A program made the position numbers and the translations under genes. From UHGV virus genome UHGV-1564085: a stretch of 16,355 nt of DNA, one strand, 5' to 3'. The notes under the pieces are model-generated. The model saw only the letters and a list, made by a program, of their open reading frames with translations. It did not search any database and was not told the origin of the DNA. Position 1 is the first letter of the stretch. Every line of letters begins with the position of its first letter. Origin of the DNA: a virus. This document shows, in pieces, positions 1-16,355 of this stretch.

Positions 1-36
1 TACATAAAAAGTCAGATAAAAATATTATCTCGTCAA

Positions 37-342
37 GTGATGAAAAAAAACCTGGCGGAGATGAAAGACTTGATAGATAAAAAAGAATTGGATTTTAATG
101 TAATTCTGCAGGAGATGAAAAATCAGGCCGGAGAAGAAAAAGAAGACATCAAAAACATTACAAAAATGCAGGCTGCAGGTGAGACTTTAATTAAATTTAT
201 TCAATCATTTGACCCGGACTCAACGGGACCAATTATAATTGGTAAAGATATGGATGACAAAAATATAAATGACAACGATCTAATTAACGAAGATATTATT
301 AAGTTCATTTATGTCCTATTAGGTACTGAGTTAGAAAAATAA
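37..342 (+). CDS. Hypothetical Lys/Asp/Glu-rich protein in a very AT-rich stretch; frame is open back to position 1, so it may be 5'-truncated by the window. Probably host flank upstream of dusA.
   Basis: ORF track 37..342; no in-frame stop between position 1 and the ATG at 37; followed by an intrinsic terminator at 383..412; base composition much more AT-rich than the prophage body. Confidence 0.4.
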   Translation: MMKKNLAEMKDLIDKKELDFNVILQEMKNQAGEEKEDIKNITKMQAAGETLIKFIQSFDPDSTGPIIIGKDMDDKNINDNDLINEDIIKFIYVLLGTELEK

Positions 343-382
343 AATGTGAATTTTCCCTATAGCATGGAAGTTTTTACATAAA

Positions 383-412
383 AGAACCCAATATTGATTG
401 GGTTCTTTTTTC
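383..412 (+). terminator. Rho-independent terminator after the 37..342 ORF
   Basis: 10-bp stem agaacccaat (383..392) pairs with attgggttct (397..406), 4-nt loop, T-run 406..412. Confidence 0.6.
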
Positions 413-703
413 TCTATCAGTGCTATTAGCAGGGAGAGATATCACCGTAGTTTAATGTGTGATTTTTATTTATCGTCGAACCTGGATTGTTTATCATTGG
501 CCTTAACAAAGCTAACGGCTAATAAGATTATTTCCATCACTTCGTGAGAGCTTCATGCCTTGAGAGGATCTCAATTTTCTTTTGCAATGAGACAGGCGCT
601 TCCTGTTGTTATGGTATAGTACCCCGCTATTGAGCCTCCTGAACAGTGATGCTGAATAACATAACCCCATGATATATCGATAAAATAATCTCTACATTTG
701 AAA

Positions 704-826
704 ATGCACGGTAATTCTGAAATGCAAAAAATCAACCAAACCAGCGCAATGCCTGAAAAAACTGACGTTCACTGGAGTGGTCGGTTTAGCGTTGCACCAA
801 TGCTCGATAGGATGTACCGTTTTTGA
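704..826 (+). pseudogene. dusA: Truncated 5' fragment of tRNA-dihydrouridine synthase A (dusA'), the displaced native 5' end left at a dusA-targeted integration junction
   Basis: Translation from ATG 704 gives MHGNSEMQKINQTSAMPEKTDVHWSGRFSVAPMLD, which I recognise as the DusA N-terminus including the conserved SVAPML motif; it diverges after codon 35 (808) into RMYRF-stop at 824..826. Confidence 0.6.
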
Positions 827-1061
827 AAAACAACTAGTTATACACTTTGTGGGAGCCTATTGGGAACCTGTTATTCTTAGAAAGCATCATTTGCTCATCA
901 CTTCAATTGACCATGGTTAAAGCCAGCTATAAACTTGACAAACGAGGTAACTGGTTGCTTAGGCCCAAGTGGGCACACCATAAGAAGCTCGTGTTGGTGA
1001 TGAAGCAACCCATGAAGTATCGAGAATAATTATAAAGTTCACTATCTTTGAGGTTTCTTAT

Positions 1062-1634
1062 ATGTTTTGCGAAGAAAAAGTAGCTCAAATGGCTGCATAC
1101 CTACTTCTTAAGCGAGGTGGGCGCATGGCATATCTGAAATTGATGAAGTTGCTCTATCTGTCTAACCGCCAGTCGATTTTGAAGCATGGCAGGATGATCG
1201 GCGAAGATAGCCTTTACTCTATGAAATTTGGACCAGTCATGTCGAATACGCTGAACTTGATTCGCGGTAAGGCTGAAGGCATTGGTGACTACTGGTACAA
1301 CTTGATAGAGACGAACGGGCATAATGTATCGTTGCGTTCAGATCCGAGGGAAATGGATGCAGACGAGGTCTTTGATGAATTGAGTCGTGCAGATATCCGG
1401 ATTTTAGATGAAATCTATTCTCGGTATGGGCATATGAACCGATTTGATCTCGCAAATATGACGCATTTAGAAAGCGTTTGTCCAGAGTGGCACGATCCTG
1501 GCAATTCTCGTAAGCCTATAGACCTGAAAGAAATGCTGATCAGTGAGGGTAAAAGCGAGGATGAGGCTAATCGCATAATTGGCAAAATGGAAGAATCTCA
1601 GAAACTTAAGGAATTTTCTTTGCAATTATCATGA
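1062..1634 (+). CDS. Panacea-domain (DUF4065, SocA/GepA-like) protein, putative antitoxin or immunity component
   Basis: ORF track 190 aa; N-terminal motifs AAYLLL, KLMKLLYL and GPV match the remembered DUF4065 signature; GAGG Shine-Dalgarno 9 nt upstream; stop overlaps the next start by 4 bp. Confidence 0.5.
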   Translation: MFCEEKVAQMAAYLLLKRGGRMAYLKLMKLLYLSNRQSILKHGRMIGEDSLYSMKFGPVMSNTLNLIRGKAEGIGDYWYNLIETNGHNVSLRSDPREMDADEVFDELSRADIRILDEIYSRYGHMNRFDLANMTHLESVCPEWHDPGNSRKPIDLKEMLISEGKSEDEANRIIGKMEESQKLKEFSLQLS

Positions 1635-2050
1635 CGGATTATCAGCCATACAGGAAAGGAACTGTGCTTGCCCCAACTGGGCCATGCAATCATCTTCATG
1701 TGATTTGTAATGATCCTGTTTATTACCCCGTTAACGATTGTTATTGTGTTTTAGTTGTTAATATTTCTAGTATCAAGGATGGTGTCCCCCACGATCCGTC
1801 TTGCGTCTTGAATTCTGGTGATCATCGCTTTATCAAGCATCCAAGTTATGTTGTTTACGCTGAAGCTATAATTTGGCGAGTGGATAACATGGTTAGAAAG
1901 CAGCGATCGGGTGAGATTTCTGTTCATGATGATATGCCAGAAGCTACATTCAATAGAATTCTGGACGGTTTTGATATCTCTGATGAAGTTACGCCAAAGA
2001 ACCTTAAATTTAAAAATAAATATTGCGTATCATCTATTGATGATGAGTAA
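1631..2050 (+). CDS. Uncharacterised 139-aa protein coupled to the Panacea-domain gene; candidate toxin or effector partner
   Basis: ORF track 139 aa; ATGA start/stop overlap with the upstream gene (1631..1634); no family recognised from sequence. Confidence 0.5.
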   Translation: MTDYQPYRKGTVLAPTGPCNHLHVICNDPVYYPVNDCYCVLVVNISSIKDGVPHDPSCVLNSGDHRFIKHPSYVVYAEAIIWRVDNMVRKQRSGEISVHDDMPEATFNRILDGFDISDEVTPKNLKFKNKYCVSSIDDE

Positions 2051-2089
2051 ACAACAGGAATTGTTTCGGTATAACTTCAGGAGTTTTCT

Positions 2090-2263
2090 ATGGAAGATCA
2101 AAAAGCAACCAAGCCACAGGTTAAGTTCGACACAATGAAAGCATTCGCAGGTATGGGTGCTGCTGTTGAAGTTCTGATGAAGGCTGCTCCTAATGCGTTC
2201 ACTCACGCTACTGTCTCTGGTAAAGAGCAGCAGGGTAAGCTTCGTCGTCGCAAAGCAGCATGA
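2090..2263 (+). CDS. Small hypothetical protein (57 aa) not in the ORF track
   Basis: Hand translation: MEDQKATKPQVKFDTMKAFAGMGAAVEVLMKAAPNAFTHATVSGKEQQGKLRRRKAA, stop TGA 2261..2263; AGGAG 6 nt upstream of the ATG; intrinsic terminator immediately downstream. Confidence 0.45.
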   Translation: MEDQKATKPQVKFDTMKAFAGMGAAVEVLMKAAPNAFTHATVSGKEQQGKLRRRKAA

Positions 2264-2286
2264 TCATAGCTGGTGCTTTTTGAAAA

Positions 2287-2308
2287 CCCGCCTTTAGGCG
2301 GGTTTTTT
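2287..2308. terminator. Bidirectional rho-independent terminator between the plus-strand cargo genes and the minus-strand excisionase-like gene
   Basis: cccgcc (2287..2292), loop ttta, ggcggg (2297..2302); T-run 2303..2308 on plus strand and A-run 2283..2286 (T-run on minus strand). Confidence 0.7.
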
Positions 2309-2310
2309 AT

Positions 2311-2592
2311 TTAGTGATGTTCTTTGCCCTTCTGTTTGCTTGTTCTGACCTGTTCCCACTCGATACGTCCTTCTTCTCGTCTTTTGTCTATGTATTCCGC
2401 AAGATCCTGAATATTGATGCAACGTTTTGCTTTTTGTGATGTGCCGATGCGATATGTTGGAACGGGCAACTTACAAGCGTTTGCTTTTGCTTCTGCCGTG
2501 GCTGGACTCATGCCAAAGTACTTTTGGCTAACTGCTGAGAGTTCAATGTTAGGGGTATTGAATTCAGCCATCAGTAAAAACAAGGTGTTCAT
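2311..2592 (-). CDS. Excisionase-like small DNA-binding protein (PrtN/AlpA-type family)
   Basis: ORF track 2311..2619 begins at a GTG; the ATG at 2592 has GGAG 6 nt upstream and gives a start MNTLFLLMAEF typical of this family as I remember it; sits at the end of the early-left operon. Confidence 0.5.
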   Translation of the reverse strand: MNTLFLLMAEFNTPNIELSAVSQKYFGMSPATAEAKANACKLPVPTYRIGTSQKAKRCINIQDLAEYIDKRREEGRIEWEQVRTSKQKGKEHH

Positions 2593-2628
2593 AATTTTCT
2601 CCATCAAAACCGGCTGCACCCGGGAAAA

Positions 2629-3201
2629 TCATAATTCTGTGCTGGTGGCAGGAATTAATTTCTGCCAGATAGCGGAAACATATTTTGCCTGATGACGGGC
2701 ATCAGCCAGGGCGTTGTGCCGTTCGCCATCGAAAGGCATGTCCATTTTGGGGTCGAATCCGATGGAACGCCCAAGCGTAACGATCGTGCGTACATCGTGG
2801 TCATTCCAGTATGCCCACGGGCAGATTTGTCCTGCTCGCTCATAAGCTCCACGTAAAATTACGTTGTCGAAGGTGGCTCCGTTACCCCAGACTTTTAAAT
2901 ATTTCGTATTGTCTGCGTGCCGGTTAATGAAATGATTTAGTTCTGAGAGAGCATCGCTGATCGACAAAGTATCATCAATACAGATTGCAGCTCGTGCTTC
3001 AGGGCTTTGTTTCAACCACCACAGGATGGTATCGCCGTCAGGTGTAGCTCCTTGCCCCATAGCACTTTCCAGGCTAACAACCGTATAGAATTCTTGTCCG
3101 ATGTCTCCGGTTTCTGGAGTGAAGAACACCGCGCCAATGGAAACGATCGGTGCATCCTTATTTTTCCCCATCGTCTCAAGGTCGATCATTAAGTTGTTCA
3201 T
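2629..3201 (-). CDS. DEDDh (DnaQ-like) 3'-5' exonuclease
   Basis: ORF track 191 aa; motifs DLET near the N-terminus and HNALADA near the C-terminus fit Exo I and Exo III of DEDDh nucleases; real start likely the ATG at 3201 with GAGGTG upstream, overlapping the upstream stop. Confidence 0.6.
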   Translation of the reverse strand: MNNLMIDLETMGKNKDAPIVSIGAVFFTPETGDIGQEFYTVVSLESAMGQGATPDGDTILWWLKQSPEARAAICIDDTLSISDALSELNHFINRHADNTKYLKVWGNGATFDNVILRGAYERAGQICPWAYWNDHDVRTIVTLGRSIGFDPKMDMPFDGERHNALADARHQAKYVSAIWQKLIPATSTEL

Positions 3202-4010
3202 CACTTCACCTCTTGTGATGGTTTTGCTGCAAAATACTCGATACCTTTATCCCAGATAGATTTTATGGTCGACCACGTGACTGGCACTTTAATTTCAATA
3301 CGTCCGCTCCCGTCACAGGTATCGCAATCATCATCGCCAAAGCATTCCAGGCAGCTTATAAACGTAGTTTCTGAAAATTCACCGGATAGCGCCCCCTTAG
3401 CGCCGTTCTCGGCTGTTAGTCTCTTCGGCACCATAACCCAACCATCCGGAGTTACCGGAGAGTTGCCAGACAGTGCGTTCTGCAATCGTTCCAGCTTAAC
3501 GTATTCCTGAACCCTGTTTCCGTCGCACGCCTGAAGCCATTGCACAGCCTTTTGCGCATCAGTGTGAAAGGCACAAGTGCGACCGTCATCAAATTGCATT
3601 TCGTAGAGGTCAGCAACCTGTTTAAACTGCGTTTGTGGCAACTTGTAAGCCTGGCTTGCAGGTACGGCACCATAGAGCATGGCAGCGCGGCAGGCGTTCC
3701 AGCCTTCATCAAAACCGACTATGCCATTATTTAAAGACGGACGAGCATCTGGCACCACCGGCACTGGCTTGGCTATATATAGCGGCTGAACATACCAGCC
3801 CTTTGATAACCAACTGTCAGCAATGTTTTTACTCCTGGTTATTGCCGGAATACCTAAGCCATTGTCTGAATGCAGCCATGCCACCGGATCCTCTTCCAGC
3901 GATGCCAGAGCAATTTCATAAGCACGGCGCTCAACATTGTCTCGCACGTCCATGCTGCTGATTCGTTCTTTGATTTCTTTAATCAGTTCTTTATCGGTAA
4001 ATGTGGTCAT
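3201..4010 (-). CDS. Hypothetical phage early protein (269 aa) with a C-terminal Cys/Asp-rich stretch
   Basis: ORF track; translationally coupled at both ends (1-nt overlaps); no family recognised. Confidence 0.5.
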   Translation of the reverse strand: MTTFTDKELIKEIKERISSMDVRDNVERRAYEIALASLEEDPVAWLHSDNGLGIPAITRSKNIADSWLSKGWYVQPLYIAKPVPVVPDARPSLNNGIVGFDEGWNACRAAMLYGAVPASQAYKLPQTQFKQVADLYEMQFDDGRTCAFHTDAQKAVQWLQACDGNRVQEYVKLERLQNALSGNSPVTPDGWVMVPKRLTAENGAKGALSGEFSETTFISCLECFGDDDCDTCDGSGRIEIKVPVTWSTIKSIWDKGIEYFAAKPSQEVK

Positions 4011-4372
4011 TATGCTCCAGCCTCCGGTGCTTTTGGCATTACTGCCCAGTGAGTGATGTTGACGTTTTCAAGGTCCCCGACCTGAAATGTCCACTGCCAT
4101 TCTCCGGTTTCTTTTTGCCCCCATGTATACCAGAGAGAACGCCAGCCAATCAGCCAGCCTTCTCCATTAGCATCAAATAACAGAACACTTTCATTCGCTG
4201 GCGGCAGTTCAGCTGACACTGGTATTACTTTGTTTTCCAGTGCTGCACATTTAGCTTCAAGCGCATCAAATTTACGCACCAGGTATTCAGCATCCGTTTC
4301 ATTCACTTTCAGATCTCGCGGTACACATTTCCCGCGAAGAAATCCTTCCATTTCGAAAACATTCATGCGCAT
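4010..4372 (-). CDS. Hypothetical phage protein (120 aa), Trp-rich C-terminus, YfdS/DUF551-like
   Basis: ORF track; ATG at 4370..4372 confirmed by hand; size and position match yfdS of prophage CPS-53 as I recall it. Confidence 0.5.
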   Translation of the reverse strand: MRMNVFEMEGFLRGKCVPRDLKVNETDAEYLVRKFDALEAKCAALENKVIPVSAELPPANESVLLFDANGEGWLIGWRSLWYTWGQKETGEWQWTFQVGDLENVNITHWAVMPKAPEAGA

Positions 4373-4899
4373 TTTCGTAACTCCGATAATTCGTTAAAGC
4401 GTTCCATAAACATCCCGTAGGCATGGCCTGGAGCCAGTGGAATCACGTTGAACATCTCTGTTGCCGGGATACCTTCCAGTACAGGCCAGAAAGAGCCATC
4501 ATCAAGCCCGAGATCGCGGCGTTCGGTTGCCAGCATGATGAGATCGGCATATTTCACGGGTGTACTCATAACCGGGGGTAACCCGTATTTCTCACGGATT
4601 ACTGTGTCTATTTTTTCTTCCATCCGTTTATAGTCAGGAAGAAAGCGTTTCAGTGGTGCGGGGATGTCCTGGCAATACGCTTCTGTTGCATCATGCATTA
4701 ACGCTTCAAAAGCAAATTCCTGCGGCACCAACTGGCTGCAAAGAACCGCATGTTGGGCGACGCTGTAGAAGTGCGAAAGATGACCGGCAAAGCGACAGAT
4801 ATTTGAAAGGGAAACCGCGATATCGTTAATATCGATGTCGTCTTTATTTATCCTGTCATAATAAAAATGCTTCCCAGAAAAAGTTTTGATAAATGACAT
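4363..4899 (-). CDS. HD-domain phosphohydrolase, YfdR-like putative 5'-deoxynucleotidase
   Basis: Contains H...HD metal-binding motifs (AQHAV, MHDATEAY); the ATG at 4899 with GGAG 6 nt upstream gives 178 aa (track ORF starts at an upstream GTG, 4926). Confidence 0.6.
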   Translation of the reverse strand: MSFIKTFSGKHFYYDRINKDDIDINDIAVSLSNICRFAGHLSHFYSVAQHAVLCSQLVPQEFAFEALMHDATEAYCQDIPAPLKRFLPDYKRMEEKIDTVIREKYGLPPVMSTPVKYADLIMLATERRDLGLDDGSFWPVLEGIPATEMFNVIPLAPGHAYGMFMERFNELSELRKCA

Positions 4900-5026
4900 T
4901 TTGTTCTCCACGTATATGCGCTGCACCGCGCTGAATTCTGGTAAAAAGAATCCCTCACCATCCGGCGATTATTGAGTAAATTACGTTTCCATAAATGCCC
5001 CCGCAGGGGCATTTGCAGTAATGAAA

Positions 5027-5851
5027 TCAGGCGGTGAAAGTACCAATAAAGGTTTCTACTTTGCTGTCCTTGAATTTCTCAACAAGCAGATCACGAAATT
5101 CGTTAGCCATTTCTTCCTGCACCGCCTCCAGCTGAATAATGCGCAGAACCAGTACAGGACGATCGCCAGTGATAATGCTGAGGCGTAATTTAAACGGACG
5201 TTCTTTCAGACCTTCAAACGGAACGCATTTAAATTCAAATGCCACTGGCATAATGTCTTTGGTCTTCGCTTCGACAGACTCCATCAGGGAGCGTTTGCCG
5301 CTGAAGTCATTGTCTTCAAAATCAGCGGTCTGGTTCGCTTCAATTGTGATTTTACGGATCGCCGCAGCCGCTTTGGTTGCCTGAATGGCGTCACCATTAG
5401 CATCAAAGCCCACAAGGTAGTCGGCCCAGTCTTCAATCCATTCTGCCAGTGACTTCTGGGAGTTACGCTCGCCATTAACAGACAACAGAGCAGAGAACGG
5501 TGCTGTCTTTTTCAGTTTGAGAGTGGCGGTGTTATCTGCGTGACCTGGTTCATCAATAGTACCCAGGTTAAGCACACTGACTGCTCGCATATTATCGGCA
5601 TCGATAAAGCAGCGGGTGCCTTCATCTGCAAGATCTTTAGAATAACGGGTAAAGTCATCGATGCTGGCAGTGGAAAGCGCACCACGGAAACGGAAGCGAT
5701 TTAAATTAAATTTTTCCAGATCATGAATGCGGAAATTCTCAGGCAATGCCACAGCATCGGCACCAATATTATTGATAATTTCATTAACACCCTGAGCAGA
5801 AATAAGGGCATGGATTTGATTAATTGCGGTTGCGTCTAAGTTCTGAGACAT
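5027..5851 (-). CDS. YfdQ-like (DUF2303) prophage early protein, 274 aa
   Basis: ORF track; GTGAGGA Shine-Dalgarno upstream; size and neighbourhood match yfdQ of CPS-53 (from memory). Confidence 0.5.
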
Positions 5852-5916
5852 AATAAGTCCTCACTATATAAAGATATTCAGTGATGAGATAAATAATCGG
5901 TTAATTAAGAACGATA

Positions 5917-6279
5917 TTAATGACCTGCTGCGCGGAGTTTTCCGTCAGGTTCACCGGCAAGAGTCAGTAATTGTCCCTGGTCTTCCTGCAGAATAGTCAG
6001 GCGACCACCGCGATTGACATACATCGGCGTTTCGGTGGTGTCTTCTTCGGAAATTTTCCCGCGGTTAGTCGGGCGAACATATGAGAGTTTGTGTTTGATT
6101 TTCACACGGTTCTCATCAAATGGTTCGATTTCCAGGTTGAGTGAGACCTTACCTTTGGTTTTCGTGTTCATCACACCGGAAGCGACTTCACTGAGAACTG
6201 CGCCGATTTTGGTTTCAAATACGCCGCCGTCCAGCTCCCCGATAAATGCCTGCACATCAGTACTGCGTTCGCTAGCCAT
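5917..6279 (-). CDS. Hypothetical prophage early protein (120 aa), YfdP-like
   Basis: Track ORF extends to 6597 but its N-terminal 106 codons are Arg/Pro/Cys-rich and unprotein-like; the ATG at 6279 has GAGGAG 8 nt upstream and yields MASERSTDVQAF... Confidence 0.5.
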   Translation of the reverse strand: MASERSTDVQAFIGELDGGVFETKIGAVLSEVASGVMNTKTKGKVSLNLEIEPFDENRVKIKHKLSYVRPTNRGKISEEDTTETPMYVNRGGRLTILQEDQGQLLTLAGEPDGKLRAAGH

Positions 6280-6327
6280 TTTGCTGCTCCTCATCATATC
6301 GACCCTGCAAGGTCGGTTGGTTTCTCC

Positions 6328-6416
6328 ACAAAACAGAGAAGAACACCTGCGGTGGCAGCCGCCCGGATGGATTGGGTTATGAGCCCGTCGTCCGGTGATG
6401 CTCTTCTCTGTTTTGT
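6328..6416. repeat. Long inverted repeat (15-bp perfect stem acaaaacagagaaga / tcttctctgttttgt, ~59-nt loop) in a 436-bp non-coding region
   Basis: Arms at 6328..6342 and 6402..6416 read directly from the sequence; loop is GC-rich with internal short palindromes. Confidence 0.5.
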
Positions 6417-6716
6417 AAAAAGGACGGTACCAGCCTGAAGCAAGGGTACAAACTGGTACCGCCAGGACTACACACAGCATAAAGTTGTGGTGCCGGGTGC
6501 CTCCCGGTGCCTGGCGAAGGTTGCACACCAGACGGGTGGGTATCCACAGAAGGTCGACTGTCAGCCTCAACCTTAACCCGCGTGCGCTGAGCCGCATTCA
6601 CCACAACGCTAAGGATTCTCTTTGGTTGAAAATACTTAGCTGTTATGTGCCTGTCTTTTCACCACTTCAGGCTCGGTGGTATCCTTTTAAGCCCGTATAC
6701 ATAAAAGGAAAATCAA

Positions 6717-6962
6717 ATGACTTTTGATGAAAAAGAACTTGATAATGCAATTAATAAAATCATCGTAACGTCGCTCTTTTCCTGTCTCAGCGACACTCAG
6801 CAGAAACAGTTCTACGAATCGGCTTTCAACATGATCGAGCGTTGTTGTTTCTGCGATGCCGACGAGTTACCTGAAAAAATCAGGAAACAGTTGGCTGATG
6901 CTCTTCGAGTGCGACTTTCTGACCAATTTTCTGAAATGTACTCTCCGAATTTGGACAAATAG
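6717..6962 (+). CDS. Hypothetical 81-aa protein transcribed antisense to the pL operon; possible lysogen-expressed moron
   Basis: ORF track; AAGGA Shine-Dalgarno 9 nt upstream; protein-like composition; 3' end overlaps the convergent minus-strand ORF. Confidence 0.4.
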   Translation: MTFDEKELDNAINKIIVTSLFSCLSDTQQKQFYESAFNMIERCCFCDADELPEKIRKQLADALRVRLSDQFSEMYSPNLDK

Positions 6963-7155
6963 AAAAAGGCCATTTCCATTCAGGGTCTGATGGAAATACT
7001 TCAGCCTGTTCCAAAGCACGGCGTAAAGAGAACACAACTCCAGCCATAATCTGATGTTTCCCATTGGTCCAGCTATCGCCGCTCTGATCTACAGGGGCGG
7101 CTATGTCGTATGACCAAACGACTTCACAGTTATTGTTTAAAATCTGGACTTTCAT
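6880..7155 (-). CDS. Hypothetical 91-aa protein, first gene downstream of pL (N-equivalent position, but not Arg-rich)
   Basis: ORF track; GGAGG about 12 nt upstream of the ATG at 7153..7155; its last 83 bp overlap the 6717..6962 ORF and contain a hairpin with T-run (6963..6997). Confidence 0.4.
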   Translation of the reverse strand: MKVQILNNNCEVVWSYDIAAPVDQSGDSWTNGKHQIMAGVVFSLRRALEQAEVFPSDPEWKWPFSICPNSESTFQKIGQKVALEEHQPTVS

Positions 7156-7272
7156 TTTGTTCTTTAACCTCCAGATACGGGCGTTTAATTGCCCCGCCGA
7201 ACAGCTCTTTTCCGCAATAGCTGCAATGTCTTTCGCGAATCAGCCTGCGCATTCACCACAACTCTAAAAACA

Positions 7273-7302
7273 AATGTAGGATATCCAACATGCAAGTGTC
7301 AA
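7273..7302 (-). promoter_or_regulatory. pL-like early leftward promoter
   Basis: On the minus strand TTGACA (plus 7297..7302), 18-bp spacer, TACATT (plus 7273..7278); same architecture and near-identical sequence to pR. Confidence 0.55.
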
Positions 7303-7326
7303 GAGTTTATGTTGGTTATCCTACAT
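7274..7326. promoter_or_regulatory. OL operator sites: two 18-bp near-palindromes (7274..7291 and 7309..7326)
   Basis: atgtaggatatccaacat and atgttggttatcctacat; the first is the exact reverse complement of the OR site at 8089..8106. Confidence 0.55.
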
Positions 7327-7341
7327 GAAAAGATAGGCTCA

Positions 7342-7365
7342 TAAAAAAACCGGGGATACCCCGGT
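7342..7365 (-). terminator. Rho-independent terminator downstream of the cI-like gene
   Basis: accgggg (7349..7355) pairs with ccccggt (7359..7365); A-run 7342..7348 on plus strand gives the T-run on the minus strand. Confidence 0.6.
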
Positions 7366-7388
7366 TTTGCGATAGTGAGGAAGATGTG

Positions 7389-8042
7389 TCAAAAATCCAT
7401 TATTACTTGTTTGACAAGACCAACTATTCTGCAGTTCTCACCGCATTCAATAGTTTTATAGTTAGGATTTAGTGGGACGAGATACCTGTTCGGCCAGTCC
7501 TCAACAAATTTTTTGAGTGTCGCTTCTTGCCCACCATTGATATGGGCAACAACGATTTTTCCGTTAATACACTCTGTATCAATAATATCTGGCTCTACGA
7601 TAACGATAGAACCTTCTGGTATCGATGGTGAGCCGAGGGGATTGGTCATTGAATCACCACGGACCCGTAGTGCAAATGCCATTTCTGATACAAGGGCGGT
7701 AGTATAAACCCACTCTTCAGCATCTTCTTTCCTGACACCAGGCTCCGTCATTGTCCATGAACCCGCCTGAACCCACGAGATGAGGGGGACTTTTTTAACT
7801 GCGAATATTTCAGGTTTTAGATTTATCTTTGGTTCAGGCGAGCCTTTTCCGCTAACAAGCCACAGAGGATCGCATTTAAGTGCGTTGGCTAGGGCTTGAA
7901 GGTTGGCTCCATTTGGTTGGTAGTCGTCCTTTTCCCATCCAGTAACCGTGACACGGTTCACACCAGTCAAATCAGCCAGTGCTTGTTGTGTCAGGTTCAG
8001 TTCTTTTCGCCTTTGGCGAATACGATCACTCATGTTCATCAT
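7389..8042 (-). CDS. CI-like prophage repressor (N-terminal XRE-type HTH, C-terminal S24 LexA-like autopeptidase)
   Basis: ORF track 217 aa; HTH segment LTQQALADLTGVNRVTV; Ala-Gly cleavage context VQAGSW; catalytic GDSM serine and a downstream lysine; divergent from the cro-like gene with operators between. Confidence 0.8.
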   Translation of the reverse strand: MMNMSDRIRQRRKELNLTQQALADLTGVNRVTVTGWEKDDYQPNGANLQALANALKCDPLWLVSGKGSPEPKINLKPEIFAVKKVPLISWVQAGSWTMTEPGVRKEDAEEWVYTTALVSEMAFALRVRGDSMTNPLGSPSIPEGSIVIVEPDIIDTECINGKIVVAHINGGQEATLKKFVEDWPNRYLVPLNPNYKTIECGENCRIVGLVKQVIMDF

Positions 8043-8106
8043 GTAGGCAATCCTACCACATGCCCATGTAGGATTCTTGACATTGGCATGTTGGATATCC
8101 TACATT
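8041..8106. promoter_or_regulatory. OR operator cluster (8041..8058, 8066..8083, 8089..8106) with pR (-35 TTGACA 8077..8082, -10 TACATT 8101..8106)
   Basis: Three related 18-bp sites spaced 25 and 23 bp centre to centre, overlapping pR -10, pR -35 and the cI start respectively, as in lambda OR1-OR3. Confidence 0.6.
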
Positions 8107-8137
8107 TCTGCTTAACGTAATTTAACGGGAGACAGAA

Positions 8138-8335
8138 ATGCGGAAATCCGACGTGATTAATTATTTCGGCGGAGTTTGTAAAACCGCCGAAGCCCTAGGT
8201 ATTAAGCATCCGTCTGTTTCAGAGTGGCCTGAGATTATTCCTGAAGGCCGAGCGTACCAGTTAGAAAAAATTACTAACGGGAAACTGAAAGTTGACGTGT
8301 CTTTATATCAAAAGACTAACAGTGCTGCGGCATAA
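8138..8335 (+). CDS. Cro-like small HTH protein (YdaS-type family)
   Basis: ORF track 65 aa; GGGAGA Shine-Dalgarno 5 nt upstream; first gene downstream of pR; motif YFGG..KTAEALGI...VSEW typical of Cro/YdaS-like proteins. Confidence 0.6.
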   Translation: MRKSDVINYFGGVCKTAEALGIKHPSVSEWPEIIPEGRAYQLEKITNGKLKVDVSLYQKTNSAAA

Positions 8336-8362
8336 AAACACCACAGAAATGAGGAATTAACC

Positions 8363-8947
8363 GTGGGTAAAGAACCTGAATGGAAAGTTGATAAACAACC
8401 AGCATGGCTGGTGGCAGCAATACGAAGAACGATTGCTGATTTACCTCATGGCTATGAGGAAGCAGCAGAAATTCTTGGTTTGTATAAATCTGATGATATC
8501 ACCCCAGCAAAAGATCAATTGCATAACAGACTGCGTAGCGGTGGGGATCAAATTTTTCCACTTGAGTGGGCCATGGTTTTACAGGATGCCAGTGGTACCA
8601 GGCATGTAACAGATGCAATAGCCCGTCGTAGTAATGGGGTGTTTGTGCCGCTGGTGGTCATTGATGACATTGACAATGGTGACATTAATCAGCGGCTGAT
8701 GGAGTCAATAGAATGGATTGGCAAGCATTCCCAGTACTTACGCAAGGCAACTGCTGATGGAGTTATTGACCAGGCTGAGCGTGAGCAAATCGAAGAGAAC
8801 AGCTACCAAGTAATGGCGAAGTGGCAGGAGCATTTAACACTGTTATTTCGTGTTTTTTGTGCGCCGGAAAAGAGTAACGCCCGCGAGTGTGCAGCTCCGG
8901 GCGTCGTGGCGTCGATTGCTTCTGGTTGTGGAGAAACTAACGCATGA
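8363..8947 (+). CDS. CII-like regulator (YdaT-type family)
   Basis: ORF track 194 aa, GTG start with GAGGAA 6 nt upstream; position immediately after cro; family assignment from memory. Confidence 0.5.
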
Positions 8948-9282
8948 ACAGTTTAACAACACACTACCGTCGCTCGCAACTGATTGCACTTCCTGTACCG
9001 GGTGGAAAAGCGAAGGTGGAGTATTGCTATGCAGTGAATGTACCAGGTGACAGGGAAATTGTAACCCACAGCTTTGCAGAGTGGGCTGTGGGTGATTTCA
9101 ACCGGCAGAAGGAGACAGTCCTTTGCGACAAGTTAACCGCTGGTTCAAAGATCACTACGGAGTGCCCGTCAGAGTCATTCGTTGGGAGCCGGAAACACAA
9201 CGGGTTATCTACCTCCGTGAAGGCTATGAACATGAATGCTTCAGTCCGGTCGAACAGTTTCGTCGTAAATTCAGGGAAATAG
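8944..9282 (+). CDS. Hypothetical ORF coupled to the CII-like gene; only the N-terminal ~60 aa look protein-like
   Basis: ATGA overlap with the upstream stop; C-terminal part overlaps the 9123..9335 ORF in another frame and is low-complexity. Confidence 0.3.
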
Positions 9283-9335
9283 AGGTCGGTCATGAGCCTG
9301 TTAATGACATCCCAGCCCATTGTGATAAATCGTGA
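9123..9335 (+). CDS. Hypothetical 70-aa protein with TTG start
   Basis: AGGAG (9110..9114) 8 nt upstream of TTG at 9123; frame opens after a stop at 9093..9095; protein-like composition. Confidence 0.35.
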
Positions 9336-10284
9336 TCTTGCATGCCGTATTGGTCTGAATGAGGCAATTGTGTTGCAGCAGCTTCATTACTGGCTGAATG
9401 AAACGAATTCAGGCACTGAGCATGGCGGAATTCGCTGGGTTTATAACACGACAGAACAGTGGCTGGAGCAGTTTCCGTTCTGGTCAGAGTCCACTCTGAA
9501 ACGCACATTTGCAAGCCTGAAATCACTTGGGGTTTTGCGTCGCGAGCAACTCAATAAATCGAAGCGTGACATGACCAACTTCTACACGATCAACTATGAA
9601 AGTGAGCTTTTAGAAGAGGTCAAAGTGAACGAATCCATCAGGTCAAAATGCACTTCTCCATCTGGTCAAAGTGACCTGATGGATGGGCGCAAAATGACAC
9701 GATCCATTGGTTCAAAACGACACGCTGTCATCGGGTCAAAATGGCCCAATGATCTTACAGAGAATACAACAGAGATTACTACAGAGAATAAAACCTCTTC
9801 TCGTCCGGACGCTTCGCAACCGGACACGCAAACGGCTGAACAGGAGTTTTTAACTCGCCATCCTGATGCGGTTGTATTCAGCCCTAAAAAGCGCCAGTGG
9901 GGAACGCAGGATGATTTGACCTGCGCACAGTGGCTCTGGAAAAAAATCATCGCCCTGTACGAGCAAGCCGCCGAATGTGACGGCGAGGTGGTTCGTCCCA
10001 AAGAACCGAACTGGACAGCCTGGGCAAACGAAATTCGCCTGATGTGTGTGCAGGATGGTCGTACTCACAAACAAATCTGCGAGATGTACAGCCGCGTCAG
10101 CCGCGATCCGTTCTGGTGCCGTAACGTGCTCAGCCCGTCGAAGCTGCGGGAAAAATGGGATGAGCTTTCCCTGCGCTTATCGCCGTCCGTAAGCACGTAC
10201 ACCGAAAAACGCGAAGACCCGTACTTCAAATCCAGTTACGACAACGTGGACTACAGCCAGATCCCGGCAGGATTCAGGGGGTGA
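9292..10284 (+). CDS. Replication initiation protein, lambda O-like organiser with an internal origin and a DnaT-like C-terminal region
   Basis: ORF track 330 aa; N-terminal HTH-like segment; iterons and an AT-rich tract inside the gene (9616..9800), as for lambda ori within O. Confidence 0.6.
   Translation: MSLLMTSQPIVINRDLACRIGLNEAIVLQQLHYWLNETNSGTEHGGIRWVYNTTEQWLEQFPFWSESTLKRTFASLKSLGVLRREQLNKSKRDMTNFYTINYESELLEEVKVNESIRSKCTSPSGQSDLMDGRKMTRSIGSKRHAVIGSKWPNDLTENTTEITTENKTSSRPDASQPDTQTAEQEFLTRHPDAVVFSPKKRQWGTQDDLTCAQWLWKKIIALYEQAAECDGEVVRPKEPNWTAWANEIRLMCVQDGRTHKQICEMYSRVSRDPFWCRNVLSPSKLREKWDELSLRLSPSVSTYTEKREDPYFKSSYDNVDYSQIPAGFRG
9616..9800. repeat. Putative phage origin: about six iterons of GGTCAAA(A/G)TG at ~23-bp period (9618, 9641, 9664, degenerate 9687, 9710, 9734) followed by an AT-rich tract with ACAGAGA repeats
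   Basis: Direct repeats read from the sequence inside the O-like gene. Confidence 0.6.
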
Positions 10285-10775
10285 TCATGAGTCTGTTAAA
10301 TGACGTTCAGAAATTCATTGAAGCCCATCCGGGGTGTACTTCCGGAGACATTGCGGATGCTTTTGCAGGTTACTCACGGCAGCGCGTTCTGCAGTCAGCA
10401 AGCAAGTTACGTCAGAGTGGGCGTGTGGCTCACCGTTGTGAAGGAGATACACGCAGACATTTCCCACGCCTGACTGAGAGAGCGCAGGAGCCGGAACCAC
10501 AACCAGTTCGTGAAACCAGACCTGTGCGCAATTTCTATGTCGGCACTAACGATCCCCGGGTGATTTTGTGCCTGACCCGCCAGGCGGAAGAATTGGAGTC
10601 CAGGGGCTTATACCGTCGTGCTGCAACGGTGTGGATGGCGGCATTCCGTGAAAGCCACTCCCAGCCAGAACGAAACAATTTTCTGGCGCGTCGTGAGCAG
10701 TGTTTACGGAAAAGCAGCAAGCGCGCTGTATCGGGTGATGAGTGGTATCTGTCAGGGAATTACGTGGGGGCTTAA
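10281..10775 (+). CDS. Hypothetical protein with a C-terminal PerC-like motif (LESRGLYRRAATVWMAA)
   Basis: ORF track 164 aa; start overlaps the O-like stop; motif resembles the PerC/Pch family as I recall it. Confidence 0.4.
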   Translation: MIMSLLNDVQKFIEAHPGCTSGDIADAFAGYSRQRVLQSASKLRQSGRVAHRCEGDTRRHFPRLTERAQEPEPQPVRETRPVRNFYVGTNDPRVILCLTRQAEELESRGLYRRAATVWMAAFRESHSQPERNNFLARREQCLRKSSKRAVSGDEWYLSGNYVGA

Positions 10776-11428
10776 TGAGTAATAAATATTGCCAGGAGCT
10801 GGTGGAACTGCGGAACAAACCAGCCCATGAACTGAAGGAAGTGGGTGATCAGTGGCGCACGCCGGACAACATTTTCTGGGGAATTAACACCCTGTTTGGC
10901 CCGTTTGTTCTGGATCTGTTCACTGACGGTGATAACGCCAAATGTGCTGCGTATTACACGGCGGAAGACAACGCGCTGGCGCATGACTGGTCAGAACGTC
11001 TTGCGGAGCTTAAAGGGGCTGCCTTTGGTAATCCCCCATACAGCCGCGCCAGTCAGCATGAGGGGCAATACATCACCGGCATGCGTTACATCATGAAACA
11101 TGCCAGTGCCATGCGTGATAAGGGTGGGCGCTATGTTTTCCTGATCAAAGCTGCCACCAGCGAAGTGTGGTGGCCGGAAGATGCGGACCATATTGCTTTT
11201 ATTCGCGGGCGTATTGGTTTTGAACTGCCTGCCTGGTTTATCCCGAAGGATGAGAAGCAGGTGCCGACAGGCGCTTTCTTCGCTGGTGCTATTGCTGTTT
11301 TCGATAAGACCTGGAAGGGACCGGCAATCAGCTACATCGGGCGCGATGAACTTGAGGCATGTGGTGAGGCGTTTCTGGCGCAGGTTCGCCAGCAGGCGGA
11401 AAAACTGGTCAGGGAGATGGCGGCATGA
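10775..11428 (+). CDS. Phage Dam-family DNA N6-adenine methyltransferase
   Basis: NPPY catalytic motif (GNPPYSR); the ATG at 10775 overlaps the upstream TAA and follows a G-rich Shine-Dalgarno (track ORF starts earlier at 10742). Confidence 0.65.
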   Translation: MSNKYCQELVELRNKPAHELKEVGDQWRTPDNIFWGINTLFGPFVLDLFTDGDNAKCAAYYTAEDNALAHDWSERLAELKGAAFGNPPYSRASQHEGQYITGMRYIMKHASAMRDKGGRYVFLIKAATSEVWWPEDADHIAFIRGRIGFELPAWFIPKDEKQVPTGAFFAGAIAVFDKTWKGPAISYIGRDELEACGEAFLAQVRQQAEKLVREMAA

Positions 11429-11751
11429 CGACGTTAACTCAATGCCAGCAGCAGGTGCTGGATATGCTGATTTCTTATCAGAAAGAACGTGGTTTCCCGC
11501 CAACCAATCAGGAGGTGGCAACCATGCTGGGATACCGTTCAGTGAATGCAGCGGTGGAGCATCTTCGCGCACTGGAGAAAAAAGGCGTCATCACGATAAA
11601 GCGTGGTGTGGCCCGGGGGATAACGCTTCATACCGCGGTGAAGGACGACGACAGCGAGGCAGTCGGGATTATCCGCGCACTGCTTGCCGGTGAGGAAAAC
11701 GCAAGGCTGCGTGCAACCCACTGGTTACATGAGAGGGACCTGAAAGTATGA
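11425..11751 (+). CDS. LexA N-terminal DNA-binding-domain homologue lacking the S24 peptidase domain
   Basis: MTTLTQCQQQVLDMLISYQKERGFPPTNQEVATMLGYRSVNAAVEHLRALEKKGVI closely parallels the E. coli LexA N-terminus (as I recall it); only 108 aa with no Ala-Gly site or Ser/Lys dyad. Confidence 0.6.
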   Translation: MTTLTQCQQQVLDMLISYQKERGFPPTNQEVATMLGYRSVNAAVEHLRALEKKGVITIKRGVARGITLHTAVKDDDSEAVGIIRALLAGEENARLRATHWLHERDLKV

Positions 11752-12137
11752 AGCTGATCCTGCCTTTTCCGCCCAGCGTGAACACGTACTGGCGACACCC
11801 CAACAAAGGGGCGTTTGCTGGTAAGAGCCTGATAAGCGCGGCGGGGCGAAAATTCCAGAGCGCGGCGTGCGCAGCAATAGTTGAGCAGTTACGTCGTCTG
11901 CCGAAACCAACGTCGGCACCTGCTTCAGTGGAGATCGTGTTGTTTCCTCCGGATAACCGGATCCGCGATCTGGACAACTATAACAAGGCGCTGTTTGACG
12001 CCCTGACCCACGCGGGTGTGTGGGAAGACGACAGTCAGGTGAAAAGAATGCTGGTGGAGTGGGGACCGGTTATCCCGGAAGGGAAGGTCGAGATCACTAT
12101 CAGTAAGTACGAGAAAACGGCGGGTGCAGCCGCCTGA
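11748..12137 (+). CDS. rusA: RusA Holliday junction resolvase
   Basis: ORF track 129 aa; RusA-type N-terminus (LPFPPSVNTYWRH) and catalytic Asp cluster (RIRDLDNYNKALFDALT); ATGA overlap with the upstream gene. Confidence 0.8.
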   Translation: MKLILPFPPSVNTYWRHPNKGAFAGKSLISAAGRKFQSAACAAIVEQLRRLPKPTSAPASVEIVLFPPDNRIRDLDNYNKALFDALTHAGVWEDDSQVKRMLVEWGPVIPEGKVEITISKYEKTAGAAA

Positions 12138-12156
12138 TCAAGAGGAGAAACGAAGT

Positions 12157-12966
12157 ATGAATAATCTGATGGTCATTGATGGTATTGAAGTTCGTCGTGA
12201 TGCTTATGGGCGTTACAGCCTGAACGATCTGCATCGCGCAGCAGTAGCATCTGGTGCAAATGCCAGAACCAAGGAGCCGGGGAAGTTTCTTTCCAGCCAA
12301 CAAACTGTTGAGCTTGTTCATGAATTGACCAACACCCAGAATTTGGGTGTTGACCCGGTGAGTGTGATTCATGGGGGAAATGAACGGGGAACTTATGTCT
12401 GCAAGGAACTGGTGTATGCCTATGCAATGTGGATCAGCCCGTCATTCCATCTGAAGGTGATCCGTACTTTCGATATGGTAACCAGCGCACCGGAAAAATT
12501 ATCCGGGCAGGCTGCTGACAAGATGCAGGCTGGTGTGATTCTGCTGGACTTTATGCGCCGGGAGTTAAACCTGTCTAACTCTTCAGTGCTTGGTGCCTGT
12601 CAGAAACTCCAGGAGGCTGTTGGCTTACCGAATCTGGCACCGCGCTATGCCATTGATGCTCCTGCTGATGCACACGATGGCTCAAGTCGCCCGACACTGT
12701 CACTGAGTGCACTGCTGAAACAGTATGGTATCCGCCTGACGGCTAATCAGGCATATCACCAGATGGTGAAGCTGGGGATCGTCGAGCAGCGCGAACGATA
12801 CAGCCGTACCGCGATTAACAACATCAAAAAATTCTGGTCGCTGACAGCGAAAGGCTGCATGTTCGGCAAGAACATCACCAGTCCCGCAAATCCGCGCGAG
12901 ACGCAGCCGCACTTCTTCGAATCCCGATTCCCTGAGCTGTTAAAGCTGCTCGATACCGTTCATTGA
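12157..12966 (+). CDS. KilA-N domain protein (antirepressor or Bro-like)
   Basis: The ATG at 12157 has AGAGGAG upstream (track ORF starts at 12124); N-terminal region looks like a KilA-N fold from memory. Confidence 0.5.
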   Translation: MNNLMVIDGIEVRRDAYGRYSLNDLHRAAVASGANARTKEPGKFLSSQQTVELVHELTNTQNLGVDPVSVIHGGNERGTYVCKELVYAYAMWISPSFHLKVIRTFDMVTSAPEKLSGQAADKMQAGVILLDFMRRELNLSNSSVLGACQKLQEAVGLPNLAPRYAIDAPADAHDGSSRPTLSLSALLKQYGIRLTANQAYHQMVKLGIVEQRERYSRTAINNIKKFWSLTAKGCMFGKNITSPANPRETQPHFFESRFPELLKLLDTVH

Positions 12967-12967
12967 G

Positions 12968-13963
12968 GTGACTGTGAGAGCACTACTGACCCCTGAAATT
13001 GCCCCGCGTATGGGGATCGTATTGTTCAGACCAGGTTCAGAGCTGATGCCCCTGTTTATGCAGGGGCGTGTCCTGCTGGAGCCTGAGCCGGAACGTTATT
13101 CATCTTTCGCCAGTGGTGCCGTTCCGGCGGCATCACAACCACTGGCGGATGATCCTGCCATTCGGGCCGTGTTCCGCAATGAGGCTGTGATCCGTCGTGC
13201 TGGTGGCGTGGAATGTCTTGAAAGCTGGTTACTTCGTGAAAAAGGCTGCCAGTGGCCTCATTCCGACTGGCACAGCGAGAACATGACCACAATGCGACAC
13301 GCGCCTGGCGCAATCCGTCTGTGCTGGCACTGTGATAACCAGCTGCGCGAGCAGTTCACGGAACGGCTGGAATCAATGGCAACGGATAACTGTGCCCGCT
13401 GGGTGTTATCTGTTGTGCGCCGTGATCTCGGTTTTGATGATAGTCACGTTGTGACAATGCCGGAACTGTGCTGGTGGCTGGTTCGTAATGACCTGGCTGA
13501 TGCCTTACCGGAAAGTGCAGCCCGTAAGGCACTGAGATTACCGAAGCCTGTTGTGCCGTCTGTCACCCGGGAAAGTGACCTTGTGCCTTCGGTTCCTGCC
13601 ACCAGCATCATCCAGGATAAGGCGAAAAAGGTGCTGGCGCTGAAAGTGGATCCGGAGTCGCCGGAGTCTTTTATGTTACGCCCAAAACGTCGCCGCTGGG
13701 TTAATGAAAAGTACACGCGCTGGGTTAAGACACAGCCGTGTGCATGTTGTGGAAAGCCTGCTGATGATCCCCATCACCTGATAGGCCACGGTCAGGGTGG
13801 AATGGGTACAAAAGCGCATGACCTCTTTGTGTTGCCTTTGTGCAGAAAGCATCACGACGAGCTGCATGCGGATACCGTGGCATTTGAAGAGATGTATGGT
13901 TCCCAGCTGGAGCTGATATTTCGTTTTATCGATCGTGCGCTGGCAATAGGCGTACTGGCGTAA
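12968..13963 (+). CDS. DUF968-like nin-region protein with a C-terminal Cys/His (HNH-like) motif
   Basis: ORF track 331 aa, GTG start (exact start uncertain); C-terminal CACCGKP...HHLIGHG...CRKHHDELH. Confidence 0.5.
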   Translation: MTVRALLTPEIAPRMGIVLFRPGSELMPLFMQGRVLLEPEPERYSSFASGAVPAASQPLADDPAIRAVFRNEAVIRRAGGVECLESWLLREKGCQWPHSDWHSENMTTMRHAPGAIRLCWHCDNQLREQFTERLESMATDNCARWVLSVVRRDLGFDDSHVVTMPELCWWLVRNDLADALPESAARKALRLPKPVVPSVTRESDLVPSVPATSIIQDKAKKVLALKVDPESPESFMLRPKRRRWVNEKYTRWVKTQPCACCGKPADDPHHLIGHGQGGMGTKAHDLFVLPLCRKHHDELHADTVAFEEMYGSQLELIFRFIDRALAIGVLA

Positions 13964-13976
13964 GTGGAGAACGAGC

Positions 13977-14729
13977 ATGAACCTTGAAGCCTTACCAAAA
14001 TATTACTCCCCAAAATCTCCAAAATTGAGCGATGACGCACCGGCGACAGGCTCAGGTGGTTTAACGATTACGGATGTGATGGCTGCGCAGGGGATGGTGC
14101 AGTCGAAAGCACCGCTTGGGTTTGCCTTATTCCTGGCAAAAGTTGGTGTTCAGGATCCTCAATTTGCGATTGAAGGTCTGCTCAATTACGCGATGGCACT
14201 GGATAACCCGACATTGAACAAATTGAGTGAAGAAACCCGGTTACAGATCATCCCTTACCTTGTGAATTTTGCCTTTGCTGATTATTCCAGGTCTGCGGCA
14301 AGTAAGGCTCGCTGTGAGCATTGTGCTGGTACTGGATTTCATAATGTATTGCGCGAAGTGGTGAAACACTCCAGAAGCGGGGAATCTGTTATCAAGGAAG
14401 AGTGGGTGAAGGAACTATGTCAGCATTGTCATGGTAAGGGAGAAGTCAGCACAGCGTGCAGAGGGTGTAAGGGTAAAGGTATTGTCCTGGATGAAAAAAG
14501 GACCCGGCTTCATGGCACGCCTGTTTATAAGATTTGTGGGCGTTGCAATGGAAATCGGTTTAGCCGTTTACCAACCACACTGGCGCGGCATCATGTCCAG
14601 AAGCTGGTACCAGACCTGACGGATTATCAGTGGTACAAAGGATATGCAGATGTCATTGATAAACTGGTGACAAAGTGCTGGCAGGAAGAAGCATATGCTG
14701 AGGCGCAATTAAGAAAAGTGACGAGATAA
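13977..14729 (+). CDS. Q: Late antiterminator, lambda Q family (longer than lambda Q)
   Basis: Shared motifs with lambda Q as I recall it: SPKSP, TDVMAA, ADYSRSAA, C..C.GTG zinc motif, CGRC.G; lies directly upstream of a pR'-like promoter and the lysis genes. Confidence 0.65.
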   Translation: MNLEALPKYYSPKSPKLSDDAPATGSGGLTITDVMAAQGMVQSKAPLGFALFLAKVGVQDPQFAIEGLLNYAMALDNPTLNKLSEETRLQIIPYLVNFAFADYSRSAASKARCEHCAGTGFHNVLREVVKHSRSGESVIKEEWVKELCQHCHGKGEVSTACRGCKGKGIVLDEKRTRLHGTPVYKICGRCNGNRFSRLPTTLARHHVQKLVPDLTDYQWYKGYADVIDKLVTKCWQEEAYAEAQLRKVTR

Positions 14730-14760
14730 ATGATTTTCGCCGAAGATGGCGACATGATTC

Positions 14761-14789
14761 TTGCATTTTTCAAAAAATTTGGTTAGGAT
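14761..14789 (+). promoter_or_regulatory. pR'-like late promoter with Q-utilisation region
   Basis: TTGCAT (14761..14766), 17-bp spacer, TAGGAT (14784..14789); downstream AACGATGGG matches the start of the lambda pR' transcript as I remember it. Confidence 0.5.
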
Positions 14790-14836
14790 TCTCCTAACGA
14801 TGGGCTTTGTGTGTCTACCGTTGATAATCTTCAAGA

Positions 14837-14858
14837 AACCGCCACCGAGCGGTTTTTT
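14837..14858 (+). terminator. tR'-like intrinsic terminator ending a ~60-nt leader RNA from pR'
   Basis: aaccgc (14837..14842), 6-nt loop, gcggtt (14849..14854), T-run 14853..14858. Confidence 0.6.
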
Positions 14859-15017
14859 ATTGATGTCAATTGTGTTTTTAAGGCTCTCCTTCCTTAAAGT
14901 GTGTTGTACAAAAAACTGGCAGCCAGCTACGCTCATTTTGAAAAAGTGACACCCTTCAATGTTTCTTTTGAATGGAATTGCTACCCATAAATCTCTATCA
15001 AAAACAGGAGAGCATAT

Positions 15018-15260
15018 ATGGTGGATCGTTGTTCTGTTTGTGAGCAGTCATTAAGTTATTCACGAGAAGTTGAACAAGATGGCGTTGAATATAAATCTTG
15101 CCCAAAATGTTCTGCTGATGCCGGAGTGCACGTTTTTTATAAAACAATAGACTTTGGTTATAGGGATATGGGAGACGGAAGGCATATCGTTCAGTCATGG
15201 TGTCCGGCTTGTCGTTCTGGTGAAAAACCTTCTATACCACCAGCATTTAAATGTTGTTAA
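15018..15260 (+). CDS. Small Cys-rich putative zinc-ribbon protein (80 aa); late-region moron between Q and the lysis genes
   Basis: ORF track; CAGGAGAG Shine-Dalgarno upstream; Cys pairs C5/C8, C28/C31, C62/C65 and terminal CC; flanked by terminators. Confidence 0.5.
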   Translation: MVDRCSVCEQSLSYSREVEQDGVEYKSCPKCSADAGVHVFYKTIDFGYRDMGDGRHIVQSWCPACRSGEKPSIPPAFKCC

Positions 15261-15279
15261 CTCAATGAATTATAAAAAG

Positions 15280-15304
15280 AGGCTGCCTGTGGGCGGCCTT
15301 TTTT
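15280..15304 (+). terminator. Rho-independent terminator after the Cys-rich moron
   Basis: aggctgcc (15280..15287), loop tgtg, ggcggcct (15292..15299, one mismatch), T-run 15299..15304. Confidence 0.55.
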
Positions 15305-15391
15305 GTGCACTACGCAACTTTTGCGACTCAGCGCTATAACCAGCTTCTTTCCCTTCACTCGTTGCACTTCCGATAACCGGAGGTGGGAATT

Positions 15392-15733
15392 ATGAAAATG
15401 CATAACGATCCTCATTCCTGGTCTGACTTACTTGAATTGTTACAGAGCTGGTGGCGTGGAGACACACCGCTGGGCGCAGTAATTATGTCGATCGTTATGG
15501 CTGGCTTGCGCATTGCCTATTTTGGCGGTGGTGGTGGCTGGAAGCGAAAAACGCTCGAGATTTTGCTCTGCGGCGCTCTGACGCTGACTTTTGCATCCGC
15601 TCTTGAGTATGTCGGATGGCCTAAATCGCTTTCTGTTGCCATTGGTGGTGGTGTTGGGTTGATCGGTGTCGATGCTATTCGTGGGGCTGCAATGAGAGTA
15701 ATCGGTAACAAGTTCGGTGGCTCTAAGGAGTAA
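15392..15733 (+). CDS. Holin, lambda S-like class I with a Met-Lys-Met dual-start motif
   Basis: GGAGGT 9 nt upstream of the ATG at 15392 (track ORF starts at GTG 15383); three predicted hydrophobic segments; MKM start as in lambda S107/S105. Confidence 0.65.
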   Translation: MKMHNDPHSWSDLLELLQSWWRGDTPLGAVIMSIVMAGLRIAYFGGGGGWKRKTLEILLCGALTLTFASALEYVGWPKSLSVAIGGGVGLIGVDAIRGAAMRVIGNKFGGSKE

Positions 15734-15736
15734 TTT

Positions 15737-16213
15737 ATGCAGGTACTAAATTCCCAGCGTAAAGCTTTCCTCGATATGTTGGCGTGGTCAGAAGGAACGG
15801 ATAACGGGCGACAGCCAACCCGCAATCACGGCTACGACGTTATTGTAGGTGGTGAGTTATTCACGGATTACTCCGATCACCCTCGCAAACTTGTCACGCT
15901 AAACCCCAAACTCAAATCAACAGCAGCCGGACGTTACCAGCTTCTTTCCCGTTGGTGGGATGCCTATCGTAAGCAGCTTGGCCTGAAAGACTTCTCTCCA
16001 AAAAGCCAGGACGCTGTTGCACTGCAGCAGATTAAGGAGCGTGGCGCTTTACCGATGATTGATCGCGGTGACATCCGTCAGGCAATCGACCGTTGCAGCA
16101 ATATCTGGGCTTCACTGCCGGGCGCTGGTTATGGCCAGTTCGAGCATAAGGCTGACAGCCTGATTGCAAAATTCAAAGAGGCTGGCGGAACGGTCAGAGA
16201 GATTGAGGTATGA
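15737..16213 (+). CDS. R: Endolysin, lambda R lytic transglycosylase
   Basis: 158 aa, near-identical over its length to lambda R as I recall it ([18 protein letters not shown]... catalytic Glu in WSEGTD). Confidence 0.9.
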
Positions 16214-16355
16214 GCAGAGTCACCGCGATTATTTATGCTCTGGTTATCTGCATCATCGTCTGCCTGTCGTGGGCGGTCAATCATTACCGTGATAACGCCA
16301 TCGCCTACAAAGAACAGCGTGATAAAAAAGTCAGTGAGCTGAAGCAGGCGACCGC
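16210..16355 (+). CDS. Rz: i-spanin Rz, 5' portion (runs off the window end)
   Basis: ATG at 16210 overlaps the R stop (ATGA); translation [39 protein letters not shown]... matches the lambda Rz N-terminus. Confidence 0.85.

Follow-up and report, generated by a model that had tools for sequence, protein, structure and literature searches.

The DNA at positions 704..826 is almost certainly the integrase-distal junction of an SfV/mEp460-like temperate phage that integrated, by means of a tyrosine recombinase, in the 5' end of the host dusA gene. A preliminary description of the window (the whole stretch of 16,355 nucleotides analyzed here) had already proposed that it holds the integrase-distal junction, and both a reconstruction of the attB x attP exchange and the location of the integrase gene at the other prophage end bear this out. 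The junction is a textbook case of a described system, an identical junction has been catalogued, and as such it is already known; the covariation of candidate arm sites and the cargo slot presented below are the sole points that might perhaps be new.

The left part of the window contains the following features.

37..342, plus strand: 3' end of a host DUF2713 (yjbM-like) gene (Pfam DUF2713, E=9e-9; annotated as DUF2713 family protein in near-identical genomes)
380..409, plus strand: terminator-like hairpin 3' of the DUF2713 gene (13-pair stem followed by a T-run; pattern scan, a consensus match only)
410..703, plus strand: native dusA upstream region, with the presumed promoter, at a putative position, now stranded before the truncated gene
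704..807, plus strand: displaced native dusA 5' end (codons 1-34 and two bases of codon 35; 104/104 bases identical to K-12)
704..826, plus strand: chimeric 40-codon ORF (35 dusA codons, five phage codons encoding RMYRF, and a stop codon)
800..807, no strand: crossover block ATGCTCGA, the sole stretch common to attB, attP and the two junctions
808..16355, no strand: left part of the SfV/mEp460-like prophage (annotation of near-identical genomes and phage matches)

The order of the DUF2713 gene and dusA is that of yjbM-dusA in K-12, the former being the usual upstream neighbor of dusA. The GC content is 0.336 in 1..703 versus 0.483 in 808..16355, and the left flank is AT-rich host DNA; the earlier view of an AT-rich, non-phage flank to the left and phage-like sequence to the right thus agrees with the base composition, with the host DUF2713 gene on the left and with the prophage at 808..16355. 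A pattern scan of the region upstream of dusA yielded one weak promoter-like match, at 503..531. On the phage side, the genes of 808..16355 follow the order P' arm, cargo cassette, rdfN, early genes, immunity, replication, Q antiterminator and lysis genes. A minus-strand block comprises a PrtN-family gene, a 3'-5' exonuclease gene and yfdP/Q/R-like early genes, and beyond the early genes lie a LexA-family (CI-like) repressor gene, cro, replication genes and genes for a DNA methylase, RusA, an antiterminator, a holin and a lysozyme. The nearest named phages are SKA5 (98.3% identity over 79% of 808..16355), mEp460 and SfV. A scan of the whole window with Rfam at gathering thresholds returned no RNA family. 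In a near-identical prophage, NCBI annotates a frameshifted hypothetical gene at 6294..6604 (minus strand), which is the sole decay visible in the early region.

The chimeric ORF runs from an ATG at 704 to a TGA at 824..826 and encodes MHGNSEMQKINQTSAMPEKTDVHWSGRFSVAPMLDRMYRF, although the program-made ORF list has it start at a TTG at 698, two codons further upstream. Its product consists of MHGNSEMQKINQTSAMPEKTDVHWSGRFSVAPMLD followed by RMYRF, the last five codons and the stop being phage sequence. When 704..826 was aligned to dusA, positions 704..807 matched nucleotides 1..104 of the K-12 MG1655 gene (b4049) at 104/104 bases, so that the DusA N-terminus recognized in the preliminary description, its divergence and its stop five codons further on are all found as reported. 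The 200 bases ending at 799, just 5' of the core, match K-12 at 199 positions, and together with the dusA match this excludes chance. The likeness to the chromosome ends after 807: the next 112 bases agree with K-12 at 35/112 positions and with phage attP at 111/112. The prophage boundary is settable to the base, at 807/808. In agreement with this, NCBI annotates 704..808 in near-identical genomes as a partial tRNA-dihydrouridine synthase pseudogene that lacks the C-terminus.

A four-way comparison revealed that crossing K-12 attB with the attP of the free phage SKA5 reproduces both junctions of the prophage. In SKA5, the contiguous attP region has the order int, a 40-codon dusA look-alike (MHDNHETQKINQTSVMPEKTGVYWNSRFSIAPMLDRMYRF, then a stop codon) and the sequence of the window from 808 onwards. 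The four arms compare as follows.

Window junction, left arm against attB: 199/200
Window junction, right arm against attP: 111/112
Far junction, left arm against attP: 199/200
Far junction, right arm against attB: 112/112

Parent-specific bases at 799 and 808 bound the block ATGCTCGA at 800..807, and the parent switches exactly there; this is the direct-repeat core that had been expected around 790..810. The junction falls after dusA nucleotide 104, within the codons of APMLD. All 18 differences between host and phage in the 104-nucleotide homology sort by one parent per junction up to the 8-bp block, which argues for strand exchange inside the block and against homologous recombination. In attP the block is framed by the perfect inverted repeat TCCTA|TGCTCGA|TAGGA, and the likely overlap, judged from this symmetry, is the 7-bp TGCTCGA at 801..807, which would be flanked by core-type inverted repeats. 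The semi-conserved repeats of about 21 bp read ATGCTCGATAGGATGTA at the window junction and ATGCTCGACTGGACGGA at the far junction, with the 8-bp block exact and partial likeness beyond it.

Phage Lys8385Vzw was also considered as attP reference and was rejected, since it carries the 8-bp core twice in tandem, a likely artefact; SKA5 and mEp460 were used instead. The tandem double core, ATGCTCGAATGCTCGA, lies at 3957..3972 of MT225100.1, a record labeled complete genome, and suggests that the circle was assembled from the joined ends of a prophage while both cores were retained, so that the record has 8 bp in excess at attP.

The far end of the prophage was read in two complete genomes, WP4-S18-ESBL-09 and MS14385, which are 99.7% identical to the whole window and neither of which is its source genome; in the complete-genome collection the best five genomes are 99.6-99.7% identical over the whole window, and none reaches 100%. 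In these two near-identical genomes, the core recurs at a distance of 37,647 bp. At this second core, a gene encoding a tyrosine integrase (WP_000332264.1, 365 residues) is divergently oriented to an intact 345-codon dusA and located about 88 bp upstream of it, with pspG-qorA-dnaB after dusA as in K-12. Hence, the integrase and the intact dusA that had been anticipated beyond the right end of the prophage were both found at the position of the second core, and dusA does not continue intact in the window, where likeness to K-12 stops at 807. The first 35 codons of the rebuilt gene are supplied by the phage; 26/35 residues and 86/104 bases agree with the native end. From there on, all 310 residues equal those of K-12 DusA. 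The rebuilt protein is recognized by the Pfam Dus model and scores 560 bits with the NCBIfam DusA equivalog, for which the cut-off is 269. Simple consensus scans of the int-dusA spacer gave no sigma-70-like promoter. By analogy with the mobilizable element IMEVchUSA3 (PMC8409611), the rebuilt dusA is presumably expressed. Beside int at this end, outside the window (L002 17461..19121), DinI-like and acyltransferase-family genes lie on the strand opposite to that of the tail genes; the acyltransferase gene might serve lysogenic conversion by O-antigen modification, as in SfV-type phages.

The following course of integration very probably produced both ends. The phage attP brings its own 35-codon imitation of the dusA start, ending in the same ATGCTCGA (the Met-Leu-Asp codons of the conserved APMLD), and Int exchanged strands within 800..807, with TGCTCGA as the likely overlap. 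The host promoter and the first 104 bases of dusA stayed at the window junction, fused to the phage P' arm in a dead 40-codon ORF, and about 37.6 kb away the phage dusA start joined the rest of dusA in frame, beside int. Because this start is in frame at the far end, the cell should keep a full-length DusA with an altered N-terminus, that is, the lysogenic host would retain a DusA whose N-terminus is written by the phage. Excision would give an attP with ...CCTATGCTCGATAGGA... and an attB with ...CCAATGCTCGACTGGA.... Int and RdfN (see below) are presumably active in this particular prophage.

Three other explanations of the dusA fragment were weighed. The one that survives best, though we regard it as unlikely, is that the prophage integrated as described and is now defective, which would make the fragment a permanent scar. 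Decay is indeed annotated in the near-identical prophage (the frameshifted gene at 6294..6604 and a capsid-gene fragment near int), the excision frequencies given for dusA islands by Farrugia 2015 (PMC4482086) are very low, below 1e-7, and 10.8-kb 'phage remnants' in the dusA of O157:H7 are listed in Table S1 of that paper. However, the element is full length (37,647 bp vs 37,572 bp in the free phage SKA5) and has complete sets of head, tail, lysis and immunity genes in addition to int and rdfN, its att arms match the free-phage attP at 199/200 and 111/112 positions, and its integrase keeps the catalytic residues R222, H306, R309, H332 and Y342.

Very improbable, in our judgment, is a second explanation, in which the ORF at 704..826 is a functional small-protein gene under selection and served by the native dusA promoter. 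The ORF keeps the native promoter region, the ribosome-binding context and the start codon, it is present in 663 genomes, and the free phage has a parallel 40-codon dusA' ORF with the same C-terminal RMYRF; the tail ...APMLDRMYRF closes the phage-borne dusA' ORF, before its stop codon, in the attP of both SKA5 and mEp460. Nevertheless, the sequence of the ORF is wholly accounted for as a by-product of recombination, the ORF has no Pfam or PHROG match, and NCBI calls it a pseudogene. Moreover, the tail of the dusA' ORF varies by lineage, with GTY in Yersinia phage YeP1, GSYTL in phage EKP1 and WFY in Salinivibrio phage SMHB1, each before a stop codon, as expected of an unselected read-out into the P' arm. 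For annotation, the 40-codon ORF is thus best treated as a recombination scar and not as a gene. The last explanation, RecA-dependent homologous recombination between dusA and the phage dusA look-alike without the integrase, we consider extremely improbable: the partners do share a stretch of about 107 bp at 83% identity, but homologous crossovers would scatter along the homology and be poor at such identity, whereas here all 18 differences are single-parent per junction with the switch in the terminal 8-bp block, strain ETEC H10407 has the same end point, and a core has been mapped for phage 1720a-02, which has an identical integrase (PMC6328086).

Integration by the phage integrase, the preferred reading, agrees with the published record. 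Farrugia 2015 (Nucleic Acids Res, PMC4482086) described integrases that hit one site in the dusA 5' end, with the element providing a new dusA 5' end and the native 5' end being rejoined only on excision, and semi-conserved direct repeats of about 21 bp flanking the elements. The general scheme assumed at the outset, i.e. an integrase family directed at the dusA 5' end, a replacement end next to the integrase and a displaced native fragment at the other end, matches that account. The elements of that study have the same site, the replacement end by int, the displaced native end, the repeats and a prtN homologue, and nothing essential differs here. Their Table S1 lists eight E. coli elements, including one of ETEC H10407 at 4684277..4723914, and in our alignment the island start at 4684277 corresponds to window position 807, the final A of the core. 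The same Panacea protein adjoins the junction in H10407, the cargo of which differs slightly by an extra CoiA gene in the cassette.

A second close parallel is phage 1720a-02 (Stx2dact; Balasubramanian 2019, PLoS Pathog, PMC6328086), for which integration about 100 bp into dusA was shown by sequencing. That sequencing-based study reported a 21-bp motif and a seven-base core, although the core given in its text is not alignable base for base with our 8-bp identity block; its phage dusA' ORF restores the reading frame, and attP is regenerated in vivo. Phage 1720a-02 is lambdoid and Stx2-converting, has 47 kb and was studied in Citrobacter rodentium, whereas the prophage described here is a 37.6-kb SfV/mEp460-like element without stx in the part seen. 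As PMC6328086 calls the int-proximal junction attL, the window junction is its attR. The system also resembles that of lambda Int and attP in the predicted three-domain Int, the short overlap with inverted core sites and the repeated words on both arms, but it differs in that attP lies between the gene for the recombination directionality factor (RDF) and int, not downstream of int, in that the phage integrates within a protein-coding gene, which it repairs, and in the sequence family of the integrase (Rci-type cd00796 noted for mEp460).

The junction type is common among E. coli genomes. A 120-base probe centered on the junction, required to be covered to at least 80%, detected it in 663 of 5,426 complete genomes (about 12%), and a phage-type dusA start at no less than 95% identity is present in about 800 records. 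The whole first 1,100 bases are common to only 38 genomes, and at least 80% of the window is found in 7. A K-12 attB probe for counting occupied sites proved ambiguous, the phage-type 5' end aligning to it at about 92-93% over its full length, and was discarded; the dependable count is that of the junction-centered probe. The short dusA pseudogene is a reliable marker of an occupied dusA site.

In the window, an excisionase-like gene is found with no integrase next to it, which the preliminary description explained by the position of the junction. The gene and the cassette that separates it from the junction are as follows.

1062..1634, plus strand: Panacea (SocA-like antitoxin) domain gene, first of the cassette (PF13274, E=2e-19, 70.9 bits vs a cut-off of 25.7; annotated Panacea domain-containing)
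1631..2050, plus strand: 139-codon ORF with a 4-base overlap with the Panacea gene (PHROG 19071, function unknown)
2090..2263, plus strand: 57-codon phage ORF, last of the plus-strand cassette (PHROG 2741, E=8e-36; also in mEp460 and strain SOI121)
2282..2307, plus strand: strong terminator-like hairpin closing the cassette (11-pair stem with 6 GC pairs, then a T-run)
2311..2619, minus strand: PrtN-family gene, candidate RdfN-type recombination directionality factor (NCBI annotates a shorter 2311..2592)

The product of 2311..2619 matches Pfam PyocinActivator (PF11112, E=4e-23, 81.8 bits vs a cut-off of 24.2) and PHROG 1300 'excisionase' (E=8e-40). A prtN homologue had been noticed in 60 of 94 dusA islands, its role then being open (Farrugia 2015, PMC4482086), and the PrtN homologue RdfN was later shown for IMEVchUSA3 to be the RDF required for the excision of dusA elements, int and rdfN lying on opposite sides of attP (Rivard 2021, PMC8409611). 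Because of this arrangement, the two genes come to lie at opposite prophage ends after integration. In agreement with this, the attP regions of free phages read int - attP - (cargo) - prtN-like gene, and int shares its strand with the prtN-like gene. The explanation by an integrase-distal junction thus holds, the excisionase-like gene being of the PrtN/RdfN family and located across attP from int, and it had already been published. The likeness to IMEVchUSA3 lies in a small PrtN-family gene across attP from int, which is int-distal once the element is integrated (PMC8409611). However, IMEVchUSA3 is an SGI1-like mobilizable island whose rdfN is switched on by the activator of an IncC plasmid (PMC8409611), whereas the rdfN of the window stands at the end of the early-left operon of the phage, following the exonuclease gene, and is presumably controlled by the phage repressor. 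The signals that drive rdfN in prophage-type elements were left open by Rivard 2021 (PMC8409611).

The P' arm carries two direct repeats on the plus strand, GGGAGCC at 851..857 and GGGAACC at 862..868, which are 11 bp apart. On the P arm, between int and the start of dusA' (far end, L002 ~16215..16300), the word is present three times, once inverted as GGTTCCC and twice directly as GGGAACC. In the 16.4-kb window as a whole, exact GGGAACC/GGTTCCC is found at only two places. Five other lineages have a different word that is nevertheless the same on both arms of each attP, with positions conserved in the closer lineages.

Yersinia phage YeP1: repeated word GGGGTGCT
Phage EKP1: repeated word GGTGTACT
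Salinivibrio phage SMHB1: repeated word GGGAGACT
Burkholderia phage BcepIL02: repeated word CGTAGCA
Pseudoalteromonas phage C5a: a looser version of a repeated word

The exact arrangement of one inverted and two direct 7-mers was found in 15 of 55 int-dusA spacers vs none of 5,500 shuffles, and imperfect versions of the triple are visible in most of the remaining spacers. The pattern suggests that the repeats are likely arm-type binding sites of a heterobivalent Int, sites for RdfN being an alternative reading of them. Since both arms of one attP share the word and the lineages differ in it, site and protein appear to co-evolve. A search of a literature library with few subscription journals retrieved no paper describing arm sites for dusA integrases. 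If confirmed, the covariation of the arm sites would allow a simple prediction of cognate integrase-attP pairs among dusA elements.

A candidate reader of these repeats is seen in the AlphaFold model (mean pLDDT 82) of an integrase with 99% identity. The model has an N-terminal unit of three strands and a helix at residues 2-58, which is followed by core-binding and catalytic domains, so that three domains are predicted, and in a Foldseek search full-length lambda Int aligned to it over 366-369 columns. Pfam recognized no family in integrase residues 1-110, the N-terminal fold being that of the AlphaFold model alone. Judging from this model, the lambda-like N-terminal beta-beta-beta-alpha domain of the dusA integrases would be the likely reader of the repeats.

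The contents of the slot between the junction and rdfN vary: H10407 adds the CoiA gene, mEp460 and strain SOI121 have a different 177-codon gene, and YeP1 and EKP1 are empty. The Panacea family has been described (PMC8832971). From the gene arrangement, the 139-codon ORF at 1631..2050 is a candidate for the cognate toxin, and searches of Pfam, NCBIfam, PADLOC and PDB sequences gave no match for it. In the E. coli variants examined, the cargo has the orientation of the truncated dusA, as does the first gene beyond attP in phage C5a. A pattern scan detected no terminator between 826 and 1062, and one weak promoter-like match at 907..935. Because the cargo is co-oriented and no terminator was detected in this interval, read-through from the native dusA promoter into the cargo is possible, the promoter and terminator scans themselves neither favoring nor excluding read-through or a phage-supplied dusA promoter. 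If the host promoter were captured in this way, the cargo would be expressed in lysogens from the dusA promoter of the host. That the repeats, as arm-type sites, and a cargo slot driven by the host promoter are undescribed parts of the dusA integration system is a tentative proposal, which we hold to be possible though somewhat doubtful.

The integrase belongs to a widespread family. It matches Pfam Phage_integrase (E=1e-20) and is 100% identical to the integrase of phage 1720a-02 over 364 residues. Of the R-H-R-H tetrad and the nucleophilic Tyr of tyrosine recombinases, R222, H306, H332 and Y342 do not vary among 25 aligned relatives; R309, present here, is kept in at least 90% of them. Among relatives with 53-99% identity, a full dusA lies divergent, 67-175 bp upstream, at 55 of 75 informative loci, namely those with enough upstream sequence, from many gammaproteobacterial genera, in Enterobacterales, Vibrionales, Alteromonadales and others. 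Phage homologues down to 34-37% identity (BcepIL02) have a dusA' ORF beside int. An integrase-alignment scan of viral contigs gave 80 matches, all almost identical E. coli copies without diversity, and the diversity of the integrase was taken from the annotated phage collection instead. For the mEp460 integrase (98% identical), the note of the depositors cites the INT_Rci domain cd00796, and the annotation of one phage homologue reads shufflon-specific recombinase; the family of dusA integrases was placed next to Rci by Farrugia 2015 (PMC4482086).

At twenty loci of integrase relatives (53-66% identity; Xenorhabdus, Serratia, Providencia and Raoultella for the most part), dusA is absent from the 2.5 kb upstream, and these relatives apparently target other sites; dusB, dusC and non-dus targets were noted for relatives by Farrugia 2015 (PMC4482086). 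On the 205-kb APEC plasmid pEND_Eco 18005 (NZ_CP126947.1), a prophage with the same integrase type and a dusA' start is present at 2771..5862. Its dusA' ORF continues into a ParB/RepB/Spo0J gene that is truncated and has the opposite strand, the phage sequence ending after ...CCTATGC, and the arrangement looks like an off-target integration at a secondary site or a later rearrangement there. Finally, Elizabethkingia phage EKP1 (OM284015.1, region 100..360), whose integrase is 67% identical, has an enterobacterial-type dusA' start, and the repeats on its att arms are nearly the same as those next to the dusA of Klebsiella sp. WOUb02. The dusA' start and the arm repeats make a Bacteroidota host doubtful, and the true host of EKP1 is probably a Klebsiella-like enterobacterium.

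Follow-up and report, generated by a model that had tools for sequence, protein, structure and literature searches.

A probable PanAT toxin-antitoxin cassette with a predicted MazF/Kid-fold toxin in an Escherichia coli dusA lambdoid prophage

We analysed two adjacent genes, here called panA and panT, in a stretch of viral DNA of 16,355 nucleotides (UHGV virus genome UHGV-1564085), referred to below as the window. The window is 100% identical to Escherichia coli chromosomes that carry a lambdoid prophage inserted in dusA (locus coordinates equal window coordinates plus 7401). The genes at this site are the following:

704..808, displaced and truncated 5' fragment of dusA
1062..1634, plus strand, panA, 190 aa, ATG start
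1631..1634, plus strand, ATGA stop/start overlap of panA and panT (sequence reading)
1631..2050, plus strand, panT, toxin candidate, 139 aa, ATG start
2090..2263, plus strand, open reading frame of 57 aa
2311..2619, minus strand, PrtN/excisionase-like gene, the next gene on that strand after the pair

The extent of the two plus-strand reading frames and their overlap of 4 bp are exactly as given in the initial annotation. A GAGG Shine-Dalgarno sequence can be read 8 nt 5' of the panA start codon. The exact PanA and PanT proteins are carried by at least 1000 contigs and the 139-aa protein has a large family of homologues; both reading frames are therefore genuine genes and not chance open reading frames. 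The position described initially, between the dusA junction and the prophage genes and antiparallel to the early-left operon, agrees with the dusA fragment on one side and the minus-strand PrtN-like gene on the other. After the PrtN-like gene, the early-left operon continues on the minus strand with a 3'-5' exonuclease and its remaining genes, beyond which lie the cI/cro region, the replication genes, Q and the lysis genes. The block with the pair is also present in the sequenced phages SKA5 and Lys8385Vzw, with the gene order int, attP, pair, 57-aa reading frame and PrtN-like gene in Lys8385Vzw. The host flank (positions 1–808, comprising the yjbM/DUF2713 region and the dusA 5' fragment) has a GC content of 35% compared to 47.6% for the whole window. 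A tRNA search of the window found none.

PanA matches the Pfam family SocA_Panacea (PF13274) with an E-value of 2.2e-19 and 70.9 bits (gathering cut-off 25.7). The match spans residues 27–137 of the protein and positions 1–109 of the 113 positions of the model, which bears out the Panacea/DUF4065 assignment originally made from short motifs. The SocA equivalog of NCBIfam (NF047745) reaches only 14.4 bits against a cut-off of 190, so PanA is a Panacea protein but not an orthologue of SocA. The 31 homologues of PanA (183–202 aa) are conserved over their full length, including a C-terminal region with the pattern TH..CPEW.DP.GSS.PI...GKSEEEA...MRE...L..F in the homologue alignment. In the AlphaFold (AF2) model (pLDDT 93.1, pTM 0.89) the Panacea core is followed by a short helix (residues 155–161) and a long terminal helix (residues 166–189). 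N-terminal accessory domains such as HTH, PAD1 or ZBD are absent. No solved structure resembling PanA was detected by sequence, and the best Foldseek match had an E-value of 2.2.

For PanT, a profile search of 1.84 billion representatives yielded 2,710 clusters at E<=1e-3, of which 925 remain at E<=1e-10; almost all have a length of 125–150 aa, and homologues reach E 1e-76. Among the PHROGs only phrog_19071 (function not annotated) was matched, and there was no credible match in Pfam, NCBIfam or PADLOC. Weak matches to ICMT and DapC, far below the cut-offs and covering approximately 18–40 residues, were discarded as noise. RefSeq/PGAP places the start of PanT at a GTG at position 1664, resulting in a protein of 128 aa (WP_014640052.1); the GenBank entry of phage Lys8385Vzw annotates the longer reading frame. 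The 11 residues 5' of the GTG start are conserved in homologues, in which an N-terminus of the type MTxYxPYRKGTVLAP is kept, and in the Pseudomonas homologues the internal position does not hold a start codon. The ATG at 1631, together with the 4-bp overlap, is therefore the better start, and judging from these alignments WP_014640052.1 as annotated is likely truncated at its N-terminus. The choice of the GTG was probably driven by the Shine-Dalgarno-like stretch AGGAAAGGA just upstream of it, which codes for the conserved residues Y-R-K-G.

The AlphaFold model of PanT (pLDDT 90.1, pTM 0.84) comprises a barrel of the MazF/Kid/CcdB type together with C-terminal helices, among them an extra helix formed by residues 122–131. 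A Foldseek search of the PDB with this model returned MazF or Kid for all of the top 48 matches (best E-value 9e-4, TM 0.48/0.60), and CcdB ranked below both. As judged by the model, PanT has the MazF/Kid/CcdB fold. The initial view that the 139-aa protein could not be assigned to any family thus gives way to a fold assignment and to a set of catalogued relatives (cluster T6, see below). At the level of sequence, Pfam gave no PemK match at E<=1 and a sequence and profile search of the PDB gave no match. An hhalign comparison with E. coli MazF resulted in an E-value of 0.088 and a probability of 0.65%, and a comparison with a profile of five MazF/Kid sequences in a probability of 0.3%. Since Pfam, NCBIfam, the PDB profiles and hhalign all give no link to MazF, the relation between PanT and MazF exists at the fold level only.

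Conservation in the PanT family was scored over 129 representatives with at most 50% mutual identity. Invariant or nearly invariant positions are H21, L22, D55, C58, G63, H65, F67, S72, Y76, G113 and S117. A serine or threonine is kept family-wide at positions 46–47, and no arginine is. The invariant polar set thus consists of His, Asp, Cys and His, compared to the Arg/Thr pair of canonical MazF, which in the E. coli protein is R29 where beta2 begins and T52 where beta3 ends. In the hhalign register, which is not significant but agrees with the order of secondary structure elements, H21 is located at MazF H28/R29 and S46 at the catalytic T52. A zinc-binding Cys2His2 site (H21, H23, C26 and C58), suggested by the close homologues, was rejected because H23 and C26 are conserved among close relatives only. 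In contrast to MazF, Kid (PemK) and ChpBK, PanT therefore shows no detectable sequence homology to that group, no conserved catalytic arginine, its own invariant residues H21, D55, C58 and H65, and the additional C-terminal helix. The antitoxins differ as well: those of MazF and Kid are of the MazE or Kis type, AbrB or RHH DNA-binding proteins with a disordered tail, whereas PanA is an unrelated Panacea protein.

Another system to be compared is SocAB of Caulobacter crescentus, a type VI toxin-antitoxin system. SocA, the founding DUF4065 antitoxin, is a ClpXP adaptor for the degradation of SocB, and the toxin SocB binds the DnaN clamp. PanA shares the Pfam domain with SocA but falls far below the SocA equivalog cut-off, and its partner is a predicted MazF-fold protein and not SocB.

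The Panacea domain was named by Kurata et al. 2022 (PNAS 119:e2102212119, PMC8832971), who also catalogued the toxins paired with it and confirmed ten PanAT pairs by experiment. In their Dataset S1, toxin cluster T6 is labelled 'EndoA/PemK/MazF-family RNAses' on the basis of HHpred. All T6 pairs have the A|T order, mostly with overlaps of -4 or -1, and members come from Proteus vulgaris, Pantoea septica, Pluralibacter gergoviae, Photorhabdus, Halomonas, cyanobacteria and spirochaetes (PMC8832971); Enterobacterales are thus already included. One T6 pair, from P. moraviensis LMG 24280 (PanA WP_083354365.1, PanT WP_083201923.1; marked 'NotPhage' in their table), was characterized: the toxin is toxic in E. 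coli, is neutralised by and co-purified with its PanA, and specifically blocks the incorporation of 35S-methionine, i.e. protein synthesis and not replication (PMC8832971).

The published N-terminus of this PanA (MIFSEQKVAQ, PMC8832971) provided a link to genome sequences. Its start without the methionine, IFSEQKVAQ, was back-translated and scanned against species-representative genomes, which yielded six Pseudomonas loci. Three of these were read (Pseudomonas sp. App30, P. atacamensis and P. ulcerans), in place of the P. reinekei locus, which breaks off 220 nt into panA; P. moraviensis was not among the returns of the scan. In all three, PanA is followed by a protein of 132–134 aa with the motifs of the window PanT. 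According to BLASTP the window PanT is 38% identical to the Pseudomonas partner (E 8e-27), and the window PanA is 42% identical to the Pseudomonas PanA over the full length (E 1e-42). Moreover, the Pluralibacter homologue of PanA (WP_048253753.1) has the accession next to that of a T6 toxin (WP_048253752.1), and homologues of the window pair fall in the T6 genera Proteus, Pantoea, Pluralibacter and Photorhabdus. These comparisons provide strong evidence that the window PanT belongs to T6, with the tie to the validated P. moraviensis pair running via its close Pseudomonas relatives and the shared cluster.

The architecture is in line with this assignment. Like the P. moraviensis pair, the window pair consists of a stand-alone Panacea antitoxin that lacks an N-terminal domain and lies upstream of a predicted MazF/PemK-like toxin of approximately 133–139 aa, in A|T order with an overlap of -1 or -4; both proteins are homologous to those of the close Pseudomonas relatives. 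Unlike the 'NotPhage' pair, the window copy resides on an E. coli dusA lambdoid prophage and is only about 38–42% identical to those Pseudomonas relatives. According to published work, PanA antitoxins act specifically on the toxins with which they are paired, and cross-neutralisation between the E. coli and P. moraviensis pairs is therefore not expected.

In 14 of 14 loci examined, a Panacea gene lies directly upstream of the PanT-family member on the same strand. The two genes mostly overlap by 4 bp; other loci have a spacing of -1 or +1. Such close, co-directional pairing over diverse genomes corresponds to the FlaGs criterion of Kurata et al. The genomic surroundings vary. The Shewanella pair is part of a P4-like or integrase/AlpA island, the Vibrio pair adjoins a P2-like repressor and GPA, and the Proteus pairs (L007–L009) are located at the tail-fibre end of prophages. 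Further loci were found in the three Pseudomonas species, in Erwinia and Rheinheimera and in a Methylococcaceae bin. The pair stays together while its surroundings change completely, the pattern by which toxin-antitoxin modules are usually recognised in genomes. As to the neighbouring genes, the Proteus pairs are accompanied by Abi_2 or UPF0167 together with a peptidase_S8 and an ABC/AAA ATPase, and the pair on a JGI metagenome contig by an N6_N4 methyltransferase and a ResIII/DEAD helicase.

The initial proposal of a toxin-antitoxin module made of a Panacea protein and an unrecognised effector consequently stands in most of its parts, namely the identity of the Panacea protein, the conserved partnership, the genomic hallmarks of a type II system and the position in att-proximal prophage cargo. 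The partner, however, is not an unrecognised effector, because the toxin family to which it belongs is already catalogued and one of its representatives has been validated. The toxin-antitoxin pair is real, but it is a member of a known, experimentally validated kind and not a new system. Of the toxin-antitoxin pairs predicted by NetFlax, ten had no toxic effect in E. coli (Ernits et al. 2023, PMC10440598), so a prediction of this type does not guarantee toxicity.

Within the dusA prophages, the two genes belong to an exchangeable segment with the following features:

869..2076, swappable cargo cassette of 1.2 kb with its own upstream region and both genes (flank alignments)
907..935, plus strand, weak sigma-70-like promoter candidate TTGACC-17-TAAACT (sequence scan)
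907–920, near-palindrome of 14 bp, TTGACCATGGTTAA
2282..2307, plus strand, intrinsic terminator with an 11-bp GC-rich stem and a T run, in the phage backbone 3' of the 57-aa reading frame
L018 3195–3997 (E. coli SMN013SH2) and L017 2784–3317 (phage mEp460_023), alternative cassette with a 177-aa protein (WP_062881958.1 / AFM76060.1)

In local alignments with E. coli SMN013SH2 and phage mEp460 the shared flanks stop at window position 868 and restart at 2077, which defines the cassette as 869–2076. A megablast breakpoint at query positions 1016–1019, corresponding to window 2077–2080, was observed in approximately 550 genomes. The whole block is present in about 193 of 5,426 complete E. coli genomes, and approximately 550 further E. 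coli genomes share only the backbone from about 2077 onwards with the 57-aa reading frame and the PrtN-like gene. Otherwise collinear dusA prophages and mEp460 contain, at the same site, an unrelated cassette of 803 bp with a single gene. No Pfam domain is present in its 177-aa product, which may represent a further cargo or defence protein. The GC content of the panAT cassette (38.6–43.1%) is lower than that of the neighbouring prophage genes (46.7%). In dusA lambdoid prophages the att-proximal site is a hotspot of cassette exchange, and the annotation gains a defined cassette in addition to the likely corrected start codon of PanT.

The cassette brings 193 bp of its own DNA upstream of panA. 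This region contains the only plus-strand promoter candidate upstream of the gene, which we regard as a candidate only because promoter-like sites are no more numerous than in shuffled sequence. The near-palindrome overlaps its -35-like hexamer and could be an operator, though PanA has no recognisable DNA-binding domain. The sequence at 2282–2307 is the only strong plus-strand terminator (RNA fold -19.6 kcal/mol, z -3.7; none of 200 shuffles folds as well) and probably ends the plus-strand transcript. The 57-aa reading frame in front of it has an AGGAG Shine-Dalgarno sequence, matches phrog_2741 (function not annotated) with E 8e-36 and adjoins the PrtN-like gene in approximately 740 E. coli genomes and in phage mEp460.

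In divergent E. coli copies both reading frames are intact; the toxin differs by 0–1 amino acids and PanA by 5. The 2–5 nucleotide substitutions in panT within E. coli are too few for an informative dN/dS. In a decayed prophage remnant of E. coli PSJ-23 (L019 3001–4736), PanA is broken up into two short annotated pieces, and the toxin sequence stops at approximately window position 1874; a glycosyltransferase gene and IS and portal fragments come next.

Based on these results we propose that the pair is probably a type II PanAT module in which PanT, a divergent toxin with a MazF/Kid fold, is neutralised by the binding of PanA and most likely acts as an RNA-cutting blocker of translation. The domain and fold assignments, the homology to the Pseudomonas T6-type pair, the strict pairing and the mobility of the cassette come from the present analysis. 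Toxicity, neutralisation, complex formation and the block of translation are expected by analogy with the published, homologous pair at 38–42% identity. The module would travel as a self-contained unit of 1.2 kb that occupies the att-proximal cargo site of the dusA lambdoid prophage. PanA would be made first, and the ATGA overlap would couple translation of the toxin to that of PanA. PanA would then neutralise PanT through direct protein-protein binding. Since PanA has no N-terminal accessory domain, PanT would have to be contacted by the Panacea core, by the conserved C-terminal extension that ends in the long helix, or by the two together. Both modes of neutralisation have been shown in other PanAs (Ernits et al. 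2023, PMC10440598).

The resulting complex would be harmless in the lysogen. The toxin may be set free when the supply of PanA stops or PanA is inactivated, for instance by a superinfecting phage that shuts off host expression, or upon loss of the prophage. Free PanT would most likely block translation by cleaving RNA in a MazF-like groove. We infer that this groove is lined by H21 (at the position of MazF H28/R29), S46/S47 (at MazF T52), D55, C58, H65, S72 and Y76. Since no sequence-level homology to MazF or PemK is detectable, the RNase assignment rests on the fold and on the published labelling of the 38%-identical relative. The canonical catalytic arginine of MazF is not conserved, and the chemistry may therefore differ. 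These results supply a name and a testable mechanism for a gene that is annotated as 'hypothetical protein' and is carried by about 190 complete E. coli genomes as well as by two or more sequenced coliphages.

With respect to the biological role, abortive infection, prophage addiction or both are plausible. The pair may primarily serve in phage defence, with the Panacea protein sensing an infection cue and freeing the MazF-fold toxin, so that the infected lysogen is killed or arrested and the population is protected. We consider this a serious possibility, held with somewhat less than even confidence. It is compatible with the toxin-antitoxin mechanism described above, and Panacea as a sensor is a hypothesis of Ernits et al. 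2023 (PMC10440598). The exchange of alternative cassettes at an att-proximal cargo site points in this direction, as do homologous pairs in P4-like or integrase/AlpA islands or by a P2-like repressor, and homologues beside Abi_2, beside peptidase_S8 and ABC ATPase genes in Proteus prophages, or beside a methyltransferase and a ResIII helicase. The literature also increasingly links toxin-antitoxin modules to defence (Ernits et al. 2023, PMC10440598). Such a neighbourhood is suggestive at best, however, and neither PanA nor PanT nor the 57-aa protein matches a family of PADLOC-DB v2 at E<=1. The searchable literature contains no defence phenotype for a Panacea/MazF-like pair. Ernits et al. 2023 (PMC10440598) ask what the Panacea domain detects and whether phage defence is a function of PanAT pairs, and a PanAT copy native to E. 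coli and its phages is therefore a convenient model for work on Panacea sensing and defence.

Alternatively, the pair could be an addiction module that stabilises the prophage or the cassette by post-segregational killing or arrest of cells that lose it. This role, which we hold to be possible but rather unlikely, agrees with the classic toxin-antitoxin architecture and its translationally coupled toxin, with a self-contained cassette that includes an upstream region of its own and is transferred among unrelated mobile elements, and with the joint degradation of both genes in the decayed prophage remnant. Related prophages that lack the cassette are, on the other hand, about three times as numerous (approximately 550 compared to 193 genomes) and persist regardless.

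A different chemistry was considered as well. T6 PanT might use its own set of His21, Asp55, Cys58 and His65 on the MazF barrel for another reaction or target, e.g. as a two-histidine or thiol-dependent nuclease or as a modifying enzyme, with the cassette acting as a Panacea-sensed abortive infection system against superinfecting coliphages. We regard this combination as unlikely. If true, the toxin mechanism would be new, and a stand-alone Panacea antitoxin would for the first time have a defence phenotype and a trigger. It is improbable that PanT is a gyrase poison like CcdB of the F plasmid CcdAB system or has some other non-RNase activity on the same barrel: the barrel type is shared, but MazF and Kid score higher than CcdB and occupy the top ranks, the antitoxin is different, the validated P. 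moraviensis relative inhibits protein synthesis and not replication, and S/T 46–47 and H21 line up with MazF T52 and H28/R29 (in an alignment that is not significant). A three-gene system including the 57-aa reading frame is effectively refuted by the distribution of the latter, for although it is on the same strand 40 bp after the toxin stop codon and precedes the only strong terminator, it is a backbone gene outside the cassette boundary at 2077 that occurs in approximately 550 E. coli genomes and mEp460 without the pair and is absent from all homologous pairs in other genera, and hence is not part of the module.

Several Pasteurellaceae T6 toxins are named 'terminase' in RefSeq (Dataset S1 of Kurata et al., PMC8832971). 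For MazF-fold proteins of approximately 130 aa this looks like a propagated mis-annotation.

Follow-up and report, generated by a model that had tools for sequence, protein, structure and literature searches.

The 436-bp stretch at positions 6280-6716 of UHGV-1564085 consists of two non-coding RNA modules on the minus strand, and both modules were found independently elsewhere. The whole stretch of DNA that was analyzed, 16,355 nt in length, is referred to below as the window. Module 1 is a small-RNA gene, sRNA-17/STnc100-like, in which a 9-bp helix frames a variable interior and an intrinsic terminator forms the end. Module 2 is a three-way-junction RNA (3WJ) with an arm whose tip is identical to part of the initiator tRNA. 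The 3WJ is a well-supported candidate for an RNA family absent from Rfam, and apparently has not been described before. It is proposed, and we give this an even chance, that the transcript of this two-module minus-strand locus gives rise to a free 3WJ, a small and stable tRNA-like RNA acting in trans. The structure, strand, conservation and contexts of the 3WJ and its identity to tRNA-fMet are established here, and its processing and trans action are inferred from them.

The region is routinely given as a pseudogene or as small hypothetical proteins, or is left without annotation; the presence of an sRNA gene and a structured RNA corrects these entries, among them plp and upl, two ORFs of phage P1. 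Three G-C pairs and a CAU loop, the hallmark of the initiator tRNA, are reproduced in the invariant head of the 3WJ. The recurrent link of the 3WJ to phage tRNA arrays raises the question whether temperate phages use mimics of tRNA arms, rather than whole tRNAs, against host tRNA nucleases or in translation control. The findings are also relevant to the organization of, and read-through in, the early-left operon of N-less lambdoid phages.

Organization of the early-left operon

The window DNA is 99.3% identical to that of phage SfV and represents an N-less lambdoid prophage of the SfV type, with its early-left (pL) operon on the minus strand. The gene order on this strand is cI, pL, orf33, the spacer under study and yfdP; at the N position no N-like gene or N homologue is annotated. 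A pL-like promoter (TTGACA-18-TACATT, 7273..7302, minus strand) drives the operon holding both RNA modules, and the hexamers of pR (8077-8106, plus strand) are identical to those of this promoter. The first gene downstream of the 3WJ is yfdP (5917..6279, minus strand; 120 aa; phrog_204), identified from RefSeq and from the SfV annotation of 99% identical DNA. The yfdP 5' UTR (6280..6327, minus strand) separates this gene from helix P1 of the 3WJ. It contains the conserved GGAGAAAC, which abuts helix P1 on its yfdP side, a small hairpin (6317-6298) and a Shine-Dalgarno sequence, GAGGAG (6292-6287), and a matching layout was found at homologous loci.

DNA matching the region is carried by about half of the complete E. 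coli genomes (2864 of 5426). Prophage CPS-53 of E. coli K-12 has kept yfdP and lost both RNA modules, and K-12 was therefore dropped as a source of transcript data. The stretch folds better than chance, with z = -6.98 for the minus strand and z = -4.52 for the plus strand, which bears out the structured RNA suggested in the original prediction and places it on the pL strand.

Two further elements of the operon deserve mention. The pL leader (7176..7263, minus strand) is fused to orf33 and matches the first 87 nt of sRNA-17 with ~97% identity. The 15-mer GUUGUGGUGAAUGCG is present twice in the window, and its second copy lies in this leader, joined to orf33. The leader was ruled out as a put-like structured RNA, since the fold of 7266-7176 is no better than that of shuffled sequences (z = -0.09). 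A 35-nt block, ACCACCGAGCCUGAAGUGGUGAAAAGACAGGCA (6646..6680, minus strand), shows ~94% identity with lambda, P22-like phages, HK620 and others, and could represent a promoter, a leftover module or a joint of the mosaic.

Module 1, a small-RNA gene

Module 1, an sRNA-17 allele whose interior is STnc100-like, spans ~6419..6608 on the minus strand, its ends being placed by homology. The sRNA-17 of E. coli K1 strain RS218 is a 193-nt RNA mapped by RACE and northern blot, with ends set by the 'full length' primers, CGTTGTGGTGAATGCG... and the reverse complement of ...GGTACCGCTCTTTT (PMC7719688, Table S2). These published primer sequences, together with the mEp460 locus, were used to place sRNA-17. 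In the mEp460-like prophage of RS218 it occupies the same slot as the window sRNA, which lies between yfdP and the immunity region and on the pL strand. The two RNAs have identical first 20 nt (CGUUGUGGUGAAUGCG...), and share the closing helix, the terminator hairpin, the position of the 3' end and a 3WJ that comes next. The last ~70 nt are conserved in the alignment, and nhmmer matched the window sRNA to mEp460 with E = 1.5e-13 over positions 15-216. By its 5' end, its terminator and 3' end, and its slot upstream of yfdP the window gene thus belongs with sRNA-17. The interior of ~100 nt, the northern-oligo body, is however unrelated and does not align, the window allele carrying an STnc100-like set of hairpins instead of that of sRNA-17. 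The interior sequence of sRNA-17 is found in the window at 7263-7176, immediately past pL.

Folding of module 1 revealed a closing helix of 9 bp, formed by GUUGUGGUG (6607-6599) and CACCACAAC (6492-6484), and four internal hairpins, and the window allele and sRNA-17 have this scaffold fold in common. In phage P1 the closing helix GUUGUGGUG/CACCACAAC is replaced by GUUGCGGUG/CACCGCAAC. The last hairpin shows a compensatory change (CCGGG/CCCGG versus GGUGG/CCACC), and the stem of the terminator also covaries among homologues.

A scan of the whole window against Rfam at gathering thresholds returned nothing. In a permissive scan the sole notable match was to STnc100 (RF02076) at 6629..6414 on the minus strand, covering model positions 1-206 of 206 with 39.5 bits (E = 7.9e-7), below the gathering cut-off of 47 bits; DicF, ftsZ-DE, a hairpin ribozyme and the like scored at chance level and were discarded. 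The alignment is full-length and takes in the 3' terminator and the closing helix as well as the conserved hairpin CACCGGGAGGCACCCGG, and the conserved STnc100 blocks UGGUGAAU and CACCGGGAGGCACCCGGCACCA align in the window sRNA with high posterior probability. The relatives from ST64B and phage P1 gave partial matches of 35.1 and 33.4 bits. Like STnc100 and PasD, the window sRNA has a multi-hairpin body, a single closing helix, a 3' terminator and a prophage location. The described copies of STnc100 and PasD are late-region genes, neighbours of Q, of lysis genes or of stx (bioRxiv 10.64898/2026.05.13.724894), whereas the window sRNA, apart from its sub-threshold score, differs in being located in the early-left operon.

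The gene ends in an intrinsic terminator (6417..6463, minus strand), consisting of a 15-bp stem (6463-6449 with 6437-6423), an 11-nt loop and the U tract CCUUUUU, with a folding energy of -24.4 kcal/mol (z = -5.56). A simple terminator scan missed it because the 11-nt loop exceeds the limit of 8 in that scan. Among homologues the 3' end has been mapped only in RS218, where 3' RACE of sRNA-17 ended at ...GGUACCGCUCUUUU (PMC7719688). Both copies of GGTACC lie within this hairpin. They had been predicted to be direct repeats; they are instead (6426-6431 and 6455-6460) the arms of an inverted repeat (CGGTACCAG, 6425-6433; CTGGTACCG, 6453-6461) and belong to the separate terminator of the sRNA. The stretch as a whole, taken to be one element, likewise turned out to be two modules, and the sRNA and the termination element that had been listed as options are both present, as an sRNA-17-type gene and its terminator.

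Judged by homology with the mapped sRNA-17, the lysogen probably produces the RNA of module 1, and transcription of the sRNA is probably halted at its terminator ahead of yfdP. The available text on sRNA-17 reports no Rfam homologue, its main text does not mention a terminator and no mention of the 3WJ was found in it; the control by ArcA and the blood-survival phenotypes described there concern the RS218 allele only (PMC7719688).

Module 2, a three-way-junction RNA

The minimum free energy fold of 6328..6416 on the minus strand is a three-way junction composed of helix P1, arm P2 and hairpin P3, with -45.5 kcal/mol and z = -7.27; none of 200 shuffled sequences folded as well. The arms ACAAAACAGAGAAGA (6328-6342) and TCTTCTCTGTTTTGT (6402-6416) that drew attention to this locus are present exactly as predicted. 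They can be extended to 25 nt with 84% complementarity, and a perfect inverted repeat of 15 bp is longer than the maximum of 14 bp seen in 2000 simulations (first-order Markov, 437-nt region, loop of at most 100 nt). This 15-bp repeat is the outer part of helix P1, which pairs 6416-6397 with 6347-6328 in 20 contiguous pairs, counting G-U. The arms had been thought to enclose a single GC-rich structured loop of ~59 nt. The structure is real, but in place of one loop there are two hairpins, P2 (6395-6363) and P3 (6362-6349), which make a junction with an invariant head.

Compensatory changes support this structure. The alignment of 29 type-A variants has 96% of its cells paired, against 41-49% in slid controls, and 7 pairs are changed on both sides. 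In the other subfamilies 29 of the 34 pairs are double-changed and the paired fraction is 91%, against 31-43% for the slid controls. The inverted repeat is thus conserved, with covariation, in related prophages, and so survives the refuting condition set with the original prediction. Helix P1 is 20 bp long in all type-A variants, and its arms vary freely in sequence with complementarity kept. The conserved part is the asymmetric head of 50-75 nt, in which P2 is invariant in sequence and P3 is a variable hairpin. A core of ~40 nt is nearly invariant from the lambdoids of E. coli to phage P1 and Pantoea. The copies were gathered by sequence patterns fixing GGG, CAU and CCAAUC, so that the invariance of these three motifs is partly by construction; only the two copies of phage P1 were found pattern-free, with the covariance model.

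The alignment contains 54 G-U cells versus 7 A-C cells, and therefore only the minus-strand RNA pairs fully. The covariance model R1 gives 110.9 bits for the minus strand, compared with 43.2 bits for the plus strand, and finds a single copy in the window. The 3WJ has no match in Rfam, no similarity to nut or put and no credible ORF.

The initiator-tRNA-like tip

The tip of P2, CGGGCUCAUAACCC (6374..6387, minus strand), read from the sequence as three G-C pairs and the 7-nt loop CUCAUAA, is identical in 14 of 14 nt to nucleotides 28-41 of E. coli tRNA-fMet. Each of the 5426 E. coli genomes contains a 100% match to the sequence used for comparison, under the annotation tRNA-Met. The tip thus has the features of an initiator anticodon arm, three G-C pairs and a 7-nt loop with U33-CAU-A37, of which GGG and CAU were fixed in the retrieval patterns. 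The two outer G-C pairs do not vary among 22 diverged copies; the loop-closing pair is either G-C or G-U. The loop itself shows some variation. ST64B and Kp4866-6 have CUCAUUA, with U at position 37, and positions 32 and 38 vary in the copies of the phage P1 type (UUCAUAU, GUCAUAU). Variation at 32, 37 and 38 weakens the case for strict mimicry of tRNA-fMet.

RNAs other than tRNAs that show an exact tRNA anticodon stem-loop, as the 3WJ does, are known from the thrS operator, and phage tRNAs can counter anticodon nucleases. Some 3WJ copies resemble phage tRNA-like RNAs in lying inside tRNA arrays and ending in NCCA. The 3WJ is not a tRNA, however: it has no cloverleaf and no D or T loops, and the P2 arm, with ~10 pairs and two internal loops, is about twice as long as an anticodon arm. 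ARAGORN found no tRNA or tmRNA in the whole window and called none of the 3WJ copies (window and type-A loci) a tRNA, and the Rfam tRNA model did not match the window. Relaxed and intron-allowing runs called neither the 3WJ nor the window sRNA a tRNA; a relaxed 'mtRNA-Pro' call on the 3WJ was on the wrong strand and meaningless.

Distribution and genomic contexts

The 3WJ, with compensatory changes, occurs in lambdoid prophages of more than 20 species of Enterobacterales, in Klebsiella phages and, in two copies, in phage P1. Type-A copies always precede the first ORF of the operon, yfdP-like or rdgC-like, by 45-60 nt and in the same orientation, and are followed by the conserved GGAGAAAC, a small GC hairpin and a Shine-Dalgarno sequence. 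In a Mixta prophage the 3WJ begins ~20 nt past the predicted pL start. The copies in Klebsiella phages come directly after the last tRNA of the late-operon array; their helix P1 has 6 bp (GGCCUG/CAGGCC), is followed by GCCA or ACCA, and lacks a U tract. In phage P1 the two copies follow tRNA-Asn and tRNA-Thr, and each continues into a scaffold resembling sRNA-17 or STnc100. The ORFs plp and upl of this phage are antisense to the same RNA modules. At one locus the place of the sRNA is taken by a tRNA-Met(CAU)-like gene that carries a 46-nt insertion and whose acceptor stem overlaps the closing helix of the scaffold (UUGUGGU/ACCACAA).

Proposed role of the three-way junction

The 3WJ is transcribed only upon read-through of the sRNA terminator, or directly from pL in phages where it comes first after the promoter. 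In the mechanism that we propose, it would then be cut free from the operon transcript to give a small, stable, tRNA-like RNA. Copies of the window type may be released by RNase III cutting within the long helix P1; a length of 20 bp suits this enzyme. The Klebsiella-phage copies, with a 6-bp stem and NCCA directly after tRNA genes, may be freed by tRNA-processing enzymes. Once released, the RNA would exert its effect in trans by way of the tRNA-fMet-like arm, for instance by serving as a decoy for a factor recognizing the initiator anticodon arm.

A more far-reaching version, which is improbable in our estimation, holds that the 3WJ represents a new class of phage ncRNA, a compact mimic of the initiator anticodon arm in tRNA-derived modules, whose early expression by temperate phages of Enterobacterales, lambdoids and P1 included, would titrate or jam a host factor recognizing tRNA-fMet. 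The sRNA-17/STnc100 scaffolds and the 3WJ would together form 'tRNA-scaffold' cassettes displaying exchangeable RNA cargo. As a speculation, the most attractive target of such a decoy would be a VapC-type toxin that cleaves tRNA-fMet, acting as an abortive-infection nuclease. VapC of Shigella and Salmonella cleaves tRNA-fMet in the anticodon loop (PMC4705866).

The rival that was ranked almost equally likely to a released trans-acting RNA, tentative as it is, holds that the 3WJ is a cis-acting early-left leader that sets the expression of yfdP and the genes behind it. It could do so by protecting the 5' end of the mRNA, by modulating translation initiation, or by a put- or attenuator-like modification of RNA polymerase or Rho allowing xis and int to be reached. 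The fixed short distance and orientation of type-A copies relative to the first ORF, with the conserved GGAGAAAC, fit such a leader no less well. No lambda-type nut site lies between pL and yfdP, in line with the original prediction: the minus strand from 7270 to 6280 holds no boxA (YGCUCUUWAA)-like match, and no boxB-like match occurs anywhere in the window. In its location the 3WJ does resemble lambda nutL, as both precede the early-left genes on the pL transcript. With neither a nut site nor an annotated N-like gene, an alternative antitermination device would be needed.

The put RNAs of HK022 are such devices, cis-acting antiterminators in an N-less lambdoid phage (PMC9378689). Both put and the 3WJ are structured early-left RNAs of 70-90 nt in lambdoid phages without lambda-type nut sites, and putL lies right after pL, where the Mixta relative of the 3WJ is also found (PMC9378689). 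However, put is made of two stem-loops (~70 nt) and the window RNA is a three-way junction. Sequence identity to HK022 put was rejected, as blastn-short against the HK022 immunity region gave chance-level matches and the putL region, read directly, showed no likeness. A 10-nt match to an arm of helix P1 in HK022 lies inside the nun region and is due to chance.

Other observations speak against a cis-acting leader more generally. The window has no second copy behind pR, and its 3WJ lies downstream of the sRNA terminator, so that it cannot aid polymerase past that terminator. The copies of Klebsiella phages and phage P1 lie among tRNA and sRNA genes without an ORF at a fixed distance, and a helix P1 of 20 bp is too stable for a switching helix. 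Pairing of the 3' strand of helix P1 with the Shine-Dalgarno sequence (CUUCUC versus GAGGAG) was considered by eye and dropped, as it fits the window but not the Klebsiella-type homologues. The 96-fold increase in yfdP mRNA in the sRNA-17 deletion mutant of RS218 (PMC7719688) was not used as evidence for control in cis: the fate and orientation of the resistance cassette are not stated there and the deletion keeps most of the terminator, which makes the increase uninterpretable in this respect.

An unlikely reading is that the 3WJ and the sRNA scaffold are remnants of phage tRNA genes in decay that persist mainly as homologous joints for mosaic recombination, with no function as RNA. Mosaic breakpoints do coincide with the module borders, many phages sharing only 6200-6464 and others 6200-6679. 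The duplicated 15-mer, once joined to orf33, the tRNA-Met-like gene still present in one homologous slot and the loss of both modules from CPS-53 with yfdP kept are further points in favour of relics. However, compensatory changes preserve all three helices across subfamilies with little common sequence outside the core, which itself is nearly invariant across these phages. Together these point to purifying selection on the RNA.

Still less probable is that the inverted repeat serves as a second, possibly bidirectional, intrinsic terminator (tL-type) backing that of the sRNA. It is directly behind another terminator, and ACAAAAC upstream and GUUUUGU downstream would give a U-rich tract after a strong hairpin in either direction. 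This tract is, however, inside the helix and is interrupted in most homologues (UGUUGUGU). An invariant branched head would be superfluous for a terminator, the Klebsiella-phage copies have a 6-bp helix P1 without a U tract, and the Mixta operon would stop 130 nt past its promoter. The 96-fold increase in yfdP mRNA, in a strain with an altered upstream region, indicates moreover that transcripts can pass the inverted repeat (PMC7719688).

A role of the inverted repeat as DNA, in the form of a protein-binding palindrome, a cruciform or a recombination site, hardly deserves credence. The perfect 15-bp palindromic pair and a protein-binding option in the original prediction speak for it; the excess of G-U over A-C cells, with pairing complete only in the minus-strand transcript, the strand-specific R1 scores and arms that drift while complementarity and an asymmetric head are kept speak against it.

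Coding readings can practically be set aside. The candidates are a 49-aa ORF (6294-6443, minus strand), a version of yfdP extended in frame at its N terminus to 6597, and a plus-strand ORF of 19 codons from 6379, the ATG of which lies within the most conserved block. PGAP and some phage records annotate proteins here, and the 49-aa ORF matches a small PHROG, phrog_33599. However, none of the ORFs in 6280-6716 has a Pfam match, and the PHROG match is uninformative, being to a family of unknown function and covering residues 8-43 only, over the ncRNA. The PGAP call is a 'frameshifted hypothetical' pseudogene, and P3, which lies inside the minus-strand spacer ORF, differs among homologous copies by indels of 1, 2 and 3 nt. 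Compensatory substitutions and the G-U asymmetry are not explained by coding, and the strong Shine-Dalgarno sequence is at the annotated yfdP start. The stretch is thus non-coding, as originally predicted. The adjoining flank, 6717-6962 on the plus strand, has a full-length match to phrog_3311 and, judged from this match, does look like a genuine gene.

Position in the early-left operon

The DNA around the spacer (6280-6716) is 99.3 % identical to Shigella phage SfV over 601 bases, and matches to this 601-base region occur in 2864 of 5426 complete E. coli genomes; in 510 of these they cover at least 80 % of the query. In SfV and RefSeq the minus-strand gene order is cI (8042..7389), orf33 (7155..6880), spacer, yfdP (6279..5917) and yfdQ (5851..5027). 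The YfdP-like gene of the original prediction is indeed yfdP, downstream of the spacer, and its "N-position ORF" corresponds to orf33, a phrog_3195 member of unknown function. A promoter-like site resembling pL was found by sequence match at 7302..7273 on the minus strand (TTGACA-18-TACATT). From this site and the gene order, the spacer falls within the early-left (pL) transcription unit, so that the minus strand is the one to read. A pR-like promoter at 8077-8106 (plus strand, TTGACA-18-TACATT) has identical hexamers; the two promoter spacers are nearly identical (TTGCATGTTGGATATCC for pL versus TTGGCATGTTGGATATCC for pR) and both contain CATGT...ACAT operator-like repeats. A search for a lambda nut site found none, in line with the earlier failure to recognise boxA or boxB, and no similarity to the HK022 put RNA was found.

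That the spacer encodes a small protein is unlikely. The PGAP pseudogene call, indels in homologues and searches of Pfam and PHROG gave no convincing evidence of coding, as had been concluded from the sequence. PGAP annotates 6294-6604 (minus strand) as a "frameshifted hypothetical protein" pseudogene in near-identical genomes, and several phage records carry small hypothetical proteins (phrog_33599) there; lying over two non-coding RNAs, these protein calls are probably mis-annotations.

A conserved three-way-junction RNA

The spacer harbours on its minus strand a three-way junction that is strongly conserved, bears an arm like that of initiator tRNA and occurs in three kinds of genomic context. 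An inverted-repeat search recovered the two 15-nt arms exactly where they had been reported (6328..6342 and 6402..6416); a perfect 15-bp inverted repeat with a loop of at most 100 nt occurred in 0 of 2000 Markov-simulated 437-mers. As minus-strand RNA the helix extends beyond these 15 to 20 contiguous pairs, and the presumed ~59-nt loop is no loop: the repeat (helix P1, 6416-6397 with 6347-6328) closes a junction with two further helices in the computed fold. Helix P2 (6395-6363) has a 5-bp base, two small internal loops and then GGG-CUCAUAA-CCC; helix P3 (6362-6349) is GCGG-CUGCCA-CCGC. The fold of the 89-nt element (6416..6328) has an energy of -45.5 kcal/mol (z = -7.27), and the whole spacer has z = -6.98 against shuffles on the minus strand and -4.52 on the plus strand, which bears out the structured-RNA option raised earlier. 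The other option, a DNA site for protein binding, is unlikely. Counted by cell, the junction helices show 54 G-U pairs versus 7 A-C juxtapositions, so that pairing is complete only in the minus-strand transcript, which favours an RNA over a DNA palindrome.

At least 120 junction loci were retrieved from viral contigs by core pattern, and 24 more from a set with one genome per species, covering Escherichia, Shigella, Citrobacter, Enterobacter, Kosakonia, Mixta, Leclercia, Phytobacter, Pseudescherichia, Raoultella, Pseudocitrobacter, Erwinia, Pantoea, Buttiauxella, Klebsiella and one record labelled Chryseobacterium. Both sets together hold at least 57 distinct variants among the matches listed. 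The original prediction hung on conservation of the inverted repeat in related prophages; the repeat is kept there, with changes on both sides. Among short-P3 variants (n = 29), 96 % of cells hold standard pairs and 7 pairs are changed on both sides, while sliding the partner by 1-3 columns lowers pairing to 41-49 %. The covariance model R1, built on this 29-variant alignment, scored 110.9 bits on the minus strand of the window versus 43.2 on the plus strand and found no second copy in the window. In 22 copies from other subfamilies, 29 of 34 pairs are changed on both sides and 91 % of cells are paired versus 31-43 % in slid controls, in an alignment that was fitted to R1 and hence favours the structure. 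Even allowing for this fitting, helix sequences differ almost completely between subfamilies; the P2 base, for example, is CCGGA/UCCGG, CCGGG/CCCGG, CCAGG/CCUGG, CCUGAUG/CAUCAGG or CACUGAAU/AUUCAG. Rfam contains no model of the junction and targeted literature searches found no published description. It appears to be an undescribed RNA family within the broad, known class of tRNA-like or leader RNAs of phages.

Likeness to initiator tRNA

A block of ~40 nt, CAYCACCGGRYGACGGGCUCAUAAYCCAAUCCAYCCGGGCG, is almost invariant in copies of the window's type (type A), while helices P1 and P3 drift. Copies of phage P1 type and those following tRNA arrays in Klebsiella phages (type B) keep only the central ~20 nt, ACGGGNUCAUANYCCAAUCYA. 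The P2 tip CGGGCUCAUAACCC (6387..6374) reproduces nt 28-41 of the E. coli initiator tRNA without a mismatch; the tRNA-fMet sequence used for comparison was confirmed by 100 % matches to genes for tRNA-Met in all 5426 genomes. A CAU anticodon loop closed by three consecutive G-C pairs is the hallmark of initiator tRNAs. In diverged copies the two outer G-C pairs of the tip never vary and the loop-adjacent pair is G-C or G-U, an invariance that is partly by construction as the retrieval patterns fixed GGG, CAU and CCAAUC. Two phage P1 copies, found by R1 in a locus fetched for another reason, also keep GGG, UCAUA and CCC. The tip loop varies at positions 32, 37 and 38 (CUCAUUA, UUCAUAU, GUCAUAU). 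With tRNA finders, neither the junction nor the window sRNA is called a tRNA.

An sRNA gene upstream of the junction

The Rfam scan proposed earlier gave a result for the upstream part of the spacer and none for the junction. Permissive scanning of the window yielded one significant match, to STnc100 (RF02076; 6629..6414, minus strand, model 1-206 of 206, E = 7.9e-7), at 39.5 bits, below the gathering cut-off of 47 bits. Both STnc100 and its relative PasD are sRNAs of prophages, described from positions close to Q, lysis genes or stx. A close relative, sRNA-17 of E. coli K1 RS218, is expressed in lysogens: the mapping data of its report describe a 193-nt RNA of an mEp460-like prophage, with ends determined by 5'/3' RACE and northern blot and "full length" primers giving CGTTGTGGTGAATGCGCAGG... 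and ...GGTACCGCTCTTTT (PMC7719688). In phage mEp460 this very sequence fills the slot upstream of yfdP. The window RNA shares with sRNA-17 the first 20 nt, the closing helix GUUGUGGUG/CACCACAAC, the terminator and the scaffold, in which one helix closes a set of hairpins, the last abutting the 3' strand; its interior, however, is unlike that of sRNA-17 and STnc100-like instead. By homology the window sRNA would extend from about 6608 to 6419 (minus strand). The GGTACC repeats, read earlier as direct, actually form an inverted repeat, giving on the minus strand a 15-bp stem followed by CCUUUUU. Among homologues, which include those of Salmonella ST64B, of Klebsiella and of other genera, compensatory changes keep the sRNA hairpins (for example CCGGG-AGGCA-CCCGG versus GGUGG-AGGCA-CCACC), and the terminator stem covaries too. 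In the phage P1 scaffold GUUGCGGUG/CACCGCAAC stands where the closing helix otherwise has GUUGUGGUG/CACCACAAC. This element is a new allele of a known kind of prophage sRNA. Its terminator stands between pL and yfdP in an N-less phage.

Genomic contexts of the junction

In type A the junction follows the sRNA terminator and precedes the first early-left ORF (yfdP-like or rdgC-like), with a conserved GGAGAAAC, a small hairpin and a Shine-Dalgarno sequence in between. A Mixta tenebrionis prophage (L136, 689-2991) has the order cI-like repressor, terminator, promoter TTGATT-18-TATAGT, junction, yfdP-like, yfdQ-like. Here the junction, starting ~20 nt after the predicted transcription start, itself forms the 5' leader of the early-left operon and therefore does not need the sRNA. 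Both modules have been lost from CPS-53 of E. coli K-12 (L155, 2740-3120), which keeps yfdP with the same Shine-Dalgarno; tandem repeats of type GATTTTGACGGGTCA stand upstream of yfdP instead in this MG1655 locus.

Type B copies lie 6 nt after the last tRNA of a late-operon array downstream of Q, and their 6-bp helix P1 (GGCCUG/CAGGCC) is followed by GCCA or ACCA. In the C1-controlled ban operon, phage P1 and P1-like elements carry two copies, located after tRNA-Asn and tRNA-Thr. Each copy's helix P1 continues with its 3' strand into the scaffold 5' strand (GUUGUGGUGAAU...), sRNA-17-like or STnc100-like, so the same two modules travel together in either order. Phage P1 (AF234173, L003) has three tandem units between tRNA-Thr and tciA (926-1640, plus strand), each consisting of a head element with a long stem and, behind it, a GUUGUGG...CCACAAC scaffold; two of the three heads are the junction copies (1151-1248 and 1428-1508, plus strand), and an STnc100-like scaffold was matched by Rfam at 1504-1623 (plus strand). 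The units run antisense to plp and upl, two annotated ORFs that may be spurious.

In an IMG/VR contig (L105) the sRNA slot, ~120-250 nt upstream of the junction, is occupied by a gene resembling tRNA-Met(CAU). It has canonical D and T arms, encodes the CCA and carries a 46-nt insertion; its acceptor stem and the closing helix of the scaffold overlap (UUGUGGU/ACCACAA). Together with the acceptor-like stem plus NCCA of type B, this gene suggests a phage tRNA origin for both modules. Several Klebsiella-type loci show more tRNA-like calls with insertions upstream, and L087, L099, L125 and L126 carry "tRNA-Glu with 44-nt intron" calls further upstream.

Possible function

The junction may be excised as a small stable RNA, with RNase III cutting the 20-bp helix P1 in type A and tRNA-processing enzymes acting in type B, and the released RNA would work through its tRNA-fMet-like arm. 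For this proposal as a whole the scales are about level; action in trans, taken by itself, is rated lower. Enteric VapC toxins cleave tRNA-fMet in exactly the anticodon loop that the junction tip copies (review PMC4705866), and a role as decoy against VapC is therefore conceivable. The main rival, which we consider doubtful, is a cis-acting leader that controls the yfdP operon at the level of stability, translation or read-through. Such a leader is favoured by the arrangement in Mixta and by the junction's fixed place ahead of the first ORF, but the tRNA-array and phage P1 contexts argue against it. A plain terminator and a functionless relic are both unlikely.

Mosaic joints and neighbouring elements

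Directly after pL, 7263..7176 (minus strand) is ~97 % identical to the first 87 nt of sRNA-17 and fused to orf33; the fold of this leader fragment is not unusually structured. Since sRNA-17 interior is also present there, the scaffold ends behave as mosaic joints, in agreement with breakpoints of database matches, many phages sharing only 6200-6464 or 6200-6679. The 15-mer GUUGUGGUGAAUGCG occurs twice in the operon (7262-7248 and 6607-6593) and marks a recombination joint. A 35-nt block (6646-6680, minus strand) recurs at ~94 % identity in many phages, among them lambda, P22-like phages and HK620, and is possibly a promoter, a remnant module or a mosaic joint. Its copy in Lambda_ev058 stands between sieB and ea10; another short unit, ending in a terminator, comes next. 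Finally, an 81-aa ORF at 6717-6962 (plus strand) matches phrog_3311 over its full length (E = 3e-55); neither the SfV annotation nor that of PGAP for 99 % identical DNA lists it. Convergent with orf33 (6880-7155, minus strand), it overlaps the orf33 3' end by 83 nt and looks like a rightward "moron"-type gene embedded in the pL operon.

What the first reader, a model, noticed from the sequence alone, without database searches (positions are those of the whole stretch)
15018..15304. Cys-rich small protein inserted between the Q-dependent late promoter and the holin (stx-equivalent moron locus)
Seen: an 80-aa ORF with a good Shine-Dalgarno and Cys pairs C5/C8, C28/C31, C62/C65 plus terminal CC, bracketed by terminators at 14837..14858 and 15280..15304 and lying between Q and the holin. 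Established: this position downstream of pR' carries accessory genes in other lambdoid prophages (Shiga toxin genes, tRNAs) expressed on induction. Inference: a late-expressed accessory zinc-ribbon protein of unknown function; no clear independent promoter was found upstream.
Basis: partly seen in the sequence, partly recalled or inferred. Interest (0 to 1): 0.55.

Follow-up and report, generated by a model that had tools for sequence, protein, structure and literature searches.

The report
Zinc-ribbon cargo gene upstream of holin
A real, conserved 80-residue zinc-binding protein gene sits as a promoterless cassette between the late promoter and the lysis genes of an E. coli prophage. Its relatives are built into GATC-type restriction-modification operons and nucleases, which points to a role in DNA-methylation conflicts rather than a housekeeping phage job.

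Summary
The ORF at 15018-15260 (80 aa, AGGAG Shine-Dalgarno, Cys pairs) lies between a lambda-type Q gene and a lambda-S-type holin. It is bracketed by two hairpin/U-tract terminators. The gene is real: dN/dS is 0.04-0.17, it matches phrog_7682 over its full length, and the AF2 model has pLDDT 83.

The late promoter can be placed precisely. TTGCAT-17-TAGGAT-6 nt-AACGATGGG copies the lambda pR' layout.

The cargo slot is 14859-15379. SfV carries a DNA methylase there, and Stx1a phages carry stx1AB behind the element that precedes this ORF in relatives with the other Q type. In 57 of 59 IMG/VR contigs the ORF lies directly upstream of lysis genes. It is always on the late strand and nearly always has its own terminator.

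The function can be narrowed. The protein is a stand-alone two-zinc domain that no Pfam model describes. Its core is homologous (hhalign 98.9%) to 59-aa proteins embedded in DpnII-type operons (Dam-class methylase, DpnII nuclease, N6_N4 methylase). The domain is also fused to McrA-like HNH and PD-T4-1-like nucleases and to DpdB. In prophages it often abuts orphan methylases.

The best reading is a late-expressed, methylation-linked nucleic-acid-binding accessory or counter-restriction factor. The mechanism is unproven.

The parts
13977..14729 (+). Antiterminator Q, lambda-Q family with a DnaJ-like CXXC zinc module
   Evidence: PF03589 9.5e-54 and phrog_127 6e-109. Annotated as 'antitermination protein' in NZ_AP022098.1.
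14761..14789 (+). Candidate late promoter pR': -35 TTGCAT (14761-14766), 17-nt spacer, -10 TAGGAT (14784-14789)
   Evidence: Same spacing as lambda pR' TTGACT-17-TAAATT, read from NC_001416. This stretch travels with Q: it is 89-97% identical in SfV and Salmonella phage 118970_sal3.
14796..14804 (+). AACGATGGG, 6 nt after the -10. Predicted +1 (14796) and sigma-70-dependent pause / Q-loading element
   Evidence: An identical 9-mer sits at the identical distance from the -10 in lambda pR'. Its role in lambda is established knowledge and was not tested here.
14833..14861 (+). First intrinsic terminator (tR'). The predicted unantiterminated RNA is about 65 nt
   Evidence: Hairpin plus T6, -11.8 kcal/mol. 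The homologous site is annotated as a terminator in SfV U82619.2.
14859..15379 (+). Variable cargo slot between tR' and the holin ribosome-binding site
   Evidence: Homology to SfV stops at 14858 and resumes at 15380. GC is 0.37-0.44 here, against 0.45-0.54 in the flanks.
15006..15010 (+). Shine-Dalgarno AGGAG, and the 5' edge of the portable cassette
   Evidence: (A)AGGAG is conserved in all aligned relatives.
15018..15260 (+). 80-aa two-zinc ribbon protein (phrog_7682; RefSeq hypothetical WP_089438607.1)
15275..15306 (+). Second intrinsic terminator, and the 3' edge of the cassette
   Evidence: -19.2 kcal/mol hairpin plus T5. A terminator within about 50 nt of the stop codon is found in 21 of 25 related prophage loci.
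15392..15733 (+). Lambda-S-family holin with an M-K-M dual start; first lysis gene
   Evidence: PF05106 and TIGR01594. RefSeq start taken.
10742..11428 (+). Phage N6-adenine DNA methyltransferase of the same prophage. Listed as context only; a possible functional partner
   Evidence: RefSeq 'phage N-6-adenine-methyltransferase'. phmmer match to the PF05869-type seed.

Best explanation
The ORF is a genuine protein-coding cargo cassette (Shine-Dalgarno, ORF, terminator; 15006-15304). It sits in the leader of the late operon of an SfV-like prophage integrated at dusA.

Expression (inferred). Transcription comes from pR' (+1 at about 14796). Without Q it stops at tR' (14833-14861). With Q-modified RNA polymerase it reads through tR', the ORF and the ORF's own terminator into the holin. 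The protein would therefore be made at the start of the late phase, ahead of the lysis and head/tail genes.

Fold (inferred). The protein folds into a small beta-rich domain held by two zinc sites. The universal core site is Cys4: C28, C31, C62, C65. The accessory site is C5, C8, H38 plus C79.

Function (inferred). The most likely function is sequence-specific or methylation-state-specific nucleic-acid binding in the adenine-methylation/restriction arena. The same domain occurs in three other settings:
- as a 59-aa gene inside DpnII-type (GATC) restriction-modification operons;
- as the last gene of Dam-class methylase plus putative nuclease operons;
- as the N-terminal module of McrA-like HNH nucleases, a PD-T4-1-like nuclease and DpdB.

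I propose the phage copy is a captured stand-alone version of this module. It would work as a controller-like or adaptor DNA binder during late replication and packaging, modulating methylation of progeny DNA or access of restriction nucleases to it.

Shown here: gene reality, position, cassette boundaries, promoter architecture, homology and gene neighbourhoods. Inferred: zinc-site assignment, Q dependence, nucleic-acid binding and the biological role.
For: Gene reality:
- dN/dS is 0.04-0.17 with saturated dS.
- Full-length match to phrog_7682 at 2.5e-59.
- AF2 model with pLDDT 83.4 and pTM 0.70.

Late-operon placement:
- The pR' layout is identical to lambda's.
- Both terminators fold as hairpin plus U-tract.
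- The break-points against SfV are at 14858 and 15380.
- In IMG/VR contigs, Q is upstream in 54/59 and lysis genes are downstream in 57/59, across two Q families and at least three holin families.
- The ORF is always on the late strand, whereas defence-like cargo in the same interval is on the opposite strand.

Zinc sites, from 172 family members:
- C28, C31, C62 and C65 are 93-99% conserved.
- H38 is present when C5/C8 are present and is replaced when they are absent.

Link to methylation and restriction:
- hhalign of A1 against the short family A8 gives probability 98.9%, E 1.4e-17, 48% identity over residues 24-70.
- All 7 newly fetched loci of the short family are DpnII operons containing a D12 methylase, the ZnR gene, sometimes PDDEXK_11, a DpnII nuclease and an N6_N4 methylase.
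- 12 of 19 distant loci from genome contigs have a D12 and/or N6_N4 methylase as a flanking gene. These include six [D12][DUF6996-6997-7226][ZnR] operons and one [D12][ZnR-HNH fusion][N6_N4] operon.
- Fusion partners are HNH (McrA-like, 6ghc), NOV_C/PD-T4-1 (1.6e-25), DpdB/DndB and HTH_3.
- Seven of 25 related prophage loci, and about nine IMG/VR loci, have an orphan DNA methylase as the immediate same-strand neighbour. One of them also has a Tad2-like anti-defence gene upstream.
- The window prophage itself encodes an N6-adenine methylase.
Against: - There is no expression or biochemical evidence of any kind.
- In the window the ORF has no adjacent methylase or nuclease.
- Nine Photorhabdus species keep a copy at a chromosomal site with no methylase nearby (RidA-like ... 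ZnR ... SMR pair).
- The two DUF3553-ZnR loci examined have no methylase neighbours.
- Adjacency to methylases in prophages may only reflect stacking of independent cassettes in one hotspot. The ZnR keeps its own terminator, and the N6_N4 methylase has its own conserved leader.
- The protein is not basic (about 10 K/R against 11 D/E, counted from the sequence).
- Why a controller-like protein would be useful late in infection is not explained by the data.
Confidence: 0.45

Rival explanations
1. Protein-level anti-restriction decoy. The stand-alone domain mimics the N-terminal module of ZnR-HNH or ZnR-PD-(D/E)xK nucleases, or the ZnR partner of DpnII-type nucleases. It would poison them by competing for their partner surface or their DNA sites.
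For: - The domain is fused to nucleases of defence type.
- Late-strand cargo in this slot includes other counter-defence items: orphan methylases and a Tad2-like gene.
- Counter-defence genes placed on the late transcript opposite a defence gene have a precedent in Tai/Ati (PMC11364771).
Against: - A protein made late in the donor cell cannot protect DNA entering the next host unless it is packaged, and nothing suggests packaging.
- Identity to the fused domains is only about 33-40%.
- No ZnR-nuclease fusion was found in Enterobacterales among the loci fetched.
- The Photorhabdus chromosomal copies are hard to explain this way.
Confidence: 0.18
2. Com-like RNA-binding translational regulator. 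Like Mu Com, which opens an mRNA hairpin to allow translation of the DNA-modification gene mom, the zinc ribbon would bind the leader of a downstream gene (a methylase in some phages, the holin here) and tune its translation.
For: - It is a small zinc-ribbon gene directly upstream of DNA-modification genes on a late transcript in several loci.
- JGI labels a DUF3553-ZnR relative 'phage FluMu protein Com'.
- The N-terminal C-x2-C...C-P-x-C aligns with Com's four zinc ligands.
Against: - Similarity to Com is not significant: BLASTP E 0.095, hhalign probability 4%.
- The Com Pfam model was not hit at E<=1.
- The ORF is separated from the next gene by its own terminator.
- The downstream gene differs between loci (three holin families, methylases).
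Confidence: 0.12
3. Lysogenic-conversion or defence moron. The gene would be expressed in the lysogen, either from a weak own promoter or, in relatives, from a constitutive pR' with no terminator before the ORF. It would benefit the host, for example by excluding other phages.
For: - A strong terminator follows the ORF in 21/25 loci, as needed if it is transcribed when the holin must stay silent.
- In most relatives no terminator is detected in the 330 nt upstream.
- A TGnTA motif about 35 nt before the ATG is conserved.
- Photorhabdus keeps chromosomal copies.
- The interval is a defence hotspot.
Against: - In the window a terminator (tR') does precede the ORF.
- The conserved motif is degraded here (TACCCA) and never has the -7 T of a -10 hexamer.
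- No sigma-70 match was found on the + strand.
- There is no PADLOC hit.
- A lone 80-aa binding domain has no effector.
Confidence: 0.1
4. Lysis-timing regulator acting on the adjacent holin or endolysin.
For: The ORF is immediately upstream of the lysis cassette in 57/59 viral contigs.
Against: - The partners are three unrelated holin families.
- In several loci a methylase or toxin cassette lies between the ORF and the holin.
- Homologues occur in restriction-modification operons and at Photorhabdus chromosomal sites that have no lysis genes.
- The protein has no membrane segment.
Confidence: 0.04

Closest known systems
Morons in the Q-to-S late leader of lambdoid phages (stx1/stx2, tRNAs, the SfV orf47/orf48 methylase, csp genes of Qin)
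   Same: Same slot, downstream of pR'/tR' and upstream of the holin. Present or absent between otherwise near-identical phages. Lower GC than the flanks. Ends with its own terminator. Read by Q-modified polymerase.
   Different: It encodes neither a toxin nor a known conversion factor. No own promoter was found, whereas stx1 has a Fur-regulated one. Unlike most morons, it keeps this one position across two Q families and at least three holin families.
Short (59-61 aa) zinc-ribbon ORFs inside DpnII-type GATC restriction-modification operons (unnamed, unannotated; alignment A8)
   Same: Homologous core CP-x-C ... FG(Y)RDMGDGR-I-x-QS(W/Y)C-x2-CR. hhalign probability 98.9%, 48% identity over residues 24-70.
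   Different: The window protein has an extra N-terminal C-x2-C strand pair plus H38 and C79, forming a second zinc site. It lies in a prophage late operon with no nuclease or methylase next to it.
N-terminal domain of McrA-like HNH nucleases, PD-T4-1-like nucleases and DpdB (fusion proteins P0073, P0086, P0089, P0119, P0122, P0128, P0141, P0080)
   Same: The same domain, with both zinc sites in most members.
   Different: The window protein is stand-alone with no catalytic domain. Its loop is FGYRDMGDGR instead of the longer FG-TT-x-R...P-x-G-x-QS loop of the fusions.
Mu Com (62-aa zinc-ribbon translational activator of mom)
   Same: A small Cys4 ribbon protein encoded on a late transcript next to DNA-modification genes in some loci, with similar spacing of the first two Cys pairs.
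   Different: No significant sequence similarity. It has a second zinc site and a conserved C-terminal half that Com lacks. RNA binding has not been shown.
Controller (C) proteins of type II restriction-modification systems
   Same: The short homologues are small genes embedded in restriction-modification operons, sometimes as the first gene. One relative is fused to an HTH_3 domain.
   Different: C proteins are helix-turn-helix proteins, whereas this is a zinc ribbon with no HTH. No operator has been defined.

Membership tests
Late-operon moron of lambdoid phages (stx-equivalent slot) | Lies between the Q-dependent late promoter/terminator and the lysis cassette | tested here: met
   The order along the window is Q 13977-14729, pR' 14761-14804, tR' 14833-14861, ORF 15018-15260, holin from 15392.
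Late-operon moron of lambdoid phages (stx-equivalent slot) | Present or absent between phages that share the flanks | tested here: met
   SfV shares both flanks but carries other cargo. In E. coli, 364 records match part of the region but only 24 of 5426 genomes hold the ORF.
Late-operon moron of lambdoid phages (stx-equivalent slot) | Own promoter and own terminator (classical moron definition) | tested here: inconclusive
   The terminator is present. No canonical promoter was found; the best candidate is GTGACA-16-TTGAAT, which lacks the -11 A.
Late-operon moron of lambdoid phages (stx-equivalent slot) | Transcribed under Q antitermination after induction | not testable with these tools
   This needs RNA-seq or reporter assays.
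phrog_7682 (PHROGs, unknown function) | Full-length profile match | tested here: met
   E 2.5e-59, residues 1-80 matching profile positions 1-80 of 80.
Curated zinc-ribbon families (Pfam Zn_ribbon_TFIIB, Zn_ribbon_8; NCBIfam FmdB CxxC_CxxC_SSSS) | Score above the curated cut-off | tested here: not met
   14.9 bits against a cut-off of 22; 12.9 against 34.4; 19.5 against 31.3.
Zinc-binding ribbon (generic) | Four conserved metal ligands in two knuckles | tested here: met
   C28, C31, C62 and C65 are conserved in 93-99% of 172 relatives. Metal binding itself was not tested.
ZnR accessory of DpnII-type restriction-modification operons (unnamed family, A8) | Homologous core domain | tested here: met
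   hhalign probability 98.9%, E 1.4e-17.
ZnR accessory of DpnII-type restriction-modification operons (unnamed family, A8) | Encoded within an operon with a D12 methylase, a nuclease and an N6_N4 methylase | tested here: not met
   The window neighbours are Q and the holin. The nearest methylase is 3.6 kb upstream.
Mu Com family | Significant sequence or profile similarity to Com | tested here: not met
   BLASTP E 0.095, hhalign probability 4%. No Pfam Com hit.
Restriction-modification controller (C) proteins | Helix-turn-helix DNA-binding domain | tested here: not met
   There is no HTH family hit. The AF2 model is mostly beta strand with short helices.
Known anti-phage defence proteins (PADLOC-DB) | Match to any defence-system model | tested here: not met
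   0 families at E<=0.01.

The most novel reading that the evidence does not exclude
The family is a previously unrecognised third component of GATC/Dam-class restriction-modification systems. It would be a two-zinc ribbon that reads the target site or its methylation state. It occurs either free, in DpnII-type and DUF6997-type operons, or fused to HNH or PD-(D/E)xK nucleases as their recognition module.

Lambdoid phages of Enterobacterales would have captured it and fixed it as the first gene of the late transcript. There it would act as a counter-restriction or methylation-control device, working together with the orphan methylases that stack in the same slot.
Probability: 0.3. Interest if true: 0.7.

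Novelty: new member of a known kind. Interest (0 to 1): 0.45.

Why it matters
The Q-to-holin leader is where Shiga toxin genes sit, so anything that repeatedly occupies it shows what temperate phages find worth expressing at the onset of lysis.

This cargo is not a toxin. It is a small two-zinc domain with no described function. The same domain is embedded in GATC-type restriction-modification operons and fused to restriction nucleases across several phyla. If it reads DNA methylation state or controls nucleases, it would be a new regulatory or recognition part of very common restriction-modification systems. It would also be a new kind of phage late-phase counter-restriction function.

The case also illustrates a strand rule in this hotspot. 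Defence systems sit on the opposite strand, while methylases, a Tad2-like gene and this ORF sit on the late strand.

If it turns out to be inert, the finding is an ordinary moron of unknown function.

Tried and rejected
- **PDB sequence searches did not identify the domain.** A profile of the family found nothing. A profile of the fusion proteins identified only the McrA-like HNH part.
- **INPHARED phages:** no tblastn match to the protein and no match to the 155-nt leader.
- **Rfam:** only sub-threshold, terminator-driven hits in 14600-15500.
- **Independent promoter:** none on the + strand by the scanner. My relaxed scan found only GTGACA-16-TTGAAT. The conserved TGnTA....T motif is not a proper -10 and is weakest in the window.
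- **Shine-Dalgarno-sequestering hairpin (CTTGCT / AGCAAG) in the leaders.** RNAalifold predicted no consensus structure. My hand-drawn helix is 64% paired with modest covariation and is absent in the window. I rejected it as a feature of this locus.
- **Flanking repeats:** none that would mark an insertion mechanism.
- **A cognate partner among the minus-strand cargo** (as in Tai/Ati). I rejected this because that cargo differs from locus to locus and is absent in the window.
- **DUF3553 (Tudor-like, RNA-polymerase-interacting type; PMC6511836) fusions** suggested a transcription role. The two contexts examined were uninformative.
- **Lambda orf-64,** the positional analogue in lambda, is unrelated.
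- **Literature searches** for the accession, the PHROG, DUF6996/6997/7226 and DpnII plus zinc ribbon found no description of the family.

Full report
**1. What is in the sequence.**
The window carries the right end of the early region and the start of the late region of a lambdoid prophage. The gene order is RusA, KilA-N, DUF968/HNH, Q (13977-14729, PF03589), a 660-bp gap, a lambda-S-family holin (15392-15733), a GH24 endolysin and Rz.

The same DNA is found at 100% identity in E. coli WP4-S18-ESBL-09, in an SfV-like myovirus prophage next to a dusA fragment. There the ORF is annotated as 'hypothetical protein' WP_089438607.1.

The ORF is exactly as described. It spans 15018-15260, starts with ATG and encodes 80 aa. 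AGGAG lies 7 nt upstream. The cysteines are at 5/8, 28/31, 62/65 and 79/80.

Both bracketing terminators are real hairpin-plus-U-tract structures, at -11.8 and -19.2 kcal/mol. The simple consensus scanner missed both.

**2. The gene is real.**
Twenty 90%-identity clusters of 55-97% identity exist, all about 79-80 aa. Sixteen positions are invariant.

Pairwise dN/dS is 0.04-0.17 with synonymous sites near saturation.

The protein matches phrog_7682 (unknown function) end to end at 2.5e-59. AlphaFold2 with the family alignment gives a confident small beta-rich fold, with pLDDT 83.4 and pTM 0.70.

C79 is conserved.

**3. The late promoter and the cargo slot.**
I read lambda itself. Its pR' is TTGACT, 17 nt, TAAATT, 6 nt, AACGATGGG. 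The A of AACGAT is the 6S RNA start, and AACGAT is the sigma-70 pause element at which Q loads (established knowledge).

The window has TTGCAT (14761), 17 nt, TAGGAT (14784-14789), 6 nt, AACGATGGG (14796-14804). The spacings are identical and so is the 9-mer. This places pR' and +1 with good confidence and fits the lambda-type Q.

The first terminator follows about 40 nt later, so the unantiterminated transcript would be about 65 nt.

Compared with SfV, homology is 97.6% through 14858, then breaks and resumes at 15380, just before the holin start. In between, SfV has orf47, an N6_N4 DNA methylase (orf48) and a terminator. The variable slot is therefore 14859-15379.

Homology with diverged copies of the ORF in other phages runs from 15006 (the Shine-Dalgarno) to 15304 (the end of the terminator). 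The portable unit is Shine-Dalgarno, ORF and terminator, with no promoter.

GC drops to 0.37-0.44 in the slot.

Only 24 of 5426 complete E. coli genomes carry the ORF, while 364 records match part of the surrounding stretch.

**4. The position is conserved, and is the stx position.**
I examined 25 prophage-type loci from assemblies and genomes, and 59 IMG/VR contigs. In these the ORF lies on the late strand downstream of Q (54/59) and upstream of lysis genes (57/59).

This holds across two Q families (PF03589, PF06530) and holins of the lambda-S, P21 and holin_8/3_7 types.

In the PF06530-Q phages, one to three minus-strand genes abut the Q stop codon. These include M78+HTH, GmrSD_N+HEPN, RelA_SpoT+NA37 and unknown triplets. 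Next comes a conserved element, CTAACGCGTACGCAAAAACTATCGTAATCTGTTAAGAGTGG, and then the ORF.

The same element occurs in Stx1a-converting phages, after a similar minus-strand triplet and about 500 nt upstream of stx1AB. It also occurs in a Klebsiella phage upstream of the holin. In both it is followed within about 35 nt by a strong terminator. I infer that it is the late-promoter region of that Q type.

In the ORF-bearing relatives, no terminator is detected between this element and the ORF, but one follows the ORF in 21 of 25 loci. In most relatives the ORF may therefore lie inside the promoter-proximal transcript.

The window is the variant in which tR' precedes the ORF. Here expression should depend on Q.

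**5. What the protein is.**
No Pfam or NCBIfam model reaches its cut-off. No solved or viral predicted structure matches.

An exhaustive profile search finds 277 clusters at 50% identity. Across 172 aligned members the signature is K-S-C-P-x-C-S ... F-G-x-R ... Q-S-(W/Y/H)-C-x2-C-R, with C28, C31, C62 and C65 at 93-99%.

C5/C8 and H38 are present or absent together. I read this as a universal Cys4 site plus an accessory C5/C8/H38/C79 site. This is an inference, because I had no access to the model coordinates.

**6. Functional associations.**
- *Fusions.* The domain is N-terminal to McrA-like HNH nucleases (E. coli McrA 6ghc is the only PDB relative of the partner). It is also fused to a NOV_C/PD-T4-1-like nuclease (1.6e-25), C-terminally to DpdB/DndB, to an HTH_3 domain, and, in a large class, to a DUF3553 Tudor-like domain.
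- *Neighbourhoods of distant stand-alone copies.* Twelve of 19 loci have Dam-class (D12) and/or N6_N4 methylases as flanking genes. Six are [D12][DUF6996-6997-7226][ZnR] operons. One is [D12][ZnR-HNH][N6_N4].
- *The 59-61-aa short form.* It has 51 clusters. It lies inside DpnII-type operons in all seven additional loci fetched: D12, ZnR, sometimes PDDEXK_11, DpnII, N6_N4; or ZnR first, then N6_N4, DpnII, D12. The window family and this short family are homologous: hhalign 98.9%, E 1.4e-17, 48% identity over residues 24-70, including the FGYRDMGDGR loop.
- *Prophages.* An orphan methylase (MT-A70, N6_N4 or D12) is the immediate same-strand neighbour in seven of 25 loci and in about nine IMG/VR contigs. 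One locus has Tad2-like, MT-A70, ZnR and holin in a row. The window prophage has its own N6-adenine methylase 3.6 kb upstream.

DNA methylase genes are rare in genomes, so the association in the distant loci is far beyond chance. In prophages it could partly reflect stacking of independent cassettes, because each keeps its own leader or terminator.

**7. Interpretation.**
The safest statement is this. The ORF is a promoterless late-operon cargo cassette encoding a stand-alone member of an undescribed two-zinc domain family. The other contexts of that family are adenine-methylation restriction-modification systems and restriction-type nucleases.

Cargo on the late strand of this hotspot appears to serve the lytic cycle (methylases, a Tad2-like gene). 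Opposite-strand cargo is defence-like. This echoes the Tai/Ati arrangement described for phi80 (PMC11364771).

I therefore favour a nucleic-acid-binding, methylation-linked accessory or counter-restriction role made at the start of the late phase (confidence about 0.45).

The rivals are:
- a protein-level nuclease decoy;
- a Com-like RNA-binding translational regulator, though similarity to Mu Com is not significant;
- a lysogen-expressed conversion or defence gene;
- a lysis-timing factor.

The last is made unlikely by the unrelated holin partners and by copies in restriction-modification operons and at a syntenic chromosomal site in nine Photorhabdus species.

**8. Novelty and score.**

The domain family appears to be undescribed. 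There is no Pfam or PADLOC model and no paper in the searchable library. Its link to DpnII-type systems is the part worth following up.

No experiment supports any mechanism yet, so interest is moderate.

Noticed in passing
L008 (SfV U82619.2) about 2985-3123; also L013 3510-3717, L029 5230-5434, L030 5230-5434: A strongly conserved non-coding leader of about 150 nt (GTGAAAATGGGCGGCTGGTGGGTG...GGTCACAAGCGAACCA.GGCCCACTGCTTTAGCGCAAAAGCA...) precedes the SfV-orf48-type N6_N4 DNA methylase wherever that methylase occupies the Q-to-holin slot. No Rfam family matches it.
   Followed up: partly
L002 4478-5705, L004 3949-5800, L005 3732-5809, L011 1847-3429, L013 905-3049, L014 4232-5758, L018 346-2453: In phages with PF06530-type Q, including Stx1a-converting phages, one to three minus-strand genes abut the Q stop codon. 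They include M78+HTH, GmrSD_N+HEPN, RelA_SpoT+NA37 and unknown three-gene sets of similar sizes. This looks like a defence-island-type hotspot between Q and the presumed late promoter.
   Followed up: partly
window 14796-14804 compared with lambda L060 788-796: The 9-mer AACGATGGG, 6 nt after the -10, is identical to lambda pR'. The sigma-70 pause / Q-loading architecture is thus conserved in this SfV-like prophage, with a much shorter leader RNA (about 65 nt against 194 nt).
   Followed up: yes
window 14914-14928 (minus strand): A terminator-like hairpin with a T-run points leftwards in the leader, but there is no minus-strand gene for it to serve. It may be a remnant of opposite-strand cargo like that seen in relatives.
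   Followed up: no
L031-L037, L039, L043 (Photorhabdus spp.): Nine Photorhabdus species keep a homologue (50-62% identity) at one syntenic chromosomal site. The site has a RidA-like gene (and in several a DinG-like helicase) upstream and two SMR transporter genes downstream, with no Q or lysis genes.
   Followed up: partly
L009 4995-5219 (E. coli plasmid NZ_CP091680.1; also NZ_CP054226.1, NZ_LR882975.1, NC_019092.1): Small mobilizable E. coli plasmids carry an unannotated 74-aa ORF of the short ZnR type (ECPCC...FGFREMSDGRKIPQSYCRKCR), with no methylase annotated on the plasmid.
   Followed up: no
L045, L046, L054, L057, L058, L059: Proteins of about 430 aa with DUF6996-DUF6997-DUF7226 sit between a Dam-class methylase and the ZnR gene. 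In at least L046, L057 and L058 a convergent N6_N4 methylase follows. This is probably an undescribed nuclease of a DpnII-like system.
   Followed up: partly
L028 3574-5225 (Xenorhabdus bharatensis): A Tad2-like/DUF7823 gene, an MT-A70 methylase and the ZnR ORF lie in a row on the late strand just before the holin. This looks like a small counter-defence cluster.
   Followed up: no
leaders of L002, L012-L015, L020, L021, L023, L033, L038 (about 60-70 nt before the ATG): A conserved element GATCTnnnTCAAnGATAT, a partial palindrome that contains a Dam site, and a TTGCTA motif about 35 nt before the ATG recur upstream of the ORF. The window has GTGACACCCTTCAATG and TTGCTA instead. Their role is unknown.
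   Followed up: partly
window 15383-15400: The holin has the lambda-like dual-start motif (GTG GGA ATT ATG AAA ATG, giving M-K-M). This suggests a holin/antiholin pair as in lambda S105/S107.
   Followed up: no
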